Origin: an uncultured Elusimicrobia bacterium
GTDB taxonomy: Bacteria; Elusimicrobiota; Elusimicrobia; UBA1565; UBA9628
NCBI GenBank assembly: GCA_964358485.1
Contig: CAYHPY010000004.1
Coordinates: forward strand, 10,796-74,795
DNA: 64,000 nucleotides
Reading direction: 5' to 3'
Shown here: piece after piece, positions 1 through 64,000 of the stretch
Layout of the letters: the number at the start of each line of letters is the position of its first letter
How positions within the stretch are numbered: the first letter of the stretch is position 1
Made by a program: the position numbers and the translations under genes
Notes under the pieces: model-generated
What the model saw: the letters and a program-made list of their open reading frames with translations, nothing else
The model's database searches: none
What the model was told of the DNA's origin: nothing

Positions 1-399
1 CGGAGGCTCGGAGGCCTTCGGCGCGGGAGCGGCGGGGGCGGAGGAAGAGTCCTTGGCGGGGGCCGGCTGTGCGCGGCCCTCGTCTTCCAGCAGGCGGGCG
101 GCCTTTCCGGTCAACCCGCGCAGGTAGTAGAGGCGCGAGCGGCGAACGCGTCCGCTGCGCACCAGCTCGATCTTGTCGATGTGCGGGGAGTGGATGGGGA
201 AGGTCCGCTCCACCCCGACGCCGAAGGAGGTTTTTCGGACGGTGAAGCTCTCCGAGACCCCGGACCCGCGGCGGCTCACGACGGTGCCCTCGAAGGTTTG
301 AAGCCTTTCGCTCTCGCCTTCGACGACCTTGATGATCACCTTGACGGTGTCTCCCGGACGAAACTCCGGGGTCTTCTTTTCCAGCGGTTGCGCAACCAT
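1..399 (-). CDS. rplS: 50S ribosomal protein L19 (N-terminal part; C-terminal low-complexity tail runs off the window start)
   Basis: Reverse ORF with ATG at ~397-399 preceded by an AGGAGA RBS. Translation [21 protein letters not shown]...[41 protein letters not shown] matches L19. The frame stays open to position 1 through an Ala/Pro/Ser-rich tail. Confidence 0.9.
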
Positions 400-418
400 A
401 TGTTTCTCCTGAGAACTC

Positions 419-1093
419 CTAGTCTCCTGCTGCCAACAAATCGGGACGCTTGCGGCGGGTCGCGGCCAGCGCGGCCCGTTTGCGCCATTGCGCGATCCGC
501 GCGTGGTCGCCGGACAATAGCGCGGCGGGAACGCGGCGGCCGCGCCAAACTCGCGGACGGGTGTATTGGGGATGATCCAAGGTCGGCCCCTCGAAGGACT
601 CGGCCTCCACGGCCTCGCGCTTTTTCAGGACGCCGGGGAGCAGGCGGGCGACGGCGTCGATGACCACCATCGCGGGCAATTCCCCTCCGGTCAAGACGTA
701 ATCGCCGATCGAAATTTCCTCGTCGAACAACCGGGAGGCCCTTTCATCGATGCCTTCGTAATGGCCGCAGACCAGGACCACGTGGGGCAGGCCCGACAAC
801 CGGCGGGCCGTTGCGGCGTTGAAACGCGCCCCCGAGGCCGACAGGAGCACGACGCGGCTGTCTTTGCGCGCCACGCTCTTGACCGCGGCCCGCAGGGGGC
901 CGGGCGCCAGGACCATCCCCGGGCCGCCGCCGAACGGGCGGTCGTCGACCGAGCCGCGCTTGCCCGGGGTGAAATCCCGGGGATTGGCGAAACCCAGCTC
1001 GAGCCGGCCCGAGGCGCGCGCGCGGCCCACGATGCTGTCGGTCGTGGGGCCGGCGAACATGCCCGGGAACAGGGTGACGACGTCGATTTTCAC
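419..1093 (-). CDS. trmD: tRNA (guanine37-N1)-methyltransferase
   Basis: 224-aa ORF with GTG start, [13 protein letters not shown]...[23 protein letters not shown], a typical TrmD SPOUT fold signature. It lies immediately upstream of rplS, as in the canonical operon. Confidence 0.93.
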
Positions 1094-1098
1094 CGGAG

Positions 1099-1326
1099 CT
1101 AGTCGACCTCCACCATGGTCCGCAGGTTTTCCGCGGAGGCCGCCGCCTGGACGACCGTGCGGATGGCCTTGATCACCTTGCCCTGCTTGCCGATGATCCG
1201 GCCCTTGTCTTCCTCCGAAACGGTGAGGCGGATCTGCAGGACTCCATCCTCCGTGCTCTCCGTGGCCCGCACCTGCTCGGGATGGCCCGCCAGGCCCTTC
1301 GCGATGTGAAGCACCAGTTCCTTCAT
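1099..1326 (-). CDS. KH-domain RNA-binding protein (UPF0109/YlqC-like)
   Basis: Likely true start is MKELVLHIAKG...GRIIGKQGKVIKAIRTVV, which has the GxxG KH motif. Its ATGA overlap with rpsP is the usual position between rpsP and rimM/trmD. Confidence 0.75.
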   Translation of the reverse strand: MKELVLHIAKGLAGHPEQVRATESTEDGVLQIRLTVSEEDKGRIIGKQGKVIKAIRTVVQAAASAENLRTMVEVD

Positions 1327-1589
1327 TTCGCGGCTCCCGCCTTTTTCATGGACTTGACCAAGGTCGCGACGGTCTCGGAAGGCTGCGCCCCCCGCGTGAC
1401 CCAATGCTCGTAGCGCTCCGGGCTCAACTGAAGCTTGTCGGAGGCCTTGTCGAGCCTCGGATTGTAGGACCCGATGACCTCGATCGGCTTGCCGGCGGCG
1501 CCCCGGCCCTTCTCGATCGCCACGACGCGGAAATAGGCCTGTTTGGGCTTTCCGGTTCTCTGCAGACGAATGACCACTGCCATATTCAC
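1323..1589 (-). CDS. rpsP: 30S ribosomal protein S16
   Basis: MNMAVVIRLQRTGKPKQAYFRVVAIEKGRG...GSYNPR is the S16 signature. A GGAGGAG RBS sits 7 nt upstream of the ATG. Confidence 0.93.
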   Translation of the reverse strand: MNMAVVIRLQRTGKPKQAYFRVVAIEKGRGAAGKPIEVIGSYNPRLDKASDKLQLSPERYEHWVTRGAQPSETVATLVKSMKKAGAAK

Positions 1590-1607
1590 TCCTCCTCGTC
1601 GCCGCCG

Positions 1608-2285
1608 TCAGGCGGCCGATGCGAACGCCGCTTTGGCGTTTTCCCGAATTTCACGAAACGCGGCGCCGTGGCCGTCGCCCCCCACGCCGCCGGGCCGGCC
1701 CAGGTGGCGGGCGGCGCGGGCCGGGCCCGCCCCCACGACGGTCGTCTTGTTGATTCCGCCGTCCACCTGAATCCAGGTTTTTCGTCCGGATTTGGACACC
1801 GCCGAGCGAAGGGCGGATACCTTCGAAAGCACTCCTTCCAGAAATTTGGCTCCGCCGAAACCCGGCTCGACGGTCATGACCAAGGCCAGATCCAACTCAC
1901 CGACCATGGGAAGGATGGGCTCCACGGGAGTGGCGGGCTTGACGGCCAGTCCGGCTCCACAGCCCAGGGACCGGAGCAGTCGGACGGCGGCGCGCGGATC
2001 GGCGCACGCCTCCCAATGGACGGTGACCACGTCGGCCCCGGCCTTGGCGAACCACGGCGCCGCGGTCTCGGGGTTGGCGACCATCAGGTGGGCGTCCACG
2101 AAAAAACCCTCGGCCTTGGCCATGCGGACATGGTCCGGGCCGAAGCTCAGATTGGGCACGAAATGCCCGTCCATGACGTCCACCGAGACCCACTCGGCCC
2201 CCGCGTCCTTGACCCGCCGCAGGCACTCCCCGAAGCGGGAAGGGTCGGCGGCAAGAAGCGAAGGGACGATCTGGGGAGCCGTCAC
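1608..2285 (-). CDS. rpe: ribulose-phosphate 3-epimerase
   Basis: IVPSLLAADPSRFGE...VDVMDGHFVPNLSFGP...VDGGIN carries the Rpe motifs. 225 aa. Confidence 0.9.
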   Translation of the reverse strand: MTAPQIVPSLLAADPSRFGECLRRVKDAGAEWVSVDVMDGHFVPNLSFGPDHVRMAKAEGFFVDAHLMVANPETAAPWFAKAGADVVTVHWEACADPRAAVRLLRSLGCGAGLAVKPATPVEPILPMVGELDLALVMTVEPGFGGAKFLEGVLSKVSALRSAVSKSGRKTWIQVDGGINKTTVVGAGPARAARHLGRPGGVGGDGHGAAFREIRENAKAAFASAA

Positions 2286-3247
2286 AGGTCCCGCTCCTCG
2301 ACCAGGATGCCGTTGAGGAAAATCTTCACGCGGGCGCCCCCCGTCTCTTGAAGGGGGATGTCGATCTTGGAACCGGGCCGCCGCAGGCCGTTGAAGAGCT
2401 CCCGCTCGCCGTATTTGTCGGCGACGACGATGCGGACCAAGCTCTCGTTGCCTCCCTGGGAAAGTTCGTAGTGAAAAGTCTTGGCTGGGGCTCCGGCCGG
2501 CCCTTCCTTGCTGGCGCGCCCGCTGACGACCGCCGCCACGGCGACCTTGCGGTCGGAGGGCAGAACGGTGTCGGGGGCGGGCGCTTGGCTCAGGACGGTC
2601 CCGGCGGGAAACAACGAGGTCGCGTCCTTGGAGACGCTGACCTGCAGGCCCTCCGAGGCGGCCCAGGCTTCGAACTCGGACACGTCCTTGCGCAGGAAAT
2701 CGGGAATCAGGCTCACCCCGGACGGAGGCTCGCCGGCGGAGACGCTGACGGAAACCAGGGAATTTCGCTCGACGCTGGCCTCCGCCTTCGGGTCCTGGGA
2801 CATGACCTGCCCCTTCTCGACCCGGAGGGAATAGGATTCGGCGACCTCACCCAGGGAAAGTTGATTCTGCCGCAGCAGCATCCCGGCGTTGCGCAGGGGC
2901 AGCCCCACCAGGCCCGGAACGAATACCGTCTCGCCGCCCTGGCTGAGGACCACGCGGACGATCTTGCCTTCCCGGACCACGGTGCCTGCGGGAGGATCCT
3001 GCCGTAGGATGGCCTGGACGGGGACCGAGGAATCGAACTCGCTGCCGTCTTTGCGGACGCCGAGGTTGAGAGGGGCCAAGACGGTCAAGGCCTCCCCCAA
3101 GGAACGGCTCCGGAGATCCGGCACGGTCTGTATCGCACGGTTGTGAATCACTCCCTCCAAACCCCACTGAAACATATAATACGCCAAGCCGCCCAAAGCG
3201 GCCAAGACGGCGAGCTTTTCAAACGGTCGAGCCATCCCCAAACGCAT
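2282..3247 (-). CDS. membrane-anchored PASTA-domain protein (three PASTA repeats, no kinase domain)
   Basis: An N-terminal TM helix is followed by three ~65-aa repeats of PASTA type (PDLRSRSLGEALTVL..., VPGLVGLPLRNAGMLL..., IPDFLRKDVSEFEAWAASEGL...). It overlaps rpe by 4 nt. Confidence 0.75.
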   Translation of the reverse strand: MRLGMARPFEKLAVLAALGGLAYYMFQWGLEGVIHNRAIQTVPDLRSRSLGEALTVLAPLNLGVRKDGSEFDSSVPVQAILRQDPPAGTVVREGKIVRVVLSQGGETVFVPGLVGLPLRNAGMLLRQNQLSLGEVAESYSLRVEKGQVMSQDPKAEASVERNSLVSVSVSAGEPPSGVSLIPDFLRKDVSEFEAWAASEGLQVSVSKDATSLFPAGTVLSQAPAPDTVLPSDRKVAVAAVVSGRASKEGPAGAPAKTFHYELSQGGNESLVRIVVADKYGERELFNGLRRPGSKIDIPLQETGGARVKIFLNGILVEERDL

Positions 3248-3256
3248 GGTCTTTTT

Positions 3257-4195
3257 TTAGGCCGCCGGAAACGGATCGCCCGGGGCCAGACGCAAGCCGT
3301 TCAAGAAATCCGCAGCGGGGACCGGCTTTTTTCCTTCAGGCTGAACCAGGACGACCCACAGGCGGCTGCCGTCCGAGCATTGTACCAAAATCCCCCTGGA
3401 ACGATCAACGGAGATGATGGTCCCGGGGGGGAAAGAGGAAACCCCCTCTCCCAGGGCGGTTTTGACGATCCCCAGTCGGCGGGGCGGGGCGCCGGAGAGC
3501 TCCAGCCAGGTTTTAGGCCAAAGGGACAGCCCCCGAACGCGGTCGTGGATGCGGGCCGCCGCCTGCTGGAAAGAGAGCCGGCCGTCTTCCTTTTGGATCA
3601 ATGGGGCCAGGCTCGGAGATCCGGATTGGGGGGTTCGCAGGACCCGTCCGGCCGCGATATCGGAAAGCGCCTCCCCCAAGCCTTCGGTCCCTATCCGGGT
3701 CAGCCGGGCCAGCAAGGCGCCGGCGTCCTCCTCGGGCCCGACCTGGGTCTCTCGGACCAATTGGACCGGCCCGGTGTCCATTCCCTCGTCCAGCCAGAAA
3801 ATCGTCACCCCCGTCCGGCTCTCCCCATGAACCAAGGCCCATTGGACCGGCGCGGCCCCGCGGTACTTGGGCAGGAGGGAGAAATGGACGTTGATCGCCC
3901 CGAGGCGGGCCGCCGAGAGAATGTCCGGCTTGAGGATCCGCCCGTAGGCCACCACGACGGCCAGGTCGCAGTTCAGCGCGGCCAATTCGGAGGCGGCGTC
4001 CGAGGGACGGGCCGGTTGGAGAACTTTCAAGCCCAGTTCCAGGGCCCGCTTCTTGACCGGGGTCGGAGCCACCGACAAACCGCGCCCGGCGGGCTTGTCG
4101 GGCTGGCTGACGACCGCGGCGACCTCGTGCCCGCGCACGGCCTCCTCCAAAAAAGGGACGGCCGTTTCCGGGGTCCCGAAGAACACTATCCTCAC
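3257..4195 (-). CDS. fmt: methionyl-tRNA formyltransferase
   Basis: A GTG start gives VRIVFFGTPETAVPFLEE...INVHFSLLPKYRGAAPVQWALVHGE, the Fmt N- and C-domain signatures. The upstream 133 codons of the track ORF are a GC-rich read-through and are not counted. There is a 4-nt overlap with def. Confidence 0.88.
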   Translation of the reverse strand: MRIVFFGTPETAVPFLEEAVRGHEVAAVVSQPDKPAGRGLSVAPTPVKKRALELGLKVLQPARPSDAASELAALNCDLAVVVAYGRILKPDILSAARLGAINVHFSLLPKYRGAAPVQWALVHGESRTGVTIFWLDEGMDTGPVQLVRETQVGPEEDAGALLARLTRIGTEGLGEALSDIAAGRVLRTPQSGSPSLAPLIQKEDGRLSFQQAAARIHDRVRGLSLWPKTWLELSGAPPRRLGIVKTALGEGVSSFPPGTIISVDRSRGILVQCSDGSRLWVVLVQPEGKKPVPAADFLNGLRLAPGDPFPAA

Positions 4196-4704
4196 GACCA
4201 GTTCTTCTTGAGGTCCTTGAGAATGCCCTGGACCCGCAGGCGCGCCTCGAAGGGAAGGTGGTCGATAAAGAGCTTGCCGTCCAAATGGTCGGTCTCGTGC
4301 TGAAAGGCCCGCGCCAACAGGCCCGTGCCCTCCATTTCGTAAGGCTCGCCGCGGGCGTCCAGCGCGCGGATGCGGGCCCGGACGGAGCGCGTGATTTTGG
4401 AGTACAGACCCGGCAGGGACAGACAGCCTTCCTCCTCGTGCACGCCGCCTTCCAAGGAGAGAATCTCGGGGTTGATGAGCACCAAAGGCTGGCGCTTGCC
4501 TTCCGGCCGCACGTCGATGACCGCCAGACGCAGGGAAAGTCCGATCTGGGGCGCGGCCAAACCCACCCCGTTGACGGAGTGCATCGTCGCCCACATGTCC
4601 CGAAGCAGGCGCGGAAGATCCTTTTTAAGGGCCCCGTAATCCACGGGCTCGGCGGCCTTGCGCAGAACCGCCTCACCGTGCTTGGTAATGCGAAGAACGC
4701 TCAT
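4192..4704 (-). CDS. def: peptide deformylase
   Basis: The three PDF motifs are present: GVGLAAPQIG, EGCLSLPG and QHETDHLDG. 170 aa. Confidence 0.95.
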   Translation of the reverse strand: MSVLRITKHGEAVLRKAAEPVDYGALKKDLPRLLRDMWATMHSVNGVGLAAPQIGLSLRLAVIDVRPEGKRQPLVLINPEILSLEGGVHEEEGCLSLPGLYSKITRSVRARIRALDARGEPYEMEGTGLLARAFQHETDHLDGKLFIDHLPFEARLRVQGILKDLKKNWS

Positions 4705-6701
4705 CAGAGGTCGACCGTCATCTCCTTGCCGTCGCCCAATATCCGGAACCGGACCGGCTGGCTCTCCTTGGTCTGCTGTGCGCCCCAGGTCATGGCCAGG
4801 CGCTCCAACTGGACCTCCAGGCTCACCCGGCCGGAGATTCCGATGACGACTTCCTGGGCGCCGACGGCCTGGGCCGCCTGGGAGACGGCGTAGGCGGGAT
4901 CCTTGGACACGACCAAAAGGGGGATGACGGTTTTTCCGCTTTTCTCCGCCAGGGTGATCACGCGCGTGAAGAGAAGCTCCTCCTCGGGGCCCATGGCGGT
5001 CATTTCACCTTCGAAACCCAGGCCGCGTTCGACCTTGGAATGCATGGCGACCAAGTCCGTAGTCTCGGAATCCAAGGTTTCCAACGCCTTGGACAGGTGG
5101 GCGAGGCGGTTGGGATCGGCCAGGGCGACCAGCACCCGATTCGGCTTGACGATCGCCCCGATCGCGGTGGAAAGGTCCGGGGCGTGGCGGAGATTGAGCT
5201 TTTCGCGGTGGTCCTGGGCCAAATGCCCGCCCGCTTTCCGGTTGATCCGCTCCGAAATGTAGAACAGGATGAAGAAAAACGCCGTGAATATCAGGCCGGA
5301 AATCGTTGCGACCCGCTTGGTCAGCAAGTTCACGCCGCCGACCGCCAAAAGGACCGCGAAGATGAAGGAAAGTCCGACCGGCCATTGAGTTTCGCCGATG
5401 CGAAGGTTCAACGGAACCATCCATTCCCGGGCCCCCCGATCCTTGAAGCGAAGCGCCACGACCGCCAGGGACATGAAAACGAAGCTCCAGATCACCCCGA
5501 AGGCGTAGGCCTCCCCCAGAAGATACAGGTCGCCCCGGCAGAGCAGAATGGTCCCGATCTGCATCGCCACGATGAGGTTGACCATCCGATGGGTGGTCCC
5601 GTAGCGGTGGTGGAGAAACCGAAACCAATCGGGAAGCACGCCGTCCTCGGCCAGGCGGTTCATGACCCCGTTGGCGCCCATGATGGCGGTGTTGACGGCC
5701 CCCGCCAGGATCACGGCTCCCACCAGCACGACGAAGGCCTGCAGCGCCAGCCTCAGCCAGTGCGGCCCAAGCATCGACATCGCCAACCCGGCCAGGAGAT
5801 TCTCCGAATAATGGGCGCGCAACTCTTCCGGGATCAGGCCCACCGCGAGGAAAGACACTCCGGTCGTCAGGAGAAAGGCGAATACAAAAATGATGATCGC
5901 GGCGCGTTTGAGATTGAACAGCTTGGGCGCCTCCATCTCCCGGTACACTTGGGCAAGGGTTTCCAGCCCGCTCATGCCGAGGAAGGCGTGGCCGAAGGCG
6001 ATCAACATTCCGACCGCGCCGATTCTCCGGTGCCAATCGGAATTCTTGAGCCAGCCCAAGGAATCGGGCGTGAAGCTCAACTCCAGGGAAGGCCAATGAA
6101 ATCCCCGGACCAAGGCGGTGGCCGCCCCCCAGGCGAAGACGACGAGGCCCATGACCGCCACCAGCCGGATGATCTTCCAGGCCTTGTCGCTGGATTCCTC
6201 GATGCCCCGGATGTTCTGCTCCCAGAAATACAGGGTGACCCCCACCGCGAAAAGCGAGGCGAAGATCGCGGGATTGAGCTTCCAACCGATGTTGACCAAC
6301 GGGAAAAGGCTGTTGAGCAGGCCGGCCACGTATTGCCCCGCGGAGACCGAGCTGATCGCCCCGGTCAAAACATAGTCGAACATCAGGGCCGAGACGGAAA
6401 GTTTGGCCATGGTGCCCCCCATGGACTCCTTGACCACCTTGTAAACGCCGCCGCGGACGAACATGCTGGAGGCCTCGACGTACATCGCCAGCACGCAGGC
6501 CGAGAAGAGCATGACGGCCAGGATGGCCCAGGGCGCGGCCGGGCCGACGGCTTTCTCGGAAATGCCGCCGATGTACCAAGCGGTGGAGGCCATGTCGCAG
6601 AGCACGATCGCGGCGGCCCGCCAGAAGGGAATGAAGGTCAGCATCGCGGTGGTCAGCACCACCACGCTCGTCACCCGGACCTTGGCTCGCTTGCTGGACA
6701 C
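4704..6701 (-). CDS. APC-family amino-acid permease fused to a C-terminal universal-stress-protein (UspA-like) domain
   Basis: The first ~470 aa are predicted to span the membrane ~12 times with APC-type motifs. The C-terminal ~170 aa (VLVALADPNRLAHLSKA...VVIGISGR) resemble a Usp alpha/beta domain. Confidence 0.8.
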   Translation of the reverse strand: MSSKRAKVRVTSVVVLTTAMLTFIPFWRAAAIVLCDMASTAWYIGGISEKAVGPAAPWAILAVMLFSACVLAMYVEASSMFVRGGVYKVVKESMGGTMAKLSVSALMFDYVLTGAISSVSAGQYVAGLLNSLFPLVNIGWKLNPAIFASLFAVGVTLYFWEQNIRGIEESSDKAWKIIRLVAVMGLVVFAWGAATALVRGFHWPSLELSFTPDSLGWLKNSDWHRRIGAVGMLIAFGHAFLGMSGLETLAQVYREMEAPKLFNLKRAAIIIFVFAFLLTTGVSFLAVGLIPEELRAHYSENLLAGLAMSMLGPHWLRLALQAFVVLVGAVILAGAVNTAIMGANGVMNRLAEDGVLPDWFRFLHHRYGTTHRMVNLIVAMQIGTILLCRGDLYLLGEAYAFGVIWSFVFMSLAVVALRFKDRGAREWMVPLNLRIGETQWPVGLSFIFAVLLAVGGVNLLTKRVATISGLIFTAFFFILFYISERINRKAGGHLAQDHREKLNLRHAPDLSTAIGAIVKPNRVLVALADPNRLAHLSKALETLDSETTDLVAMHSKVERGLGFEGEMTAMGPEEELLFTRVITLAEKSGKTVIPLLVVSKDPAYAVSQAAQAVGAQEVVIGISGRVSLEVQLERLAMTWGAQQTKESQPVRFRILGDGKEMTVDL

Positions 6702-6709
6702 GAGGGCCG

Positions 6710-7288
6710 TCAGGCTTCTTTGCGGCGGATCAACTCCAGGGCCGCCGCGGGGGTCGCCGCTTGAGAAAGCTGCTCCACCAGATCCGGCTGGAAGAAGAAG
6801 GAGACTTCCCGGAGCATCCGCAGGTGGGGCTGGATGAACTCCTGTTTATCCGGGGAGAAAAACAAGAACATGACCCGGATCACCAATTGGGGATCCGCAA
6901 TCCCCTGGGGGACCAAGGCCATCCCGGCCACGATCCGGGAAATCGATTCCAGGCGCGCGTGGGGAAGGCTCAAACCGGTATCCAAGGTGGTGCTGACCGA
7001 TTTCTCCCGATCGACCACCTTGGCCAGGAGCGCGTCCTTGTTCGAGAATCCGTGTTTGGCGCAAAGGGCCGTGACCAGGCCCTCCAGAAGGGCTCCCTTG
7101 TCCTGGCCGGGCTGGGCCACCAGGATCACGTCCTCGCTCAAAAGCTCGGAAACCGGAGACGATTTGGCCTTGCCCTTGGACGGCTTGGCCGATCCGGCGG
7201 CGGGCGAGGAGGCCTTCTCCTGGGGCATCGGCTCCGGGGGAGGGGGCGGGGGAGGCGTGGATTTCTTCTGGAACCAACCGAGCGACAT
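6710..7288 (-). CDS. PTS EIIA-type (EIIA-Ntr/fructose-type) regulatory domain protein with Pro-rich N-terminal extension
   Basis: MSLGWFQKKSTPPPPPPPEP... is followed by a PTS_EIIA_2-like domain (ALLEGLVTALCAKHGF...LPHARL...VIRVMFLFFSPD). The start is inferred at MSLGW. The longer track ORF upstream is GC read-through. Confidence 0.7.
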   Translation of the reverse strand: MSLGWFQKKSTPPPPPPPEPMPQEKASSPAAGSAKPSKGKAKSSPVSELLSEDVILVAQPGQDKGALLEGLVTALCAKHGFSNKDALLAKVVDREKSVSTTLDTGLSLPHARLESISRIVAGMALVPQGIADPQLVIRVMFLFFSPDKQEFIQPHLRMLREVSFFFQPDLVEQLSQAATPAAALELIRRKEA

Positions 7289-7318
7289 AGGCGTCCGGGC
7301 ATTATAGTAGAATGGCCC

Positions 7319-8101
7319 ATGGTTCGCAAGCGGTCGGGGGCGGGAACCCTTCGGGGCCTGACCTTGATCCTGACCCGCCCCCGCAATCAGGCGGGGGAGA
7401 TGGCCGCCGCCCTGCGCGCCGCGGGGGCAAAGGTGGTCCTGGCCCCCTTGATCCGGATCGAGCCCCCGGATTCCTGGGCGCCCCTGGACCGGGCCCTGAC
7501 GAACCTCGGCGGCTTCGACGCCGTCGTGTTCGCCAGCGCCAACGCCGGAGAAGCCTTCTTTTCCCGGGCACAATCCCTTCGATTGGGCGCCCTGCCGCGG
7601 CCCCTCCGTCTTTTCGCCGTGGGGCCCGGAACGGCCCTGAGCCTGGCCGCGCACGGCTGGCCCGGAGCCGTCCAGCCCGCCAAAAATCAAGCGGAGGGCC
7701 TGGCACGGCGTCTGGGAGCGGTCCGAGGCTGGAAAATCCTCATTCCGCGGGCCGCCGAGGGGAGGGAGGCCCTCCCCCGGCTGCTGAGAAAAGCCGGGGC
7801 CAAGGTCACTTTGGCCCCGTGCTACCGGACCCGTCCGGATAAAGCCGGAGGGCGGGTCCTGGCCCGCGCAACCGGCCGCGGCGGGGTCCTCGTCGCCTTC
7901 GCCTCCCCGTCGGCCGTCAAGGCCGCCCGGAAGGCCTTGGGAGCCTCGGGGTTTCGCTCTTTGTTTCGAGGGGCAGGGGCGGCGGCCCTGGGTCCCGTGA
8001 CCGCCGCCGCCCTTAAAAAGTTCGGCGTCGTCGCCCGCGCGGTTTCCCTGAAACCGACGGCGGCGGGACTAGTGGACGCCCTCGCGGAGAACCTCGCGTG
8101 A
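7319..8101 (+). CDS. hemD: uroporphyrinogen-III synthase
   Basis: MVRKRSGAGTLRGLTLILTRP...GAKVVLAPLIRIEPP in the first half and ILIPRAAEGREALPRLLRKAGAKVTLAPCYRT in the second half are the HemD duplicated-half motifs. The start is inferred 30 nt from the divergent PTS gene. Confidence 0.75.
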   Translation: MVRKRSGAGTLRGLTLILTRPRNQAGEMAAALRAAGAKVVLAPLIRIEPPDSWAPLDRALTNLGGFDAVVFASANAGEAFFSRAQSLRLGALPRPLRLFAVGPGTALSLAAHGWPGAVQPAKNQAEGLARRLGAVRGWKILIPRAAEGREALPRLLRKAGAKVTLAPCYRTRPDKAGGRVLARATGRGGVLVAFASPSAVKAARKALGASGFRSLFRGAGAAALGPVTAAALKKFGVVARAVSLKPTAAGLVDALAENLA

Positions 8102-8889
8102 TCCCGGCCCGAGCCGAAAAGGTCTTGGGAACCGCCCTCTCCCGCGCGGGCCGGGTGCTGCGGCGCAAGTTCGGGAAAGTCGGGGTCGGCTACAAAGGAA
8201 GGGCCAACCTCGTCACCGCCGCCGACCTCGAAAGCCAGGAGGCCGTCCTGGCGACGATCCGCCGGGCGTTCCCCGGCCACGATTACCTGGCCGAGGAAAG
8301 TGCCGCCAAAAAGACCGGCTCCGACTATCTTTGGGTCATCGATCCGTTGGACGGAACGACCAATTTCGCCCACGGCTATCCGGTCTGCTGCGTGTCGATC
8401 GGCCTGCTGCGGCGGGGCGTCCCGGTGCTGGCCGGGATTTACGATCCGTTCCGCCGCGAGCGGTTCACCGCCCGCCGGGGACGGGGCGCCCATTTGAACG
8501 GGCGCCGCATCCGGGTTTCCGCGGCTGGCTCCGTGTCCGAATCACTGTTGGTGACCGGCTTTCCTTATGACCGGGCGGAGCGCTCCAGATTCTACGTCGA
8601 GTTCTACCGCCGCTTCATGGTCTCTTGCCACGACGTCCGACGGAGCGGCTCGGCGGCCCTGGACCTGGCGTGGATCGCGGCGGGCCGGGCCGAAGGATTC
8701 TGGGAGTTCAATTTAAGCCCCTGGGACGTGGCGGCCGGCGCTCTTCTGGTCGCTGAAGCCGGGGGCAAGGTGACGGATTTCGCGGGCCGCCCGTGGCGGT
8801 CCCTTGAGGATTTCGGGCGCCGGACTTTGGCCACCAACGGGCGCGTCCACGCCGAGATGCTGAAAACCTTGAACAAGGGCTTGCCGTGA
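8098..8889 (+). CDS. inositol monophosphatase family protein (SuhB-like)
   Basis: The IMPase motifs YLWVIDPLDGTTNF and WDVAAGALLVAEAGG are present. It overlaps hemD by 4 nt. Confidence 0.88.
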   Translation: MIPARAEKVLGTALSRAGRVLRRKFGKVGVGYKGRANLVTAADLESQEAVLATIRRAFPGHDYLAEESAAKKTGSDYLWVIDPLDGTTNFAHGYPVCCVSIGLLRRGVPVLAGIYDPFRRERFTARRGRGAHLNGRRIRVSAAGSVSESLLVTGFPYDRAERSRFYVEFYRRFMVSCHDVRRSGSAALDLAWIAAGRAEGFWEFNLSPWDVAAGALLVAEAGGKVTDFAGRPWRSLEDFGRRTLATNGRVHAEMLKTLNKGLP

Positions 8890-9707
8890 CGACCGGAGCG
8901 GTCCTTTTTTTCCTTGGCCTCGGCGGAGGCCTGCTCGGAGCGGTGTTCGGGATCGGAGGGGGCGTGTTCCTGATCCCCATCCTCGTGCTCTTCTGCGGAT
9001 TTTCCATGCTCAACGCGGTCGCCACGGGCCTGGTCACCGTAATCGCGACCTCCAGCGCGGTGGCCGCGGTCAATCTGGAGCGGGGGCTGGCCAATATCCG
9101 GCTCGGGATGGTCCTGGAATTGGCCACGGTCCTGGGGGCGGTGCTCAGCGCGTTCGCGGCGGGAAAACTCCCGCAGAACCTGCTGGTGGGGCTATTCGGG
9201 GCCCTATTGGGCGCCGTCTCCATCATGATGTGGAAAGGGCAGGGAGGGGAAACGGCGAAAGACCGGGCCCCGGCCAAGCCGGGGCTGTTGGACGGCGCAT
9301 ATTTCGATCCCGCCGCGGGGCGCAACGTGGTCTACCAGGTTCGCCGGCTGGGGACCGGCCTGGCGGTGTCTTTCGGGGCCGGAGCGGTGTCGGGCCTGCT
9401 CGGCGTGGGGGGAGGGGTTTTCAAAGTTCCCGCCATGCATTTGTTCTGCGGTCTGCCGATGAAGGCGGCCGCGGCGACCAGTAATTTCATGATCGGGGTC
9501 ACGGCCGCGGCCAGCGCTTTTCTTTATTTCAATCGCGGCGCCGTCCTCCCGGAACCGACCGCGCTCATCGTGCTCGGCGTGCTGGGCGGTTCAATGGCGG
9601 GGACCTGGCTCAATCTGCGGCTCAAGGACGCGGGGATCCGACGGGGCTTCTCGGTGCTGCTCCTCCTGCTCTCGATCCGGATGCTCGTCAAGGCCTTCCA
9701 TGGCTGA
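8886..9707 (+). CDS. TauE/SafE-family (DUF81) sulfite/anion exporter membrane protein
   Basis: An 8-TM protein with Gly-rich repeats GIGGGVFLIP and GVGGGVFKVP, typical of TauE/SafE. Confidence 0.8.
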   Translation: MTTGAVLFFLGLGGGLLGAVFGIGGGVFLIPILVLFCGFSMLNAVATGLVTVIATSSAVAAVNLERGLANIRLGMVLELATVLGAVLSAFAAGKLPQNLLVGLFGALLGAVSIMMWKGQGGETAKDRAPAKPGLLDGAYFDPAAGRNVVYQVRRLGTGLAVSFGAGAVSGLLGVGGGVFKVPAMHLFCGLPMKAAAATSNFMIGVTAAASAFLYFNRGAVLPEPTALIVLGVLGGSMAGTWLNLRLKDAGIRRGFSVLLLLLSIRMLVKAFHG

Positions 9708-9981
9708 CCGCGAAAGGTTCGTGGACCGCCTCGTGTCCCGGCTCTTGGGGACCGGGGTCGCCGTCAGCGGTCTGCTGTTGGCGGCGGGCCTGTTCACGGC
9801 CGCGCCGATGGGCGAACGCCTTCTGCACTGGGGAATCGTTTTGCTCATCGCGACCCCGGTGTCCCGGGTCGTCCTGTTGGCCGGCGCGTTCGCGGCCCAA
9901 AAAGAGTGGCGGATGTTCTGGGCCAGCGCGGGCGTTCTTGGGCTACTGGCGGCGGGGGCGTTGACGGGAGCCGGCCACTAA
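9700..9981 (+). CDS. small membrane protein (DUF1634-like TauE partner)
   Basis: A 93-aa protein with two TM helices. It overlaps the TauE gene by 8 nt, the common TauE-DUF1634 arrangement. Confidence 0.55.
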   Translation: MADRERFVDRLVSRLLGTGVAVSGLLLAAGLFTAAPMGERLLHWGIVLLIATPVSRVVLLAGAFAAQKEWRMFWASAGVLGLLAAGALTGAGH

Positions 9982-10961
9982 AACCGGTAGCCCAACCAGA
10001 ACCGGTTGGTCGAGCCGATGTCGCCGAAGGGGACCCAGGCGTAGTCGATGAAAAACCGCTCGAAATCCAGGCCGGCCCCGAGGGCCAGGCCGGAGAGGCC
10101 CTCGACTTTCCGGGAGTAGCGGAGGTTGTAGCCGCCCCGAAAGAGCGCCTTCCAGGGTTTGGGCCGCTGAAGGGGAACGTGGCCCTCCAGGCCCATGGTC
10201 AGGTAAGGGTCGTTGTCCACCGGGAGGTTGTAATCGAACGCGGTCTTCAAATACGGGGTGGTGTGCCACAGAACCCCGGTGCGGATGTGAAAAGGAAGTG
10301 GATCTGATTCCTGCCCCAGCTTGAGAGGGCTTCCCAGGTTGAATACGCTGCAACCCACGTCCACGGGGCCGTCCCCGGCCTCGGTCAGCCGGAGAAACTG
10401 CGCCCCGAAATCAAAGGCGACCGCGGAACCGGACACGTTGTCGATCGAGGAGCGGATCACCTTGGCGCCGCCGCCAAGCAAGAGGCGGCCCAGCGCGCCC
10501 GCGTAGGCCGCCGACAGGGCCATGTCCCCGGCGGAAAAAGATCCCGCGGAATCGCCGAGGGCGTTGTAGGCGGTCTGTTCGGACTGCGAAAAATACACGA
10601 ACCCCAGCCCCAACGCTCCTTTTCCCAACGGCGCCGCGTAGGCCAGGGCCCCCGAGTGCGCCCCTTCCAGGAGATTGTTGTATCCGATCCCCGCCTCGGA
10701 AAGCGCCGGAGCGGGCCGCCGGGCGAGCCCCGCGGGGTTGAAAAAAACCGCCTCCGCGCCCTCGGCGCCTCCGGCGGCGACCTCCGCCATTCCCATGCTT
10801 CGGGCCCCCGGAGGCGACTTCAGAAAAGCCGCGCCCACCGAGCCGGCCGCTTTCCGCGAAAACGCGCCGTCGGGAAACATCGCGGCCTGGGCGGCGAAAG
10901 GAAACGCCAGGCAGAAACCGGCCGACGAGATCAGGCCGAAGGGGGAGAGTCCGGATTTCAA
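9978..10961 (-). CDS. PorV/PorQ-like (FadL-like) outer-membrane beta-barrel, paralog 1
   Basis: A signal peptide is followed by the N-terminal motif SMGMAEVAAGGAEGAEAVFFNPAGLA. The protein has alternating beta-strand character and ends in the aromatic terminus GYRF. It is a paralog of ORFs 42534..43541 and 61067..62074. Confidence 0.7.
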   Translation of the reverse strand: MKSGLSPFGLISSAGFCLAFPFAAQAAMFPDGAFSRKAAGSVGAAFLKSPPGARSMGMAEVAAGGAEGAEAVFFNPAGLARRPAPALSEAGIGYNNLLEGAHSGALAYAAPLGKGALGLGFVYFSQSEQTAYNALGDSAGSFSAGDMALSAAYAGALGRLLLGGGAKVIRSSIDNVSGSAVAFDFGAQFLRLTEAGDGPVDVGCSVFNLGSPLKLGQESDPLPFHIRTGVLWHTTPYLKTAFDYNLPVDNDPYLTMGLEGHVPLQRPKPWKALFRGGYNLRYSRKVEGLSGLALGAGLDFERFFIDYAWVPFGDIGSTNRFWLGYRF

Positions 10962-12055
10962 ATCGGCCAGACCGGGCCCTTGCGGGCGGGCTTGGCTTCC
11001 GACGCGTCGGCCGGCTTCTCTGAGAGAGACTCGAGGACCATCGGCGTCGGATTCGGAAGCTTGACGGTGGCGTCGGGATTCTTGACCGGAGCGGGAGGAG
11101 GAGGAGGCGGCGGGGGAGGCGGCTCGATCGAAAGGGCGGGGGGCGCTTCTTCTGTCGGGGGCTTTGCGACCAGCCCGGCCAGGGCGGGAGGAACGTCCAA
11201 TTGGATGGACATGGAGGATTCGGGTTCGGCGGCCTTGGGAGAGTTGGGCTCGGGGACCGCTTCGGGCAGGGAAGACCCCGCCATGAGAGCGTCCAACGGC
11301 GCCCCATGGGGCCGGGCGTCCATGTCTCCCAGAATATCCGCGGCGGGAGCGGCGGGTTCCGGAGCCTTCATCGGAAGATCGAAGGAGGGGACATCGGGCG
11401 CGGAAGCGGGCGGCTCCGCGGGAGCGGGGGCGGGGGCGGGAGCGGGGGCGGAGGCAGGCGTGGCCGCGACGGGCGCGGGGGCCGCCGGCGCGGGCGCCAG
11501 GGCGGCAGTTTTGACTTGCGAGGAAAGTTCCTCGAGCTTCTTGAGGATCAGGCTATCCTGATTTAGGAGCCCCGCCTGCTGACTCTCCTGCTTGGTGAGC
11601 AATGTCTTGATCACCGCCACTTCCTTGTCCAGGCGGTCAAGCTGGGATTTGATGTTCTGCATGTAGACCACGGCCGGACTAATGCCGCCGGTTGTGTTTT
11701 CGGCTTTTTTCTGGCCGGCGGCGGCGGCCGCCGTCGCATCGGGCGCGGGCGCGGGCGCAGGCGCGGGTGCCGGTGCCGGTGCGGGCGACGGAGCCTTGAT
11801 CGGCGCAGGAGCGGGAGCAGGCGCCGCGGCCGGAGCCGTGGGCGGGAGCACCAAGGTCTTTTCAATCGCGGGCGATTTCACCGCGACGGGCATGAGCGGA
11901 GGAAGCGGGAAGGACTCGGGCTCGTGCGAATCCTGCCGCTCCGGAGCGCCGGTCGCTTTCTTATATTGGCTGAGGAGATATACGAAAAGCGCGGAACTGA
12001 CGCAGAAACCGAGGGCGGAAACCCAGAACCAAGCGTCCTTGATGAGGTTGGCCAT
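10958..12055 (-). CDS. membrane-anchored Pro/Ala-rich coiled-coil protein (hypothetical)
   Basis: It has an N-terminal TM helix (WFWVSALGFCVSSALFVYLL) and long (PA)n tracts. A central heptad coiled coil reads LDRLDKEVAVIKTLLTKQESQQ. It overlaps the downstream barrel gene by 4 nt. Confidence 0.55.
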   Translation of the reverse strand: MANLIKDAWFWVSALGFCVSSALFVYLLSQYKKATGAPERQDSHEPESFPLPPLMPVAVKSPAIEKTLVLPPTAPAAAPAPAPAPIKAPSPAPAPAPAPAPAPAPDATAAAAAGQKKAENTTGGISPAVVYMQNIKSQLDRLDKEVAVIKTLLTKQESQQAGLLNQDSLILKKLEELSSQVKTAALAPAPAAPAPVAATPASAPAPAPAPAPAEPPASAPDVPSFDLPMKAPEPAAPAADILGDMDARPHGAPLDALMAGSSLPEAVPEPNSPKAAEPESSMSIQLDVPPALAGLVAKPPTEEAPPALSIEPPPPPPPPPPAPVKNPDATVKLPNPTPMVLESLSEKPADASEAKPARKGPVWPI

Positions 12056-12117
12056 GGAAAGTCCATGGTATCGGAATTGCCAAAGGATGTCAAGAAATTT
12101 GCTATTCTGGCCGCGCC

Positions 12118-13590
12118 ATGAAATTGATCCTCGCCCTCTTGCTCACCGGGCCCGCCTCCGGAGCTCCCAAGCCTTTCCCGGGAGAAAATTGCGTCCGCTG
12201 CCACGCCGCGTTGAGGGACAAGGTCCCCGGCCCGGCGGCTTCCAAGGCTCCGACCGACGCTGGGACCTACGACGCCGTCATCATCGGGGGGGGGCTCAGC
12301 GGCCTTTCGGCGGGCCACTTCCTTAAGAAGCGCAAGCTCCTCATTCTGGAGGCGGAATCCAAGCCGGGGGGACGCGCGCGCCGGGAATCCTTCGGGGCGA
12401 ACCGGAAGTACCCGACCGGGGCGGTCTACACCTCCGAGCCTTACGGGGCGATCAAAACGCTATACGACGATCTCGGGCTCAAATCCAAGGTCATCACCAT
12501 GACGGCCCACAGCCTTTACAGCCAGGGCAAGGTTTTCGAGCATTGGCTCCGGGCCGACGGCAACGGCCTGCCGGAAAACTCCTTCACCCCCGAGGACCGC
12601 GCGGCCTACAAGCGCCTGAGCGCCAAGATGAAGGAGCTCGTCGAAACCCACGCGCTCACCATCCCGATCGAGGAAGCCCCGAAAAGCGCCCTGGACGAAT
12701 ACGACTCGATCTCGTTCTGGGATTACCTGGAAAAAAATTACGGCAAGCGCCTGGCCGAGGTCGGGGACATCTACGCCCGCGACGTTTTCGGCGACGGCGC
12801 CCGGGAAGTCTCCGCCTACGCCGGCCTTACCTACCTGGCGGTGGAGCAGGACGTCAGCAAAACCTGGGAGGGCGGCATGGGCGAGATCCCGGAAGCCCTG
12901 CATCGGGAGCTCGGAAAATCGGTGAGAACGGGGGCCTTAGTCTGGAAGGTCGCCCAGGACGCGGAGGGAGTCGACGTCTTCTACTCAAAGGACGGGAAGG
13001 ACTTCAAGGCCCGGGGGAAAACCGCCGTCATGGCCGTCTCCTCCTTGGTCGCCCGCCGGATCGTCGCGGGCCTGCCCGAGGACAAACTCAAGGCCATGGC
13101 CCAGACCCGTTATTCCTCCTACGCCCTGGTCCCCTTGAAGCTGAAAAAAGTGGTCTGGGCCGATTCCTTCGTGTTGTGGATGCGGGACGCCTTCGTCACC
13201 GATTTCACCTTGCCCCGGGCCGACAACGCGTCCCTGAAGGCCCACCCCGAGAAGGGCCAGGTCCTGGTGGGCTACGCCCCCATGGGGGGGGCGGCGGGCC
13301 GGAAATACCTGCTCGCGGCCCCGGATGAAGAGCTGAAGTCCCGGGCGATCGCCGACCTGGAGCGGGCTTTTCCCGGAGCGTCCTCGCAGGTCGAGGAAGC
13401 GCGGGTGATCCGGTGGGGGCACGCGATGCCCTTGGCGTTTCCAGGTTATCTGGCCCAAGTCCGCCCGATCATCGCCCGCCCCGAGGGGCGTATTTTCTTC
13501 GCGGGGACCGACACTCAGCTTCCCGCCATGGAAGGCGCGATCTACTCGGGATTTTACGCCGCCGAAAAGGCGTCGGCTTTGCTCAAATGA
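12118..13590 (+). CDS. secreted FAD-dependent amine oxidase-family flavoprotein with N-terminal CxxCH (putative heme c) motif
   Basis: A signal peptide is followed by ENCVRCHAAL, then a GxGxxG FAD fold (YDAVIIGGGLSGLSAGHFL) and amine-oxidase-like C-terminal motifs (IFFAGTDT...EGAIYSG). Confidence 0.75.
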   Translation: MKLILALLLTGPASGAPKPFPGENCVRCHAALRDKVPGPAASKAPTDAGTYDAVIIGGGLSGLSAGHFLKKRKLLILEAESKPGGRARRESFGANRKYPTGAVYTSEPYGAIKTLYDDLGLKSKVITMTAHSLYSQGKVFEHWLRADGNGLPENSFTPEDRAAYKRLSAKMKELVETHALTIPIEEAPKSALDEYDSISFWDYLEKNYGKRLAEVGDIYARDVFGDGAREVSAYAGLTYLAVEQDVSKTWEGGMGEIPEALHRELGKSVRTGALVWKVAQDAEGVDVFYSKDGKDFKARGKTAVMAVSSLVARRIVAGLPEDKLKAMAQTRYSSYALVPLKLKKVVWADSFVLWMRDAFVTDFTLPRADNASLKAHPEKGQVLVGYAPMGGAAGRKYLLAAPDEELKSRAIADLERAFPGASSQVEEARVIRWGHAMPLAFPGYLAQVRPIIARPEGRIFFAGTDTQLPAMEGAIYSGFYAAEKASALLK

Positions 13591-15821
13591 AGCTGTCGAC
13601 CGCCGCCCTGCTTCTGAGCTTGGCGTCTTACGCGGGGGCTTGGGAGGAGAAACCCAAAGGGCCGCCGCCGCCGCAGAAGAAGCCCTGGCAGGAGCAACCA
13701 AAAAGATGGCAGGATTGGGGCCAGCAGAACCCCCAGGAGCCGGCCCCTGCCCCCAAACCCCCGAAAACCGTCATCGTCCCCTTCGGAGGAGGAGACAACG
13801 CCATGCCTCCCCGCCAACCCCGGACCGGGCCCTCGAAGCCCCCGGTCATGAAGGAGTTCAAGGAGGAGGTTTCGCGCCTGGTGTCGGCCTATGTCGAAGC
13901 GAAGGCCGCGGGCAGCGGAGGGGTGTTCCTGGTCACCGACACCGACGGGAGCCAACTCAAGCTCACCCGCCCAAGCTTGAAAGGCGGCCAGATCCGGAAC
14001 CTGCCCAACGGCCAGGTCGCGGCCTGCGTCTTTTTCGCCGACGCTTCCGGGGGGGCGCGCGGGGCGGACCTGGATTTCATCCTCTCCAAGGAATCCGGGG
14101 ATTGGACCGTCGCCAAGCTTTTTGTCCACGCGGTCGGCGGGAGCGCCCGGTACGACTATGACCCCGACAACCGGATCGTGGCCGCGGCTTCGGCGACCAG
14201 GCCCCAAAATCCGGCCGCCCCCCGCGCGAGCCGCTCCCCGAGGCCCACCGCGCCCCCGCGGTTGGCCGTCAAGGTCGCTTTCGTCGAGCCTTCCGGAAAC
14301 GACATCCTGGACGGAGGGGAGACCGCCGAAATCCGGGTCACGGTCTCCAACTCGGGAACCGGGGAGGCGTACGGGGTCAGCGTCGCGGCGGCGATGAACC
14401 CGGCGGCCAAGGGCCTGTCCTTGCCGGCGCCGGCCGAACTGGGGAATATCAGGCCCGGAAAATCCGCGTCGGCCCGCCTGACCGTCTCGGCCGCCGAATC
14501 CGCCCCGGACCGCACCGCCCGAGTGTCCGTGGAGACGCGGGAGGCCAACGGCTTCGACGCCGAGGCAAGCGTCTTGGAATTCGAGATCCGCGCCTACCGC
14601 CCCCCCCGGCTGGAAGTGGCCGGCCTGGAGCTCGAGGGGGCCGCCGTGGTCAAAGCCGGGGAGCCGACCAAATTCAAGGCGACCCTCCGCAACGCGGGGG
14701 CCTCGGCCGCGCGGGGAGTTTCGGCGCGGCTGGTCATCGACAGCCCGGACATTTTTCCCTCCGGGGAGGAGAGCGTTTCCCTGGGCGTCCTTCCTCCCGG
14801 GGAAACCAAGACCGCCTCCTTCGAGTTCTTCGTCAACAAGCGCTTCAAGGGGGGAAAGGCCCTGCCGCTTTGGTTGGAGCTCACCCACGCGGGGCCCGAC
14901 GGACCCCGGCCGGAAAAGGCTCCGCTGTCCCTGGCCCTGGGGAAAACCCCGGACGCCCCGAAGGTGCTCAGCATCAAAGGGCGGCAGGAGCTTCCCGCCC
15001 CGGCGGGAGAACCGGCCTCCGCCCTGGAGGAGCCGCCCGCCTCCCGCACGCCAAAAAACCCGGATGCCTACGGCGTGGTCATCGGGATCGAACGCTACCG
15101 GGACGTTCCGCCGGTCTCCTATGCCGCGTCGGACGCCCGGACCGTTTACGCCTATCTCACCCAGTCCATGGGATTTGACCCGAAGAACGTGATCCTTCTG
15201 GAGGACGACCGCGCGGCCCTGACCGACATCGACACCTACCTTGGGCCATGGCTGTCGGACCGCGTCGGCCCCAAAAGCAAGGTCTTCGTGTTCTACGCCG
15301 GGCACGGGGCGCCCAACCCGAAAACCGGAGAAGCCTACCTGATCCCATTCGACGGCAATCCAAATTACGTGGAGACCAAGGCTTATCCGATCCGCAAGCT
15401 CTATGAGGGCCTGTCGAAACTCCCCTCCCGGGACGTGACCGTGGCGTTGGACGCCTGCTTCTCCGGTGCGGGCGGCCGGTCGGTTCTGGCCAAGGGAGCC
15501 CGGCCCCTGGTTCAGATGGGCGCCCCGGTCCCGGCCGGGGATAACCTGGTGATCCTGACCGCCTCGGGCCCCGATCAGATCAGCACCTTCCACGAAGAGG
15601 GAAGGCACGGCCTGCTGACCTATTTCCTCCTCAAGGGCTTGCGGGGGGAGGGGGACTCGGACAAGGACGGGCGGGTGACCACGGGAGAGTTGTTCTCCTA
15701 TCTGAAGCCCGCCGTCGAGCGGGAGGCGCGCCTTCAGCACGTGGAACAGGTCCCCACCCTCACCCCCGCTCCGGAAAACCTCGGGGAACGGGCCGACGGG
15801 GTTTGGCTCCGACTCAAATAA
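13587..15821 (+). CDS. secreted caspase-family (peptidase C14) protein with two CARDB-like domains and C-terminal EF-hand-like loop
   Basis: The start MKLSTAALLLSLASYAGA is inferred and overlaps the upstream stop (ATGA). Two CARDB-type Ig-like domains read ETAEIRVTVSNSGTGEAYGV and EPTKFKATLRNAGASAARGV. The caspase His/Cys dyad is VFVFYAGHG ... ALDACFSGAGG, and a DSDKDGRVTTGEL loop follows. Confidence 0.75.
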   Translation: MKLSTAALLLSLASYAGAWEEKPKGPPPPQKKPWQEQPKRWQDWGQQNPQEPAPAPKPPKTVIVPFGGGDNAMPPRQPRTGPSKPPVMKEFKEEVSRLVSAYVEAKAAGSGGVFLVTDTDGSQLKLTRPSLKGGQIRNLPNGQVAACVFFADASGGARGADLDFILSKESGDWTVAKLFVHAVGGSARYDYDPDNRIVAAASATRPQNPAAPRASRSPRPTAPPRLAVKVAFVEPSGNDILDGGETAEIRVTVSNSGTGEAYGVSVAAAMNPAAKGLSLPAPAELGNIRPGKSASARLTVSAAESAPDRTARVSVETREANGFDAEASVLEFEIRAYRPPRLEVAGLELEGAAVVKAGEPTKFKATLRNAGASAARGVSARLVIDSPDIFPSGEESVSLGVLPPGETKTASFEFFVNKRFKGGKALPLWLELTHAGPDGPRPEKAPLSLALGKTPDAPKVLSIKGRQELPAPAGEPASALEEPPASRTPKNPDAYGVVIGIERYRDVPPVSYAASDARTVYAYLTQSMGFDPKNVILLEDDRAALTDIDTYLGPWLSDRVGPKSKVFVFYAGHGAPNPKTGEAYLIPFDGNPNYVETKAYPIRKLYEGLSKLPSRDVTVALDACFSGAGGRSVLAKGARPLVQMGAPVPAGDNLVILTASGPDQISTFHEEGRHGLLTYFLLKGLRGEGDSDKDGRVTTGELFSYLKPAVEREARLQHVEQVPTLTPAPENLGERADGVWLRLK

Positions 15822-15837
15822 GCTATAATCGCCCCTC

Positions 15838-16494
15838 ATGGCAGAGGCCTTCGTCCTTGAAAGCGTGGAACCCGGGGAATCCCTTTCCTGGGCCTCGCGC
15901 CTGCTGAGCGGCGAGCCCCAGGATGCCTTCGCCCCCTCCGAGGCCGCCGATTTCGCCGTGCTAAAGACCGACAAGCGCCGCCGGGATTGGACCGGGGGGC
16001 GGTTGGCGGCCAAAAGGGCCGCCTCCAAGGCCATCGGAAACCTTCCCTTGGGATCGATCCTGATCGAAAACGAGCCTGGCGGGGCCCCGCGGATGAGCGC
16101 CCCCGGCGCCCAATTGCCCTTGTCCATCACCCATACCGACGCCGGGGCCGCTTGCGCCGTTTCCATGTCGGGGGGGCCCATCGGAATCGACTGGGAAATG
16201 GTCCGGCCCTTGGACGCCGGAACCTTGAGCCTCGCGTTTCACGAGGACGAACTGCCCTGGGCCATGAACGCGTCTCCCCGGGACCTAGCCCGGGCCTGGA
16301 CGGCCAAGGAGGCCGTGATCAAATTGCTGAAATCCGACCTTTCCTCCCTGCGAGAGGTCCGCCTTTCCGGCCCGGACTCCACGCCCCGGCTCCACGGCGC
16401 GGCCGCCTTGAAATGGGAGGAACTCGGACGGCCCGCGCTGACCGTGTTTCACGCCCACCATCCCGATTCGGTCCTTTGCGTCGCCCATGGCTAA
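15838..16494 (+). CDS. 4'-phosphopantetheinyl transferase (Sfp/EntD type)
   Basis: The PPTase motifs LSITHTDAGAACAVS and WTAKEAVIKLLK are present. Confidence 0.75.
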   Translation: MAEAFVLESVEPGESLSWASRLLSGEPQDAFAPSEAADFAVLKTDKRRRDWTGGRLAAKRAASKAIGNLPLGSILIENEPGGAPRMSAPGAQLPLSITHTDAGAACAVSMSGGPIGIDWEMVRPLDAGTLSLAFHEDELPWAMNASPRDLARAWTAKEAVIKLLKSDLSSLREVRLSGPDSTPRLHGAAALKWEELGRPALTVFHAHHPDSVLCVAHG

Positions 16495-18106
16495 AGCCAA
16501 ACCCGAACCCACGCCTCCCACCCCTCCGGCGCCCGCCCCGATTCCGGCGCCGAGCTCGGGGGCGAACGGCCGCCTCAAGGCCGCCGTGGACAAAGCCCTC
16601 CAGGGCGGAGGGGAGGCCCGGGTTCAGGCCCAAAAGACCCGCGGGAAGTTCACCGCCCGGGAGCGAATCAACTACCTCCTCGATGAGGGAACCTTCCTGG
16701 AAACCGATCTGCTGGTCAATAGCCGGGCCACCGAGTTCGGGCTCAAGGGGAAACACATCCCCGGGGACGGCGTTATCACCGGTTTCGGCCGCATCAACGG
16801 GCGCGACGTCTGCGTTTACTCCCAGGATTTCACGGTTCTCGGAGGCTCGCTCGGCATCGCCCACGCCCGCAAAATCTGCAAGATCATGGATCTGGCCCAC
16901 GACAACCGGGTCCCCGTGATCGGCCTTCTGGATTCCGGCGGCGCCCGCATCCAGGAAGGGGTGGATTCCCTGGACGGCTACGCCGAGATCTTCCACCGCA
17001 ACGTCAAATCCTCCGGGGTCATCCCCCAAATTTCCGTGATCCTCGGCCCCTGCGCCGGCGGGGCGGTCTACTCCCCGGCCCTGACCGACTTCGTGTTCAT
17101 GGTGGAAGGGGTCAGCCACATGTTCGTGACCGGCCCCGACGTGGTGAAGGCAGCCACCGGAGAGGAGGTCACCTTCGACGCTCTCGGGGGCTGCGAGGCC
17201 CACGCCGGAAAATCCGGGGTCTGCCATTTCGTGGCCAAATCCGAGCCCGATTGCTTCCGCCAGGTCCGCGAACTTCTTTCCTTTCTCCCCCAGGGCCGCC
17301 ATGAGCGCGCTCCCCGGGTGGCCAACCCGGACCCCGTCCGGCGCGCCACGCCCCTGCTGGAGAAAATGTGCGAGCTGGACCCGCGCAAATCATACCGGAT
17401 GCACCACATCATCTGGCAGATCGCCGATGAGCACAAGTTTTTCGAGGTCCACGCGGGGTTCGCGCGCAACATCGTGGTCGGCTTCATGCGCATGGGCGGC
17501 GACGTGGTCGGGGTCGTGGCCAATAACCCCGGGCACATGGCCGGCGCCCTGGACATCGACGCCTCCGACAAAGCCGCGCGCTTCATCCGCATGCTCAATG
17601 CCTTCAACATCCCGATCGTTTCCCTGGTCGACGTCCCGGGCTACTGGCCGGGCGTGCAGCAGGAGCACGGCGGCATCATCCGCCACGGCGCCAAGCTCCT
17701 GCACGCCTACGCCGAGGCGACCGTGCCCAAAATCTCCGTGATTCTACGCAAGGCCTATGGCGGCGCCTACATCGCCATGAGCTCCAAGCACCTCAAATCC
17801 GACTTCAATTTCGCCCTGCCCTGCGCCGAGATCGCGGTCATGGGGCCGGCCGGCGCCATCGAAATCCTTTTCTCCCGCGAGATCGCCGCCGCCCCGACGC
17901 CCGAGGCCAAGGCCCAACTGCGCGCCAAGCTGGCCAAGGACTACGCCGACAAATTCGCCTCGCCTTATCAGACCGCCTCGACGGGCTCCCTCGACGAGGT
18001 CGTCGAGCCCAGCCACATACGCTTCAAGATCGTCCGCGCCCTGCGCTTTCTCAAGGACAAGCGCCGCCCGGGCGACAGCCCCAACCGCGGAAACATCCCG
18101 CTTTAA
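16487..18106 (+). CDS. acyl-CoA (propionyl/methylmalonyl-CoA) carboxylase carboxyltransferase subunit
   Basis: A 539-aa PccB/AccD5-family protein with carboxyltransferase N and C domains: TARERINYLLDEGTFLE, GGSLG..., DVPGYWPGVQQEHGGIIRHGAKLLHAY. Confidence 0.9.
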   Translation: MAKAKPEPTPPTPPAPAPIPAPSSGANGRLKAAVDKALQGGGEARVQAQKTRGKFTARERINYLLDEGTFLETDLLVNSRATEFGLKGKHIPGDGVITGFGRINGRDVCVYSQDFTVLGGSLGIAHARKICKIMDLAHDNRVPVIGLLDSGGARIQEGVDSLDGYAEIFHRNVKSSGVIPQISVILGPCAGGAVYSPALTDFVFMVEGVSHMFVTGPDVVKAATGEEVTFDALGGCEAHAGKSGVCHFVAKSEPDCFRQVRELLSFLPQGRHERAPRVANPDPVRRATPLLEKMCELDPRKSYRMHHIIWQIADEHKFFEVHAGFARNIVVGFMRMGGDVVGVVANNPGHMAGALDIDASDKAARFIRMLNAFNIPIVSLVDVPGYWPGVQQEHGGIIRHGAKLLHAYAEATVPKISVILRKAYGGAYIAMSSKHLKSDFNFALPCAEIAVMGPAGAIEILFSREIAAAPTPEAKAQLRAKLAKDYADKFASPYQTASTGSLDEVVEPSHIRFKIVRALRFLKDKRRPGDSPNRGNIPL

Positions 18107-18141
18107 CGGCGCGACCTCCCCGCCCCGCGGCCTAATTAAGG

Positions 18142-18171
18142 TTGACGCTGCGCCAAGGGTATTCTTATACT
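18142..18171 (+). promoter_or_regulatory. sigma70-type promoter (TTGACG-18nt-TATACT) for the response-regulator gene
   Basis: A near-consensus -35 TTGACG at 18142-18147 and a -10 TATACT at 18166-18171 lie ~8 nt upstream of ATG 18179. Confidence 0.55.
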
Positions 18172-18178
18172 CAAGGCC

Positions 18179-18862
18179 ATGAAGGCCCAAATTCTGGTCG
18201 TGGAAGACCAGGCCGCGACTTCCGAACTCATCTGCGACATCCTCAAGGAAGAGGGCTACGAGGTCCAGACCGTGGACACCGTCGCGGGCGCCAAGACCAG
18301 CCTCAAGCGGGCCGCCCCGGAGCTTTTGATTTTGGACCGGACCTTGCCGGACGGAGACGGCCTCGACCTCTGCAAAGAGCTTCGCGGCGAGGAAAAATTT
18401 CACTCCTTGCCGGTTTTGATCCTGACCGCCCGAAAGAGCGTGGAGGACAAGGTCTCCGGCCTCAAGGGCGGGGCCGACGATTACCTGGCCAAGCCCTTCA
18501 GCACGGAGGAACTCGTCGCCCGCGTCGGCGCGCTCCTGCGCCGCGCCGGGCGGGTGGAGGAACCCGCCACCCAGAAAGCCGGGGACCTGACCCTCAACCG
18601 CGAGTCCCGCAAGGCCTTCTCCGGGGGAAAGGAGATCGGCCTGAGCGCCAAGGAATTCGACCTGCTTTGGTTTCTCATGCTCCGGCGCAACCGGGTCCTC
18701 ACCCGGGACTTTCTCCTGCAGCATGTCTGGGGCTATGAGGAGGGCCTCAACCTCACCACCAAGGTCGTCGACGTCACCATGAGCCACCTGCGCGACAAGC
18801 TGGGCCCCTTGGCCTCGATGATCTCCGCCGTCCGCGGCTTCGGCTACCGCCTCGACGCCTAA
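18179..18862 (+). CDS. OmpR-family two-component response regulator (orphan; no adjacent histidine kinase)
   Basis: A receiver domain (VVEDQ...LILDRTLPDGDG...DDYLAKPF) is followed by a winged-helix trans_reg_C domain (LSAKEFDLLWFLMLRRNRVLTRDFLLQHVWG). Confidence 0.92.
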   Translation: MKAQILVVEDQAATSELICDILKEEGYEVQTVDTVAGAKTSLKRAAPELLILDRTLPDGDGLDLCKELRGEEKFHSLPVLILTARKSVEDKVSGLKGGADDYLAKPFSTEELVARVGALLRRAGRVEEPATQKAGDLTLNRESRKAFSGGKEIGLSAKEFDLLWFLMLRRNRVLTRDFLLQHVWGYEEGLNLTTKVVDVTMSHLRDKLGPLASMISAVRGFGYRLDA

Positions 18863-18866
18863 ATTA

Positions 18867-18915
18867 GGGACACCCCCCATTTTTACCATTGAATGGTAAA
18901 AATGGGGGGTGTCCC
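18867..18915. terminator. bidirectional intrinsic terminator: perfect palindrome with 24-bp stem
   Basis: GGGACACCCCCCATTTTTACCATT-g-AATGGTAAAAATGGGGGGTGTCCC lies between convergent genes (response regulator + and spermidine-synthase-like -). AAUUUA-type tails flank it on both strands. Confidence 0.7.
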
Positions 18916-18919
18916 CAAT

Positions 18920-20365
18920 TTAACGGCGGAGGTACTTGGCCACCAGCCACTCGACCGGGGCGCGGTCGTCGGTGAGCTCCTGGCCGGGGCGGCAGGCGAG
19001 CATGTCGGCCCCGATTCCGGTTTCGAAGCCCGTTCCCTCCAGAATATTCTTGGAGAGAACACCATCGGGGCGGTTTCCCGCGACGAGGATGACGTTCTGC
19101 ACTCCCCGGCCGAGCCCGTGGATGGGATGCAGGCGGACCTCAGGAAACTCCGCGGACAGGGACTGGGCGATCGCGCAGAGCAGTCCCTCCTTCTCCAGCA
19201 CGTCGCCGATCACGTTGAGCCCCAGGATTCCGTCGGACTTGAGCCCCCGGCGGACTTCCGCGAAAAACTCGCGGGTGGTGAGGTGGAAGGGAATCGACAT
19301 GACGCCCTGGTAGGCGTCCACGAAAACCCCGTCCAGGCTGGCGGCCTCGCCGCGCAGGGCCTGGCGTCCGTCGGCCACGCGGGTGCTCAGATTGGGGGCT
19401 TCCCCGGCCCGGAAATATTTCCGGGCCACGGCGTCGACGACCGGGTCGACCTCCGCCACGATGACGGAAGCCGCGGGCAGGGCCTCGGCCGCGCGCAGGG
19501 GCATGCTGAAGGCCCCGCCGCCGATGAAGAGCAGGCGCGCGGCCGCCTTGGGACCGAGAATGTTCGGAAACAACCGCCAGGCGCGGGTATACTCGAACAC
19601 CATTTCCTTGTCGGCCAGGCGCATCGCTCCCTCGTGCGTGCTGTCGAGCATCATCAAGCGGGTCAAGTCCGCCCCGGCGCCCTGCTCGAAAACCCGGACC
19701 AGCTGGTAGGAGGACTCCTTGGAGAAGACCGGTTCGGCGTCCATGTAGCTGACGGGCCGGGCGTTGGCGCGGGCGGCGCCGACCAGAGCCAGCGCGTAAA
19801 CGGCGACGGCCGCGGAGGCCTTGCCCCAGGAGGCCCCGCCCAGAAAGACGCGCAGGCCGAGGGCCAGGACGGCCAGGCCGACGCCGATGGCGGCGAAAAG
19901 CCCGCGCACCCCGTAGGCGGGGATCAGCCAAAAAACCGTGGCCATCGTCCCCAGGATGCTTCCCGCCGCGGCCAGGGCCGAACCGACGCCCGAGGCCACC
20001 GAGGGACTGCGCCCCTGGGCCGTCCAGATGCCGACGACCACCGGAGAAAGACCCGCCAACGCGGCGGCGGGCAGGCCGAACACCGCGAAACAACCGAAGA
20101 GGGGGGGATAAACCGACGGGGAGCCCGAAGGCGCCAGCAAAAGCAGGTCCGCCGCCCAGGGCACGCAGGACACCAGGAGCCCGGAGGCCAGCAACTCGGC
20201 GAAGGCCAAGGACGGCCGGTTTTTCGAGCGCTCGGAGAGCCAACCGCCCGCCAGATACCCGAGGAACAACCCCGCCACGATGATGGCGATGACCGAGGAC
20301 CAGGTGAAGACGGTGTTGCCGAAACGCGGGAACAGCAGACGCGTGGCCAGAAGCTCCACGCCCAT
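18920..20365 (-). CDS. spermidine/spermine synthase-family aminopropyltransferase fused to an N-terminal polytopic membrane domain
   Basis: The N-terminal ~190 aa are multi-TM. The C-terminal domain (LLFIGGGAFSMP...VIVAEVDPVV...GVFVDAYQG) is a class-I SAM/dcSAM-binding spermidine-synthase-like fold. Confidence 0.7.
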   Translation of the reverse strand: MGVELLATRLLFPRFGNTVFTWSSVIAIIVAGLFLGYLAGGWLSERSKNRPSLAFAELLASGLLVSCVPWAADLLLLAPSGSPSVYPPLFGCFAVFGLPAAALAGLSPVVVGIWTAQGRSPSVASGVGSALAAAGSILGTMATVFWLIPAYGVRGLFAAIGVGLAVLALGLRVFLGGASWGKASAAVAVYALALVGAARANARPVSYMDAEPVFSKESSYQLVRVFEQGAGADLTRLMMLDSTHEGAMRLADKEMVFEYTRAWRLFPNILGPKAAARLLFIGGGAFSMPLRAAEALPAASVIVAEVDPVVDAVARKYFRAGEAPNLSTRVADGRQALRGEAASLDGVFVDAYQGVMSIPFHLTTREFFAEVRRGLKSDGILGLNVIGDVLEKEGLLCAIAQSLSAEFPEVRLHPIHGLGRGVQNVILVAGNRPDGVLSKNILEGTGFETGIGADMLACRPGQELTDDRAPVEWLVAKYLRR

Positions 20366-20426
20366 GACGGCGGCGTTGGTCCCCAGGACGCAGAGGGCGA
20401 GCCAAAAATCCCCCAGGCCGATCTTC

Positions 20427-21335
20427 TTAATGGCAGTCCCCCAGGAAGTCCCCGAGCCGGGTCTTCAAAAAATCCTCCAGGGTGTCCTGGACGAGCCCCA
20501 ACCTTTGGCGGGACACGCGGTCGACCGAATCCCGCGTGGTGTGCCATTGAGGATAGCCCCAGCCGATGATGAGGATCGCGGGAATCCCGGCTTGGCTGAG
20601 GGGCACGTGGTCGTCGCCGATGGCGCCTTGGGGCTTGCGGCTGAAGGCGGGGGACTTGGCGGCGCCGATTTCCCAAACGGCGTCCGCCAGCGCCGGATGC
20701 AGGCGGGCCGACGCGGCCTCGATCCTGAAATCGGTCTCCGGGGAACCCACCATGTCGAGGATTATCCCGAATTTGGCCTTCCCCTTCAACCCGGGGGACA
20801 GCCCGCGGGCGTAATGCTCCGAGCCTTTGCAATAACCTCCGACCCCCGGGTAGCCCATTTCCTCCCCGTCGAAAAGGACCACGTCGGCGCCGACCGTCGG
20901 CGGGAGAAGGGAGGCCAGGCGCCCGGCCAGCGCCAGGACCACGGCCGTGCCGGAGGTGCCGTCATTGGCCCCGGGGATCGGCCGGGACCGCAGCGCCGGG
21001 TCCGGGTCCTCCTCCGCGGCGTGCCGGGTGTCGAAATGGGAGCCGATTAAAAAGCGGCACGGCGCATCGGGGCGGAACTTTCCCACCAGGTTGACCATGT
21101 CCCACGACTTTCCGCTGCGCGGGTCCGCGGCGGTGAATTCCTGCCGCTCGACCGAGAGCTTTCTCTCCCGCATGAGCCGCGCGAGCAGGGCCACCGCCTC
21201 CTTCCTCCGGGGCGCCCCCGCGTAACGCTGTCCGAAGGAGGCCAACTTTTTGACCAGGCGATGAGCTTCGGCGCCGGCCGGGGCCGCGCGCGCCGGAAGC
21301 GCCGCCAGGGCCCACGCCAGAACGATCGCCCTCAT
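20427..21335 (-). CDS. secreted M28-family zinc peptidase (aminopeptidase/glutaminyl-cyclase-like)
   Basis: The start MRAIVLAWALAALPARA is inferred. The metal-binding motifs GSHFDTRH, GANDGTSG and LFDGEEMG are present. Confidence 0.78.
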   Translation of the reverse strand: MRAIVLAWALAALPARAAPAGAEAHRLVKKLASFGQRYAGAPRRKEAVALLARLMRERKLSVERQEFTAADPRSGKSWDMVNLVGKFRPDAPCRFLIGSHFDTRHAAEEDPDPALRSRPIPGANDGTSGTAVVLALAGRLASLLPPTVGADVVLFDGEEMGYPGVGGYCKGSEHYARGLSPGLKGKAKFGIILDMVGSPETDFRIEAASARLHPALADAVWEIGAAKSPAFSRKPQGAIGDDHVPLSQAGIPAILIIGWGYPQWHTTRDSVDRVSRQRLGLVQDTLEDFLKTRLGDFLGDCH

Positions 21336-22873
21336 CGCCCCGCCCCCGCGAGCCTTTTGTGTTCGAGGATCGCGGCGCGGGCTTGGTCCATCCACGCCCG
21401 GGTGTCCCATTTCCCCAGCCGGCCGTCCAGGGCCCGGGCCAGGTCATGGATGAAGATCCCTTGGGCCCGTCCGTCGCCGAAAACGCGTTTGGCGGCCTCC
21501 AAGGTCCGCCTTCGAAGCGCCGCGGGACCGGAGGGATCCCGCTGGTGCAGGGGCCAATCCACGATGTCTCCGACCATGAGCTGGGCGTCGCCCCGGCGGA
21601 CATAGGAGCCCCAATCCTTGAGGATCATCCGGAACTGGTCTTCATCGGCCTCGTACATCATCAGGGCGTCAATGTCGACCCCGGCGTCGTTGAACATCAC
21701 CGGATCCTGCCCGTGGTGCCAGCCCTTGTCCCAGGTCAAGGTAAACGCCCAGAGGGGCTTGGCGCCGACCTCGGCCTTGATATTCCGGATGATCCGGCCC
21801 ACCGCGTGGGCCCGCCACCATTGCCAGGCGTCGACGAACGGCAGGTCGCGCCTCATCCCTTTTTTTCGGGCGAAGTAAACCATCTTTTCCGAAACGCTCA
21901 AGCGGCCCCAATCCGGGGGCGGGGAGACTCCGGGCATTTCGGCGTAAAAATCCTCCGCCAGTTCGCAGCCGCCCAGGGCGTTGCGGATGTAGTCGAGCCC
22001 CACGAAATCCACCTCCGGAATCCGGGCGAAGCGCTTGAGCAGAGCCGCGACGTCCCGGATTCGATTTTCATCGCGCAGGGAAATCGCCCGCGTTTTCTCG
22101 GGGACGCCCTCGGAGACCTCCACGGCGTATTCATACCTGGCCAACCGGCGGGCCGAGGAGGCGGTCAAATAGGCCTTGGCGTAAACTCCGAACTGGAGCC
22201 CGCGGCGCCGGCACTCCCGGCCCATTTCCGGGATGACGGCGAAATTGGTGGAGACCCAAACCTCGTCGGCCCCCTCTCCCGGGGTTTCTCCGGCCAGAAT
22301 CCAAAAGGCGTCGGCCCCCGCGTACTCCACCCAATCCAGGAGCCCCTTCCAATCCTTGAGCGTCCCGTCCGGAGATCGCACCTTCATCTCACGGAAGGAG
22401 GCCATGCTTTCCCATGTGAGGACCGCATAGCCCTCCGGGATGGGGATCGGACGCCGGCGGCCGATTCGGAATTTCCCGGCCGTCACCCGGCTCCCCAGCT
22501 CCCCGCCGCCGACGAGCTCCAGGGCGTACTCCCCGGCCGGGGCGTTCCAGGGGCATGGCCAACCGCCCCGGAAGGAGCCCGACCCCGCGTCCAATCGCAG
22601 GGGCGCCTCGATCAAGCCGCCGATGGTCTCGACCCGCCGCCCGTTGTAGAGCACCGCCGCGCGGGGAGGCCGGGCTTTCCAGCGTGACACGAGGGCGGGA
22701 TCGCGAGCGCGAAGCTCGAAAGAAACGATTTCGTCGTGGAGAAATTCGGCCTTCGAGGCCGAGAGGCTTGCCCCGCCCATCCAACTCCGCCAGGCCGAGC
22801 GCCCCCCGAAGACGACGCCGTAGAAGAGCGCCAGTCCAAGAAGGAATTTTCTTCCGCGGCCGTCGCTTTTCAT
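21332..22873 (-). CDS. hypothetical exported protein, possible glycoside-hydrolase-like TIM-barrel (GHL10/DUF4015-like)
   Basis: A 513-aa protein with an N-terminal hydrophobic segment. Weak family recall only. It overlaps the M28 gene by 4 nt. Confidence 0.35.
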   Translation of the reverse strand: MKSDGRGRKFLLGLALFYGVVFGGRSAWRSWMGGASLSASKAEFLHDEIVSFELRARDPALVSRWKARPPRAAVLYNGRRVETIGGLIEAPLRLDAGSGSFRGGWPCPWNAPAGEYALELVGGGELGSRVTAGKFRIGRRRPIPIPEGYAVLTWESMASFREMKVRSPDGTLKDWKGLLDWVEYAGADAFWILAGETPGEGADEVWVSTNFAVIPEMGRECRRRGLQFGVYAKAYLTASSARRLARYEYAVEVSEGVPEKTRAISLRDENRIRDVAALLKRFARIPEVDFVGLDYIRNALGGCELAEDFYAEMPGVSPPPDWGRLSVSEKMVYFARKKGMRRDLPFVDAWQWWRAHAVGRIIRNIKAEVGAKPLWAFTLTWDKGWHHGQDPVMFNDAGVDIDALMMYEADEDQFRMILKDWGSYVRRGDAQLMVGDIVDWPLHQRDPSGPAALRRRTLEAAKRVFGDGRAQGIFIHDLARALDGRLGKWDTRAWMDQARAAILEHKRLAGAGR

Positions 22874-22903
22874 GCTCTAGGCATCCATAATACAATATCG
22901 TCG

Positions 22904-24169
22904 ATGAGGCGGCTTCCGCTGTATCTCACCTTCAACGCGGCCCTGGCCGCGGCGGTGGCCTGCGTGATCCTGGCGGCCTTCCGCTCCGGCTCCTCCGAAC
23001 AGGCGAACCACACGACCCTGCTGGACCAGGCCCTGACCTCGACCATAGAGGATTGGGCCAATCGCGGCGTTCCGCCCGAGGAACGGCTCCTGACGATCCT
23101 CGTCCGGGAGCCCCTGACCGATAGCGGCCTTCTGGAGACCTCGCCGCGGCCCGGCGTGGCGGGCCTGCTGCTTCGGGCCGTCTTGCGGGACGGGCTAGGG
23201 TCCGAGGCCGGCGCCGAAACCCTTTCCGCGGCCCTGGCCAAGGGAACGCGCCCCTTTCTGGACTGGAAGGCGGAGTCCATCCTTTGGAATTCGGCTGAAA
23301 AAACCCGGACGGCCGCCCTGGCCGGACATTTGACGCGCGCCCATCAGGCGGGGGCACGGATCACCGTCGTCTCCCAAGGGCACGGGGCGGAAATCGCCCT
23401 GGAGGCCCTCGCCTCCGTCCGGGGGCGGGCCTCCGCCGAAAAATTGCTCATTCTCGGCCGCGGGCGAAGCTCCCTCCAAAAAAACCCCGGGATTCGCGCC
23501 TACCTCGAGCGCCCGGCCAACGTCCGGGAGACGATCTGCGTGTGGGCTCAAGGTCTGGCCCCGATGCCGGGCAAGCGCCTGGCCGGAAGCGTCCAATTGG
23601 AACTGCTCCCCCAATCCGGACTTTGGACCCGCCTCTCCGGGAACGCGCTCCTGATCCGGGAGGAGGGCTCGAGCGCTTTTTCCGAGGAAGACATGCTCCG
23701 AGCCTTGGCCGACCTCGGCCGCTCCGACCGATCCATGGAAGAAGCGCTCCTCTTGTCCGGCGCCCTGCCCCCCAACGCCACCGGCGCCTGGAAAGGGCTC
23801 TATCATTATCCGCCCCTTCGCAAGGACGGCACGCCCTACAACAAAGCCCCGGTGCCATTCTCGGCGAAGCTCACCCAGGTGGGGGAGCGCCTGGAGGGAA
23901 ATATCTCCGAACCGCAAACATTCGGACCCATCCCGGCGGCAGTCCTGAAATCCTACCTGGTCAACGGCCTGGTGGACCGGGCGGGCAACGTCCGCTTCAT
24001 CAAGAAGTACGACGGCTCGGGCGGGGTCGAGCACGCGGTCACCTATAAAGGAACCCTGGCCCGGGACGGCAAAAGGATGGAGGGAACCTGGCTCCTCCTC
24101 AACGGCAGCGAAGGGAAGTTCGAACTCGAGAAGTCGTCGGAGCCGGCGGCTACTCGTCCCGGTCCGTGA
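22904..24169 (+). CDS. hypothetical membrane-anchored protein
   Basis: The start MRRLPLYLTFNAALAAAVACVILAAF is inferred. The 56 upstream codons in the track ORF span the divergent promoter. No confident family. Confidence 0.45.
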   Translation: MRRLPLYLTFNAALAAAVACVILAAFRSGSSEQANHTTLLDQALTSTIEDWANRGVPPEERLLTILVREPLTDSGLLETSPRPGVAGLLLRAVLRDGLGSEAGAETLSAALAKGTRPFLDWKAESILWNSAEKTRTAALAGHLTRAHQAGARITVVSQGHGAEIALEALASVRGRASAEKLLILGRGRSSLQKNPGIRAYLERPANVRETICVWAQGLAPMPGKRLAGSVQLELLPQSGLWTRLSGNALLIREEGSSAFSEEDMLRALADLGRSDRSMEEALLLSGALPPNATGAWKGLYHYPPLRKDGTPYNKAPVPFSAKLTQVGERLEGNISEPQTFGPIPAAVLKSYLVNGLVDRAGNVRFIKKYDGSGGVEHAVTYKGTLARDGKRMEGTWLLLNGSEGKFELEKSSEPAATRPGP

Positions 24170-25214
24170 GCGCGTAAACGGCGAACTGGGGAACCCAGTG
24201 GCCGTAGGCCCCGTAATCGGCCCCGTGCACGGCGTGATCGGCCAGGCCCCGCTTCATGTGCTCTCCGTAGGCGCGGGTGAAGCGCTCCCGAAGCGCCGGG
24301 TCGGACGCCTTGCGGCCCAGGGCCTTCAAGGCCCAGGCCCGGCTCCAGTTCATCCCGAAATGATGGGCGGTGGGTTTTGGTACCGCCGCCAGGCGGTGGG
24401 GAAAAGGTATTAATCGCTCGACGGGAGCCAATTCCGTCTCCGGGAAATCCCGTTGAGCGATTAATGCATTCACTTGTTCCGTTGTCCCAGCCGTTGTTAT
24501 GAAGTAGCTCCATACCCCAAACGGCGAAAAAAACTCGGCGATCGACCGATCATCCCCAAACCCCGGACCCCCTTTTCCCAGAAAGCCTTTTTCCAAATGC
24601 CTTTTCACCGCTTCCTTGCCCGCCTCATTTCCATCGAAAACGAACCAATCATGAAGCCGAGCCAGCGCCCAGGAAGCGTTGAGATACTCCCTGGAATGCG
24701 GCGTCGGGGGGAATTTCTCATAGTAGCCCAACATCGAGGCCGCGGTCTCGCGCGCCAACGGCCGCAGCCGCTCCGGGTCGGACGCGCCCGTCTCCTTGGC
24801 CCACCGGCCATGCTCGGAGGCCAACAGCAAAAACCAGGCCCGGCCATAGGGCATCTCGAAGGCGGGATTCTCCCGGAGCATGGAGGCTTCCTTGGCCACG
24901 CTTTGGGGACTCAGCGAACGGTCCGCCGCCAGGGCCGCCGCGCGCGTTCCCCGCCCGGCCCGGGCGATCCTCAGCAGGGCCCAATGGCCGTGGACCGCCG
25001 AATGCCAGTCATAACAGCCGTGGAAGGCCGCGAATTTCGTGTCCCGGCGGTCGATGTGGGAGGCGATCATGACGGAGAAAGCGTCCAAAGCCTCCTCCGG
25101 AGTGGCCAGGACGGCGGGAGGTTCGACGGGCGAAGGCCGTCGGGCGGGGGAGACGCAGGCCCCCAAGACGCCCGCCGCCGCCAGAACGGCCCCCCGCCGA
25201 GCCCAATTTTTCAT
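24150..25214 (-). CDS. DUF2891-like lipoprotein (hypothetical)
   Basis: It has a lipobox (LGAC) and the motif HGCYDWHSAVHGHW. Its 3' end overlaps the convergent upstream gene by 20 nt. Confidence 0.5.
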   Translation of the reverse strand: MKNWARRGAVLAAAGVLGACVSPARRPSPVEPPAVLATPEEALDAFSVMIASHIDRRDTKFAAFHGCYDWHSAVHGHWALLRIARAGRGTRAAALAADRSLSPQSVAKEASMLRENPAFEMPYGRAWFLLLASEHGRWAKETGASDPERLRPLARETAASMLGYYEKFPPTPHSREYLNASWALARLHDWFVFDGNEAGKEAVKRHLEKGFLGKGGPGFGDDRSIAEFFSPFGVWSYFITTAGTTEQVNALIAQRDFPETELAPVERLIPFPHRLAAVPKPTAHHFGMNWSRAWALKALGRKASDPALRERFTRAYGEHMKRGLADHAVHGADYGAYGHWVPQFAVYALTDRDE

Positions 25215-25309
25215 CCCGCGATGATACGAAATTTTTTCGAATGAATTTGATATACTCCGGGCTGCCCGCGATTGCGGCGAACCTGATTATAGGAAGGGAG
25301 ACAGGCGAA

Positions 25310-25543
25310 ATGGTGACCGGATTGGTGTTGGTGCGGCTGATGTCGGGAAAGGAAAAGGTAGCCTTGAGCCGGATCAAGGAAGTCCCCGGAGTGGCGCACG
25401 TGACGGCCGTCTTCGGGCGCTGGGATCTGGTTTTGGACATCGAGACCGACGATCTGGCCACGCTCTCCAACGTCGTGGTTCGGGGAATCCGCTCGGTCCC
25501 GGGGGTTCTCTCCACCGAGAGCCTCGTGACGACCGCGATTTAA
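25310..25543 (+). CDS. AsnC/Lrp-family ligand-binding (RAM) domain-only protein
   Basis: The ~78-aa product MVTGLVLVRL...VTAVFGRWDLVLDIETDDL matches the Lrp C-terminal RAM domain and lacks an HTH. A GGAGACAGG RBS precedes it. Confidence 0.6.
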   Translation: MVTGLVLVRLMSGKEKVALSRIKEVPGVAHVTAVFGRWDLVLDIETDDLATLSNVVVRGIRSVPGVLSTESLVTTAI

Positions 25544-25552
25544 GCGTCCCCG

Positions 25553-26557
25553 GTGCAACCAGTCCTTTCGATCCGGGGCCTTCGAACCCACTTCAAGACC
25601 GAAGCCGGCGTCGTCCGCGCCGTGGATGGGGTCACCTATGACCTTCTGCCCGGAAAAACCCTGGCCGTTGTCGGCGAGTCCGGCTCCGGCAAGAGCGTCC
25701 ACGCGCTTTCCATCCTCCGCCTGCTTCCGATGCCGCCGGCGGAGATCGTCTCCGGAGAGATCCTATTTCAGGGCCGCGACCTCCTCAAGATGGGCCCCGA
25801 GGAGCTCCGCAAGATCCGGGGCAACCGAATCGCCATGATCTTCCAGGAGCCGATGACCTCGCTCAACCCCGTCCTCAAGGTGGGCGAGCAGATCGCGGAA
25901 TCCCTGATCTGCCACCAAGGGGTCTCCTTCGAGCACGCGATGAAGAAAGCCATCGAGTTGCTTAAGAAAGTGGGCATTCCCCATCCCGAGGAGCGGGTCC
26001 AGGATTACCCCCACCAGTTCTCGGGCGGGATGCGCCAGCGAGCGATGATCGCCATCGCCCTGGCCTGCAAGCCGGACATCCTGATCGCCGACGAACCGAC
26101 CACCGCCCTGGACGTCACCATTCAGGCCCAGATCCTGGAACTGATGAAGGAGCTTCAAAAGGAATACCGGATGGCCATCATCCTCATCACCCACAACATC
26201 GGCGTGGTGGCGGAGATGGCCGACGACGTGGCCGTCATGTACGCGGGACGCCAGGTCGAATTCGGCCCCGTGGGGGAAATCTTCAAGAACCCCCTGCACC
26301 CCTACACCCAGGGCCTGCTCAATTCAGTGCCTTCCATCTACACCCGCAAGGAACGCCTGGAGGCCATCCCCGGCCAGCCGCCGGAGCTCAGCGCCGAGTT
26401 CAAGAACTGCCCGTTCGTGGTCCGCTGCGCCTGCGCCGAGGAGCGCTGCAGGACCCAGGACCCGCCCCAATTCCACCTCGGGGGACGAATGTCCAATTGC
26501 TGGCGGCAGGAAGCCGACTGGAAGCAGACCTCCCACCGGTACGGAGACTCGAAGTGA
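25553..26557 (+). CDS. oligopeptide/dipeptide ABC transporter ATP-binding protein (OppD/DppD type)
   Basis: Walker A GESGSGKS, signature FSGGMRQR and the oligopeptide C-terminal extension with Cys cluster are present. Confidence 0.93.
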
Positions 26558-27570
26558 CCCCGCTGCTCGAAGTCAAGGACCTCAAGAAGCACTTCTCCTC
26601 GCGCAAGGGGCTTTTCGGGGAGGTCGGCACCGTCAAGGCCGTCGACGGCATCAGCTTTTCGGTGTTCCCCAAGGAGAGCTTCGCGGTGGTGGGGGAGTCG
26701 GGCTGCGGAAAAACCACTTTGGGGAAATTGATCCTGGCCCTGGAGCGGCCCACGGGGGGACAGGTGATTTTCCAGGGCAAGGACCTCCACACCATTTCGG
26801 CGGGTTCTCTGCGCGCCCTGCGCAAGGACATCCAGGTCATTTTTCAGGACCCCTTCTCCAGCCTCAACCCCCGCATGACGGTCGAAGACATCCTGAGCGA
26901 GCCCTTCGAGATCCACGGCCTGCTCCCGAATTCCGCCGACCGCCACAAGAAGCTTCTGCGACTCCTGAGCGTCGTCGGCCTGGCCAAATCCCATCTCAAG
27001 CGCCATCCCCACGAATTTTCCGGCGGCCAGCGCCAACGGGTGGGCATCGCGCGGGCCCTGGCCTTGGACCCAAAGCTCATCGTCGCCGACGAGCCGGTGT
27101 CGGCCCTGGACGTCTCGATCCAGGCCCAGATCCTGAACCTGCTCAAGGACCTTCAAAAGGAGTTGAGCCTCACCTACCTTTTCATCTCCCACGACTTCTC
27201 CGTGGTGCGCCACCTCTGCAACCGGATCGCGGTCATGTACCTGGGACGGATGGTGGAGCTGTCCGAATCGGAAATCCTCTTCAAGGACCCGCAGCACCCC
27301 TACACCGAGGCCCTGCTCTCGGCGGTCCCGGTTCCCGACCCCGCCATCGAAAAGCGCCGCCAGCGCGTGCTTTTGACCGGCGACGTCCCCAGCCCGCTGG
27401 ATCCTCCCTCCGGCTGCCGCTTCCATCCCCGCTGCCGCTACGCGCTCCCCGCGTGCGGTTCAGACGTCCCGCCCCTGGCCGAGCTCAAGGATCGTCCCGG
27501 ACATTTCGCCGCCTGCCCCGTCGCCCCGTTCGGCCGCCAACGGAGCAAATGCGCCCTCGTGGAGCTATAA
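26554..27570 (+). CDS. oligopeptide/dipeptide ABC transporter ATP-binding protein (OppF/DppF type)
   Basis: A GTG start overlaps the upstream stop (GTGA). Walker A GESGCGKTT, signature FSGGQRQR and C-terminal CRFHPRCRYALPAC are present. Confidence 0.9.
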   Translation: MTPLLEVKDLKKHFSSRKGLFGEVGTVKAVDGISFSVFPKESFAVVGESGCGKTTLGKLILALERPTGGQVIFQGKDLHTISAGSLRALRKDIQVIFQDPFSSLNPRMTVEDILSEPFEIHGLLPNSADRHKKLLRLLSVVGLAKSHLKRHPHEFSGGQRQRVGIARALALDPKLIVADEPVSALDVSIQAQILNLLKDLQKELSLTYLFISHDFSVVRHLCNRIAVMYLGRMVELSESEILFKDPQHPYTEALLSAVPVPDPAIEKRRQRVLLTGDVPSPLDPPSGCRFHPRCRYALPACGSDVPPLAELKDRPGHFAACPVAPFGRQRSKCALVEL

Positions 27571-27571
27571 C

Positions 27572-29443
27572 ATGAAACCCGCCCCGGCCGAACCCGCCAA
27601 GAAAGCCTTCCAGCCCTTCATCCCGGCGGATCAATCCCCGACCGAAATGACCTGGCGCGGAATGATCATCGGCCTGCTGATCGCCGTCGTCTTCGGCGCC
27701 GGCAACGCCTACCTGGGCCTCAAGGTGGGGATGACGATATCCGCGTCCATCCCCGCGGCCGTGATCTCGATGGCGATCCTCCGGTCCATGAAGGGTTCTT
27801 CGATCCTGGAGAACAACATCGTCCAGACCGTGGGCTCCTCCGGCGAATCCCTGGCGGCCGGCGTCATCTTCACGATCCCGGCCCTCTTTTTCCTCGGAGA
27901 CCACCCGTCCTCCCTGAAAATATTCTGGATCTCGTCTTTGGGCGGCCTTCTGGGAGTCCTCTTCATGATTCCCCTGCGCCGGTATCTCATCGTCCAAGAG
28001 CACGAAACCCTTCCCTTTCCCGAGGGGAAGGCCTGCGCGGAGATTCTCATCGCCGGAGAGGAAGGCGGCTCCAAGGCCCGCCTCGTGGTCTGGGGCGGAG
28101 CGGTGGGGGCGGCCTTCAAGTTCCTCATGAGCGGCGCCCACGCCTGGGTCGACACCGCCAGCTGGACCCTGACCCGCCTGCAGGGCACGGTCGTCAGCCT
28201 GGAGGCCACGCCGTCCTTGCTGGGCGTGGGCTTCATCATCGGGCCCCGCATCGCGGCCATGATGCTCTCCGGCGCGGCCCTGGGCTGGTGGGTCCTCATC
28301 CCCCTGATCAAGATGTTCGGCGAGGGCCTGGCCGCCCCCATTTTCCCGGCCACGGCCCCGATCGGCGAGCTGGCGGCCTCAAAAATCTGGTCCAACTACA
28401 TCCGCTACATCGGCGCGGGCGCGGTGGCCACCGGGGGCCTGGTCGGATTGATCAAGTCCATCCCCATCGTCTCGCGCTCCTTTCGCGCGGGCTTGAAAGA
28501 GGCCTTCGGCGGGGTCGGCGCGAAAGTCGCCGCCTTGCGAACCGACGACGATCTCCCCATGAGCTGGGTGGTTTGGGGCTCGGTGGCCATCATCCTGGCC
28601 CTCTGGCTCACACCGGGGATGAACCTCAATTTGATGGCGATCGCCCTGGTGATCGTGATGGGCTTTTTCTTCGTGACGGTCGCCTCCCTGTCGGTCGGAT
28701 TGGTCGGCTCGTCCTCCAACCCGGTCTCCGGCATGACCATCACCACCCTGCTGGTCACCTGCCTGGTCTTCGTCGGCTTCGGCTGGACCAGCGAAAGCCA
28801 CATGCTCGGCGCCATGATGGTCGGGGCGGTCGTCTGCATCGCCATCTGCATGGCCGGCGACGCCTCCCAGGACCTCAAGACCGGCTACCTCGTCGGGGCG
28901 ACCCCCCGCTTGCAGCAGCTCTCCGAAGTTTTGGGCGTGCTCGTGCCCGCGACCGTGATGGGGGGAACGCTCTTCCTCCTTGATAAGGCCTACGGCCTGG
29001 GATCGGACAAGCTCTCGGCCCCGCAGGCGACCTTGATGAGCCTGGTGGTCAAGGGGGTGCTCCACGGGGATCTTCCCTGGCTGTTGGTGATCACCGGAGC
29101 GGTGATCGGGGCCTGCGTCGAACTGCTGGGCATCGGGTGCCTTCCTTTCGCCATCGGCCTGTACCTGCCGGTCTCCCTGAGCACCCCGATCATGGCCGGG
29201 GGCTTGGTCATGGCGGCGGTCCAGAAATTGGCCGGAGCTCGGGCCGAGGCCGCCAACCAGCGGGGGGTGCTCCTGGCCTCCGGCTTGGTCGCGGGCGACG
29301 CGGTGATGGGAGTGGTCATCGCCCTGTTGGTGGTGACCGGCCTGGTCAACATCGAGGCCGCGCCGCTGGCCGGATCCGGCGCCGCCCTCGCCGCTTTCCT
29401 GGCCGTCGCCGCCTGGCTCGGGGCCCTGAGCCTCAAGAAATGA
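27572..29443 (+). CDS. OPT-family oligopeptide transporter
   Basis: A 623-aa polytopic protein. The OPT motifs NIVQTVGSSGESLAAGV and a repeated 16-TM architecture are present. Confidence 0.88.
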   Translation: MKPAPAEPAKKAFQPFIPADQSPTEMTWRGMIIGLLIAVVFGAGNAYLGLKVGMTISASIPAAVISMAILRSMKGSSILENNIVQTVGSSGESLAAGVIFTIPALFFLGDHPSSLKIFWISSLGGLLGVLFMIPLRRYLIVQEHETLPFPEGKACAEILIAGEEGGSKARLVVWGGAVGAAFKFLMSGAHAWVDTASWTLTRLQGTVVSLEATPSLLGVGFIIGPRIAAMMLSGAALGWWVLIPLIKMFGEGLAAPIFPATAPIGELAASKIWSNYIRYIGAGAVATGGLVGLIKSIPIVSRSFRAGLKEAFGGVGAKVAALRTDDDLPMSWVVWGSVAIILALWLTPGMNLNLMAIALVIVMGFFFVTVASLSVGLVGSSSNPVSGMTITTLLVTCLVFVGFGWTSESHMLGAMMVGAVVCIAICMAGDASQDLKTGYLVGATPRLQQLSEVLGVLVPATVMGGTLFLLDKAYGLGSDKLSAPQATLMSLVVKGVLHGDLPWLLVITGAVIGACVELLGIGCLPFAIGLYLPVSLSTPIMAGGLVMAAVQKLAGARAEAANQRGVLLASGLVAGDAVMGVVIALLVVTGLVNIEAAPLAGSGAALAAFLAVAAWLGALSLKK

Positions 29444-31185
29444 GGCTGCCCGCGCTTTTCCGGGCCGCGGCCCCCCTGGCGCTGCTTTTATCTCCGGCGC
29501 ACGGCCAGCCCAAGAACCCGGACACCTTCACCTACGCCATCATCGGCGACGCCGACAGCCTGGACCCGGCGTGGCAATACGACGGCATCAGCCACGAAAT
29601 CCAATACCAAATTTACGAGACTTTGGTTTTCTACAAAGGGCCCTCGGTTTCGGAGTTCGAACCGATGCTCTCGCGGGTGGTCCCTTCCCGGGAAAACGGC
29701 CTGCTGTCCCAGGACGGATTGCGCTACGCCTTCCCGATCCGTAAAAACGTCAAGTTTCACGACGGCACCCCGCTCACTCCCGAGGACGTCCGCTACTCGA
29801 TTCTCCGATTCCTTCTGACCGACCGGGCCAGCGGCCCCTCCACCTTGCTCCTGGAACCGCTCCTTGGGGTTTTCTCCGTGACCGGGCCCGACGGCAAGCC
29901 GCTCCCCGGAATCTTCAAGGAAGCCGAAAAAGCCGTCACCATCGAGGCCGGGGCCCTGGTCCTCAAGCTCAAGAAACCGGCGGCGCCCCTTCTTTCGATC
30001 CTGGCGGGCTTTTGCCCCGTGGTCTCGAAATCCTTCGTCGTCGCCCACGGCGGCTGGGACGGATCGGAAGGCTCGTGGACCCGCCACCTCAACCCCTCCA
30101 AGCAGGACGCCGCCCTTTACGACCGCGCCAACGGCACCGGGCCCTTCAAGCTCGAGCGCTGGGACAAGGAGAACCGGGCCGTCATCCTTTCGCGCAACGA
30201 GGACTATTGGCGCAAGCCCGCGGCCCTCAAGCGGGTCATCTTCAAGACCGTGCCCGAGTCGGCCACCCGCAAGCTCATGCTCCAGGCCGGAGACGCCGAC
30301 GCCGCCTTTCTGGAGCGGCAATTTTTGCCGCAATTCGAGCGGCTGGAGGGCGTCACGGTCACCGACGACCTGCCGTTCCTCGAGATCCACAACGTCTTCG
30401 TTCCGAACTTTAAAATAACGATGGAAGGGAACCCCTACGTTGGGTCCGGGAAATTAGATGGGGACGGAATAACAAGCGACTTCTTTTCGGACATGGATGT
30501 CCGAAAAGGATTGGCCCACTCCTTCGATTATGACGCCTACATCCGCGACGGCTACCGGGGCAAGGGGCGCCGCGCCCGGGGTCCCGTCCCCTTCGGGGTT
30601 CTGGGCCACAACCCGCGCCAGACCCTCCTGAATTTCGATCCCGCCAAGGCCGCCGAGCACTTCAAGAAGGCCTTCGGCGGCCGCCTTTGGGAGACGGGGT
30701 TCCGCTTTACGGTCCTCTTCATGGAGGGCCGCGCCGACCGCCAGCTCGCCTGCCAGATTCTCAAAGCCCAGGTGGAGGCCCTCAACCCCAAGTTTCATAT
30801 CGAGGTGCGCGGGGTCCAGTGGTCCACCTATCTCAGCCATTTCAGCGCCGGACGCATTCCCATCGCCAACGCCCGGTGGGCCATGGACTTTCCGGACCCC
30901 CACAACGCCGTCCAGCCCTTCCTCCACAGCGCGGGGCATTACGCCAAGCGCCAGGGCTACGCCAATCCCCGCGCGGACGCACTGGTGGAGCGGGCCTGGG
31001 GGGAAACCGATCCCGAAAAGCGAAAAGCCCTTTACGCGGAGCTCCAATCGATCGCTCGCACCGATTTGCCCCAAATTTATACAATCGACACCTACCATCT
31101 TCAGGTGCGCCGAAGCTGGGTGAAGGGGTGGTATTATAATCCGATCGTGGTGTATGGATACCTTTACCCGGTCAGGAAGGATTAG
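29440..31185 (+). CDS. ABC transporter substrate-binding protein, family 5 (peptide/nickel; paralog 1)
   Basis: The start MRLPALFRAAAPLALLLS is inferred (ATGA overlap with OPT). SBP_bac_5 motifs are present (DPAWQYDGISHEIQYQIYETL, DVRKGLAHSFDYD). Confidence 0.88.
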   Translation: MRLPALFRAAAPLALLLSPAHGQPKNPDTFTYAIIGDADSLDPAWQYDGISHEIQYQIYETLVFYKGPSVSEFEPMLSRVVPSRENGLLSQDGLRYAFPIRKNVKFHDGTPLTPEDVRYSILRFLLTDRASGPSTLLLEPLLGVFSVTGPDGKPLPGIFKEAEKAVTIEAGALVLKLKKPAAPLLSILAGFCPVVSKSFVVAHGGWDGSEGSWTRHLNPSKQDAALYDRANGTGPFKLERWDKENRAVILSRNEDYWRKPAALKRVIFKTVPESATRKLMLQAGDADAAFLERQFLPQFERLEGVTVTDDLPFLEIHNVFVPNFKITMEGNPYVGSGKLDGDGITSDFFSDMDVRKGLAHSFDYDAYIRDGYRGKGRRARGPVPFGVLGHNPRQTLLNFDPAKAAEHFKKAFGGRLWETGFRFTVLFMEGRADRQLACQILKAQVEALNPKFHIEVRGVQWSTYLSHFSAGRIPIANARWAMDFPDPHNAVQPFLHSAGHYAKRQGYANPRADALVERAWGETDPEKRKALYAELQSIARTDLPQIYTIDTYHLQVRRSWVKGWYYNPIVVYGYLYPVRKD

Positions 31186-31189
31186 CTTT

Positions 31190-32953
31190 ATGAAACGAAC
31201 AATTTTGGCAACGGCACTGATGGCCGTCTTTATGGCCGCGCCCACGGGCGCGACCATAAAGAATAAAGACACCTTCATCCACCTCACCATCGGCGACCCG
31301 GAGAGCCTGGATCCGGTCTGGTCCTACGACACCGCCAGCCAGAACATCATCGGAAACATCTACGAATACCTTCTTGCCTTCCAGGGCTCCGGCGTGACCC
31401 CCAAGGACCTCATCGGGCGGCTCGCCGAAAAGGTCCCTTCGACCGCCAACGGCCTGCTGTCCAAGGACGGACTCACCTACCGTTTTCCGATCCGCAAAGG
31501 AGTGAAGTTCCAGGACGGCTCCATCCTCACCCCCGAGGACGTGCGGTACTCCTTCCTTCGTTTCCTGCTGGTCGACCGCGACGGGGGGCCCTCGTCGCTT
31601 CTGTTGGAGCCCCTCCTCGGCGTGACCGGAACCCGGGGCCCGGACGGGAAAATGCTTCCCGGAATCTACGACCGCGCTGCCAAGGCGGTCAGCTTGGAAG
31701 GGACTACTCTCGTCATCCGTCTGGACAAGCCCTTCGCCCCGTTCTTGAGCATTCTGGCCAGCTTCGGAGCCATCGTCTCCAAACCCTGGTGCGTCGCCAA
31801 GGGGGAATGGGACGGGACCCCCGAGGGCCTGGCGACCCACAACAATCCCAAGCGGGAGTCGTCCCACCTCCTGGACCACGCCAACGGAACCGGGCCCTTT
31901 TCCCTGGAGCGTTTCGACAAGGCCACCAAGGAAATCTTCTTGGCCCGGCACGACGGCTACTGGCGGGGACCCGCCAAGCTCAAGCGCGTCATCGTCAAGG
32001 TCATCGACGAGTTCGCCACCCGCAAGCTCAAGATCCAAGCCGGGGACGCCGACACCATCTACGGCCCGCAAATGTATTTTCCCCAGCTTCAAGGCTTGGA
32101 CGGCGTCGAAGTGATCGACGGGCTCCAGAATCTGGAAAGAAGCTCGATCGTCTTTTTCACGTTCAAGTCGAATCCTTCGGGAAATCCAAATCTGGGATCC
32201 GGGAAATTAGACGGGAACGGAATACCGCCCGACTTCTTTTCGGACATAAATGTCCGAAAAGGATTCGCCTACTCCATCGACTATGAAGGTTATGTCCGGG
32301 ATATCCTGCGGGGAAAGGGGCGCCAAGCCGTCAGCTTCATTCCCCAGGGCCTGGTGGGCTACAAGGCCGACCTGCCCAAGCATACCTTCGACCCGAAGAA
32401 AGCCGAAGAGCACATGAAAAAGGCGTGGGGGGGAAAGGCCTGGGAAAACGGCTTCAAGCTCACCATGGTTTTCAACGCCGGCTCGGCCCCGGCCCAGACC
32501 GTTTGCCAGATGATCAAGAAGAACGTCGAGGCTTTGAACCCCAAGTTCAAGATCGACGTGCGCAGCCTGCAGTGGTCCTCATTCCTCGAGCAGAACCAGG
32601 CGGGCAAGACCCCGCTCTACCTGGGAGCCTGGCAGGCGGATTACCCGGACGCGCATAATTTCGCCTTTCCCTTGCTGCACTCCAAGGGCTATTTCCCCGG
32701 CAAGCAGCGCTACGCCAACCCCGAGGTGGACCGGCTCATCGAGGAGGCCGCCCGGACCCAGGACTCGGCCAAGCGCGAGAAGCTTTACGTGAAGCTCCAG
32801 AAGATCGTCTTCGAAGACGTCCCCCACGTCCAAATTTCCGAAGGAGTCCGCTACCGCACCCAACGCACCTGGGTCAAAGGCTTCGTCTTCAACCCGATCT
32901 TCCCGGACTCGCCCTACGGAAGCTATTTCTACGATCTGAGGAAGGAGGAATGA
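31190..32953 (+). CDS. ABC transporter substrate-binding protein, family 5 (paralog 2)
   Basis: MKRTILATALMAVFMAAPTGA is the signal peptide. It is a paralog of the flanking SBPs. Confidence 0.88.
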   Translation: MKRTILATALMAVFMAAPTGATIKNKDTFIHLTIGDPESLDPVWSYDTASQNIIGNIYEYLLAFQGSGVTPKDLIGRLAEKVPSTANGLLSKDGLTYRFPIRKGVKFQDGSILTPEDVRYSFLRFLLVDRDGGPSSLLLEPLLGVTGTRGPDGKMLPGIYDRAAKAVSLEGTTLVIRLDKPFAPFLSILASFGAIVSKPWCVAKGEWDGTPEGLATHNNPKRESSHLLDHANGTGPFSLERFDKATKEIFLARHDGYWRGPAKLKRVIVKVIDEFATRKLKIQAGDADTIYGPQMYFPQLQGLDGVEVIDGLQNLERSSIVFFTFKSNPSGNPNLGSGKLDGNGIPPDFFSDINVRKGFAYSIDYEGYVRDILRGKGRQAVSFIPQGLVGYKADLPKHTFDPKKAEEHMKKAWGGKAWENGFKLTMVFNAGSAPAQTVCQMIKKNVEALNPKFKIDVRSLQWSSFLEQNQAGKTPLYLGAWQADYPDAHNFAFPLLHSKGYFPGKQRYANPEVDRLIEEAARTQDSAKREKLYVKLQKIVFEDVPHVQISEGVRYRTQRTWVKGFVFNPIFPDSPYGSYFYDLRKEE

Positions 32954-34701
32954 TGAAGCTCTGGACCCTCGCCGCCCTTCTGGGCCTATCCCTGACCGCG
33001 GCCGCCGCCCCCGTCAAGGACCCCGACACCTACACCTACCTCACCTTGTCCGACCAGGACAGCCTGGACCCGGCGTACTCCTACGACACGGCCAGCCACC
33101 TGGTCATCTTCAACGTTTACGAGTCCCTGTTCTTCTACGACGGCTCCTCCACCGAGAAGCTGGTCCCCCACCTGGCGACCAAGGTCCCCTCCCGGGCCAA
33201 CGGCCTGATCTCGCCGGACGGCAAGACCTACACCATTCCCCTGCGCAAGGGCGTCAAGTTCCAGGACGGCAGCCCCTTCACGCCCGAGGACGCGCGCTAT
33301 TCGCTCATGCGCTTCATGCTCCAGGACCGCGACGCCGGCCCCTCGTCTTTGCTCATGGAGCCCCTGTTGGGCTACCCGGCCACCCGCGACGCGAAGGGCG
33401 TCCTCAACCCCAACTCCTGGAAAGACGCCGACAAGGCGGTTTCCCTGAAGGGGGACAACCTCATCTTGAAACTGCCCCGCCCGGACGCGTCCATCCTCAC
33501 CATCCTGGCCCAATGGGCGCCGATCGTGTCCCGGGCCTGGGCCGTCAAGAACGGCGATTGGGATGGGACCGAGGCGACTTGGGCCAAATTCAACAATCCC
33601 AAGAAGGAATCCACCCCCTTCTACAACCGCATGAACGGCACCGGCCCCTTCGCCCTGGAGCGCTGGGACAGCACCACCAAGACCATGATCCTGGCCCGCA
33701 ACGAGGGCTACTGGCGGGCGCCGGCCAAGCTCAAGCGCGTCATCATCAAGGGCGTGGACGAGTTCGCGACCCGCAAGCTCAAGCTCCAAGCCGGCGACGC
33801 CGACGCCATCTACGCGGACCGCCCCGTCATCAGCCAGCTCGAGGGCATCGAGGGCGTCCAGCTCATCGACGATTTGCCGACGGTGGAGATGAATCCCGCG
33901 GTTTACTTCACGTTCGACATCAACCCAACGGGAAATCCGAACATCGGATCTGGAAAATTTGATGGGGACGGAATAACAAAAGACTTCTTTGCGGACATAA
34001 ATGTCCGCAAAGGATTTGCCTACTCCTTCGACTACGAGGGCTTTCTCAAGGACGTCTTCCGGGGCAAGGGCGTGCAGGCCACCAGCGCCATCCCGCGCGC
34101 CCTGGCCGGGCACAACCCCAAGCAGAAGACCTACAAATTCGACCCCGCCAAGGCCGCCGAGCATTTCAAGAAGGCCCACGGCGGCAAGGTCTGGGAGAAG
34201 GGCTTCCGCTTCACCTTGACCTTCAACTCGGGCAACGTCCCGCGCCAGACCCTGTGCCAGATCATCAAGCGCAACGTCGAGGCCCTCAACCCGAAATTCC
34301 GCATCGACGTCCGCCCGGTCCAATGGTCCACCTTCCTGGACGGCCAGAAGGCCCACAAGCTCCCCATGTTCACCCTGGGTTGGAACGCGGACTACCCGGA
34401 CCCGCACAACTTCACCTTCCCGTTCTATCACTCCAAGGGGCAGTACCCCGTGGTCCAAAATTACTCCAATCCCGCCATGGACAAGCTGGTGGAGGCGGGC
34501 CAGAAGGAGACCGACCCCGCCAAGCGCAAAAAGATCTATTTCGAGCTGCAGGCCCTGGCCTACGAAGAGGTCCCGCACCTGGTCCTGGTGGACACCGCGA
34601 AGTTCCGGACCCAGCGCTCCTGGGTCAAAGGATGGTACCACAACCCCATCTTCCCGGACTCCCCGTACGGGAGCTATTTCTACCCGATCTACAAACAATA
34701 A
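32950..34701 (+). CDS. ABC transporter substrate-binding protein, family 5 (paralog 3)
   Basis: MMKLWTLAALLGLSLTAAAA is the signal peptide. It overlaps the upstream gene by 4 nt. Confidence 0.88.
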   Translation: MMKLWTLAALLGLSLTAAAAPVKDPDTYTYLTLSDQDSLDPAYSYDTASHLVIFNVYESLFFYDGSSTEKLVPHLATKVPSRANGLISPDGKTYTIPLRKGVKFQDGSPFTPEDARYSLMRFMLQDRDAGPSSLLMEPLLGYPATRDAKGVLNPNSWKDADKAVSLKGDNLILKLPRPDASILTILAQWAPIVSRAWAVKNGDWDGTEATWAKFNNPKKESTPFYNRMNGTGPFALERWDSTTKTMILARNEGYWRAPAKLKRVIIKGVDEFATRKLKLQAGDADAIYADRPVISQLEGIEGVQLIDDLPTVEMNPAVYFTFDINPTGNPNIGSGKFDGDGITKDFFADINVRKGFAYSFDYEGFLKDVFRGKGVQATSAIPRALAGHNPKQKTYKFDPAKAAEHFKKAHGGKVWEKGFRFTLTFNSGNVPRQTLCQIIKRNVEALNPKFRIDVRPVQWSTFLDGQKAHKLPMFTLGWNADYPDPHNFTFPFYHSKGQYPVVQNYSNPAMDKLVEAGQKETDPAKRKKIYFELQALAYEEVPHLVLVDTAKFRTQRSWVKGWYHNPIFPDSPYGSYFYPIYKQ

Positions 34702-35726
34702 TGCTCAAGTTCATCCTCAAGCGCCTCGCCTTCCTGCCCTTCGTGATGTTCGGGGTGACGATTCTGCTGTTTACGTGCCTGCAGTTCCTTTCCCCGGAGA
34801 TGCGGGCGGCGCTCTACGTCAAGGACCCCCGCCAGCTTTCGGCGCTGGAATCGGTCATCCAGAAGTACCGCCTGCGCGATCCCATGCCCGTGCAGTATTG
34901 GCTCTGGCTCAAGCAGGTGGCCCACGGGGATCTGGGCTACTCCGAGACGGCCAAGATGCCGGTATCCGACGCCGTCCGGGCCTTCTTCCCGGCGACTTTC
35001 GAACTCACCGTGGCGGCCTTCTTCCCGATCCTGATCATCGGGGTCTGGTTCGGAGTCCTTTCGGCGGTGCACAAGGACAAGGCCATCGACCACGCGACGC
35101 GCTTTGTGGCCATCACCGGGTATTCCCTGCCCAGCTTCGTGCTGGGCCTGGTCCTGCTCATGGTCTTCTACGGCAAGCTCCAAATGTTCCCGCCGGGGCG
35201 CTACTCCCTGGAGGTGGACCTTTTGGTCCACCAGGAAAGCTTCAAGCACTACACGAGCATTTTGACCCTGGACACCTTGCTCAACGGCGAGCCCCGCGCC
35301 TGCCTGGACGTGCTCAAGCACCTGGTCCTGCCGGCGACGACTTTGATCTACATCAGCGTGGCCCTGCTTTTGCGCATCACCCGGTCCTCCATGCTCGAGG
35401 AGCTCTCCAAGGATTACGTCCGCACCGCCCGGGCCAAGGGCCTTCCGGAGAGCACGGTGATCCGCAAGCACGCCCTGCGCAACGCCCTGATCCCGGTCGT
35501 GACCCTGTCGAGCCTGCTCTTCATCGGCCTGCTGGGCGGCGTGGTCATCACCGAAACGGTCTTCGATTTCCCCGGGATCGGGCGCTGGGGCGTCAACGCC
35601 GCGGTCCAACTCGACATCCCCGGGGTGCTGGGCTCGACCTTGCTGGCCGCGACGCTTTTTGTGATGGCGAATTTGATTTCGGATCTGCTGTATGCCGTCG
35701 TGGATCCCCGGATTCGGATGGGCTGA
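34701..35726 (+). CDS. peptide ABC transporter permease (OppB/DppB type)
   Basis: The start MLKFILKRLAFLPFVMFGV is inferred (TAATG overlap). The BPD_transp_1 EAA-loop region (YVRTARAKGLPE) is present. Confidence 0.9.
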   Translation: MLKFILKRLAFLPFVMFGVTILLFTCLQFLSPEMRAALYVKDPRQLSALESVIQKYRLRDPMPVQYWLWLKQVAHGDLGYSETAKMPVSDAVRAFFPATFELTVAAFFPILIIGVWFGVLSAVHKDKAIDHATRFVAITGYSLPSFVLGLVLLMVFYGKLQMFPPGRYSLEVDLLVHQESFKHYTSILTLDTLLNGEPRACLDVLKHLVLPATTLIYISVALLLRITRSSMLEELSKDYVRTARAKGLPESTVIRKHALRNALIPVVTLSSLLFIGLLGGVVITETVFDFPGIGRWGVNAAVQLDIPGVLGSTLLAATLFVMANLISDLLYAVVDPRIRMG

Positions 35727-35728
35727 CG

Positions 35729-36667
35729 ATGGAAACGACATTAAGCCCATCCGAATTGAATTCCGTTTCTTCCGTTGACGAGAAGCCGTCGGCGTTGGTC
35801 CGAGCTTGGAAAATCCTAAAACGCCGGCCGATGTCCCTTTTGGGCATAGCCCTGATCGGCTCCTTTTTCCTCGTCGCCGTATTCGCGCCCGTCCTCGCGC
35901 CGCCCGCCCCCAATTCCCGCGACGCCTACCTGATCCCCCAGGACGGCTACAGCCCCGACCCGGTCCGGCCCAGCGCCGCGCACCGCTTCGGCACCACCGA
36001 ACAGCAATTCGACCTTTACTACGGAATGGTGTGGGGGACCCGGACGGCCTTCCGGGTGGCCCTGAGCGTGGTCGTGACCTCTTTGATCATCGGCGTCCTC
36101 ATGGGCGCGGTGGCCGGCTTTTACGGGGGCTGGGTCGACGAGGCCATCATGCGCTTCACCGACATCATGCTGGCCTTCCCGGACATGGTCCTGGCCGTCG
36201 TCATCGTGGCGGTCCGCGGCCCCAGCCTGCACAACGTCATGGTGGCCGTGACGGTCGTCTCCTGGCCGTCCTACGCCCGCCTGCTTCGAGGCGACGTCCT
36301 CTCTCTCAAGGAGCGGGATTTCGTCCTGGCCGCGCGCGCCTTGGGCGCCTCCGACGCGCGGATTCTCCTGCGCCACATCATCCCCAACGCCATCTACCCG
36401 GTCCTGGTCGTGGCCTCCCTGAGCATGGGCCGCATCGTCATCACCGCCGCCGCCCTGAGCTTCCTGGGGCTGGGCGCCCCGGTGGGCTACGCCGATTGGG
36501 GACAGCTCATTTCCCTGTCCCGCAACTGGATCCTGGGCAGTTCCGGCAATCCCTTCGAGTTCTGGCACACCGTCTTCATTCCGGGATTCACCATCTTCCT
36601 CTTCGTCCTCGGCTGGAACCTCCTAGGAGACGCCGTCCGCGACATCCTCGACCCCCGCCAAAAATAA
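35729..36667 (+). CDS. peptide ABC transporter permease (OppC/DppC type)
   Basis: METTLSPSEL... is followed by the OppC N-terminal region and permease core (ARALGASDARILLRHIIPNA). Confidence 0.88.
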   Translation: METTLSPSELNSVSSVDEKPSALVRAWKILKRRPMSLLGIALIGSFFLVAVFAPVLAPPAPNSRDAYLIPQDGYSPDPVRPSAAHRFGTTEQQFDLYYGMVWGTRTAFRVALSVVVTSLIIGVLMGAVAGFYGGWVDEAIMRFTDIMLAFPDMVLAVVIVAVRGPSLHNVMVAVTVVSWPSYARLLRGDVLSLKERDFVLAARALGASDARILLRHIIPNAIYPVLVVASLSMGRIVITAAALSFLGLGAPVGYADWGQLISLSRNWILGSSGNPFEFWHTVFIPGFTIFLFVLGWNLLGDAVRDILDPRQK

Positions 36668-36681
36668 CAATCGGAGAACGC

Positions 36682-38277
36682 ATGAACCTCAACGACCTCT
36701 TGGACCAATCGGCCGCCGCCAATTCCGGCGCCCTCGCCTTCGTATCGCAAAATTCCAGCATCACCTACGGGGAGCTGCGCCGCGCGGTTTTGGAAACCGC
36801 CGGGGGCTTCGCCAAAAGGGGGGTCGGCCCGGGCCACTGCGTGGCCATCATCCACCGCAACAGCCAGGATTTCGTCATCGCCTACCTCGCCCTCAACCGG
36901 CTGGGCGCCATCGGCGTTCCGATCAATTTCATGATCCAGAAGGCCGAGGAATTGGCCTACATGCTCAAGGATTGCGGCGCGGTCGGGGTCGTGTCTCAAA
37001 AGGAGTTCCTCAAAGGCGTCCGGGCCGCCGTGGCCCTGGCCCCGACCGTCAAAACCCTCTGGGTGACCGACGTCCCGGATTCGGAATTGAAAAAAGGGGA
37101 GGAATGGTTCTCCCGCCTTCGGCAATTCGGGGATTCCTTCCCCGCCCGGACGGTTTCGGAATCCGACGTGGCCGCCATCCTCTACACCTCCGGGACCACC
37201 GGCTCACCCAAGGGCGTGATGCTGACGCACCGCAACCTGGTCACCAACGCCGACGCCGCCATCAAAGTCATGCGCCTCAAAAAATCCGACGTCGGGCTCT
37301 GCATCCTGCCCATGTTCCACAGCTTCGCCTGGACCGGCTGCGTTCTGGTGCCCCTGCGCCTGGGGACCAAGGCGGTTATCTCCCCGGCCATCACCCCGGC
37401 AAAACCCTGGCTCAAGCTCATGGCGTCCCACGGGGTGACGCTGTTTGCGGCCGTGCCCCAGCTTTACGCCGTCCTGGCCAAGGAGGTCACCGGCCTCAAG
37501 GGCCTGGTGATGCGCTATTGGTTCTTCCGCAAAGTCCGGCTGGCCATCTCCGGAGCGGCGCCGCTGAGCCCCACGGTCCAGAAGGCCTTCGAAAAGGCCC
37601 TCGGGGTGCCCATCGTGGAGGGTTACGGCCTCACCGAAACCAGCCCCGTGGCCACCATCAACGTCCCTTCCGCCCGGCGGCGGGGCAGCGTCGGGCCCGC
37701 GGTCCAGGGCGTCCAGCTCAAGATCATCGATGACGCGGAGAAGACCCTCGCGACCGGAGAAGAGGGGGAAATCTGCATCAAGGGCGAGAACGTGATGAAA
37801 GGGTATTACAACCTTCCCGCGGAAACCAAGGCCGCCTTCACCAAGGACGGCTGGTTCAAGACCGGAGACGTGGGCGCGCTCGATGAAAAGGGCTATCTCT
37901 ACATCCGGGACCGCAAGAAGGACATGATCATCGTCAAGGGGCTCAAGGTCTTTTCCGCGCAAGTGGAGGCCAGCCTCCTGGAGCACCCATCCATCGAAGA
38001 GGCGGCCATCATCGGCGTTCCGGATGAGACCGGGGATGAGGTGATCAAGGCCTTCCTCGTCCTGCGCAAGGATTCGCCCGCCGACAAGGCGGCCTTGATG
38101 AAATTCTGCAAGGAAAAGTTCGACCCCTACAAGCGCCCCCGAGACGTCGAGATCGTGGAGTCGCTCCCGAAAAACGCCCTGCAGAAGGTGCTCAAGCGGG
38201 TCCTCCGGGACCGGGAGATGGCCAAGAGGGACGCCGGAGCGCCGCCCCCGCAGTCCGGCCGGAAGGCCGCCGCCTGA
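36682..38277 (+). CDS. long-chain-fatty-acid--CoA ligase (AMP-binding enzyme)
   Basis: A GGAGA RBS precedes the ATG. The AMP-binding motifs YTSGTTGSPKGVMLTH, GYGLTET and C-terminal IVKGLKVF are present. Confidence 0.9.
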   Translation: MNLNDLLDQSAAANSGALAFVSQNSSITYGELRRAVLETAGGFAKRGVGPGHCVAIIHRNSQDFVIAYLALNRLGAIGVPINFMIQKAEELAYMLKDCGAVGVVSQKEFLKGVRAAVALAPTVKTLWVTDVPDSELKKGEEWFSRLRQFGDSFPARTVSESDVAAILYTSGTTGSPKGVMLTHRNLVTNADAAIKVMRLKKSDVGLCILPMFHSFAWTGCVLVPLRLGTKAVISPAITPAKPWLKLMASHGVTLFAAVPQLYAVLAKEVTGLKGLVMRYWFFRKVRLAISGAAPLSPTVQKAFEKALGVPIVEGYGLTETSPVATINVPSARRRGSVGPAVQGVQLKIIDDAEKTLATGEEGEICIKGENVMKGYYNLPAETKAAFTKDGWFKTGDVGALDEKGYLYIRDRKKDMIIVKGLKVFSAQVEASLLEHPSIEEAAIIGVPDETGDEVIKAFLVLRKDSPADKAALMKFCKEKFDPYKRPRDVEIVESLPKNALQKVLKRVLRDREMAKRDAGAPPPQSGRKAAA

Positions 38278-39797
38278 AGCCGGAGATCCCCGGTCCGGCG
38301 CTCGACTTCATCCGCGGCGCCGCGCGCTGCTGCCGGTCCTCCAAGGGCACGCCGGAACCCCTTTACCTCGTCGGAGGCGCCTTGCGGGACACCGTCCTGG
38401 GGCACCCCTTCGCCGACCTGGATTTCGCCGCCCGGGACGCGCTGAAAATCTCCCAGGCTCTGGCCCGCGCCTACAAGGGGACCTTGGTCCCGCTTGACGA
38501 GAAGCTCGGCGTTTACCGGGTGGCCCTGCCCGCGGGTTCGGCCCTCACCCACCTGGACGTTTCCGAAATCCAGGGGGAAGGGATCGAAGAGGACCTGCTG
38601 CGGCGCGATTTCACGATCAACGCGCTCGCCCTGGAGGTCGGGCCGGACCAGGGGGGGAGCTTCCGGGATAACGAACTGCTCGATCCCCGAGGGGGTTTGA
38701 AGGACCTGGAGCGGAAAGTGTTGAGGACCGAAAGCGCCGCTCCGCTTCGAGATGACCCCGTGCGGGTCCTGAGGGCGTTTCGGATCGCCGCCGAGGCCGG
38801 CTTGACCATCGAGGAGCGAACCCTTGGGTTTGCGTCCGCGGCGCGGCAGGGCTTGCGGAGGGAGGCCGGGGAACGGATCCAAAACGAATTGATGGCTCTG
38901 CTGAGCGTCCCAAGAACGGCCCCATGGTTGGATTTGATGGACCGGGCCGAAGTCCTGACGGTCGTCTTCGAGGACCTCGAGGCGTCCCGGAAATGCGCCC
39001 TGGAATATCACGGCCCCGGCGGCGTGCTGCGCCACAGCCTCGACGCCGTGTCCCGGGCGGATTTCCTGCTGGAACGGCTCGGAGAGGCCTTCCCGGATTC
39101 GGCCCCCGGCCTGAGGGATTACCTGGCCTCCCGCTCCCGGCCCGGCCGGCCCCACGCCGCCCTTCTGCGCCTGGCCGTCCTGCTCCACGACGTCGCCAAG
39201 CCCATGACGGCCAAAAGGGTGGGGGGACGCCTGCGCTTCTTCGGTCACGACTCCATCGGAGCCAAAGCCGCCGGCGACATATTGCGCAAACTCCGTTTCC
39301 CGGGAGACGAGGCGGACGCCGTCTCCCTGGTCGTCCTGCACCATCTGCGCCCCGGCCACTTAGCCGCCGGAGCCGGAGTCACCGAACGGGCGGCCTACCG
39401 GTTTTTCCGGGACGTGGGCCCCCGGACGCCGACCGTCCTGCTGTCCTGCTGGGCCGACCACGCCAGCTATTTGTCCCCCGAGGATCTGGAGCGGCTCCTC
39501 CCGAGATGCTCCGAAGACCCGCAAACCTCGAACCTCTCCCGACTCAAGCCGGAAAACGCCCGGAAAACGGTCCACCACCTTCGGATCATCGCCGACCTCC
39601 TGCGCCGAGGCCTGGCCCAGCCCGAGGCCGCCGCCGCCCCGATGCTGGACGGCCACGCCGTCATGAAGGCCCTGGACCTTCCGCCGGGGCCCAAGGTCGG
39701 CAAGATCCTGGCGCGCCTGCGGGAGGCCGAGGCCCTGGGAAAGGTCAAGACCAGAAGCCAGGCCCTGGACTTCATTTCCCGCCTCAAACTGAAATAA
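38274..39797 (+). CDS. cca: CCA tRNA nucleotidyltransferase / poly(A) polymerase-family enzyme with HD domain (5' end uncertain)
   Basis: The head-domain motif LYLVGGALRD...DLDFA lies upstream of the first canonical start (38382). The frame is open back to 38040 with no ATG/GTG/TTG, so an in-frame CTG at 38274 is proposed. An HD domain (LLHDVAKP...GHD) is present. Confidence 0.7.
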   Translation: MKPEIPGPALDFIRGAARCCRSSKGTPEPLYLVGGALRDTVLGHPFADLDFAARDALKISQALARAYKGTLVPLDEKLGVYRVALPAGSALTHLDVSEIQGEGIEEDLLRRDFTINALALEVGPDQGGSFRDNELLDPRGGLKDLERKVLRTESAAPLRDDPVRVLRAFRIAAEAGLTIEERTLGFASAARQGLRREAGERIQNELMALLSVPRTAPWLDLMDRAEVLTVVFEDLEASRKCALEYHGPGGVLRHSLDAVSRADFLLERLGEAFPDSAPGLRDYLASRSRPGRPHAALLRLAVLLHDVAKPMTAKRVGGRLRFFGHDSIGAKAAGDILRKLRFPGDEADAVSLVVLHHLRPGHLAAGAGVTERAAYRFFRDVGPRTPTVLLSCWADHASYLSPEDLERLLPRCSEDPQTSNLSRLKPENARKTVHHLRIIADLLRRGLAQPEAAAAPMLDGHAVMKALDLPPGPKVGKILARLREAEALGKVKTRSQALDFISRLKLK

Positions 39798-39831
39798 TTA
39801 AGCAATAGCATACTGTTACTTATAGTGCAGG

Positions 39832-42537
39832 ATGCTTTCCGCTCCATTCCGGGCCGCGATTCTCCTGTTTTTCCTGTCGACCCCGCGGGTTTGGGGGGCC
39901 CCGAGCGCGCCCGTGCTTTCCACCGGAACGGCCGTGGGGACGACCTCGATCCTCTGGAACTGGACCGCCCCCTCGGACCTGGCGGCCGTCTGCCCGACGG
40001 GAACCCAGACCTACACCCTCTTCGACATGGCCACGGGCCTTCCGGTCACCTCCGTCCTGCATCCTTCCGTTTCCATCCAGGAGAACTTCGGAGGTCTCCC
40101 CAACACCCGCTACGTCCGCGGCGTGAGCGTGGCGTGCAGCTGCCTGGGCTGCGGCACCAGCCCCCTGTCCAACAGCTCGACCATCTACTCTTTGGCCGCC
40201 GCGCCCGCCAATCCGGGCGCCTCCTCGGTCTCGACGGGCACCATCGTCCTCAACTGGAGCGCCAACTCCAATCCGTCCTACACCCGCTACGAAATCACCC
40301 TCTCGACGATCAGCTACGCGCTCGGAGTCACCTCCCCGGTGGTTTACACCGACAACCTCACGCTGAGCACCAAGGCCTTCACGACGCTGAGCCCCGGGAC
40401 CACCTACTTTTTCCGGATCCGCTCCTTCAACGGCAGCGCGGCCGACGCCTCCGGGGCGCAATTTTCCGCGCTGACGAGCACCGACATTCCGACTCTGCCC
40501 GACCGGGCGGTCGCGGCGGGCACGGCCCTCTCGACCGGCTCCCTGCGCTGGACCTGGAACCTGGTCCAAGGAGCCACGGGCTACCGCGTCTATTCCAATT
40601 CGGGCGAGTTCATGGCCGACGGCCCCATCGTGGCCGTCAGCTCAGGCGGGCTGGCCGCCAGCGCCGGCTACGGGATTCAGGTCGAAGCCTACAACCGTTC
40701 CGGGGCCGGGCCCCGGGGCACGGCGTTCGCCTTCACCAAACCCCGGACCCCGATCAATTTCTCGATCGTCTCCGCCGACACCAACACCATCGGCATCTCC
40801 TGGGACGCCGACGGCAACGCCGCGGGGACCTTTTACGAAATCTACACCGCCCTCGATCCCGCGTTTCTCTCCCCGATCGCCACCAACACCGTGACCCAGA
40901 CCAGCGCCTCCCTGGGAGGGCTGTTCCCGGGAAGCACCTACTACGTGCGCCTGCGGGCGCTCAACGGCGGGCAGCTCGCCTCGGCCTTCACCGCCATCCG
41001 GTCCACGGTCACCCCCGTGACGGCCGGTCTCAGCCAATCGACGGCCCCGGCCTCGCCCTACGCCACCGTCGGCACCACCATCGGAATCTGGCATCTGGAC
41101 GCCAGCTCCGGAACGGCGGCCGTCGACGCCGGATCCTTGAGCAACGCCGGGACCATGACCTGCCAGGGGCAGGGCTGCACCTCGACGCCGACCTTCACGA
41201 CGGGCCTGACGGGAATGGGCAACGCCGCCTCATTCAGCGGAGTGCCCAACGCCATGGTCCGGATCGCCAGCCTCCCGGCCTATGACTTCACCGGGGCCAT
41301 CACGGTCAGCGCCTGGGTCCGCCCCGCCACCGCGTCCCAACCCCTGGGCGCGGCGATCGTCGCAAAAGGCACCGGGACCTACGAATCGTTCGCCCTGGAC
41401 ATCTCCTCGAGCTCCTCGGGCTCGCGCCATTTCCGCTTTTTGGTGACCGGACCCGGGGGAGCGGGCCCCGTCACCTATGTCGCCGTCGCGACCTCCGCGA
41501 TCCGGGCCGGTCAATGGGACCATGTGATCGGCGTTTACACCCCGGCGGGGACCCCGAGCGTCAAAATTTTCGTCAACGGGTCCCTTTCGAACACGAACGC
41601 GACGGGGGTGGCCGCGTCGAGGGTCGTCTCCCGGGCCCCGATCACGATCGGCAGCCGGCAGTCCGCGGCATCCTCCTACGACCTCTCGTTGACGGGCGCC
41701 GCCGACGAGATCCGGATCCTGGACCGGGCCTTGACCGATTCCGAGGCGGCCATCGAATACCGGTCCGGCTTTCCGGGGGCGGTCGCCCCACCCTCGGCCA
41801 ACGGCCGGCTGGTCCTGTCCATCCCGCCCAACGCCTTCAACGGGACGGCGGTGGTCTTCTTTTCCGCCGACCCCCTGCGCGAACCGGTCCGGTCCGCCGA
41901 CAATTTCGTCTCCCAGGGCCTGGCCATCCTGCCCACGACCCAGACCTTGATTCCCAACTCCCTGATCGAAATCGTCCCCACGATCAACGGAACTCCCTAC
42001 GCGGGGGACCTAGGATCGACGGCCACCCTCACGGTCCCCTACACCGACGCGGACAACGACGGCACGGTCGACGGCACCTCCCCGCCGATCTCCGCCTCAT
42101 CGCTGAAGCTTTACCGCCTGGAGACCACGGTCCTGCGCTGGGTGGAACTGGCGACGACGGTGGACACCGCCAACAAATTGGTCACCGGCCAAACCACCCA
42201 TTTCTCCGTCTTCGGCCTTTTCGGAGCCAGCTCTTTCGCCACCGCCCTCTCCCAGGCCCGGGTCTATCCCTTGCCCTGGAAACCGGGCTCGGGCACGCGT
42301 TTTGACGCGGCCGGACTGATTTTCGACGGCCTGGGGACCAGCGGGTCCATCCGGATCTACAACCTGGCGGGCGCCGAGGTGGCCCATTTCTTCTTCGGGG
42401 TCGCGGACCAGGGGCGCAAAACCTGGGACGGCCGCAATCGGGATGGAATTCCCGCCGCCAGCGGGCTCTATTTCGCGGTGGTCCGCGGGAGCTCCGGAAA
42501 CGACACCGCGCTTTTGAAATTCATTCTGGAACGATGA
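39832..42537 (+). CDS. large secreted surface protein: fibronectin-III repeats + LamG/ConA-like lectin domain + C-terminal T9SS-type (Por_Secre_tail-like) sorting domain
   Basis: A signal peptide is followed by repeated FN3-like units (W.W motifs) and a LamG-like block (WHLDASSG...GAADEIRILDRAL). The C-terminal ~80 aa read RVYPLPWKP...IRIYNLAGAEV...WDGRNRDGIPAASGLYFAVV. Confidence 0.7.
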   Translation: MLSAPFRAAILLFFLSTPRVWGAPSAPVLSTGTAVGTTSILWNWTAPSDLAAVCPTGTQTYTLFDMATGLPVTSVLHPSVSIQENFGGLPNTRYVRGVSVACSCLGCGTSPLSNSSTIYSLAAAPANPGASSVSTGTIVLNWSANSNPSYTRYEITLSTISYALGVTSPVVYTDNLTLSTKAFTTLSPGTTYFFRIRSFNGSAADASGAQFSALTSTDIPTLPDRAVAAGTALSTGSLRWTWNLVQGATGYRVYSNSGEFMADGPIVAVSSGGLAASAGYGIQVEAYNRSGAGPRGTAFAFTKPRTPINFSIVSADTNTIGISWDADGNAAGTFYEIYTALDPAFLSPIATNTVTQTSASLGGLFPGSTYYVRLRALNGGQLASAFTAIRSTVTPVTAGLSQSTAPASPYATVGTTIGIWHLDASSGTAAVDAGSLSNAGTMTCQGQGCTSTPTFTTGLTGMGNAASFSGVPNAMVRIASLPAYDFTGAITVSAWVRPATASQPLGAAIVAKGTGTYESFALDISSSSSGSRHFRFLVTGPGGAGPVTYVAVATSAIRAGQWDHVIGVYTPAGTPSVKIFVNGSLSNTNATGVAASRVVSRAPITIGSRQSAASSYDLSLTGAADEIRILDRALTDSEAAIEYRSGFPGAVAPPSANGRLVLSIPPNAFNGTAVVFFSADPLREPVRSADNFVSQGLAILPTTQTLIPNSLIEIVPTINGTPYAGDLGSTATLTVPYTDADNDGTVDGTSPPISASSLKLYRLETTVLRWVELATTVDTANKLVTGQTTHFSVFGLFGASSFATALSQARVYPLPWKPGSGTRFDAAGLIFDGLGTSGSIRIYNLAGAEVAHFFFGVADQGRKTWDGRNRDGIPAASGLYFAVVRGSSGNDTALLKFILER

Positions 42538-43541
42538 GACCCGAACGATCGCCGCGCCCGCGCCGGAAAACGGCCTTGCTGGCCGCGCTGCTGCTTTGGG
42601 GGCCGGGCCCGGCGGGAGCCGCCTATAAAAAAACGGACTCCGGGACCACGGTCGGGCAGTTTTTGAAGCTCGGGGCCGACGCCCGGGCCGCCGGCATGGG
42701 CCAGGCCGCCCGGGCCTTGGCCGAGGACGCCACCGCGGTCTACTGGAATCCCGCCGGGCTGGCGGGGCTCCAACGGAGGCACGCCACCGTGACCCACGCC
42801 GTCTACCTCCAGGATGTGTTTTACGACTTCATGGCCTACGCCCAGCCCGTCGAGTCGGTCCTCGGACGGGGGGTGCGCGAGCGGGAACTGCGGACCAGCC
42901 CGCTGGGCTCGATCGGGGTCGGCGTGATGTATCTCAACTCGGGACGGTTCGGAGAGCTCGACAACACCGGCGCACAGACCGGAGCGACCTTCATTCCCCA
43001 GGACCTGGCCGTGATGGCCGCGTGGGGGGGGAGCGTGACCCGGAATCTGGACCTCGGCCTCGGGGTCAAATACATCGCCTCCCGCATCCACGCGGCGGCC
43101 GCGACCGGAGCGCTCGACGCGGGAGGACGCTGGCGCTGGAAGCTGCTGGGGCGCCCGGCGGTCTTCTCCTTCAGCGTCCACCATGTCGGCGGCAATCTCC
43201 GCTACAACAATTCCGAGGAGACGCTCCCGACCACCGTCAGCGGGGGCGGAGCGTTGAAACTGACGCGGGATTGGTCGTTGGCGGCCGAATTGTTGGCCCC
43301 GCGCGACGGACGGATCTACGGGGTGGTCGGCACCGAATTCCGCTGGCGCTTCGACGGGGATTCGGCGGCGACCCTGCGGGCCGGCTACAACGGCCTTGCC
43401 AGCTCCCGGGAACTGGGGGGATTTACCGCCCTGACCGCCGGGGGAGGCTACCAGGCCAAGCGCTATGGGGTGGACTACGCCTGGACTCCGTTCGGGCGGC
43501 TGGGAGACATTCACCGCTTCACCCTCTCCTTCAGTTTTTAA
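42534..43541 (+). CDS. PorV/PorQ-like outer-membrane beta-barrel, paralog 2
   Basis: AAGMGQAARALAEDATAVYWNPAGLA ... C-terminal YAWTPFGRLGDIHRFTLSFSF. It overlaps the upstream surface-protein gene by 4 nt. Confidence 0.7.
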   Translation: MRPERSPRPRRKTALLAALLLWGPGPAGAAYKKTDSGTTVGQFLKLGADARAAGMGQAARALAEDATAVYWNPAGLAGLQRRHATVTHAVYLQDVFYDFMAYAQPVESVLGRGVRERELRTSPLGSIGVGVMYLNSGRFGELDNTGAQTGATFIPQDLAVMAAWGGSVTRNLDLGLGVKYIASRIHAAAATGALDAGGRWRWKLLGRPAVFSFSVHHVGGNLRYNNSEETLPTTVSGGGALKLTRDWSLAAELLAPRDGRIYGVVGTEFRWRFDGDSAATLRAGYNGLASSRELGGFTALTAGGGYQAKRYGVDYAWTPFGRLGDIHRFTLSFSF

Positions 43542-43575
43542 TACACGGGCCAATAAGCTAAAATCGCCCCTGCAC

Positions 43576-44553
43576 ATGGGCAAAAGGGTCCTGGTCACCG
43601 GCTGTTCCGGCTACATCGGAGAGCTTTTGGTTCGCCATCTCCTGGCCCATCCGCTCGTCCAGAAGACCGTGGCCGTGGACGTCAAACCGTCCCCTCTGCC
43701 CCAAGGGCCCAAATTCAAGCATTACCCGGCCGACATCCGGGACGAATTCCTCCTGCGCAGCCTCCTTGAGGAAGAGCGGATCGACACGATTTTCCACCTG
43801 GCCTTTCTTTCCGAGGAATCCAGGACCGCCCTGGCCCGCGCCGTGAACGTGGACGGCTCCCTGACGGTCTTGGACGCCGCGCACAAAAGCTCGACGGTCT
43901 CCAAATTGATCGTGACCAGCTCCTCTTTGGCCTACGGAGCCCGGGCCGACAATCCCCGCCCGCTGAGGGAGGAAAACCCCCTGCGCGCCACGAACTTCCC
44001 CTACGCCGTCCACAAGCGGCTGGTCGAGGAGGAGATCGGCAAGATCCTCCCGCAGTTGCGCCGCAACCTCCAGGTGTCCATCCTCAGGCTCTGCACCGTG
44101 GTCGGCCCCCATGAACGCCGGGAAGGGACCATCCGGTTCTTCTGCCGGTCCCCTCTCGGCGTGACCGCGCTTCTGCGGCCGGGAGGGCTTCAGTTTTTGG
44201 CCGAGGACGATCTGCTCAAGGTCCTGACCCGGGCCATGGAAACTCCGGAATTCCGCGGGACCTACAACGTCGCCCCGGACGATTTCACCACGGTCGCCGC
44301 CTTGTGCCGGAGCCTGGGAAAAACACGCCTGGCCCTGCCCTACCCGTTGGTCTGGGCCTTGTTTTACCTGCGCAAGAGGATGGACCCCCGGTCCCCGATC
44401 AACGAGGATCTGGCCCGGTTCATCGCCCACCCGATCATCCTCTCCAACGAGAAAATCAAGAAGGCCCTCGGGATCACCTTCCAAAAAACCTCGGAGCAGG
44501 CCTTTCTGGAGTGCGCCCGGGCCCTGTCCAACGGCGCGGAGGCGGCCCCGTGA
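43576..44553 (+). CDS. NAD-dependent epimerase/dehydratase family protein
   Basis: MGKRVLVTGCSGYIGELLVRHL is a Rossmann GxxGxxG. The YxxxK region is present. Confidence 0.8.
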   Translation: MGKRVLVTGCSGYIGELLVRHLLAHPLVQKTVAVDVKPSPLPQGPKFKHYPADIRDEFLLRSLLEEERIDTIFHLAFLSEESRTALARAVNVDGSLTVLDAAHKSSTVSKLIVTSSSLAYGARADNPRPLREENPLRATNFPYAVHKRLVEEEIGKILPQLRRNLQVSILRLCTVVGPHERREGTIRFFCRSPLGVTALLRPGGLQFLAEDDLLKVLTRAMETPEFRGTYNVAPDDFTTVAALCRSLGKTRLALPYPLVWALFYLRKRMDPRSPINEDLARFIAHPIILSNEKIKKALGITFQKTSEQAFLECARALSNGAEAAP

Positions 44554-45242
44554 CCGGGAATCTCAAATGCTTCCTCGGAGAATTCCTGGGAACTTTCGCC
44601 CTGGTCCTGTTCGGGGCGGGCGCGACGTGCATGGACGCGCTCACGGGGGGAAACGTGGGCCTCGTGGGAACGGCGCTCGCCGCGGGGCTGACTCTGACGG
44701 TGGCGACCTGGACCTACGGCCCCGCCTCCGGGGGCCATTTCAACCCGGTCCTCACCCTGGCGCTTTTGGCCAATCAAAGGATCGAACCCACCAAGGCGGT
44801 CCTCTACGCGGCCTCACAACTCCTGGGCGCCGCCTGCGGCGGACTCCTGCTGGGGGCCGTCCTCCACGGCCGGCCCGAGCTGGCCTCCGCGCCGACCTTT
44901 CTCGGGGCGTTCGAACCCTCCGCCGTCGGGTTTAAGGCCGCCACCCTTCTGGAAGCTCTGGGAGCCTTCCTCCTGGTTTCCGTTTACTACGCGACCGCCA
45001 TCGACCCCCGGGGAAACCCGGCCCACGCCGCCCCCGCGGTCGGACTGACCCTCGTTTTGAGCGTTCTCGCCATGGGCCCCGTCACCGGGGCCGCCCTCAA
45101 TCCCGCGCGGGCCTTCGGGCCCGCCGTCGCCTCGGGACATTGGACCGACTGGTATGTTTACTGGATCGGCCCGGTCGCCGGGGCCTTGGCGGCGGCGTTC
45201 ATCCAGGAGAAGATTTTCCTCTCCAAAAATCGCCCCTCGTGA
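44550..45242 (+). CDS. aquaporin (MIP family)
   Basis: A GTG start overlaps the upstream stop. Two NPA boxes are present (GGHFNPVLTLA, ALNPARAFGPA). Confidence 0.9.
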   Translation: MTGNLKCFLGEFLGTFALVLFGAGATCMDALTGGNVGLVGTALAAGLTLTVATWTYGPASGGHFNPVLTLALLANQRIEPTKAVLYAASQLLGAACGGLLLGAVLHGRPELASAPTFLGAFEPSAVGFKAATLLEALGAFLLVSVYYATAIDPRGNPAHAAPAVGLTLVLSVLAMGPVTGAALNPARAFGPAVASGHWTDWYVYWIGPVAGALAAAFIQEKIFLSKNRPS

Positions 45243-45249
45243 GGAACCC

Positions 45250-46698
45250 ATGATCCCCGTCTCCAGCCTGAGCCTGGCCGCAACCGACGAACGCGACGCG
45301 CCGCTTTGCCTGTTCTCCCACCCGGGGGGCGTCCTGGCGGGCGCCGGGGCCCTGCCGCCCGCCCTGCGCAAGGACCTGTCCGCGCAAGCCGCGGCGGAAG
45401 GCTTCACCGGAGAGCTCGGGGAATGCGTCGGCCTGCGGGCCGACCGGGGCGGGCGTTCCCGCCGCTTTCTTATCGCCGGAGCCGGCCGCCGCGAGGACGC
45501 CAGCCCGGAAACTTGGCGCCGCGCCGCGGGGGTCCTCTACCAGCACGCCCGCGGGCGCTTCGAGGAGATTTCCGTCCTCCCCGGGCCCGACGCGCGCGCG
45601 ACCGCCGAGGGCCTGATGCTGGGCTCCTACCGCTTCTCCGAATACAAGAAGGCCGACCCCTCGCGCCTGGCGCGGGCCGGGCTGGTGTTTGCCGGAGCCG
45701 CCGCCCGCCGGGGGATCGAAAAGGCCTGCGCGGAAGCCGCGATCATCGCCGACGCCGTGGCCATGGTCCGGGACCTCGTGGACCGGGCTCCCTCCGACAA
45801 GACTCCGGAAAGCATCGCCGCCCTGGCCCAAAACCTGGCGGGGGCGCAGACCAAGGTGACGGTCATCTCCAAGGCCGAGGCGGAAAAATTGGGGATGGGG
45901 GCCTTCCTCGGCGTGGCCCGCGGGGGCGGGGCCGATCCGGTCTTCCTGCACCTGACCTATAAGCCCAAGGGAGCGCGCCGTAAAATCGGCTTGGTCGGCA
46001 AGGGAATCACCTTCGACTCGGGCGGCCTGAGCCTCAAGCCCGCCGCCTCGATGGAAACCATGAAAATGGACATGGCGGGTGCCGCGGCCGTGCTCGGCGT
46101 TTTCAAGGCCCTCCCGCAATTCAAGATCCGGGCCGAAGTCCACGGGTTCTGCCCCTTCACCTACAACCTTCCGGGCCCCGACGCGGTGCGGCCCGGGGAC
46201 GTGCTCAAGGCGATGAACGGAAAAACCATCGAGGTTCTCAACACCGACGCCGAGGGCCGATTGGTCCTGGCCGACGCCCTGGTCTACGCCTGCCGCCAGA
46301 AATTCGACGCGATCGTCGATCTGGCCACTTTGACCGGGGCCGCCGTGGTCGCCTTGGGCAGCAAGGTGACCGGCGCGATGACCAATAACCGGGCCCTCTT
46401 GGCCCAACTCTTCTCGGCCTCCAAGCGGGCCGGGGAAACCCTCTGGGAGCTCCCCCTGCCCCGGGAATACCGGGAAATGATCAAGAGCTCCTTCGCCGAC
46501 CTCAAGAACATCGGCAAGCCGGGGGAGGCGGGGACGATCATCGGGGGCCTCTTCCTGCAGGAATTCGTGGACGACACCCCATGGGTCCACCTCGACATCG
46601 CCGGCACCGCCTGGACCGACTCGGACACCCCGACCTGCCCGAAGGGGGGAACCGGAGCCCTGGTGCGGACCTTGGTCGAATACCTGAAGGCCCTATGA
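45250..46698 (+). CDS. pepA: leucyl aminopeptidase (M17)
   Basis: The M17 active-site signatures [11 protein letters not shown] and [14 protein letters not shown] are present. Confidence 0.92.
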
Positions 46699-47273
46699 AG
46701 AAACCGGGTCGGACGGCCCCGGACGACGAGCTCGCGGGCAATGTCCGCGCCCTGATCCTCGGCATCGGCGAAAATCCCGAGAGGGAGGGCCTGCTCAAGA
46801 CCCCGCACCGCGTGGCCAAGTCCCTCAAGGAGCTGACCAGCGGCTACGCCGCGGACGTGGACGCCATGATCAACGGCGCCCTGTTCAAGGAAACCTACAA
46901 CGAGATGGTGCTCGTGCGGGACATCACCTTCTATTCCCTCTGCGAGCACCACCTGCTTCCCTTTTTCGGGAAGGCGCACGTGGCGTACATCCCGGAGGGC
47001 AGGATCGTCGGCCTTTCAAAAATCCCGAAACTGGTCGAGATCTTTTCCCGCCGCCTGCAGGTCCAGGAGCGCCTCACCAGCCAGATCGCCGAAACCCTGG
47101 AGCGCAAACTCGCGCCCCGGGGGGTGGGGGTGGTCCTGGAGGCCAGGCACCTCTGCATGGAGATGCGCGGGGCCGAAAGCCTTCACTCGCCGACGGTGAC
47201 CAGCGCCATGATCGGCTGTTTCCAAAAGGACCCGCGGACGCGGAAGGAATTCCTCAGCCTCATCAACCGGTAG
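46695..47273 (+). CDS. folE: GTP cyclohydrolase I
   Basis: An ATGA overlap with pepA. The FolE motifs [22 protein letters not shown] and QVQERLT are present. Confidence 0.93.
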
Positions 47274-47292
47274 CCGAATTTGGCGTGGACGA

Positions 47293-47338
47293 CATTATCA
47301 CCTCCGCGGCGGAGGTGATTTTGTCGTTGAGAACAAAA
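47293..47338. repeat. palindromic repeat copy 1 (hairpin + T-tract; probable folE terminator)
   Basis: ATCACCTCCGCGGCGGAGGTGATTTTGTCGTTGAG lies 20 nt after the folE stop. It is a near-identical copy of 47693..47742. Confidence 0.6.
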
Positions 47339-47692
47339 CCAGGGGAGAGCCGGGGTCGTTGGGGGGAAAAGAAAGCCCCCCACGGCCCATCGTCCCCCCG
47401 CGGGGGGGCTCCGGTGGCGCTCGACCTAACGGCAGGTCGAGCGCTGAAAAAAACACCCGCGAATTTTAACCGAGATTTTCAGGTTTGGCATTACGCCGTG
47501 AGTCATTCACAGCTTCTCCTGCGGAGCGTGAAGGGGAATAAACACAAGACTCGCATCGACGTGCTGTTCAAAGGCGTCGACCTGGTCCATATTCCCACGA
47601 ACTTTTCCGGGCAAGTTTCTCTCGTTCGCTTTGGCTTGGAATGCTCCACCCGCGCATTCGTTCGGGATTTGAACTGAGTAGGCAATGTCTCC

Positions 47693-47742
47693 AACGACAA
47701 AATCACCTCCGCCGCGGAGGTGATTTTGTCGTTGAGGACAAT
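47693..47742. repeat. palindromic repeat copy 2 (perfect ~43-nt palindrome; bidirectional terminator-like)
   Basis: CAACGACAAAATCACCTCCGCCGCGGAGGTGATTTTGTCGTTG lies 14 nt downstream of the CDGSH gene stop on the minus strand. Confidence 0.6.
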
Positions 47743-47755
47743 ACGCGTCGGCCCG

Positions 47756-47998
47756 TCAAAGCGTCCGGTGGGTGCCGTCGCAGTACGGCTTCTTGCCCGA
47801 CCGCCGGCAGCCGCACCAGGCCACCTTCTGGGCTTCCTTGAATTCCACGGGGACCGGGACGATCCCGGTGTTCATGCGCGCGTGGGAACCGTCGCAGTAG
47901 GGCTGCTTCTGGGAATGGCCGCAGGCGCACCAGGCCTTTTTCCCGGCGGGCTCCTCCCGGACGTAGGGGGCCTTCTGATCCATCTTCGGTTCGCTCAT
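47756..47998 (-). CDS. CDGSH iron-sulfur domain protein (two CDGSH motifs)
   Basis: CACGHSQKQPYCDGSH and CGCRRSGKKPYCDGTH. 80 aa. Confidence 0.85.
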   Translation of the reverse strand: MSEPKMDQKAPYVREEPAGKKAWCACGHSQKQPYCDGSHARMNTGIVPVPVEFKEAQKVAWCGCRRSGKKPYCDGTHRTL

Positions 47999-48064
47999 CT
48001 TTTCTCCCGGGGACGCGGCTCCGAACTTGAGCCTCCGCCGGGGTTATTATACAATAGACCCGAC

Positions 48065-48135
48065 GCGGGCGTAGTTCAATGGTAGAATGGGAGCTTCCCA
48101 AGCTCTAGACGTGGGTTCGATTCCCATCGCCCGCT
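48065..48135 (+). tRNA. tRNA-Gly (anticodon CCC)
   Basis: GCGGGCGTAGTTCAATGGTAGAAT...CTTCCCAAG...GGTTCGATTCC...CGCCCGCT folds as a cloverleaf with a 7-bp acceptor stem. It is near-identical to the E. coli tRNA-Gly(CCC) recalled from memory. CCA is not encoded. Confidence 0.9.
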
Positions 48136-48147
48136 CTCGATTTCCCG

Positions 48148-50229
48148 GTGTTCTTTTCCGTCCTCTCGGCTTTTTTCCTCGGCGCGGGCCCCGCCCGCGC
48201 GGCCACTCCCCCAGACGCCCAGGCGTTGATCGCCGAGGGCCATTCCCTTTACCAGCGTGGACGGTCCCGGGACGCCCTCCTGGCCTATCGGCGGGCGGTT
48301 AAATTAGATTCCGAAGCGGTTGCGGGCTGGATCAACGGGGCCGTCCTCTTGGAAGACCTCGGCCAGCCCAAGGAAGCCCGGAAGTGGTGGAGCCGCGCCG
48401 CCTCCCTGACCTCGGACCCCGAGGTGGGCGTTCAGGTCGGCTGGGCGGGCCTGGCAGCGGACGATCTCGCTGGAGCCCGCAAGGCCCTGGAGTCTGCCTT
48501 AGCCCGCGCGCCGGAAGACCCCTTGGCCCTGCTCGGCCTGGCCCGGGTGCGCCTCGGCGGGCCCAAGCCCGACCCGGAAGCGGCCCTGCCCCTGCTCGAT
48601 CGGGCGGCCAGGAACGCCCCCTTGTTGACTTTGATCCCCTTCTGGCAGGGGATCGCCAACGGCAAGTTGGGCCGCAACGGCCCGGAAATCGAGGGCTACC
48701 GGAAGAGCGTCGCGGGGGACTCCTATTTTTTCGAGGGACGGGAGGCCCTGGGGCAGGCTCATCTGCGGGAAAGCCGGTTCAATGAGGCCTGGCGGCAATT
48801 CAGCCGGATTCTGGACGCCGACCCCCGGAACAAGCGATTTCGGGCCTTGATCGAGAAACTCCGTCCGCGTTTGACCAAGAATCCCTCGGAAATCCGCCCC
48901 TCGTCGACGCGGGAAGCCCCGGATTGGGGGCAGGCCGACGAGGGCAAGGGAAGCCTGCCGATTCTCCGCGTGGGAATCGGGACCACCCCCATGGGGCGTC
49001 CCCTGCCCCGGCAATTGGTGACCTTCTCGCCGCGGACTTCGTTCTGGCTGGCCGACGCCCGGACCGGCCGGCGGCTGATTCCCGGCAAGGCCGGGGAAGC
49101 CTGGCAGGCGACGGTCCGGATCGTGAAAAAACGGGCGATGCTGGACATCACGGACCCCTCGGGGAAAAGCCGCCTCCGGCGCCGGGAGTCCGTCCTCATC
49201 CGCCCCGACTCCCCGAACGAGGGCTTCACCGTCCTCAAGGACATCCCCTATGCCCGGGGCTCCCAATGGACCGGAGTCGCCGACAAAGTGGTGCGGGGGG
49301 ACCTGGAACTTTCCCTTTGGGCGGGCGGGCGCTCCCTGCGGCTGGTCAATTGGATCGATCTGGAAAATTACACCCACGGAGTCGTCTCCGCGGAGATGCC
49401 CGTCCAATCCCCCTTGGAGGCCTTGAAAGCCCAGGGCGTCATGGCCCGGGGACACGCGCTCTACATCAAAACCATGACCCGCCGCCACCGCAAGGACGGC
49501 TACGATCTCTGCGACGAACAGCACTGCCAGGTTTACGGCGGAGTCCGCTACGAAAGCGCCAGGTCCCGGGCGGCGGTGGCGGCCACCCGGGGAAAAATCC
49601 TGACATATAAGGGAAGGCCCGCCCACGTCATCTATTCCTCCAACTGCGGGGGCCGCACGCAGAGCGGACGGGACGTGGGCTGGGGGGACGTTCCCTATTG
49701 GGTCGGGATCGTCGATTCTCCCGAGGCGTCCGACGTCCCGCGCGCGCCCTGGGACTTCCGGCGCTGGCTCCAAGCCTCGCCCCAGGCCTATTGCAAGCCT
49801 TCCGCCTATGTCCACTCCTCCCATTTCCGCTGGACGCGGGTCATCCCCGTCAAGGATCTTGAGGACAAGCTCCGCCGCAAGAAAAACCTAGGGCGGCTTT
49901 TGTCGGTCGCGGTCGAGCGCCGTTCGCCGGCGGGCAACGCGCTTGCCCTCAAGCTCACCGGGAGCAAGGGGACCCTGCGCGTCGATTCCGAGCTCAGCAT
50001 CCGCGGCATGCTGGGCACCGGTTCCTTAAGAAGCACCCTGTTTTTCATCCGGCCGGAGGCCGACGCCGCCGGCCGTCTCGAACGCCTCGTGCTCCATGGG
50101 GGGGGCTGGGGCCACGGAGTCGGCCTTTGCCAGTCGGGCGCCATGGGCCGGGCCGAGGCCGGAGAGCCCTTCGAGGCCATCGTCAAGGCTTATTTTCCCG
50201 GGACCGAACTGGGCTCCCTGAAATATTGA
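48148..50229 (+). CDS. TPR-repeat / SpoIID-LytB domain fusion protein
   Basis: A signal peptide is followed by N-terminal TPR-like repeats (AYRRAVKLDSEAVAGWINGA...). The C-terminal SpoIID/LytB domain has SNCGGRT and GHGVGLCQSGA. Confidence 0.75.
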   Translation: MFFSVLSAFFLGAGPARAATPPDAQALIAEGHSLYQRGRSRDALLAYRRAVKLDSEAVAGWINGAVLLEDLGQPKEARKWWSRAASLTSDPEVGVQVGWAGLAADDLAGARKALESALARAPEDPLALLGLARVRLGGPKPDPEAALPLLDRAARNAPLLTLIPFWQGIANGKLGRNGPEIEGYRKSVAGDSYFFEGREALGQAHLRESRFNEAWRQFSRILDADPRNKRFRALIEKLRPRLTKNPSEIRPSSTREAPDWGQADEGKGSLPILRVGIGTTPMGRPLPRQLVTFSPRTSFWLADARTGRRLIPGKAGEAWQATVRIVKKRAMLDITDPSGKSRLRRRESVLIRPDSPNEGFTVLKDIPYARGSQWTGVADKVVRGDLELSLWAGGRSLRLVNWIDLENYTHGVVSAEMPVQSPLEALKAQGVMARGHALYIKTMTRRHRKDGYDLCDEQHCQVYGGVRYESARSRAAVAATRGKILTYKGRPAHVIYSSNCGGRTQSGRDVGWGDVPYWVGIVDSPEASDVPRAPWDFRRWLQASPQAYCKPSAYVHSSHFRWTRVIPVKDLEDKLRRKKNLGRLLSVAVERRSPAGNALALKLTGSKGTLRVDSELSIRGMLGTGSLRSTLFFIRPEADAAGRLERLVLHGGGWGHGVGLCQSGAMGRAEAGEPFEAIVKAYFPGTELGSLKY

Positions 50230-50257
50230 CTTAACAGCGATAAGGTATGATTCGACG

Positions 50258-50911
50258 ATGAGATTCTCGCTGGCGGGCCTGGCGGCGGCGGCGCTTTTGG
50301 CCGGCTGCGCCGGGACCATCCCGCGCCGGGATTATGGACCCGACTCGGGCCTTTCGGCGGTCATTCTCGGGGGAAAAATCATCCTTCCCGCCGGAGAGAG
50401 CCGGGAAGGATCCATCGCCATCAACCTGGAGGGCGACGGCGGCCGGCAAGCGTCCACCTACCGGCTTCCCCTGGAGGTCGGCCGCGCGAAGCTGTTTCTC
50501 ATCGAGCCCGGCGATTACCGCCTCCTTCCGACCCGGTCGATTTTCGGTTTCCGGCGGGATTCCATCTCCGTCGAACTCGAGGGGAGAACCCTTTCGGTTC
50601 CCTTTTCCCGCGAAATCCTCCGCCGCCCCGCGATGACCATCCGTTCCAAAAAGGCCCACTCCCTCGGCGTGCTGGTCATAAAAATCAACACGGCCCTCCC
50701 GGGCCAGCCCGCGTCCATCACCGCCAGCCTCGACGACGGCCCCGCCGCGCGCCGGAGCGCGGTTCAGGAAATCATCCGGGAAATGATGGACCCCAATTCG
50801 ACCGTCGAAGAACGCGAGACCGCGATCCTTTGGGCCAAACCCCTCGACGACATCCTGAGCGCCATCATGGCCGAGCCGGAACGCCGGCCGACTTTCAAGC
50901 CCTCCCCGTGA
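50258..50911 (+). CDS. hypothetical lipoprotein
   Basis: A lipobox (LLAGCAG) is present. No family recognised. Confidence 0.5.
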   Translation: MRFSLAGLAAAALLAGCAGTIPRRDYGPDSGLSAVILGGKIILPAGESREGSIAINLEGDGGRQASTYRLPLEVGRAKLFLIEPGDYRLLPTRSIFGFRRDSISVELEGRTLSVPFSREILRRPAMTIRSKKAHSLGVLVIKINTALPGQPASITASLDDGPAARRSAVQEIIREMMDPNSTVEERETAILWAKPLDDILSAIMAEPERRPTFKPSP

Positions 50912-51699
50912 AACGCGCCGGAATCGACATCGGCGGAACTTGGCTCCGCTGCTCCATCCAGGATTGCGGCACCGGACGCGTGCGCCGCTCCCGCCGCCCG
51001 GCCCCGGCCCCGGGGGCATGGCGAAGGGCCGTAGCCCCCCTGTTGGGACCGGCGCCCCTGAACGCCCTGACCGTCGGCTCCACCGGCGTCTGGACCGCCG
51101 CCCAGCGACGCCGCGCCCGGGAGAGCCTCAAAGGGCTGGCCCGCGCCGTCCGGGTGCTTCCCGACCTCGAACTGGCCCACGCCGCCGCTTTCGCGGGGGG
51201 CTCAGGGGTCCTGGTCCTGGCGGGAACAGGTTCGGTCGCCCTGGCCCAAGGCCGCGACGGAAAACTCCGGCGGGCGGGAGGCTGGGGACCGCTTTTGGGC
51301 GACGAAGGCTCGGCGTTCTGGATCGGAAAACGGGCCCTGGCCGATCCCGCCCTGAGCCGGACGTTGAAGCTTCCTTCTCCCCTGGAGCTGGCCCACGGCG
51401 ATTTTCCCGTCCGCCGGGTCGCCGCCCTAGCCCGCCGGGTGCTGGAAGCCGCCCCGGGAAATCCCCGGGCCGCGCGCTTGGTCCGGGAAGCCGCCGGAAA
51501 GCTCGCGGAGCTGGCCGTCGAGACGGCCGCGGGCCTCTTCCCGGGACGCGGACCCGTGCCCGTCTCCTGGCATGGGGGCGTTATGCAAAACCCATATCTC
51601 CGCGAGCATTTCGCCCTGGCCCTCGGCCGGAGGTTCCCCCGTGCCGCCCTGCGCCCGCCCCTGATGGATCCGGATTTGGCCGGAGCCCTCCTCGTTTAA
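50908..51699 (+). CDS. BadF/BadG/BcrA/BcrD-type ATPase (N-acetylglucosamine-kinase-like)
   Basis: A GTG start overlaps the upstream stop. GIDIGGTWLR is an ASKHA phosphate-1 motif, and VLAGTGSV is also present. Confidence 0.65.
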   Translation: MKRAGIDIGGTWLRCSIQDCGTGRVRRSRRPAPAPGAWRRAVAPLLGPAPLNALTVGSTGVWTAAQRRRARESLKGLARAVRVLPDLELAHAAAFAGGSGVLVLAGTGSVALAQGRDGKLRRAGGWGPLLGDEGSAFWIGKRALADPALSRTLKLPSPLELAHGDFPVRRVAALARRVLEAAPGNPRAARLVREAAGKLAELAVETAAGLFPGRGPVPVSWHGGVMQNPYLREHFALALGRRFPRAALRPPLMDPDLAGALLV

Positions 51700-51711
51700 T
51701 ATACTGTCTTT

Positions 51712-52176
51712 GTGAGAATCGCGCTGGGCGCCGACCACGGCGGCTGGGAACTCAAGGCCCTCCTCGGCCCGGAGCTCGAGAAATGGGGGCACACCGTCCT
51801 CAACCAGGGCGTCGACGGCCCCGCCGCGGCCGATTATCCGGATTACGCCCGCAAGGTCGCCGAAGCCGTGACCCGCGGGGCTGCCGAGCGCGGCATCATG
51901 ATCTGCGGCAGCGGCGTGGGCGCCTGCGTGGCCGCCAACAAGGTCCCCGGAATCCGGGCGGGCCTTTGCCACGACACCTTCTCGGCCCGGCAAGGCGTGG
52001 AGGACGACGACGTCAACGTCCTGTGCCTGGGCGCGCGGGTCGTGGGTTCGGAGCTGGCCAAGGAGATCGTCAAGGCTTGGCTGGCCGCGCGTTTTTCGAA
52101 CGCCGAGCGGCACCTCCGGCGGCGCGACAAAGTCATCGCCATGGAGCGGGAATTCGGCGGGGCGCGGCCGCGATGA
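51712..52176 (+). CDS. rpiB: ribose-5-phosphate isomerase B
   Basis: The RpiB/LacAB signature MRIALGADHGGWELK...MICGSGVGACVAANK is present. Confidence 0.92.
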   Translation: MRIALGADHGGWELKALLGPELEKWGHTVLNQGVDGPAAADYPDYARKVAEAVTRGAAERGIMICGSGVGACVAANKVPGIRAGLCHDTFSARQGVEDDDVNVLCLGARVVGSELAKEIVKAWLAARFSNAERHLRRRDKVIAMEREFGGARPR

Positions 52177-53828
52177 AGACCGATGGTGCCCCAGGCTGGA
52201 CCGCCCTTCAAAACGCGAATTTTTCGGAACGGCTCCGCGGGAAAGATCCGTCCCTCTGGTCCGCCGAAAAGGCGGCCCAGAAATCGATCCGCAACAGCCT
52301 GGGCTGGGTGACGGTCCCCGAGGCCATGGCGGCCGGCCTGGGAACGATCCGTTCCTTCGTCTCCGAGGTTCGCTCCGCCGGCATCCACGACGCGGTCGTG
52401 CTCGGGATGGGGGGCTCGAGCCTGGCCTGCGAGGTCTTCCGCTCAGCCTTTCCCGCCGTCCCCGGAATGCCCCGCCTGCATGTCCTGGACACCATCAGCC
52501 CCGGAGCCGCGGCAAGGCTGGAGCGGGAGTTGGACCTGGCCCGGACCCTGTTCATCGTTTCCAGCAAATCCGGCTCCACCATCGAACCGAACTGCCTCCT
52601 GGCCCATTTCGAAAAGCGCGTCGAACGCCTCCCCGGGCCCTCCGGGGCGCGCTTTTGCGCCATCACCGACCCGGGAACCTCCCTGGAAAAATACGCCCGG
52701 GAACGGAATTTCCGCAAAGTCTTCCTCAATCCCGCCGACATCGGAGGGCGCTATTCCGCCCTTTCTTATTTCGGGCTGGTCCCCGCGGCCCTCATGGGAG
52801 TCGAAATCGAGCGGCTCCTGGATCACGCCCGCCGGGCGATGCGCCAACCCGAGGAAGGCCTGCGCCTGGGAGCGGCCCTCGGCGACGCGGCCCGGGCGGG
52901 ACGAGACAAGCTCAGCCTCTCCACCTCCCCGAAGCTGGCGGCTTTCGGGCTCTGGGTCGAACAGCTCGTCGCCGAATCCACCGGCAAGCAAGGCCGCGGC
53001 ATCCTGCCGGTCCTGGAGACGCCTCCCGAAAATGACCCGGGGGACCGGCTCTTCGTCCGCGTGGCGCTGGAGGCCGACGCCGACCCCGAAGGGAAAAAAC
53101 GATTGTCCGCCCTCCTGGGATCGGCCCCCGCGCCCACGCGCTTTCTCCTTTCCGACCCCCACGAGCTCGGGGCGCAATTTTTCCTTTGGGAGGCGGCGAC
53201 CGCCGCCGCGGGTTATCTGCTCGAGGTCAATCCCTTCGACCAGCCCGACGTCCAAAGCGCCAAGGACCGGACCAACGCCCTTTTGGGAAACCTGGAACGG
53301 GGAAAACTGCCCGCCGACAAGCCTTCGTTCCAAACGGCCGGCATGGCCGCGTTCGCCGATTCCGAGTTGTGCGGGAAATTGGAATCGGCGCCGGACGCTA
53401 CCTTGGACTTGGGCAAGGTCCTCCAGGCCCACTGGGGGCGCCTGAAGGCGGGGGACTACGGAGCGGTGCTTGCCTTCCTGGACCCCGATGCCGAGAATTT
53501 GGGGCTTCTGGAGCAATTGCGCGCGGCCTTGGCCCAAGCCGGGCCGGCGGCCGTCACCTTGGGCATCGGCCCCCGCTATCTGCATTCGACGGGCCAACTG
53601 CACAAAGGGGGCAACGCCCGGGGCGCGTTTTTGCTGATCAACGAGACCTCCCCCGGCCGCCTCGAGGTCCCGGGAAAATCCTTCGATTTCGGAACCCTCC
53701 AGCAGGCCCAGGCGCGGGGGGATTACGAGGCCCTTCGCTCGGCGGGGCGCCGGGTACTCCGGCTGGACCTGGACCGGACCAAGGACGGCCTGCGGGCCCT
53801 GATCAACGCGGCGGGGGGGAAAGGATGA
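52173..53828 (+). CDS. pgi: glucose-6-phosphate isomerase (PGI family)
   Basis: The start MKTDGAPGW is inferred (ATGA overlap with rpiB). The SIS/PGI motifs VVLGMGGSSL and FIVSSKSGSTIE are present. The 5' part of the 962-aa track ORF is read-through. Confidence 0.8.
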   Translation: MKTDGAPGWTALQNANFSERLRGKDPSLWSAEKAAQKSIRNSLGWVTVPEAMAAGLGTIRSFVSEVRSAGIHDAVVLGMGGSSLACEVFRSAFPAVPGMPRLHVLDTISPGAAARLERELDLARTLFIVSSKSGSTIEPNCLLAHFEKRVERLPGPSGARFCAITDPGTSLEKYARERNFRKVFLNPADIGGRYSALSYFGLVPAALMGVEIERLLDHARRAMRQPEEGLRLGAALGDAARAGRDKLSLSTSPKLAAFGLWVEQLVAESTGKQGRGILPVLETPPENDPGDRLFVRVALEADADPEGKKRLSALLGSAPAPTRFLLSDPHELGAQFFLWEAATAAAGYLLEVNPFDQPDVQSAKDRTNALLGNLERGKLPADKPSFQTAGMAAFADSELCGKLESAPDATLDLGKVLQAHWGRLKAGDYGAVLAFLDPDAENLGLLEQLRAALAQAGPAAVTLGIGPRYLHSTGQLHKGGNARGAFLLINETSPGRLEVPGKSFDFGTLQQAQARGDYEALRSAGRRVLRLDLDRTKDGLRALINAAGGKG

Positions 53829-54421
53829 AAGCGGCCGGCCGGAAATTAAGCTCGAAGGAAGTCCTCCGAAGAGCCCGCGCCCTCAAAGCCGTTCTCATGG
53901 ACGTGGACGGGGTCCTGACCAGCGGGATTCTCTATCATTTCGTCGACACCGCCGGCGGCCTGGTGGAGCTCAAGGGCATCCACGCCCAGGATTCGATCTC
54001 CCTGACCTGGCTGGCCGACGCGGGACTCAAGACGGGCTTCATCAGCGGCCGGATTTCCCAGGGGGTGGCCGAGCGGGCCAAGGCCTTGCGGGTCAGCTAC
54101 GTCTACCAGCACCGGCTCGACAAGCTGGTCGTTTTCCGGGAGATCTGCAAGGACGCCGGAATTTCCCCGGAGGAGATCCTCTACATCGGCGACGACCTGC
54201 CCGACATCCCGGTCCTCAAGGCCGCGGGCCTCGGGGTCGCGACGGCCAACGCGCGGCCCGAGACCATCGCGGCCGCGCACCTGGCGACCGCCGTGCCGGG
54301 GGGACAAGGGGCTCTTCGGGAAGTGACGGAGTTCGTCCTTCAGGCCAACGGACATTGGCCCAAGGTCCTCGCGCGCTTTGACGCCGCCGGCCTCGTTGAC
54401 TCTCCGAGGCCTTTGCGGTAG
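53825..54421 (+). CDS. kdsC: HAD-IIIA phosphatase (KdsC-like 3-deoxy-D-manno-octulosonate-8-phosphate phosphatase)
   Basis: The HAD motif LMDVDGVLT and C-terminal GDDLPDIPVL are present. An ATGA overlap with pgi. Confidence 0.75.
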   Translation: MKAAGRKLSSKEVLRRARALKAVLMDVDGVLTSGILYHFVDTAGGLVELKGIHAQDSISLTWLADAGLKTGFISGRISQGVAERAKALRVSYVYQHRLDKLVVFREICKDAGISPEEILYIGDDLPDIPVLKAAGLGVATANARPETIAAAHLATAVPGGQGALREVTEFVLQANGHWPKVLARFDAAGLVDSPRPLR

Positions 54422-54431
54422 AATCAGGCCG

Positions 54432-55082
54432 ATGTTCGACCCTTTCGGCTTGAAGAAAGACCCCGAGGAAGCGCCCGAAAAACCGGCGTCCCCGGCGCCC
54501 GCCCCCGCGGCCGAGCCGACCGGCCCCGCCCCCGGGTTCTCCACGCGGGTCCTGGCGGCGTTTCTGGTTTTCGATTCCCTTTTCGTGATCGTCTTCGGGG
54601 GCGCCTTGGCGGCGAAATTCTACGAGCACCTCAGCGCCCCGGCCCCGGTCCTCAAAGGGGCGCCTCCACCGAAAAAGGCCAAGACTCCGGAACCCCCGGC
54701 GGCCGCGCCCGACGCCCCGCCGCCGGCGCCCGTCGCGCCTTCGGCCCCCAAGCCCGAGCCTCCGGCCGCGGCGCCCAAGGCCCCCGAGCCCCCGCCGCCC
54801 GCGGCGGCCGCCGCCGCGGCCGCCGCGCCGGCCAAGACCAAAGCTTTGCCGGTGGAATTCAAGCTCAAGCAGGCCGGGGCCAAGAAAGTCGAGCTGGCCG
54901 GCGCCTTCATCGTCCGGGGGGGGAAAGCCCCCATGGCTAAAAACGGGGACGGGAGCTGGACGGTGACCTTGTACCTGATCCCCGACACCTACCGCTACAA
55001 TTTCCTCGTCGACGGCAAGAAGATCATCGACCCCCAAAACCCCAATGTCAGCCGGGGGGCGTCGGTGGTCACCATTCCCTAG
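54432..55082 (+). CDS. membrane-anchored Pro/Ala-rich protein with C-terminal AMPK-beta/CBM48-like glycogen-binding domain
   Basis: A TM helix (VLAAFLVFDSLFVIVFGGALAA) is followed by a PA-rich linker. The C-terminal PVEFKLKQAGAKKVELAGAF...DGSWTVTLYLIPDTYRYNFLVDGKKIIDPQNP is an E-set/CBM48 signature. Confidence 0.65.
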   Translation: MFDPFGLKKDPEEAPEKPASPAPAPAAEPTGPAPGFSTRVLAAFLVFDSLFVIVFGGALAAKFYEHLSAPAPVLKGAPPPKKAKTPEPPAAAPDAPPPAPVAPSAPKPEPPAAAPKAPEPPPPAAAAAAAAAPAKTKALPVEFKLKQAGAKKVELAGAFIVRGGKAPMAKNGDGSWTVTLYLIPDTYRYNFLVDGKKIIDPQNPNVSRGASVVTIP

Positions 55083-55199
55083 GCCCTCCCTAGGCCCTCC
55101 CGAAAACGCCCCTTGCCCGGTTATTGATTCTGTAACACGACCCTGGTAAGCTTATTCTCAGCGCCCACCGCTCCCGTCTCAGGGAGCTCCGGGCCATCT

Positions 55200-58100
55200 A
55201 TGCGAGGATTTCAATTTGGGCGGACCGGGCTCTTTTTGGGGCTGTTGTCCGCCCTACTCTGCGCCCAGGCCTCTAGGGCCTCCGCCGCCGTCTTCGCCGA
55301 CCGCTACTCCCACTCCTCGACCCTCCTGGCCGATGGAAACATCCTGATCGCGGGCGGTTTCGTGGGCGGCGCCGCCTCCGGCAATACGCAGCTGCGGGTC
55401 GACATGCGCGACACCTACCTCAATCTCGCCCCCATGGCCGTCGCCCGGGCCTCTCACACCGCCACCTTGCTGCCGGACGGGCGGGTCCTGGTGGCCGGCG
55501 GTTTCGACGGAGCCGTCGCCGTCACCGGCGCCGAATTTTACAACCCGGTCACCAACGCCTGGACCGCGGCGGGAGCCATGAACAACGCCCGCTACAACCA
55601 CACCGCCACCCTGCTTCGAAACGGAAACGTCCTGCTTTGCGGCGGCCAAACCCAGACCGGGGCGCTCCAAGCGAAGTGCGAAATCTTCAACATCACCACG
55701 GGCTTTCAGGCCGCCGGCAGCGTGCCGGACATGCTCACCCCCCGCACTCACCACACCGCGACCCTCGTCGAGGGCGGGCGCGTCTTCTTCACCGGGGGCT
55801 TCAGCGCCGCCGTGACCCCCAATTACATGCCCCTGTCCGAGGTCTTCGATTCCACCGCGGTGGCCACCGGGGCCAACTGCGTGGCCGGGGTGGGCTGCTT
55901 CATCCCCGCCCGCCCTTTGAACGAAGGCCGGGCCTACAATACCGCCACCTCGATGGGAAACGGGAAGGTCATGATCGCGGGCGGCTATTCCGGGCGCGAG
56001 CGCGATGGGAGCCGGGGCTACCTGGAAAGCACCGAGATCTACGACCCGATCGCCGATTCGATGATCACCGCCCCCGCCTTGAAGACCCGGATGATGGGCC
56101 ACACCGCCACCATGTGGAATGACGGGCAAATGCTCGTCTACGGAGGCCTCGGAAACATCACGACCACCTACTTGACCGGGGGCTACACCATCAACAACGG
56201 AAGCCTTCTGACCGGGCGCTTCGTTCTCCCCAGCGGCGCGGCCGGTTCCCTTTCCACGATGACCGTCCCGGCCGCGGCCACTCCTTCCGTCATCTCCGTG
56301 ACCATGGATTTCCCGCTTTCGGTCCCGGTCACCGGGAGCATCCATCGGGGACGGATTCTGTTCTCCACCCCCTCGATCACCTTCCCGGACGGGGTGGCCT
56401 ATCTGAATTGGGCGACCTCGGGAACCCTCACCAACGGCCTCCAGGCCGATCTCGCGGGAGTTCGGGTGGGGTGCACCCCCACCGGAACCTGCGGGAAAAT
56501 CACGGAAACCTTCCTTCTAAAGCAGATTACCGGGGTCTACGCGATGCGGGACCGCGCCACCTCGGTCTACCAATTCTTCGCCACCCAAGGCTCCTTCACC
56601 TTCATCGGCGGGAACATCACCCCCACCTCCCCGGCCCGGACCGTGACCGACGGCTACATCCACGGACCGGTCCAAATCCCCGTCCCCGGGGATTACATCG
56701 GAGCCAGCATTTCCAGCGGAACCTTCACCATCACCAGCGGCAGTTTCGCCAAGCTTTCGACCGGAACCGTCAGCATGATCCAGGGGGGCTACCTGGTCAT
56801 TCCCGCGGGGACGACGATCGTCGCCGATCCGACCGTTCCGGGGGGGGGCATGATCAGCCTCGCCTCGGGGGATTTCAACCGCATCATCGGCACGGTGGTG
56901 GGAAACGGCGCCGTCGAGTCGGCGTCTTCGGTCCAATGCGTTCCCGACGGGGCGACGGCCCCGGGCTGTTCGAACGTCTCCTATGTCAGCACCGTGGCGT
57001 TTTCCGCCTCGGGGAATTTGAAATTCGTGGTCGACCGGATCGACCTTTCCGGGAAGTTCCTGAACGTGGACAAATCGACGGTCATCATCGAGTCCATGGT
57101 CTTCAGCGATTTGCAAAAATTCTCCCCGAAAGACAATCAGTGGGCCGTCACCGCCGAGGGCCGCGGGGCGATTTCCCAATTCAACCACACCGCCGTTTTG
57201 TCGCCCACCTCCTCAATCAAATTCCTGGGCGGCCGCACCTGCGACAACACCGGCACCTGCGCCGTCCTGGTCGCCACCTCCGCCACGACCCTCCTGGGAA
57301 AGCTCGATACCTGGACGGCCGGCGGCAATATGGCCAACCCCCGCGGCCACCACACCGCCACGGTCCTTCCGACCGGGAAGGTCCTTGTGGCGGGGGGCAC
57401 CGACGGCCCCAACACCTGGGCCAGCGCCGAACTCTACAACCCCACGAGCCGGACTTTCGCCGCGACCGGTTCGATGAAACACGCCCGGGACCTGCACACC
57501 TCCAGCCTCCTTCCCAGCGGGCGGGTCCTGGTGGCGGGGGGTTTCTCTCCCGGAACGGCCAGCACGGGCGCCACCAACACCTCCGAAATATACTATCCCG
57601 ACTCCGCCGTCTGGATTCCCACCTCGGTCATGATCTCCTCCCGGGACAGCCACACCGCCACCGTCCTGCCCGACGGCAACGTCCTGGTGGCCGGGGGCTA
57701 CAACCGCGGGGTCTACCAGAATACCGCGGAAATTTTTTACTCCACGGCGGGGGTCTGGCGGCAGATCGCCAACATGCCGAACCGGCGGGCCAATCACACC
57801 GCCACCCTCCTGCCCAGCGGGGAGGTCCTCCTTTACGGGGGCATCAACGAGACGGGGGTGCTGGGCGCGCCGGTGTCCTACAATCCGATCACCGGCCTCT
57901 GGTCGGCCCGCACCAACACCACCTTCACGATCAACCGCACCTATCACCACACCGCCACCCTGCTTCCCAGCGGAGAGGTGCTCTTCCTGTTCGGCAACGA
58001 CGGGACGGGAACCATGGGAGTGGGTCAGCCCTATTTCCGCGAGATCTACGATCCCCTCTCCGACCTCTGGAGAACGGCCGCCGCTCAAGACATCGAGGCC

Positions 58101-61070
58101 GCCTTCAACCAGACCGCCACCCTTTTGCCCAACGGAATCGTTTTGATGACGGGCGGCGCGCACACCGCCATCGGGTCCGGCGAACTGGCCGACAACCGGG
58201 TCATCACCTACGACGTGACCGCGAGCGCATTCGTCACCGCCCAGGTCATGGGGACCAAACGGGCCTATCACACCGCCACCTTGCTGCCGGACGGCCGGGT
58301 GGCGGCCATCGGCGGCTACAACGGTTCTTCCTTCATTAATTCCAGCGAATCCATCTATTTTACCGGCGGTCCCGACAGCGCGATTTCCGCGACCGCGCCG
58401 AGCCTGCGCCAGCCCTCCATTACCACCGCGAACATGACCCTCTTCCGGGGCGGGGATTCGGTGACGATCCGGGACAAGAACCTGCTCCGCGTCCTGGAGG
58501 GCAGCGGAGGCGGAGCCACCAGCCAATCCTCCCATTCCCACCCCCGCCTCATCCTCCAAGCCCTGGATTCCTCCGGCGGCACGGGGTCCCAGGGCCAAAG
58601 CGGGTTCTTGATCGATCTGACGACCCGGATCTACCAAACCGCCAACATCCCCGGTTCGACCCCCAACAATTGGGCCTCCATCATCGGCACCGATCTGGTC
58701 AACTCCTCGATCACGGTCCGCATGCCCGAACTGTCCACGGGATTCCAATTCTCCACCGCCATGCCCAACGGCTATTACCACATGAGGTTGGTGGCCAACG
58801 CGGTCTACTCCGACAGCCTCCTGGTCCGGGTCGGCCCGCTCCTGCCCGCGGCCGTGACCCAGGCCACCGGAACCGTGCTCTCCAGCACCACCGTTTTCTG
58901 GACCTGGCCCAAGACCGCCTTGGCCGACGAAAGCGGCTACAACATCTTCTACGCCACTTCCGGGATCTTCATTTCCTCCATCCCGGTTCCCACCGGGGCC
59001 GACAGCGCCTCCTACCTTCAAACCGGCCTGGTCCCCAACACCACCGCGGCGCTCATGGTTTCCGCCTTCACCCTCACCGGGGACGGTCCGCTCACGACCT
59101 CGGCCACCACCTACACCCTTTCCACCGCCCCGGTGAGCGTCTCGTTTTCCACGGTCAACGTCAACGACCTGGTCCTTTTCTGGAACCCCAACGGCAACCT
59201 CCCGGGCACGATCTACGAGGTCTCGATGTCCTCCGACGATCCCTCCTCCAACGGCAAAAACCCGTTCACCACCTCGATCTCCACTCCGGTCTCCACCACC
59301 TTCAACTTCATTAAAACGACCGCCACCATCGACAACCTCACGGAAAACACCACCTATTACTTCCGGGTCCGGGCCTGCCGGGGCCACACCATCCTCTCCT
59401 GCGACCCGATCAACCTTTCGAATTTCAGCTACATCTCCTCGGCCACCACCCGCTCCCAGGTCCAAGGCCTCACCGGGACCCCGTGCGCCACGCCCAACGG
59501 CACCACCTGCATCAACTGGACCTGGTCCCCCATCGGCCCCGCCCTGAAGTACCGGGTCTACAACGCCACGACCGGCGTCCGCCTGGACAACGACAATCTC
59601 TCCCAGGCGTCCTTCAGCGACGTCAGCCTGGGGACCAACTGCCCCCGCGCGGTCCGGGTCAGCGCCGTGACCCCCGCCGGGGAAGGACCGCTCTCGCTCT
59701 CCACCACCCGCTACACCTTGGCCGCCATGCCGGGATTGGTCTCGCCGACCTTGACCACCTTGACCTCGGGGACCATCACGGGGCGGTGGGACACCAACGG
59801 CAATCCCCCGAGCGGCAACTCCTGCAACCCCGCGGGAACCACCTACCTGCTCTCCGTCTCCTCGACCTTCTTCGTCACGAGCACGACCAATTCCGTCGTC
59901 CAAACCGGCCTGGGCCTCATGAGCCTGGGCATGGGGAATCTGCCTCCCGCGGAGATCTACGGCGCGACCGTGTCGGCCGTCAACGGCGACGGGCTCGCCT
60001 CGGAATTCTCACGGGACCTGGGTTCCACGGCCACCTGGGCGGTGGAGCCCACGGGCCTGGCCATCACCGGCGCCAACCTGGATTCCGTATCCCTGGCTTG
60101 GTTGTCCAACGGCAACGCCTCCTCGGCCACCTATCAGGTCACCTACTCCACCGACGATCTCGCCGGCAACGGCCTCAATCCGTTCGCCCGCCACATCGCC
60201 ACGGACGCGGCGGCCAATTTCGCCGCCGGGTTCACCGGGCTTTCGGCGACGGTCAGCGGCCTGGACACCAACAAGAAGTACACCTTTCGGGTGCAGGCCC
60301 GCAACACCAGCGGGATCACGACGAATTTCTCCAACCAGGTGGCCACCACCACCCCGAGCGGCGGCGCGGTGACGGGTTCCATCGCCGGAACCCTGAAAGC
60401 CTCCGCGGACTCCGCCGTCACCGGCTCGGTGGGCTCGCCGACGGTGCGGACCGTTTCCCTGAACGCCCCCGCCGGGGCCTTCTCTTCCGACGTGACGGTG
60501 ACCCTTTCGTCCCACGCCTTCAACACCAGCCTTTGCGGCAACACCACCGGGGCCGGAGTTTCCATCTCGGTCAATCCGCCGCTGCAGCCCGTCAAACCCC
60601 TCGTGTTCACCATGACCTACACCACCGCCCCCGTCAACGAGCTCGGGGACATGCCGGCCAACCGGGTGACCCTCCTGCGCTGGGATCCGGTCGCCGCCAA
60701 ATGTGTTCCGATGCCGACGAGCGTCGATCCCCTGCAGGGGCTCATCACGGCGACTCTCAATCACCTTTCGATCTTCGTCCTGGGCCAGGTGGTGCCGTCC
60801 GGGTCGGTGGACACCGCCCGGGTCTTCCCCAATCCCTTCTTCCCGTCCTCCGACAGCTACATCACCTTCGAATTGCTCCCCGCCTACGCCCAGGTCCGGA
60901 TTTGGACCCTCCGGGGAGAGCTTGTGTTCGAGCGCACGGCCGGCGCGACCGGCACCCTGACCTGGAACGGAACCAACCGCTGGGGCAGGGCGGTCGCCAG
61001 CGGGGTGTATTTGGCCACCATCCAGCTGGGCAACGAGAAAAAAATTCTAAAGCTGGTGGTCCTGCGATGA
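55200..61070 (+). CDS. giant (1956-aa) secreted Kelch-repeat beta-propeller / FN3 surface protein with C-terminal T9SS-type sorting domain
   Basis: A signal peptide is followed by more than 12 Kelch-like repeats (HTATLLPDGRVLVAGG pattern) and multiple FN3 units. The C-terminus reads RVFPNPFFP...VRIWTLRGELVF...WNGTNRWGRAVASGVYLATI. Confidence 0.75.
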   Translation: MRGFQFGRTGLFLGLLSALLCAQASRASAAVFADRYSHSSTLLADGNILIAGGFVGGAASGNTQLRVDMRDTYLNLAPMAVARASHTATLLPDGRVLVAGGFDGAVAVTGAEFYNPVTNAWTAAGAMNNARYNHTATLLRNGNVLLCGGQTQTGALQAKCEIFNITTGFQAAGSVPDMLTPRTHHTATLVEGGRVFFTGGFSAAVTPNYMPLSEVFDSTAVATGANCVAGVGCFIPARPLNEGRAYNTATSMGNGKVMIAGGYSGRERDGSRGYLESTEIYDPIADSMITAPALKTRMMGHTATMWNDGQMLVYGGLGNITTTYLTGGYTINNGSLLTGRFVLPSGAAGSLSTMTVPAAATPSVISVTMDFPLSVPVTGSIHRGRILFSTPSITFPDGVAYLNWATSGTLTNGLQADLAGVRVGCTPTGTCGKITETFLLKQITGVYAMRDRATSVYQFFATQGSFTFIGGNITPTSPARTVTDGYIHGPVQIPVPGDYIGASISSGTFTITSGSFAKLSTGTVSMIQGGYLVIPAGTTIVADPTVPGGGMISLASGDFNRIIGTVVGNGAVESASSVQCVPDGATAPGCSNVSYVSTVAFSASGNLKFVVDRIDLSGKFLNVDKSTVIIESMVFSDLQKFSPKDNQWAVTAEGRGAISQFNHTAVLSPTSSIKFLGGRTCDNTGTCAVLVATSATTLLGKLDTWTAGGNMANPRGHHTATVLPTGKVLVAGGTDGPNTWASAELYNPTSRTFAATGSMKHARDLHTSSLLPSGRVLVAGGFSPGTASTGATNTSEIYYPDSAVWIPTSVMISSRDSHTATVLPDGNVLVAGGYNRGVYQNTAEIFYSTAGVWRQIANMPNRRANHTATLLPSGEVLLYGGINETGVLGAPVSYNPITGLWSARTNTTFTINRTYHHTATLLPSGEVLFLFGNDGTGTMGVGQPYFREIYDPLSDLWRTAAAQDIEAAFNQTATLLPNGIVLMTGGAHTAIGSGELADNRVITYDVTASAFVTAQVMGTKRAYHTATLLPDGRVAAIGGYNGSSFINSSESIYFTGGPDSAISATAPSLRQPSITTANMTLFRGGDSVTIRDKNLLRVLEGSGGGATSQSSHSHPRLILQALDSSGGTGSQGQSGFLIDLTTRIYQTANIPGSTPNNWASIIGTDLVNSSITVRMPELSTGFQFSTAMPNGYYHMRLVANAVYSDSLLVRVGPLLPAAVTQATGTVLSSTTVFWTWPKTALADESGYNIFYATSGIFISSIPVPTGADSASYLQTGLVPNTTAALMVSAFTLTGDGPLTTSATTYTLSTAPVSVSFSTVNVNDLVLFWNPNGNLPGTIYEVSMSSDDPSSNGKNPFTTSISTPVSTTFNFIKTTATIDNLTENTTYYFRVRACRGHTILSCDPINLSNFSYISSATTRSQVQGLTGTPCATPNGTTCINWTWSPIGPALKYRVYNATTGVRLDNDNLSQASFSDVSLGTNCPRAVRVSAVTPAGEGPLSLSTTRYTLAAMPGLVSPTLTTLTSGTITGRWDTNGNPPSGNSCNPAGTTYLLSVSSTFFVTSTTNSVVQTGLGLMSLGMGNLPPAEIYGATVSAVNGDGLASEFSRDLGSTATWAVEPTGLAITGANLDSVSLAWLSNGNASSATYQVTYSTDDLAGNGLNPFARHIATDAAANFAAGFTGLSATVSGLDTNKKYTFRVQARNTSGITTNFSNQVATTTPSGGAVTGSIAGTLKASADSAVTGSVGSPTVRTVSLNAPAGAFSSDVTVTLSSHAFNTSLCGNTTGAGVSISVNPPLQPVKPLVFTMTYTTAPVNELGDMPANRVTLLRWDPVAAKCVPMPTSVDPLQGLITATLNHLSIFVLGQVVPSGSVDTARVFPNPFFPSSDSYITFELLPAYAQVRIWTLRGELVFERTAGATGTLTWNGTNRWGRAVASGVYLATIQLGNEKKILKLVVLR

Positions 61071-62074
61071 GGATCTCCCGCCTCGGCCCGCTCGCGGCTC
61101 TGCTCCTGGCCCTGGGAAGCTCGGCCGCCTTCGCCCGCCGACCCCCGGAATTCTCCCGGGATTCGGTGGGCACCACCGGGTCGGAGTTTTTGACCATGGA
61201 CGTCGGGGCCCGCGGCATCGCCATGGGGGGGGCTTACTCGGCCCTGACCGACGACTCCAACTCCCTTTATTGGAACCCCGCGGGTCTGTCGCGGATTCCG
61301 AGGATGTCGGCGTCCTTCACCTATTCCCATTACCTGGCCGATATCTCCTACCAGTCCGGCTCGGTCGCCCGGCGCTTCACCGATTACGGGGTGCTTGGGG
61401 TGGGCTGGCGCTACATGGACATCGGGGAACTCGATCGCGTGGACATTTCCGGCGTCAAAAAAGGCATCTTCCATCCCCGGCACTATGTGGGTGAAGTCGG
61501 CTGGGGCCAGGCCGTCCTCGATCAATCCGACAGCGAAATGGACCTCACGGTCGGGGGGACCATCCGCTGGATCCACTCCGACCTGCTTCTGCACGCCGAC
61601 GGCTTCGGGGGGGACCTGGGCATGCAGTCCCGGTTCTACAAGGGCTCGACGATCTACGATTTCGGCGCCGTCCTCCAAAACCTGGGGCGCGGGCAGAATT
61701 TCAAAAGCGAACGGGACACTCTCCCCTTCCGCATGAAGGTCGGGGCCGCGGTTTACCCGGTCAAGAACCTGGCCCTGTCGGTCGAGGGATTCTTCCCGAT
61801 CTACTCCTATCCCCACGCCGGGGTCGGAGTCGAATACGGGGTCGAACTGCAAAAGGGAATTCGAGTGGCCCTCCGGTCCGGCTTCAACAGCGCGACCATC
61901 GAGAGCCTCGGCGCGCTTTCCACCATGAACATGGGCCTGGGGCTCAAGGTCTCCGATCTCAGCTTCGATTACGGCTTCTCCCCCATGGGAGTCCTTGGGA
62001 CCAACGTCGTCCACCGACTGACCTTCAGCTACAATCTTCCGTCAAAATCCTCCAAACGATATAGGGAGAGATGA
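61067..62074 (+). CDS. PorV/PorQ-like outer-membrane beta-barrel, paralog 3
   Basis: MRISRLGPLAALLLALGSSAAFA is the signal peptide. It carries MDVGARGIAMGGAYSALTDDSNSLYWNPAGLS and an ATGA overlap with the giant protein gene. The start may be at 61067 or 61070 (±3 nt). Confidence 0.7.
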   Translation: MRISRLGPLAALLLALGSSAAFARRPPEFSRDSVGTTGSEFLTMDVGARGIAMGGAYSALTDDSNSLYWNPAGLSRIPRMSASFTYSHYLADISYQSGSVARRFTDYGVLGVGWRYMDIGELDRVDISGVKKGIFHPRHYVGEVGWGQAVLDQSDSEMDLTVGGTIRWIHSDLLLHADGFGGDLGMQSRFYKGSTIYDFGAVLQNLGRGQNFKSERDTLPFRMKVGAAVYPVKNLALSVEGFFPIYSYPHAGVGVEYGVELQKGIRVALRSGFNSATIESLGALSTMNMGLGLKVSDLSFDYGFSPMGVLGTNVVHRLTFSYNLPSKSSKRYRER

Positions 62075-63636
62075 TGCCCCCCGACCCCCCCGAACCGCCC
62101 TTTCCGCCCGGAGGTCCCCTTCCTCCTCCCCGGGGGCCCCGGCCCGTCCCGCCCGCTCCGCCCCCTCCGGAACTCCTGCGGCCCGCCTCCCCGCACGTCC
62201 CGCTGACGCCCATGATGGATTTTCTCCAGCGCCGGCTGGAATCCCTCGAAACGGAACTTCAGGTGGAGCGGGAACGCTCCCAGTCCGCCCATAACCTTCT
62301 CACGCAGCAGGACAGCATGCGCGAGCAGGTCGAGTCCCAGCTCAAGGCCATGGCCGACCAGCTTCGGCGGGAGAAGTCCGAGCGGGACAACGAAGAAACC
62401 CGTTCCCATTCCCGGGGGCGCATCGACGCGCTGGAAAAGCGCCTGGACGAGATGCATCAGACCTGGGCGGGGCTCCTCAAGGAGGCCGTAGCCGGGGGCG
62501 GACGCCCCGAGGAATGGTCCAAGGTCAAGGACGAAATGGCCCGGATCAAGGACTCCCTGGCGCTGGTTCCCCAGGCGGTGGGAGAACTGCGCGATTGGGC
62601 CGCCCGCGCGCCGGCCGACGAGCTTCGGGTGGAGGAGCGCCTGGGCGCCATGGTCACCCGCCTGGCGGGTTCCCTGCATGACCAGATGGCGGAGTGGGAC
62701 CGCCGCCGCGGGATCGAGCTCGAGCACCAGAAGGAAGGCCTGCGCGCCTTGGAGCGGGAGCGAGCCGCCCTGCAGGAGGCCTGGGAGGGGGAATCCCGGA
62801 GCATGCGCAACCGGGACGCCCAGGAACGCCTCCTCCAGGAAAAACGCCTGGATGAGAAAGTCCGGGAGCTCGATAAGAGCCTGGCGGCGATCAAGGAAGG
62901 GCAGTCCTCGATCACGAAGGATTCGCAGGAGGTCCGCGCCCTGCTGGGCCGCGCCGTCGACGCCCTCACCGCCGAGCCCAAGGCGCGGGACCAGGTCATC
63001 GCCGACCTCGAGGAAGAAAATCGCGCCGTGGTCAAGTCCCTCCGGGAGCGGGGGGAGTCCATGCGCCGCTTCGCCGAGGAGCGCCGCCAGATCGAGGCCA
63101 GCATGGGCGCCAGCCTCATCGAGCTGACGGGCGCCGTGGAGGCCGAACGGGAGAAAACTCGGGAGGCCGCGCGCGCGGCCTCCGGCTGGAAATCCGAAAT
63201 CGCCGCCCTCCAGGACCGTCTGAGCGCCGCCGAAAGGGCCCTCCACGACAAAGACGCCCTCCTCGACGCCGCCCGGCAGGAGCGGGACTCCCTGCTGCGC
63301 TCGGTGGTGGAGCACGCCTCCCAGCTCCGGTCTCATGTGGACCAGAATTTGAAGGACCAACAGGCCTCCGACGCGCGCCTGCGGCAGTTCCAAGCCCAAG
63401 CCGCGGCCGAGAAACAGAAAGCCTCGGAGGAAGCCGCCTTCGCCTCAGACCTCAAGGCCAAGCTCGGCGCCCTGTCCCAGGAAGTGGCCCGCCTGGTGAT
63501 GGAACGAGACGCCTCCGGGGGACGCCAAAACGCTTGGGAGGGGGAACGGGCCCAGCTCATGGAGACTTTGCGCAAAAAGGAAGAAATGTTGGGCCTTCTC
63601 TCCTCCACCTTCCAAAACCTGATAAAGAAACCCTGA
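62071..63636 (+). CDS. Pro-rich N-terminus / long coiled-coil protein (hypothetical)
   Basis: An ATGA overlap with the barrel gene. ~450 aa of heptad-repeat Glu/Arg/Leu-rich sequence. Confidence 0.55.
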   Translation: MMPPDPPEPPFPPGGPLPPPRGPRPVPPAPPPPELLRPASPHVPLTPMMDFLQRRLESLETELQVERERSQSAHNLLTQQDSMREQVESQLKAMADQLRREKSERDNEETRSHSRGRIDALEKRLDEMHQTWAGLLKEAVAGGGRPEEWSKVKDEMARIKDSLALVPQAVGELRDWAARAPADELRVEERLGAMVTRLAGSLHDQMAEWDRRRGIELEHQKEGLRALERERAALQEAWEGESRSMRNRDAQERLLQEKRLDEKVRELDKSLAAIKEGQSSITKDSQEVRALLGRAVDALTAEPKARDQVIADLEEENRAVVKSLRERGESMRRFAEERRQIEASMGASLIELTGAVEAEREKTREAARAASGWKSEIAALQDRLSAAERALHDKDALLDAARQERDSLLRSVVEHASQLRSHVDQNLKDQQASDARLRQFQAQAAAEKQKASEEAAFASDLKAKLGALSQEVARLVMERDASGGRQNAWEGERAQLMETLRKKEEMLGLLSSTFQNLIKKP

Positions 63637-63653
63637 TTTTGTAGAATCGCCCC

Positions 63654-64000
63654 ATGAAGGCGATCGTCATTCGAAAACACGGCGGCCCGGAGGCGTTGGA
63701 GGCCGCGGAGCTTGCGAACCCCGAACCCGGTCTCGGGGAAGTCCTCCTCAGGGTCAGGGCTTGCGCCCTCAACCACCTCGACATCTGGGTCCGCGACGGC
63801 ATTCCGGCCTATAAAATCCCCCTGCCCCACATCCTCGGCTGCGACGCCGCCGGGGAGGTCGCGGCCCTCGGCCCGGGCGTTTCTGGCTTGAAGAAGGGCC
63901 AACGCGTGGCCGTGGCCCCGGGCCGGTCCTGCGGCGTCTGCGACGCCTGCCTGGAAGGCGCCGACAACCGCTGTCCCCGGTATGGGATTATCGGAGCCCA
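63654..64000 (+). CDS. zinc-binding alcohol dehydrogenase / quinone oxidoreductase (MDR superfamily), 5' part
   Basis: MKAIVIRKHGGPEALE...LLRVRACALNHLDIWVRDG...C..C..C.....C is a structural-zinc Cys cluster. It runs off the window end. Confidence 0.85.
   Translation, partial: MKAIVIRKHGGPEALEAAELANPEPGLGEVLLRVRACALNHLDIWVRDGIPAYKIPLPHILGCDAAGEVAALGPGVSGLKKGQRVAVAPGRSCGVCDACLEGADNRCPRYGIIGA

Follow-up and report, generated by a model that had tools for sequence, protein, structure and literature searches.

A conserved ten-gene nutrient-uptake cluster of uncultured Elusimicrobia combines a predicted ABC peptide importer with three binding proteins, an OPT-family transporter and a stand-alone RAM protein

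Ten co-directional genes form a single run in the window, i.e. the whole 64-kb stretch of Elusimicrobia DNA that was analysed (Table 1). They encode, in order, a RAM-only protein, OppD, OppF, an OPT transporter, three family-5 substrate-binding proteins (SBP1 to SBP3), OppB, OppC and an acyl-CoA ligase, which is the content and order that a sequence-only reading had proposed at this place; the RAM-only protein, announced there as 78 aa, has 77. This is a genuine nutrient-uptake cluster, made of a predicted ABC peptide importer with three binding proteins, an OPT transporter and a RAM-only protein; only their combination is unusual, each component being of an already known type. The junctions measure, from gene 1 to gene 10, +9, -4, +1, -4, +4, -4, -1, +2 and +14 nt; all are tight, but overlaps, announced for most of them, occur at 4 of the 9 only. 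The oppF gene starts with a GTG that overlaps the oppD stop (GTGA), and the start of SBP1, a protein with a Sec signal peptide devoid of lipobox, overlaps the OPT stop (ATGA). The OPT protein scored 399 bits against TIGR00733 (cutoff 182.5), and the ligase 484 bits against PRK06187 (cutoff 476). No terminator signal above chance was found in the cluster (12 sites for 16 expected), and an Rfam scan matched no family or element. The composite cluster is genuine and, judged from its tight junctions, very probably co-transcribed. The same arrangement was present in independent assemblies (locus L015, and a 12,524-bp ENA contig bearing both OPT and SBP3), therefore an assembly artefact is unlikely. 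The same strand also encodes a cytosolic M17 leucyl aminopeptidase, 7 kb downstream.

Table 1. Features of the cluster and of its upstream region, in window coordinates.
Feature	Position	Strand	Basis or remark
DUF2891 gene	24150-25214	-	upstream neighbour, divergent from RAM gene
Divergent intergenic region, probable operon promoter and 5' UTR	25215..25309	.	DUF2891 gene on one side, RAM gene on the other
30-bp imperfect palindrome centred on TTCGAA, possible operator	25224..25253	.	palindrome search; arms 78% complementary
TGATATACT, extended -10-like element (TGn + TATACT)	25248..25256	+	putative promoter element
Stand-alone RAM protein, 77 aa, Lrp/AsnC ligand-binding domain only	25310..25543	+	PF01037 only
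OppD-type ABC ATPase, 334 aa	25553..26557	+	PF00005 + PF08352 oligo_HPY; best NCBIfam: OppD, DppD, GsiA
OppF/DppF-type ABC ATPase, 338 aa	26554..27570	+	PRK11308, 411 bits vs cutoff 408
OPT-family secondary transporter, 623 aa, 'short' clade	27572..29443	+	PF03169, E = 4e-106, full length
SBP1, periplasmic family-5 binding protein, 581 aa	29440..31185	+	PF00496
SBP2, periplasmic family-5 binding protein, 587 aa	31190..32953	+	PF00496
SBP3, periplasmic family-5 binding protein, 583 aa	32950..34701	+	PF00496
OppB/DppB-type permease, 341 aa	34701..35726	+	PF00528 + PF19300; best NCBIfam DppB
OppC/DppC-type permease, 312 aa	35729..36667	+	PF00528 + PF12911 OppC_N
AMP-forming acyl-CoA ligase (FadD-like), 531 aa	36682..38277	+	PF00501 + PF13193

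Upstream of the RAM gene, the motifs TTCGAA (25236-25241) and TATACT (25251-25256) both exist, but they are 9 nt apart and not 17, so that their earlier reading as a -35 box and a -10 box with an N17 spacer is wrong. A sigma-70 scan of 24900-39900 returned no site. The 9-mer TGATATACT is the sole match to TGNTATAMT in the 64-kb window (0.09 expected), and of 37 loci only L032 and L015 have the identical 9-mer, at the equivalent place 5' of the RAM gene; it fits an extended -10 element, a function that we infer. The ribosome-binding site GGAAGGGAG lies 9-17 nt ahead of the RAM ATG, and the block TATAGGAAG(G/T)GAG is kept in L032, while the whole intergenic region is identical in L015. The AAATT/AATTT inverted repeat described previously is present within the palindrome of Table 1, of which 11 of the 15 arm positions match, a score reached by about 1.3% of shuffles, but neither L032 nor L001 conserves it. 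The palindrome is a possible, weak operator candidate because it is not conserved in these two loci.

As proposed, the RAM protein is devoid of a DNA-binding domain. Its full-length sequence matches DM1 from P. horikoshii (2e1a), PHS023 (2cvi), TTHA0845 from T. thermophilus (2djw) and STS042 from S. tokodaii (2zbc), all stand-alone RAM proteins (PDB chains of 75-92 residues, 30-36% identity) with a single RAM domain and no helix-turn-helix. The AlphaFold model (pLDDT 83) displays the same beta-alpha-beta-beta-alpha-beta fold, and Foldseek gave TM-scores of 0.85-0.89 to TTHA0845, DM1 and STS042. Homologues fall into 328 clusters and, among the best 120 of these 328, all but one are 77 aa long, with identities of 75-99%. 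As a stand-alone RAM module the protein is typical; it is extremely conserved across Elusimicrobia and belongs to an already known and structurally solved class. Amino-acid binding and hetero-octamer formation were described in this class: branched-chain and other amino acids are ligands of both DM1 and STS042, and DM1 also assembles into hetero-octamers with the full-length FL11 (PMC2995911). By analogy, the Elusimicrobia protein most likely binds amino acids; a full-length Lrp/AsnC gene, the proposed partner, was not found within the window. Unlike the characterised stand-alone RAM proteins, which are mostly archaeal and for which our literature search found no report of a location beside transporter genes, the Elusimicrobia RAM gene precedes oppD by 0-9 nt in three genomes, and its degree of conservation across the phylum is unusually high.

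The ABC components resemble the Dpp/Opp family (TC 3.A.1.5) and Gsi: the ATPases are similar to GsiA, DppD/F and OppD/F, the permeases to DppB/C and GsiC/D, and the binding proteins to DppA, GsiB and GbpA. However, the equivalog scores all fall well short of their cutoffs, which makes the system a distant branch with predicted substrates. An ATPase-first order had been considered atypical, but E. coli iaaA-gsiA-gsiB-gsiC-gsiD has the same one, with the ATPase gene ahead of those of the binding protein and the two permeases; here, the order arises because two modules are joined. The locus differs from GsiABCD by two separate ATPase genes instead of a fused one, by three binding proteins instead of one, by the OPT gene between the ATPase and SBP genes, and by the RAM-only gene at its head.

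As had been suggested, SBP1 to SBP3 are true paralogues. They share 51-56% pairwise identity and fall into three separate orthologue clades, with SBP1 orthologues in L001, L032 and L035, SBP2 orthologues in L033/L034, L032 and L035, and SBP3, the most widely conserved, having 60-70% identical orthologues throughout Elusimicrobia; they are ancient paralogues, judged by these clades. Their nearest solved structures are GbpA/HbpA, DppA, GsiB/YliB and OppA, and not NikA (HbpA/GbpA and DppA for SBP1, GbpA and DppA for SBP2). SBP3 Asp481 falls at chain residue 408 of 1dpp in the HMMER alignment, and an Asp is present at this position in every full-length SBP member. In DppA, Asp408 anchors the peptide amino group and Arg355 binds the peptide carboxylate; the position of the latter is not clearly conserved in the SBP alignment. 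Possession of several binding proteins was rejected as an oddity, since it has a precedent in the Opp system of B. burgdorferi (oppA1-A3 and others), in which several paralogous family-5 SBPs share one permease/ATPase set. The oppA genes are presumably in tandem and first in order there. The Borrelia cluster has neither OPT nor RAM protein, and DppA/GbpA are nearer relatives of the Elusimicrobia SBPs than OppA is. The use of several tandem binding proteins by a single permease is thus a known design, and their structural variation widens the peptide range in Borrelia (PMC5736914).

The OPT protein carries a full-length OPT domain above the TIGR00733 cutoff, like prokaryotic OPTs (TC 2.A.67) such as C. 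jejuni CptA, which is cited in PMC7340319 for Cys-Gly import. Among solved structures its sole relative is YS1 of barley (7wsr, E = 1e-10), an iron-phytosiderophore transporter. To judge from genome context, peptides are what most prokaryotic OPTs transport, and the family tree places these OPTs in its metal-chelate (YSL) half (PMC3061005); the biochemically characterised ones include no close relative of the window OPT. The location of this gene within an Opp cluster is indeed unusual, since Opp genes are near none of the roughly 32 OPT loci sampled in other lineages (0 of about 26 distinct loci and 0 of 6 annotated chromid or plasmid loci). Other sampled prokaryotic OPT genes stand alone or have PqqD-family and dipeptidase genes behind them, and none is inside an Opp-type ABC operon. 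L032 carries in the same slot an OPT of the other deep clade, only 49.5% identical to that of the window and 62-66% identical to Riflebacteria-type OPTs, whereas the flanking genes are 73-85% identical to those of the window. The presence of a different deep-clade OPT between orthologous neighbours argues for selection, and the overlap of the OPT stop with the SBP1 start is found in both loci.

Orthologous loci do not lack the arrangement: its order recurs in L015, L001, L002, L016 and L032, and it is conserved in a group of uncultured Elusimicrobia. L015 has the same order with a 99% identical OPT, L032 has RAM-D-F-OPT-SBP1-SBP2-SBP3-B-C-ligase-CCA, and L016 has RAM-D-F-OPT-SBP-B-C-ligase. 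An extra gene stands between oppF and OPT in L002 (D-F-[219 aa]-OPT-SBP-B-C-ligase-CCA), and L001 (RAM-D-[insert]-F-OPT-SBP1) harbors a 3.4-kb insert with an opposite-strand gene between oppD and oppF. L033 and L034 contain SBP2-SBP3-B-C-ligase-CCA downstream of unrelated genes, L034 and L001 coming from the same MAG, where the cluster occupies two loci; L035 and L036 have the second module and not the first. The cluster is thus a junction of RAM-oppD-oppF-OPT with SBPs-oppB-oppC-fadD, two modules that are apart in some relatives. The co-directional syntenic run goes on into the gene of a CCA-adding enzyme, which is unrelated, so lineage synteny is not always functional.

We favour, with moderate confidence, the view that the locus is a conserved Elusimicrobia small-peptide uptake operon in which these two modules were joined. 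The first would contribute the stand-alone RAM protein, the OppD and OppF ATPases and the OPT secondary transporter, and the second the three periplasmic SBPs and the OppB and OppC permeases, with the acyl-CoA ligase behind. ATPases, permeases and SBPs would build one complete Dpp/Gsi/Opp-type ABC importer, whose three receptors probably differ in ligand range, and OPT would cooperate with it by giving peptides or peptide-like compounds a second way in, driven by an ion gradient. Junctions this tight imply one transcription unit, with several junctions translationally coupled, which would be expressed from the extended -10-type promoter 5' of the RAM gene. Archaeal DM1 assembles together with a full-length regulator of the Lrp type (PMC2995911), and on this model the RAM protein may make the system responsive to the amino-acid status of the cell. 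Peptides are predicted as substrates from remote similarity (matches to solved binding proteins at about 1e-30; no close OPT characterised). The ease with which the cluster breaks without gene loss (the L001/L034 split and the inserts of L001 and L002) counts against this explanation. So do the lack of clear conservation at the Arg355 position, the YSL-half placement of prokaryotic OPTs with YS1 as the one solved relative, the continuation of the syntenic run into the CCA-adding enzyme gene, and the absence of a full-length Lrp/AsnC gene from the window.

This ease of breaking would be expected if OPT were a mere neighbour, an independent transporter that shares a gene order with the ABC genes in one Elusimicrobia clade without functional integration, the ligase being likewise unrelated. 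L001 and L002 tolerate insertions, the second module exists without RAM-ATPase-OPT in L033-L036, OPT homologues in all other sampled lineages are alone or paired with other genes, and unrelated CCA-adding enzyme and LamG genes are equally syntenic. We nevertheless consider this rather unlikely, given that the oppF-SBP1 slot of L032 keeps an OPT despite its deep-clade replacement, which is hard to explain without selection, that the OPT stop/SBP1 start overlap is shared by the window and L032, and that OPT remains with the ATPases and SBP1 on the L001/L034 split. The substrates could also be thiol peptides (glutathione, gamma-glutamyl peptides, Cys-Gly) or metal chelates (nickel, an opine/nicotianamine-like metallophore), ABC and OPT then serving sulfur or metal acquisition. 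HbpA/GbpA proteins, the top solved relatives of all three SBPs, bind glutathione, and PDB titles name these structures heme-binding protein A; GsiB/YliB is matched too, the ATPases score high against GsiA, and the gene order is that of gsiABCD. The OPT family takes in glutathione and YSL metal-chelate transporters (PMC3061005), with YS1 as the sole solved relative here, Cys-Gly uptake by CptA is among the findings cited in PMC7340319, and some OPT homologues are close to Fur/FeoAB, Suf or tauABCD genes. Yet NikA and CntA-type proteins match far more weakly than DppA and GbpA, neither metallophore biosynthesis nor metal-regulator genes are within the window, the regulator-like gene is of the amino-acid-sensor type, and an aminopeptidase gene is close by. 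This alternative appears improbable, and its glutathione half is a sub-case of small-peptide uptake, glutathione being a tripeptide.

The acyl-CoA ligase gene follows oppC in L002, L016, L032, L033/L034 and L035, and not in L036. An integral role would involve the import of acylated or carboxylate-bearing compounds (N-acyl amino acids, lipopeptides, peptide-released organic acids) that the ligase would convert to CoA thioesters. Such a role could account for the short oppC-ligase spacing (13-21 nt in four genomes, 82 nt in L033/L034) and for a pairing present wherever the second module occurs, bar L036. We regard it as very improbable, because no binding-protein feature indicates acylated ligands, L036 retains SBP-oppB-oppC without the ligase, and the equally syntenic CCA-adding enzyme gene indicates that the gene run is not purely functional. 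This gene being plainly unrelated, synteny alone ties no ligase to peptide uptake, and the link of the ligase with the permease genes, with which it is syntenic, is putative. The ligase is also far less conserved than the permeases, with identities of 48-64% against 71-86%.

The plus strand of the window (G+C ~66%), whose nearest relatives are all metagenome-assembled Elusimicrobia, carries a run of ten genes, the identities of which were confirmed with Pfam and NCBIfam and the starts of which were set directly from the sequence. The gene list and order proposed by a sequence-only reading of this DNA were right, whereas its statement that most junctions overlap was overstated: the nine junctions measure +9, -4, +1, -4, +4, -4, -1, +2 and +14 nt, giving overlaps at four of them. 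With a single strand, minimal intergenic gaps and internal terminators not above chance (12 terminator-like hairpins in the cluster scan versus 16 expected), the run has the features of an operon. A hairpin near the end of the gene for the third substrate-binding protein was discarded as a terminator since it lies within coding sequence repeating a conserved peptide motif. Rfam at gathering thresholds gave no match in 24000-40000. Downstream, gaps of 14 nt (oppC/ligase), 104 nt (ligase/CCA-adding enzyme gene) and 34 nt (CCA-adding enzyme gene/LamG gene) were found. Recent horizontal transfer was rejected on composition, the GC3 of the cluster (0.81-0.90) being similar to that of the downstream CCA and LamG genes; the upstream DUF2891 gene has a GC3 of 0.76.

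Features of the window and of the compared loci. L001, L002, L015, L016, L032, L035 and L036 are Elusimicrobia loci; L038-L042 are OPT loci of other lineages. D, F, B and C, oppD, oppF, oppB and oppC; SBP, family-5 substrate-binding protein; CCA, CCA-adding enzyme gene.
Locus	Position (nt)	OPT identity to window	Content
Window	25215-25309		95-bp divergent spacer between the RAM gene and the opposite-strand DUF2891 gene
Window	25248-25256		TGATATACT, putative promoter element
Window	25310-38277 (+)		RAM, D, F, OPT, SBP1, SBP2, SBP3, B, C, ligase
Window	39832-43541		Gene for a 901-aa secreted protein, then PorV-like gene
Window	42534-43541		PorV-like gene
Window	45154-46698 (cluster strand)		M17 leucyl aminopeptidase (PepA-type) gene, 7 kb downstream
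Window	55200-61070 (+)		1956-aa ORF
L015		99%	DUF2891(-), RAM, D, F, OPT; contig end
L016		72%	RAM (77 aa), D, F, OPT, one SBP, B, C, ligase
L002		75%	D, F, extra 219-aa gene, OPT, one SBP, B, C, ligase, CCA
L002	2052-2711		219-aa signal-peptide-bearing protein gene between oppF and OPT, overlapping the oppF stop
L032 (3.1-Mb contig)		49.5%	RAM, D, F, OPT, SBP1, SBP2 (two pieces), SBP3, B, C, ligase, CCA
L032	4421-6487		OPT gene (688 aa)
L032	8278-9970		SBP2 orthologue in two reading frames
L001		82%	DUF2891(-), RAM, D, 3.4-kb insert, F, OPT, SBP1 start
L001	5634-8427		3.4-kb insertion between oppD and oppF
L035 (3.8-Mb genome)			Three SBP slots, B, C, ligase remnants, CCA; ATPase and OPT genes absent upstream
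L035	8170-9980		SBP2 orthologue in two reading frames
L036			SBP, B, C only
L038 (NC_012780.1), L039 (NZ_CP019068.1), L040 (NC_002608.1), L041 (NZ_CP073278.1), L042 (NZ_CP007453.1)	OPT ~6900-8900; next gene ~8800-9340		OPT, then small PqqD-family gene (~115 aa)

A promoter had been proposed in the spacer upstream of the RAM gene as TTCGAA-N17-TATACT. Both motifs are present, but only 9 nt separate them, and a consensus sigma-70 scan of 24900-39900 returned no site. The spacer does hold TGATATACT, an extended -10 form that is the sole TGNTATAMT match in the 64 kb, where 0.09 would be expected. The identical 9-mer occurs at the equivalent position 5' of the RAM gene of L032, the locus on a 3.1-Mb contig, next to genes whose proteins are just 73-85% identical to those of the window, and a ribosome-binding block, TATAGGAAG(G/T)GAG, is conserved along with it. 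We infer that TGATATACT is likely the promoter of the cluster, in which case transcription would be expected to begin ~7 nt past TATACT, near 25263. The AAATT/AATTT inverted repeat noted earlier is indeed present, within a 30-bp imperfect palindrome, but is only mildly unusual (~1.3% of shuffles) and not conserved; as L032 and L001 lack it, the palindrome is no more than a weak operator candidate.

Both ATPases match PF00005 and PF08352 (the C-terminal oligo_HPY extension), with OppD/DppD/GsiA and DppF/OppF as best NCBIfam matches, while the permeases match PF00528 with PF19300 (OppB/DppB type) and PF00528 with PF12911 OppC_N (OppC/DppC type). The three binding proteins, of 581-587 aa, all match PF00496 (E = 1e-66 to 1e-72) and bear N-terminal hydrophobic signal sequences in their translations. 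By its ATPases, its permeases and its cluster C binding proteins, the predicted system is an Opp/Dpp (PepT) ABC importer, TC 3.A.1.5. The suggestion that the binding proteins are three paralogues was borne out, since they share 51-56% pairwise identity and form three clades of orthologues in a neighbour-joining tree, each with several genomes represented, and therefore the triplication is of ancient date, with all three copies retained, as would be expected if their ligand ranges differ. In Borrelia, too, several binding proteins are known to serve a single Opp permease (PMC5736914). The solved relatives common to SBP1-3 are HbpA/GbpA-type proteins, DppA, a Bacillus-type binding protein, GsiB/YliB and OppA (E ~1e-33 to 1e-25). 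In the HMMER alignment to DppA (1dpp), Asp481 of SBP3 stands opposite chain residue 408, a position at which SBP1-3 and their full-length orthologues have Asp without exception. Each of these orthologues also has the motif W-x-x-D-[YF]-P-D; at the position of DppA Arg355, no Arg is aligned. We take Asp408 of DppA to anchor the peptide alpha-amino group and Arg355 to bind the carboxylate. We conclude with moderate confidence that SBP1-3 probably bind small peptides or peptide-like amines. An exact look-up of a protein 100% identical to SBP3 (P0121) returned no gene on record.

The OPT protein matches PF03169 over its full length (356 bits, profile positions 1-623) and TIGR00733 with 399 bits against a cutoff of 182.5, which places the predicted transporter in the OPT family, TC 2.A.67. 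Members of this family have ~16 transmembrane segments and carry out cation-coupled uptake of oligopeptides or metal chelates; to our knowledge, the bacterial ones are almost uncharacterised. A crude hydropathy scan showed hydrophobic segments throughout, merging so that they give no reliable count, and the sole solved relative is YS1 (E = 1e-10); none of its close relatives is known to be characterised. An OPT gene within an Opp operon is unusual, as had been claimed: Opp-type genes lay near OPT at none of ~26 distinct loci outside the clade, from genomes and metagenomes, and at none of six annotated chromid or plasmid loci. A metagenome scan with the window OPT found distant relatives only (47-54% identity), none beside Opp genes, and an exact look-up of the protein returned no gene on record. 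The review by Gomolplitinant and Saier describes many prokaryotic OPT gene contexts, the Opp operon not among them (PMC3061005).

Within the clade, gene-order comparison showed the arrangement in related loci, where its absence would have spoken against the initial proposal (see the table). An independent 12.5-kb ENA contig of the same species as the window has OPT and SBP3 together, so the arrangement is not an assembly artefact. Judging by lengths shared between the contigs of RAM homologues and those of SBP3 homologues (18729, 21295, 21507, 24443, 65610, 69146 and 127816 bp), seven more contigs probably bear both genes. The contigs of L001 and L015 break after OPT; near-identical SBP repeats were dismissed as the cause, the paralogues being only 51-56% identical. 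In L034, a second contig of the MAG that provided L001, and in L033, another assembly of a near-identical organism, SBP2, SBP3, oppB, oppC, the ligase gene and CCA are preceded by >8 kb of unrelated genes; taken with L001, these contigs place the cluster of this organism at two loci, divided between SBP1 and SBP2. The cluster is thus best described as a first module (RAM-oppD-oppF-OPT) abutting a second one (SBPs-oppB-oppC-ligase). This junction accounts for the ATPase genes coming first, which had been regarded as atypical, and E. coli gsiABCD has the same order of ATPase, binding protein and permeases.

At the head of the predicted operon, the RAM protein has 77 aa (not 78, as first counted), and, as predicted, it is a stand-alone RAM protein with no DNA-binding domain, PF01037 covering residues 6-73. 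An ORF start further upstream, which would lengthen the protein, is not conserved. It has full-length sequence matches to solved stand-alone RAM modules, and its AlphaFold model (pLDDT 83) shows the E-H-E-E-H-E order of a beta-alpha-beta-beta-alpha-beta ferredoxin-like fold that superposes on 2djw (TTHA0845), 2e1a (DM1), 2cvi (PHS023) and 2zbc (STS042) with TM 0.85-0.89 and rmsd ~1.6 A. Domain and modelled fold together assign it to the stand-alone RAM modules of the demi-FFRP type. Among 328 clusters of homologues, all but one of the best 120 are 77 aa long with 75-99% identity, and when 23 homologues are aligned, 42 of the 77 positions do not vary; the protein is far more conserved than its neighbours. 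In three genomes its gene lies 0-9 nt 5' of oppD; the distance is 178 nt in L016, the locus with a single SBP gene and a 72% identical OPT. No full-length Lrp/AsnC gene was found within the 64-kb window. Stand-alone RAM proteins bind amino acids, and DM1 co-assembles with the full-length regulator FL11, the physiological role of such proteins being described as unclear (PMC2995911). It is a reasonable inference by analogy that the window protein would be an amino-acid sensor acting on the uptake system.

Taken together, these data lead us to favour, with somewhat better than even confidence, a mechanism in which a single promoter would drive an OPT permease together with a three-receptor ABC importer of Dpp/Gsi-like type, the two offering energetically different routes for peptides, while the RAM protein would relay amino-acid status. 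In one clade of the Elusimicrobia, an almost entirely uncultured group in which nutrition is deduced from genomes, the cluster seems to be a core locus for acquiring peptides. L032 provides the best reason to see OPT as functionally linked to the cluster. Its flanking proteins are orthologous to those of the window (RAM 82%, OppD 76%, OppF 73%, OppB 83% and OppC 85% identity), whereas its OPT falls in the other deep OPT clade, being of the longer type of Riflebacteria and Ozemobacteraceae and 62-66% identical to those. Judged by clade, it is a non-orthologous replacement in place, and thus OPT has been kept in or recruited to the slot twice. This stands against the explanation that OPT and the cluster are mere neighbours with no partnership, as does the fact that OPT stays with the ATPases and SBP1 where L001 and L034 show the cluster split. 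On the other side, L001 tolerates an insertion between oppD and oppF, L002 tolerates one between oppF and OPT, and module 2 occurs alone, all of which speaks against a strict dependence on OPT; mere neighbourhood nevertheless appears unlikely.

A tighter integration is also conceivable, in which the RAM protein would sense intracellular amino acids and gate the OppDF ATPases and/or OPT, with OPT an obligatory partner of the ABC system. RAM, conserved across the phylum and translationally coupled to oppD, would then be a small ferredoxin-fold sensor exerting post-translational feedback, for which GlnK-AmtB, SbtB-SbtA and the cis-acting regulatory domain of MetN are precedents, and OPT might take substrate from SBP1, whose gene overlaps the OPT stop codon. 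Such a partnership would explain the retention of OPT in its slot despite replacement from another clade; we hold the integrated machine to be improbable. Slightly less doubtful, yet still quite unlikely, is that the substrates are thiol peptides or metal chelates: the latter lie within the range of the OPT family, while nickel or metallophore uptake ranked low since matches of the binding proteins to NikA/CntA-type proteins are much weaker than those to the DppA/GbpA set and related genes are absent nearby. A pathway centred on the ligase seems very improbable. The ligase, with PF00501 (312 bits), PF13193 (69 bits; AMP-binding and AMP-binding_C) and PRK06187 (484 bits against a cutoff of 476), is a predicted AMP-forming acyl-CoA synthetase of the ANL superfamily, and its gene follows oppC in five genomes; it is missing from L036 and less conserved than the permeases, and the CCA gene behind it is equally syntenic. 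We count it in the cluster by position only.

Every component of the preferred one-promoter, two-route system comes from a known family. The novelty lies in their conserved combination, chiefly an OPT gene inside an Opp-type operon and a RAM module at its head; we found no description in the searchable literature of OPT inside an opp operon or of a RAM-only protein beside a transporter. Current understanding is not overturned by the cluster. Primary (ABC) and secondary (OPT) transporters under one promoter could reveal substrates of bacterial OPT proteins, three anciently diverged receptors on one permease offer a clean system for ligand-range partitioning, and the cluster places a stand-alone RAM protein in a genomic context.

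Several further observations were made in the compared loci. The SBP2 orthologue is in two reading frames in L032 and L035, both long single-contig genomes, which reflects either a frameshift error of long-read assemblies or a real decay of SBP2 in those lineages. The L001 insertion, seen in one assembly only, breaks the operon with an opposite-strand 332-aa gene and a gene for a 765-aa TPR plus Ser/Thr protein kinase. The 219-aa gene of L002 is absent from the window and L016.

Behind CCA, the 901-aa protein of the window has fn3, Laminin_G_3 and a C-terminal FlgD_ig-like domain, and its pairing with a PorV-like gene suggests a cargo and shuttle of the type-IX-secretion style. A LamG/fn3 gene also lies behind CCA in L032, L033 and L035; the gene after it is PorV-like in L032 and of the UPF0164 family in L033. 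The 1956-aa ORF, segments of which are 27-30% identical to the 901-aa protein, C-terminal domain included, probably encodes another secreted surface protein. The aminopeptidase gene would fit a system in which imported peptides are degraded in the cytosol.

Finally, the usual successor of OPT at the chromid and plasmid loci is a PqqD-family gene, a partner that the window OPT does not have. Among L038-L042, from Lachnospira, Clostridium, Peptoclostridium and two haloarchaea, the two genes overlap in four of five loci, with a gap of ~80 nt in L038, and in two an aminoacyl-histidine dipeptidase gene comes next. This OPT-PqqD pair, common to bacteria and archaea, may point to a peptide-binding accessory protein that partners OPT transporters.

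Follow-up and report, generated by a model that had tools for sequence, protein, structure and literature searches.

Throughout this study the window denotes the whole 64-kb stretch of DNA that was analysed. In it, pepA and folE lie upstream of a convergent gene for a CDGSH iron-sulfur protein, beyond which there is a gene for tRNA-Gly(CCC), and the 482-nt gap between the two convergent genes is the subject of what follows (Table 1). The folE product, of 192 aa, is identical to a protein of the protein collection (P0158), and its closest named homologues come from Elusimicrobia and Elusimicrobiota MAGs.

Table 1. Features in and around the gap between folE and the CDGSH gene (positions in the window).
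Feature	Positions	Strand	Description
folE (GTP cyclohydrolase I)	46695-47273	+	Pfam PF01227, E 1.4e-74; stop codon TAG at 47271-47273
Probable ancestral folE-CDGSH spacer, CCGAATTTGGCG	47274-47286		Resembles the 10-nt spacer of L065, GAAAGGCGGT; by-eye alignment
Insertion, ~469 nt, lineage-specific	47287-47755		Absent from two related genomes
Palindrome copy 1	47289-47339		Hairpin at 47289-47327, made imperfect by a TT/TT internal loop
GC-rich stretch	47340-47464		69% GC; three stem-loops, then an A7 run
Sigma-70-like promoter match, ATGCCA-17-TAAAAT	47463-47491	-	9/12 positions; directed to the left, into the hairpin stretch
Pseudogene fragment, codons 3-51 of a ~115-aa family	47465-47611	+	tblastn with P0001
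Non-homologous tail, same frame	47612-47677	+	21 unrelated codons, then TGA at 47675-47677
Palindrome copy 2	47694-47744		Perfect 43-nt palindrome at 47692-47734, extending to 47686-47740
CDGSH iron-sulfur protein	47756-47998	-	Pfam PF09360, E 5.9e-21; 80 aa, two CDGSH motifs
tRNA-Gly(CCC)	48065-48136	+	ARAGORN; Rfam 69.7 bits

Two long palindromes

The core sequence ATCACCTCCGCSGCGGAGGTGAT occurs exactly twice in the window when up to 3 mismatches are allowed, at 47297-47319 and 47702-47724, and had 0 matches in 100 dinucleotide-preserving shuffles. A repeat search extended this to a 51-nt direct repeat of 90% identity (47289-47339 versus 47694-47744), with differences at 5 of the 51 positions, and the two palindromic repeat copies described in an earlier note on this DNA are thereby borne out. 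The copies are offset by 405 nt as direct repeats, with 354 nt between them, and because each copy is itself palindromic they form an inverted repeat as well (50 nt at 88%, of which 33 nt are perfect, 362 nt apart). Their central base is G in one copy and C in the other, the two being mutual reverse complements.

Copy 2 is indeed the perfect palindrome that it had been claimed to be, with 21+1+21 nt, and reaches 27+1+27 nt at 93% when extended. The A and T tracts, which had been described as flanking it on both sides, lie inside the palindrome arms and not in flanking sequence. Copy 1 forms a hairpin of 19+1+19 nt at 89%, the sole interruption of which is the symmetric TT/TT internal loop, and its left arm is ~8 nt shorter than that of copy 2. 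Folding energies are -33.8 kcal/mol for copy 1 on the + strand and, for copy 2, -42.6 kcal/mol on the + strand and -43.8 kcal/mol on the - strand. A blastn search found no further copy of any part of the intergenic region in the 64-kb window, which leaves the REP-like multicopy status suggested earlier unsupported within it.

Two other sets of palindromes in the window may be mentioned here. One palindrome, of 63 nt at 97% (18860-18922), exactly spans the interval that separates a further pair of convergent genes and holds the TAA stop codons of both within its arms; elsewhere in this DNA, too, convergent genes thus end in long palindromes. Palindromes at 30476 and 32230 were considered as a second bracketing pair and were rejected, since they fall within coding genes that are tandem paralogues.

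A GC-rich hairpin stretch and a low-GC stretch

Between the palindromes, low GC content and hairpins had been ascribed to a single segment; they sit in separate sub-segments. The reported drop to ~50% GC holds for 47465-47691 only (51%) and not for the hairpin stretch. All three of the stem-loops named in the earlier note are present in that GC-rich stretch, at 47361-47381, 47394-47408 and 47417-47444, and its 125 nt fold far better than shuffled sequence (+ strand MFE -72.9 kcal/mol, z -5.0). The low-GC stretch, which had been called hairpin-rich, is not unusually structured, its z of +0.29 indicating structure no stronger than that of shuffled sequence.

A dead gene fragment in the low-GC stretch

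The segment 47465-47611 is a truncated, start-less pseudogene, a non-functional member of a family of small proteins (~110-125 aa). A tblastn search with the family member P0001 aligned residues 3-51 of this protein to it at 87.8% aa identity over 49 aa (E 4e-28), and over the corresponding 147 nt the fragment and the P0001 gene are 81.6% identical. The 27 nucleotide differences are distributed 4/0/23 over the first, second and third codon positions, and of the codon changes 19 are synonymous and 6 non-synonymous. It follows that nearly all of the divergence of the fragment arose while it was evolving as coding DNA. In the alignment all of the invariant columns of the family (W, V, H, QLLLRS, LF, V and P) are kept. 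Homology to the family ends after PTNFSG, the conserved C-terminal half and its motif being absent, and at the other end the family's start-codon position reads GCG AAT, with no ATG, GTG or TTG at the aligned start and no alternative start nearby. The fragment has a GC content of 51% (window, 66%), and its GC3 of 65%, versus 89% for folE, marks it as foreign.

To say of this segment that it holds "no convincing ORF", as had been done, is misleading, since 47465-47611 clearly goes back to a protein-coding gene, and a degraded remnant of a protein gene, the outcome that the earlier note had named as contrary to its own reading, is what was found for the low-GC two-thirds of the segment. Searches of Pfam, NCBIfam and PHROGs with the ORFs over the element returned nothing significant, and an ORF called straight across the element on two truncated contigs (L060 and L061) is a gene-caller artefact.

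When the translation of 47468-47674 was searched against protein collections it gave 11 close matches, and 536 clusters at 50% identity, nearly all of the family matches listed being confined to the first ~50-67 residues of the query. Members of the family share the N-terminal motif FQVWxYxVSHSQLLLRS..TRIDVLFKGV..PT and the C-terminal motif G.VVA....ED..EY..PS. The family has no significant sequence match in Pfam, NCBIfam or PDB, and a Pfam search with 9 full-length members likewise gave nothing significant.

Gene context and predicted fold suggest that the family may be a polymorphic-toxin immunity protein. A gene for a 2140-aa SpvB/TcdB/RHS/YD-shell toxin precedes that of the member P0004; moreover, the ORFs next upstream of P0001 and of P0004 share 64% identity, and each has a sub-threshold match to one and the same part of Ntox27 (E 0.013 and 0.044), a toxin domain for which Zhang et al. 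2012 (PMC3482391) list no immunity partner. We keep the word putative for this role because the Ntox27 matches are below threshold and the predicted-fold match of the family is moderate. The large, unannotated small-protein family would nevertheless be a candidate for the immunity partner of Ntox27-like toxins.

No remnant of the upstream Ntox27-like toxin was found in the insertion or in the window. The flanks of the 147-nt fragment have no similarity to the loci of the family, and the hairpin stretch has none to those loci nor to anything elsewhere in the window. Similar palindromes were not found flanking family members in other genomes. Among the loci of the family, one (L105) carries a different repeated 27-nt motif, and two (L107 and L109) have a short pre-ATG motif in common and nothing more.

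Empty sites in related genomes

In the relative L065 (folE 90% and CDGSH 92.5% aa identical) the stop codons of folE and the CDGSH gene are 10 nt apart, and the order of the genes, pepA-folE, convergent CDGSH and tRNA-Gly, is that of the window without the insertion. In L104 (folE 79% identical) the two stop codons are 3 nt apart. The CDGSH gene occupies the same position relative to folE in both genomes, and at neither site is there a trace of the palindrome. More distant relatives have a tight convergent junction too, with other neighbouring genes. As both outgroups are tight and lack the palindrome, the tight junction is ancestral and the ~469 nt, and with them both palindromes, were gained in the lineage of the window, the polarity being given by two outgroups, of which the nearer is ~10% diverged in protein. 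Judged by this synteny, the CDGSH gene and the tRNA-Gly(CCC) gene are ancestral context and lie outside the element. Of the earlier proposal of inserted or mobile DNA, the insertion is upheld by two empty sites without either palindrome, and the tRNA gene as its target is not.

The segment 47274-47286 is probably the ancestral spacer, from its resemblance to the spacer of L065, and the left boundary of the insertion would then be placed to within a few bases. So placed, it lies 2-3 nt from the foot of copy 1, where the left arm of this copy is truncated. The element is identical in 5 independent metagenome assemblies, whose contigs have the identical CDGSH protein as well, save for one SNP in one of them, and is thus real and fixed in the species and no assembly artefact.

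A probable terminator role for the palindromes

A terminator scan matched copy 1 at 47297-47319 on the + strand, where TTTTGTCGTT follows the copy. In both copies, on the relevant strand, a GC-rich inner stem is followed by UUUUGUCGUU, and both are putative intrinsic terminators. Copy 1 lies 16 nt past the folE stop codon, and copy 2, on the - strand, ~15 nt past that of the CDGSH gene; in the latter the UUUUGUCGUU run can pair with the A-tract, so that the T-run is partly within its own stem. At the level of sequence, the GC-rich hairpin, the U-run and the position close 3' of a gene that are looked for in an intrinsic terminator are all present, and on the strength of the terminator scan and the folding energies "bidirectional-terminator-like" was a reasonable label. 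Most likely copy 1 serves on the + strand as terminator of folE, and copy 2 on the - strand as terminator of the CDGSH gene. The 63-nt palindrome at 18860-18922 is a further structure of this kind at a convergent pair of the same genome and likewise favours this reading. Acting as intrinsic terminators, the palindromes would insulate folE and the CDGSH gene, which abut tail to tail in the relatives.

Origin of the block

We favour the explanation, to which we assign a probability of roughly 0.55, that 47287-47755 is a single insertion of horizontally acquired DNA, namely a decayed, repeat-bounded cassette with a pseudogene and terminator-like palindromes. In a groundwater species of the Elusimicrobiota, foreign DNA would have inserted once at the point where folE and the CDGSH gene converge, and the two ~50-nt palindromes would have arrived with the insert, bracketing the hairpin stretch and the truncated, immunity-like 5' fragment. 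Since neither repeat is present at the empty sites, a single insertion that already carried both copies is the most economical history, and on this reasoning the two palindromes probably came in one event. A dead copy of a toxin-immunity-like gene between terminator-like palindromes speaks for genomic debris rather than for a new RNA gene.

Several points weigh against the single insertion. Copy 1 is truncated at the boundary and the copies differ, and capture of a random fragment fits these facts equally well; a two-step history, with the palindrome first and the insert later, is also compatible with the two outgroups. There is no convincing target-site duplication, the flanks compared for it (GGCGTGG versus GCGTCGG) being indistinguishable from chance in GC-rich sequence. 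The contig annotation has no recombinase or transposase within +/-6 kb, and Pfam searches with ten integrase-sized ORFs of the window returned housekeeping families or no match.

Searches beyond the window yielded no related palindrome. A pattern scan of GTDB representative genomes gave 56 matches, none of them with the extended arm, which makes all of them generic GC hairpins, and scans of JGI metagenomes (with a 19-mer arm) and IMG/VR (with a 16-mer arm) gave 31 single-arm chance matches and no palindrome. As the GTDB, JGI and IMG/VR scans missed the known locus too, they are silent on the rest of the source genome. A protein search with peptides translated from the palindrome found no match and is uninformative, the known ORFs of L060 and L061 having been missed as well.

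Among the alternatives, an unlikely one, though the least so, is that the block is a low-copy non-autonomous element (MITE, mobile-insertion-cassette-like or IS200/IS605-type), whose terminal repeats, as hairpins, would be the target of a transposase encoded elsewhere in the genome and for which the gene fragment would be a passenger. The block has the terminal inverted repeats (50 nt at 88%, 33 nt perfect) and the empty sites in relatives by which MITEs are recognised, these sites being clean and without both repeats in two genomes; its size (~460 nt), its intergenic position between convergent genes, a GC content below that of the host and the stability of the fold of the whole element (z -9.7 against shuffles) would all suit such an element, and its hairpins have the same orientation at both ends, inside the direct repeat, as in the IS200/IS605 type. 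One locus per 64 kb would fit ~20-50 copies per genome, but no second copy was found in the window, the GTDB representatives, the JGI metagenomes or IMG/VR. Nor is there a clear target-site duplication, and the left repeat is truncated. Moreover, the interior is an immunity-like gene fragment with no transposase remnant, neither the tested ORFs nor the annotation within +/-6 kb include a transposase or recombinase, and an Rfam match to IS605-associated or HEARO families is absent.

An improbable alternative is a Campbell-type history of two steps, in which a circular cassette with a matching palindrome would have recombined with a resident palindromic terminator, much as integron cassettes do at attC or as rAID-1-like cassettes of orphan immunity genes do, producing a 405-nt unit bounded by hybrid copies. 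This would account for direct repeats 405 nt apart that enclose a small promoterless ORF directed toward the downstream palindrome, with skewed GC, and it would be consistent with the G versus C at the centre of the two copies. The ends of the palindrome, CTCCAAC ... GTTGAGG, bear some resemblance to attC core sites, and repeat-bounded arrays of orphan immunity genes with a XerD-like recombinase do exist in Bacteroidales (bioRxiv 10.1101/471110). However, both outgroups are without a palindrome at the site, which obliges this history to include one more step that was not observed; the perfect palindrome of copy 2 has neither extrahelical bases nor an unpaired spacer, and its 49-55 nt fall short of known attC sites; a tyrosine recombinase was not found nearby, and there is only a single cassette.

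Somewhat more doubtful again is the notion that the block is one copy of a class of mini-cassettes with hairpin ends, hitherto undescribed, by which orphan immunity genes are shuttled. The long, near-perfect palindromes would then be recombination sites (integron- or rAID-like, or for a single-strand transposase) as well as bidirectional terminators. Were such a class real, its palindromes would allow a cassette to lodge between convergent genes without harm, and if pairs of palindromes with other cargo existed they would constitute a new type of small mobile cassette.

We also consider it quite unlikely that a small structured ncRNA is encoded by the hairpin stretch, either by itself or along with the palindromes, for instance one of ~165 nt on the - strand from the promoter-like site at 47491-47463 to copy 1. 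The stretch is stably folded on the + strand, as given above, and so is 47290-47456 on the - strand (z -6.2), with the 9/12 promoter match just upstream on that strand; this match is, however, a weak one, to the consensus only, and in itself no evidence of function, and the G6/C6 hairpins are low-complexity. The earlier note had put forward a structured ncRNA and Rfam as its check, and in a scan of 47000-48300 at E up to 10 no family but tRNA matched; the remaining matches, microRNA-type ones among them, were hairpin noise that scored 12-30 bits where the cut-offs are at least 47 bits. No homologue of 47340-47464 was found, hence there is no support from conservation or covariation; the hairpin stretch is missing from the closest relatives, and the adjacent low-GC part is protein-derived and unstructured.

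Very little speaks for an inverton, in which the palindromes would be the inverted repeats of an invertase that flips the 362 nt between them and the promoter-like site therein. Inverted repeats that are perfect over 33 nt, stand 362 nt apart and have reverse-complementary central bases would serve this purpose and a promoter-like site does lie inside, but the orientation is the same in 6 of 6 independent sequences, the inward direction of both flanking genes means antisense transcription only in either orientation, and an invertase gene is absent nearby. Least probable of all, and rejected on synteny from the empty site of L065, is the scar of an element integrated at the tRNA-Gly gene: this gene is present at 320 nt, close to the ~300 nt noted earlier, and direct repeats flank the block, but the repeats share nothing with the tRNA and so are not att repeats that include a tRNA 3' end, the intact, conserved CDGSH gene lies between, L065 has the CDGSH-tRNA arrangement without an insertion and an empty site without an attB-like repeat copy, and no integrase was found within +/-6 kb or among the ten integrase-sized ORFs of the window.

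The finding bears mostly on annotation. What looks like a hairpin-rich, low-GC "non-coding" island near a tRNA is a dead fragment of a horizontally acquired gene with terminator-like palindromes, and the comparison of filled and empty sites illustrates how convergent genes lying tail to tail can gain putative terminators from inserted DNA.

Comparison with known systems

With orphan immunity genes (Zhang et al. 2012, PMC3482391) and the rAID-1 arrays the block has in common a small, immunity-like cargo without a cognate toxin, a foreign base composition and repeated intergenic sequences as bounds. The rAID-1 arrays are defined by a XerD-like recombinase on the 5' side and by two or more low-GC genes that run in the same direction (bioRxiv 10.1101/471110). 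In contrast, the block has pepA and folE upstream and one truncated, start-less gene fragment, not an array of intact genes; the XerD-like recombinase was not found here, and the host belongs to the Elusimicrobiota and not to the Bacteroidales. The repeats are, furthermore, long perfect palindromes, and the family is in neither Pfam nor NCBIfam.

The block also resembles an integron cassette, or a CALIN, which is a cluster of attC sites without an integrase: in a unit of ~405 nt a palindromic site comes after a small ORF that has no promoter, and there are two similar sites less than 4 kb apart. The ends may be core-like, CTCCAAC (47689-47695) agreeing with RYYYAAC and GTTGAGG (47731-47737) with GTTRRRY at 6/7 positions each. 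Known attC sites are ~57-141 nt long and have extrahelical bases and an unpaired central spacer in the folded single strand, whereas the palindrome here is perfect, has neither of these and is shorter. Additionally, intI was not found nearby, with no match of the Phage_integrase type in the annotation within +/-6 kb or among the 10 integrase-sized ORFs of the window, and the empty site is without a palindrome.

Like MITEs, mobile insertion cassettes and REP/BIME clusters, the block is small, forms hairpins and occupies an intergenic site, here one where two convergent genes end; it has terminal inverted repeats, and close relatives differ in whether they carry it. It differs from all of these in that no other copy is known, a target-site duplication is not evident and the interior comes from an unrelated protein gene.

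Finally, the palindromes compare with bidirectional intrinsic terminators, having a GC-rich stem with an A-tract and a T-tract, placed 15-16 nt past each stop codon. Here, unlike in the case of one shared hairpin, there are two copies with 354 nt of junk between them, and the whole arrangement is a recent insertion. As to what it is made of, the block belongs with known kinds of thing, the debris of an orphan immunity gene and palindromic terminators at convergent genes.

Protein family of the pseudogene

The family to which the pseudogene belongs (proteins P0001-P0157) is large and unannotated, comprising 536 clusters at 50% identity, and no Pfam or NCBIfam model matches it significantly. Its predicted fold is all-beta, and the immunity protein PIM7 is the nearest match to it. 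Because its members are repeatedly preceded by Ntox27-like C-terminal toxin domains, we regard the family as a candidate for the missing immunity partner of Ntox27. Multi-copy fusions also occur among its members; for instance, P0014 (1485 aa) has seven matched stretches.

In two other contigs of the same species that carry the element (L060 and L061), and that break within it or shortly past its end, an ORF of 126-162 aa was called across the palindrome, hairpins and pseudogene. These proteins are spurious and are now present in public protein collections.

Other repeats in the window

A 97% palindrome of arms TAAATTAGGGACACCCCCCATTTTTACCATT and AATGGTAAAAATGGGGGGTGTCCCCAATTTA around a central A exactly fills the gap separating two convergent genes, with no remainder, and its outer arms include both TAA stop codons. 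It is probably a bidirectional terminator, and has no sequence relation to the palindrome bounding the insertion. Elsewhere, two tandem paralogous genes (products of 682 and 599 aa) share 150-183-nt blocks of 72-77% nucleotide identity at a spacing of 1753 nt, and each contains a palindrome of ~40 nt. The internal direct repeat of the CDGSH gene flanking the insertion (66 nt, 73% identity, spacing 114 nt) reflects the two CDGSH domains of that gene.

Coordinates of repeats and associated features
Location	Feature	Position
Window	63-nt palindrome	18860-18922
Window	tandem paralogues	29137-32953
Window	palindromes within paralogues	30476-30515; 32230-32267
Window	CDGSH-gene direct repeat	47768-47947
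L060	called ORF	3198-3686
L061	called ORF	406-786
L105	motif-bearing region	3600-8600
L105	inverted repeats	3610-3704; 8504-8600
L107	start-codon motif	2350-2374; 2791-2815
L109	start-codon motif	

Repeats at other loci of the family

At L107, and likewise at L109, two adjoining small co-directional genes, one encoding the family member and the other YjbR, carry a near-identical TAGCCTGCGsCsATG across their start codons. The intergenic gaps measure 95 and 105 nt, and the shared sequence is possibly a cassette-junction or translational-coupling motif. L105 (ena:ERZ25039550 contig_814, 2.36 Mb), which encodes family member P0010, has at least nine intergenic occurrences of the 27-37-nt motif CGGGTGTCATTGGCGGACACTGAGTGA, spaced 270-1017 nt apart, among small unknown genes that include one for a DUF4265 protein. 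This ~4.9-kb block, bounded by inverted repeats of ~100 nt, looks like an array of small genes punctuated by repeats, and bears no resemblance to attC.

Follow-up and report, generated by a model that had tools for sequence, protein, structure and literature searches.

The window analysed here, a stretch of 64,000 nucleotides, originates from an uncultured groundwater Elusimicrobium. Three overlapping open reading frames at positions 55200-63636 were confirmed with their coordinates and lengths, all of them on the plus strand. They encode a giant protein of 1956 amino acids that is predicted to be secreted (55200-61070), a PorV/PorQ-family barrel of 335 amino acids (61067-62074) and a coiled-coil protein of 521 amino acids (62071-63636). 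The original prediction had claimed that the stop codon of each of the first two genes overlaps the start codon of the following gene in an ATGA, and both overlaps were read in the sequence, at 61067 (CTGCGATGAGG) for giant and barrel and at 62071 (GAGAGATGATGCC) for barrel and coiled-coil protein.

The reading frame of the giant protein had been described as continuous over 5.9 kb with even codon usage. Its GC3 is indeed 0.87 along the entire length, and the protein can be aligned end to end with orthologs of 1570-2264 amino acids (for example with 67% identity over 98% of the query and with 46% identity over 99%), so that there is no sign of frameshifts. In Elusimicrobia MAGs, the orthologs carry the annotation 'kelch repeat-containing' or 'fibronectin type III domain-containing protein'. 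The N-terminus (MRGFQFGRTGLFLGLLSALLCAQASRASA; 55200-55286) is the most hydrophobic segment in the N-terminal part of the protein and, read by eye, shows n, h and c regions as in a Sec-type signal peptide. Cysteines are conserved in at least 90% of the aligned orthologs, which fits an extracytoplasmic protein.

Searches with Pfam models detected Kelch repeats in the giant protein (Kelch_4 148.7 bits, Kelch_6 103.2 and Kelch_1 83, all above the Pfam cut-offs). The blade motif HTATLLPDGxVLVAGG occurs six times between amino acids 38 and 316 and approximately seven to eight more times between amino acids 661 and 1039. An AlphaFold2 model of amino acids 1-1150 (pLDDT 82, pTM 0.75) contains two propellers: a first one with six blades (amino acids ~30-330; 55287-56189) and a second one with approximately seven to eight blades (amino acids ~655-1060; 57162-58379). 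The propeller model superposes on the Kelch domains of Keap1/KLHL proteins with TM scores of 0.78-0.80. Structure prediction together with the motif count thus bears out the more than 12 Kelch-like blades that had been proposed. Between the propellers lies an all-beta insert with long strands (amino acids ~331-650; 56190-57149), which is modelled confidently except for the loops 345-349 and 572-597 and gave no match in a Pfam search. The predicted FN3 units were found as well, with fn3 reaching 86.8 bits (cut-off 25) and the FN3-like Pur_ac_phosph_N 42 bits. They form a stalk of about five FN3-like modules (amino acids ~1290-1750; 59067-60449), a count that is approximate since it was read off repeated W-containing starts in the translation.

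We infer a ligand-binding role for the propellers. It is very improbable that the giant protein is not a binding or coat protein but an enzyme, be it a galactose oxidase/GlxA-like radical copper oxidase or a mutarotase of the NanM type. There are partial matches to Glyoxal_oxid_N (53.6 bits), GlxA and NanM, and some orthologs carry the JGI label 'N-acetylneuraminic acid mutarotase'. However, the GlxA model (NF052501) gives 91.6 bits against a cut-off of 800 and covers four Kelch stretches only, the NanM score is 30 against a cut-off of 416, and the enzyme-model matches are confined to the Kelch blades; both assignments were rejected. Moreover, the structural matches are Kelch domains of the Keap1/KLHL type, and galactose oxidase is absent from the top 50 structural matches to the propeller model.

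The giant protein ends in a C-terminal sorting/anchor domain (CTD) of the PorZ type (amino acids 1875-1956; 60822-61067). A T9SS-type tail had been predicted here, and the model for the T9SS type A sorting domain (TIGR04183, cut-off 23) scores 24.9 bits with the full protein and 29.8 bits with the tail alone. The Pfam CTD models Por_Secre_tail (PF18962, 15.3), CHU_C (18.7) and FlgD_ig (15.5) stay below the threshold of 27. All 42 aligned tails (those of 41 related loci and of the window) give matches both to TIGR04183 and to the CTD portion of the PorZ model, and in all 42 the CTD region of the PorZ model scores above the generic CTD model. The CTD profile matches residues 656-758 of Porphyromonas gingivalis PorZ (5m11; E=1.7e-10), with the alignment extending to the last residue; it also weakly matches the translocon-bound cargo CTD 8glk_D (E=0.005). 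With a mean column identity of 65%, the CTD is the most conserved part of the giant protein, compared with 57% for the barrel and 38% for the whole giant. The giant protein was rejected as an ortholog of PorZ: the PorZ model NF052228 gives 51-58 bits against a cut-off of 260, with matches at model positions 668-756 (the CTD) only, and the propellers are of the Kelch type. By sequence comparison, the CTD most resembles that of PorZ, the uncleaved kind. In P. gingivalis, the CTDs of PorZ and PorU stay uncleaved, and the barrel PorQ anchors PorZ (PMC10947112; PMC8545088). By analogy, the likeness to PorZ argues against cleavage of the CTD, without settling it.

The second gene encodes a predicted 14-stranded outer-membrane barrel with a signal peptide. 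It scores 145.5 bits with the PorV/PorQ family model NF033709 (cut-off 90), and the AlphaFold2 model (pLDDT 81.8) has 14 long strands and an N-terminal helical segment, as in FadL-type barrels with a plug. Foldseek placed PorV first (8gl6_F and 6h3i_F, TM 0.68-0.69), followed by FadL and TodX, and the only sequence match of the ortholog profile in the PDB was Flavobacterium johnsoniae PorV (6h3i_F, E=5.7e-16). Family score and structural match agree with the PorV-like barrel of the original prediction. NCBI labels the orthologs 'PorV/PorQ family protein'. The barrel remains below the equivalog cut-offs for PorQ (NF033711, 97.6 against 220), PorV (NF033710, 66.9 against 250) and PorV2 (55.7 against 325). 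Since it fails the cut-offs for both PorQ and PorV, the higher PorQ score is only a lean towards PorQ.

Among the closest known counterparts of giant and barrel is the PorZ-PorQ sub-complex in the T9SS attachment complex of P. gingivalis. PorZ, like the giant protein, combines a pair of beta-propellers with a beta-sandwich CTD at the C-terminus; its CTD stays uncleaved, and PorQ, a barrel of the PorV/PorQ family, retains the protein on the cell surface (PMC8545088, PMC10947112). PorZ differs in having propellers of the PorZ/BT4663 type and is missing from the top 50 structural matches, whereas the giant protein has Kelch propellers, is 2.5 times longer and carries an FN3 stalk. Furthermore, the giant and barrel genes are adjacent and overlap, and the host is an Elusimicrobium with no known A-LPS/PorU context. 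The PorU-PorV pair and the PorV shuttle of F. johnsoniae (6h3i, 8gl6) likewise combine a CTD protein with a FadL-type 14-stranded barrel, but PorV handles numerous cargos. In the present locus, by contrast, a single cargo gene has a barrel gene coupled to it, and the barrel scores far below the PorV equivalog cut-off. Genes for type B cargos and their partner barrels are usually neighbours, as for SprB-SprF. Type B CTD cargos of Bacteroidota such as PG1035, with its PorP/SprF-like barrel PorP, each have their own outer-membrane partner for surface anchorage (PMC9143113). The locus resembles this system in its cargo-specific partner and differs from it in combining a type A/PorZ-like tail with a PorV/PorQ barrel.

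The reading we favour, and consider reasonably probable, is that giant and barrel constitute a cargo and cognate-anchor module of the kind known from type IX sorting, in which the uncleaved CTD of the giant protein would be held non-covalently by the adjacent barrel. Alternatively, the giant protein might be an ordinary T9SS cargo, with a full type IX system (SprA/Sov, PorKLMN and PorU) encoded elsewhere in the genome, a CTD that serves as a transient export signal and is cleaved, and a barrel that shuttles in the manner of PorV instead of anchoring the protein permanently. This would be in line with the CTD score above the type A cut-off, the weak match to the translocon-bound cargo, and PorV from translocon complexes as the best solved structural match of the barrel. 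We nevertheless regard it as rather unlikely: no T9SS core gene (SprA/Sov, PorK/L/M/N, PorU) is present within the 64-kb window, a literature search for T9SS, PorV or SprA in Elusimicrobia found no description, and reviews confine the system to Bacteroidota (PMC7463736, PMC10202324). In addition, the CTD is nearer to the uncleaved PorZ type, and a general shuttle would need no barrel gene translationally coupled to each cargo.

The pairing of cargo and barrel is strongly conserved. The giant and barrel genes lie upstream of the coiled-coil gene in 43 of 47 related species, the 4-nt overlap between giant stop and barrel start is kept in 39 of 41, and neither an orphan CTD nor an orphan barrel was found in the flanks of the 47 loci. 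In the remaining four species both genes are missing at the locus and the coiled-coil gene is kept; three of these species are nested in different clades of a tal-pgi tree, a neighbour-joining tree that is based on one protein and has no support values. The neighbourhood is collinear throughout the lineage, including tal-pgi, a KdsC-like gene, and the dehydrogenase, PMT_2, RDD and MFS genes, so that synteny by itself tells little about function.

A conserved promoter-like element is located at 55124-55160 on the plus strand. In the window it consists of TTGATT, a 17-nt spacer with TGTAACA inside, and TAAGCT; the consensus of the family is TTGATTTYGTAACA-N7-GTTACACT with the inverted half-sites GTAAC-N8-GTTAC, a palindrome that is degenerate in the window's own copy. 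The spacing of its hexamers suggests that it functions as a promoter. The motif occurs once per locus. The window and 33 cassette-bearing loci have it ahead of the giant gene, and loci with giant and barrel carry no second copy in front of the coiled-coil gene; in all four loci that lack the pair, the outgroup locus L041 among them, the motif stands directly upstream of the coiled-coil gene. A search of the window with two patterns gave no further copies; one of the patterns was mis-spaced and missed the known copy at 55124.

The proposed three-gene operon is supported by the 4-nt overlaps in the window, by putative coiled-coil start codons, which are located -4 to +20 nt from the end of the barrel gene in most of the 43 related loci, and by the single promoter-like motif upstream of the giant gene. 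The presence of the same motif before the coiled-coil gene in the species without the pair supports the operon further and shows that giant and barrel are a two-gene module, lost or gained as a unit between promoter and coiled-coil gene. A consensus scan for intrinsic terminators between the three genes yielded chance-level matches only, all of them inside coding sequence, and an Rfam scan of 54000-64000 detected no RNA families. An alcohol dehydrogenase gene begins 8 nt past the coiled-coil gene, a spacing as tight as that within the operon, and may share the transcript with the three genes.

The window contains two paralogous barrel cassettes. Cassette 2 (39832-43541, plus strand) encodes a 901-amino-acid FN3/LamG cargo with a CTD (39832-42537) and a 335-amino-acid PorV/PorQ-family barrel (42534-43541); the two genes are joined by an ATGA overlap and followed by an epimerase gene. 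Cassette 1 (9978-12055, minus strand) encodes a 365-amino-acid membrane-anchored Pro/Ala-rich protein without a CTD (10958-12055) and a 327-amino-acid PorV/PorQ-family barrel (9978-10961), joined by a TTGA overlap. With NF033709 (cut-off 90) the two barrels score 136.9 and 122.7 bits, the latter being that of cassette 1. Both CTD proteins of the window have a barrel gene directly downstream. The barrel of cassette 1 pairs with a protein without a CTD, and barrels of this family are thus not always CTD partners.

The strict one-to-one pairing of giant and barrel genes, their translational coupling, the gain or loss of the pair as a unit, and the occurrence within 64 kb of three barrel paralogs that each have a separate partner might also point to a two-partner display that is independent of a translocon, in which the barrel, while being inserted with BAM, would carry or thread the cargo to the surface without an SprA-like channel. 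This is quite improbable, since it is hard to see how a 200-kDa protein with folded propellers could pass through a 14-stranded barrel with an N-terminal plug, and no member of the FadL/PorV family is known to translocate protein.

The third protein has the Pro-rich and coiled-coil-like composition that had been predicted: its N-terminus is Pro-rich, and the remainder is coiled-coil-like by composition. The N-terminus (VPPAPPPPELLRP..HVPLTPMMDF) and the C-terminus (KKDEMISMLSSTFQNMLKK) are conserved, and both motifs are specific to this Elusimicrobia family. Searches of Pfam, NCBIfam and PDB for a known family gave only chance-level coiled-coil matches, among them ATG16, SMC and coronavirus spike HR1. 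The JGI name 'chromosome segregation ATPase' (SMC) was rejected, as TIGR02168 scores 15.5 against 567 over the coiled coil only and no other domain was found. Neither a signal peptide nor a hydrophobic segment was detected; the maximal 19-residue hydropathy is 0.67 and does not exceed 1.42 across 120 homologs. The reading frame opens only two codons upstream of the ATG, leaving no room for an upstream extension. Judged by these features the protein is predicted to be soluble and, by default, cytoplasmic. It is conserved across this Elusimicrobia lineage. Crescentin, FilP and Ccrp are long, soluble, cytoplasmic and mostly helical proteins; they are the nearest analogy to the coiled-coil protein, by composition only and with no detectable homology.

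A function as a tether, either periplasmic or spanning the envelope, had been suggested as a possibility for the coiled-coil protein; in this view it would act together with giant and barrel. Co-transcription with overlapping or tight junctions, and a Pro-rich N-terminus followed by a long helical body, superficially TolA/TonB-like, speak for such a role. We found the suggestion not supported, and such a tether extremely improbable, because the window protein and its 120 homologs have no export signal or membrane helix, the reading frame cannot be extended upstream, the gene persists under the same promoter motif in the four species without the pair, and it is absent from both paralogous cassettes. 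By topology, a better candidate for a tether is the product of the context gene at 54432-55082 (plus strand), which has one predicted N-terminal membrane helix, a Pro/Ala-rich linker and an AMPK1_CBM/CBM48-like domain (AMPK1_CBM 35.7 against 26.8). This gene is found in every related locus that extends that far.

Taken together, we propose that the giant protein is exported by Sec via its signal peptide and reaches the cell surface, where the FN3 stalk would hold the two Kelch propellers distally. The protein would stay attached since its uncleaved PorZ-type CTD would be bound non-covalently by the PorQ/PorV-like barrel encoded directly downstream. The 4-nt overlap may provide translational coupling, such that giant and barrel would be supplied together, and all three genes would be transcribed jointly from a single conserved promoter, located 40-80 nt before the giant gene. 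The coiled-coil gene would be the constant gene under this promoter, with giant and barrel situated between them as a module.

The locus represents a neat variation on an anchoring system that is already known, and it occurs in a phylum for which that system had not been described before. It raises a question about the origin of T9SS, namely whether the translocon is present in these genomes at all. If a standard T9SS is present, the finding comes down to a cargo that is unusually large, well conserved and equipped with an anchor of its own. If Elusimicrobia lack an SprA-type translocon, the route across the outer membrane would be one not yet known; that the coupled PorZ-type CTD and PorQ-like barrel would then be a self-contained mobile surface-display module, and possibly the ancestral unit of the Bacteroidota T9SS attachment complex, is an idea we consider unlikely. 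In addition, the clear-cut presence or absence of the pair, flanked by a promoter and a downstream gene that are both conserved, exemplifies a two-gene module entering or leaving an existing transcription unit. The way in which PorV/PorQ barrels recognize and hold CTDs is still under study in Bacteroidota, and the locus is a stripped-down natural version of this interaction, with one cargo and one barrel strictly coupled in at least 41 species of another phylum. Since CTD and barrel are the most conserved parts and are strictly coupled, they would provide clean pairs of co-varying sequences from which the CTD-barrel interface could be mapped.

Three overlapping open reading frames were found as originally predicted: 55200-61070 encodes a 1956-aa Kelch/FN3 protein (termed giant here), 61067-62074 a 335-aa PorV/PorQ-family barrel and 62071-63636 a 521-aa coiled-coil protein, with an ATGA overlap at both junctions. 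The continuity of the giant frame was upheld: its GC3 is 0.87, and orthologs of 1570-2264 aa can be aligned to it from end to end, showing that the gene is genuine and unbroken. Homologs of all three proteins bear Elusimicrobia names, and an identical barrel sequence is present on contigs from Hainich groundwater assemblies. The window as a whole has a G+C content of about 66% and its proteins match uncultured Elusimicrobia. Elsewhere it carries an oligopeptide uptake cluster (25553-36667, + strand), in which an OPT-family transporter is accompanied by three tandem Opp-type substrate-binding proteins, a permease and an ATPase, as well as a fused MFS/spermidine synthase (18920-20365, - strand).

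The giant is a 200-kDa protein that starts with a signal peptide, followed by a six-bladed Kelch propeller (aa ~30-330), an all-beta insert without family match (aa ~331-650), a second Kelch propeller with about 7-8 blades (aa ~655-1060), about five FN3 modules (aa ~1290-1750), a further beta domain and a C-terminal domain (CTD) of ~80 residues. This architecture agrees with the more than 12 Kelch-like blades and the FN3 units described before. Structure prediction with AlphaFold2 for aa 1-1150 (33 sequences; pLDDT 82, pTM 0.75) gave a model matching the Kelch domains of Keap1/KLHL proteins with TM scores of 0.78-0.80; neither galactose oxidase nor PorZ was among the top 50 structural matches to this model. 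Cysteines kept in at least 90% of the aligned giant orthologs fit an extracytoplasmic protein. By analogy, the Kelch propellers would be binding heads held distally by an FN3 stalk.

The tail of the giant had been classified as T9SS-type, and the type A sorting-domain model TIGR04183 (NCBIfam, cut-off 23) indeed scores 24.9 bits with the full protein and 29.8 bits with the tail alone, while all Pfam CTD models stay below threshold on this tail. The C-terminal 110 residues of the giant orthologs at 41 related loci were combined with the window tail (n=42). TIGR04183 is matched by all 42 tails, and in each of them the C-terminal end of the PorZ model is the stronger match (best E-value 7.6e-19). 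A profile built from the tails finds residues 656-758 of P. gingivalis PorZ (5m11) with E=1.7e-10; the alignment reaches the last residue, and both proteins end in AVIR. The second match of this profile is 8glk_D, a cargo CTD of a translocon complex. No part of the giant is better conserved than the CTD, whose mean column identity is 65%, compared to 38% over the entire length.

For the barrel, the assignment as PorV-like was borne out by the PorV/PorQ family model (145.5 bits, cut-off 90), and NCBI names its orthologs 'PorV/PorQ family protein'. It scores 97.6 bits with the PorQ model and 66.9 bits with the PorV model, each below the respective equivalog cut-off. A profile of 43 barrel sequences matches F. 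johnsoniae PorV (E=5.7e-16). The AlphaFold2 model (pLDDT 81.8) has 14 strands and an N-terminal plug segment, and among solved structures it matches PorV best (TM 0.68-0.69), then FadL and TodX.

A scan using one genome per species yielded 47 Elusimicrobia loci encoding the coiled-coil protein. Their neighbourhood is collinear: tal-pgi (a bifunctional transaldolase/glucose-6-phosphate isomerase, located at 50940-53828 in the window) is followed by genes for a KdsC-like phosphatase and a membrane-anchored CBM48-like protein, then by giant and barrel where present, and by the genes for the coiled-coil protein and an alcohol dehydrogenase. Giant and barrel are found ahead of the coiled-coil gene in 43 of the 47 loci and are both missing in the remaining four (L010, L026, L036 and L041). 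In three of these cassette-less loci (L010, L026 and L036) the CBM48-like gene is followed directly by the coiled-coil gene, and in L041 three unrelated genes lie between the two. In a neighbour-joining tal-pgi tree, calculated without support values, L041 forms the outgroup, and L010, L026 and L036 fall into three different clades. This distribution suggests that giant and barrel were lost, or gained, repeatedly as one unit. The 4-nt overlap of giant stop and barrel start is retained in 39 of 41 species, and most loci have a candidate start codon for the coiled-coil gene -4 to +20 nt from the barrel stop. In CP096137.1 (2460502-2482085; L005 / L034), the sole complete genome of the clade, the giant, the barrel and several neighbours are each called as multiple genes; these splits are probably assembly frameshift errors and not pseudogenes.

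The proposed three-gene operon is supported by the placement of a strongly conserved, promoter-like motif across these loci. The motif (consensus TTGATTTYGTAACA-N7-GTTACACT) is present as a single copy per locus in 37 of the 47 related loci; three further loci contain a degenerate version and seven contigs end before its position. It reads as a -35 box TTGATT, a 17-nt spacer and a -10 box TACACT. In the window (55124-55160), as in 33 cassette-bearing loci, it is found 5' of the giant, and each of the four cassette-less loci has it immediately before the coiled-coil gene (for instance at 9986-10014 in L010 and 9872-9900 in L041). Its position before the coiled-coil gene is unchanged in L041 despite the different neighbouring genes. 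In L010, the CBM48-like stop is followed by a hairpin, the motif and the coiled-coil ATG, which is located ~37 nt past the last base of the motif. The hairpin (9945-9971, GAATTCCCC-N9-GGGGAATTC) is perfect and looks like a terminator that sets the CBM48-like gene apart from the transcription unit of the coiled-coil gene. This arrangement indicates that the pair lies between the coiled-coil gene and its own putative promoter, and that the coiled-coil gene is independent of the pair. The motif also contains inverted half-sites, GTAAC-N8-GTTAC. The spacer sequence of a sigma-70 promoter needs no conservation; here the left half-site GTAACA lies within the spacer, is conserved and forms an inverted repeat with GTTAC, so that the motif looks like an operator for a dimeric regulator, overlapping the promoter.

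The coiled-coil protein had been proposed as a periplasmic or envelope-spanning tether, and this proposal was not sustained. More than 120 full-length homologs were found, mostly 470-560 aa long and, apart from the three closest relatives, mostly 33-44% identical to the window protein; every homolog bearing a name is from Elusimicrobia. Two motifs are common to the family, the Pro-rich VPPAPPPPELLRP..HVPLTPMMDF at the N-terminus and KKDEMISMLSSTFQNMLKK at the C-terminus. A hydrophobic segment was detected neither in the window protein (maximum 19-residue hydropathy 0.67) nor in 120 homologs (at most 1.42), and the reading frame opens just two codons 5' of the ATG. The protein thus lacks both a signal peptide and a membrane anchor, which by default predicts a cytoplasmic location. 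Comparison with families and solved structures gave chance-level coiled-coil matches only. In addition to lacking these export features, the supposed tether is present in four cassette-less loci. On sequence grounds, we assign it as a cytoplasmic protein that is co-expressed with the pair and independent of it. A better candidate for a periplasm-spanning tether, judged by its TonB/TolA-like topology, is the product of the CBM48-like gene (54432-55082, + strand), which flanks the giant-barrel module in every locus extending that far. Its short cytoplasmic tail leads into a single membrane helix, from which a long Pro/Ala-rich linker extends to an AMPK1_CBM/CBM48-like domain at the C-terminus (35.7 bits, cut-off 26.8).

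Downstream, a zinc-type alcohol dehydrogenase gene (63645-63998, + strand, continuing past the window end) starts 8 nt after the coiled-coil stop. The two genes are similarly close in many related loci and may share a transcript. Since the dehydrogenase is packed as tightly behind the coiled-coil gene, tight spacing in this genome is not proof of shared function.

A coiled-coil third gene is also absent from the two paralogous cassettes of the window, where its presence was to be checked. Cassette 2 (39832-43541, + strand) encodes a 901-aa FN3/LamG protein with CTD, whose gene overlaps that of a PorV/PorQ barrel at ATGA; an epimerase gene follows. The cargo has FN3 and Laminin_G_3 domains and a CTD with sub-threshold matches to FlgD_ig and the PorZ model; the barrel is 27% identical to the one at 61067-62074. 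Cassette 1 (9978-12055, - strand) encodes the third such barrel of the window (PorV/PorQ family, 122.7 bits), translationally coupled through a TTGA overlap to a membrane-anchored, Pro/Ala-rich 365-aa protein with a short coiled-coil segment and no CTD. In this organism, PorV/PorQ barrels are therefore also partnered with proteins lacking a CTD. Among all ORFs of the window, an HMM scan detected exactly two CTD proteins and three barrels, and a barrel lies directly 3' of both CTD proteins. At a distance of about 1.4 kb, the strand opposite to cassette 1 encodes an 802-aa protein (13413-15821, + strand) that combines CARDB/NPCBM-associated Ig-like domains with a caspase-like (Peptidase_C14) domain at its C-terminus. 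This peptidase clan also includes PorU; the 802-aa protein gave no match to PorU models. T9SS core genes were not found within the 64-kb window, and the literature searched contained no description of a T9SS in Elusimicrobia.

The nearest known arrangement is PorZ-PorQ of P. gingivalis, which has the CTD and barrel families in common with the pair. PorZ consists of two propellers and an uncleaved CTD and is anchored to the surface by the barrel PorQ (PMC8545088; PMC10947112). Because the equivalog tests for PorZ and PorQ both fail, giant and barrel are analogous and not orthologous to these two proteins. By this analogy, we read the giant as a surface protein whose retained CTD would be bound by its own PorQ-like barrel, holding it at the cell surface. 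Taken together, the operon, the tail and the barrel of the original prediction stand, whereas the tether does not. The components fall into families that are already known and annotated; the new element is the strict coupling of a PorZ-type CTD protein with a PorQ-like barrel as a two-gene indel module in Elusimicrobia.
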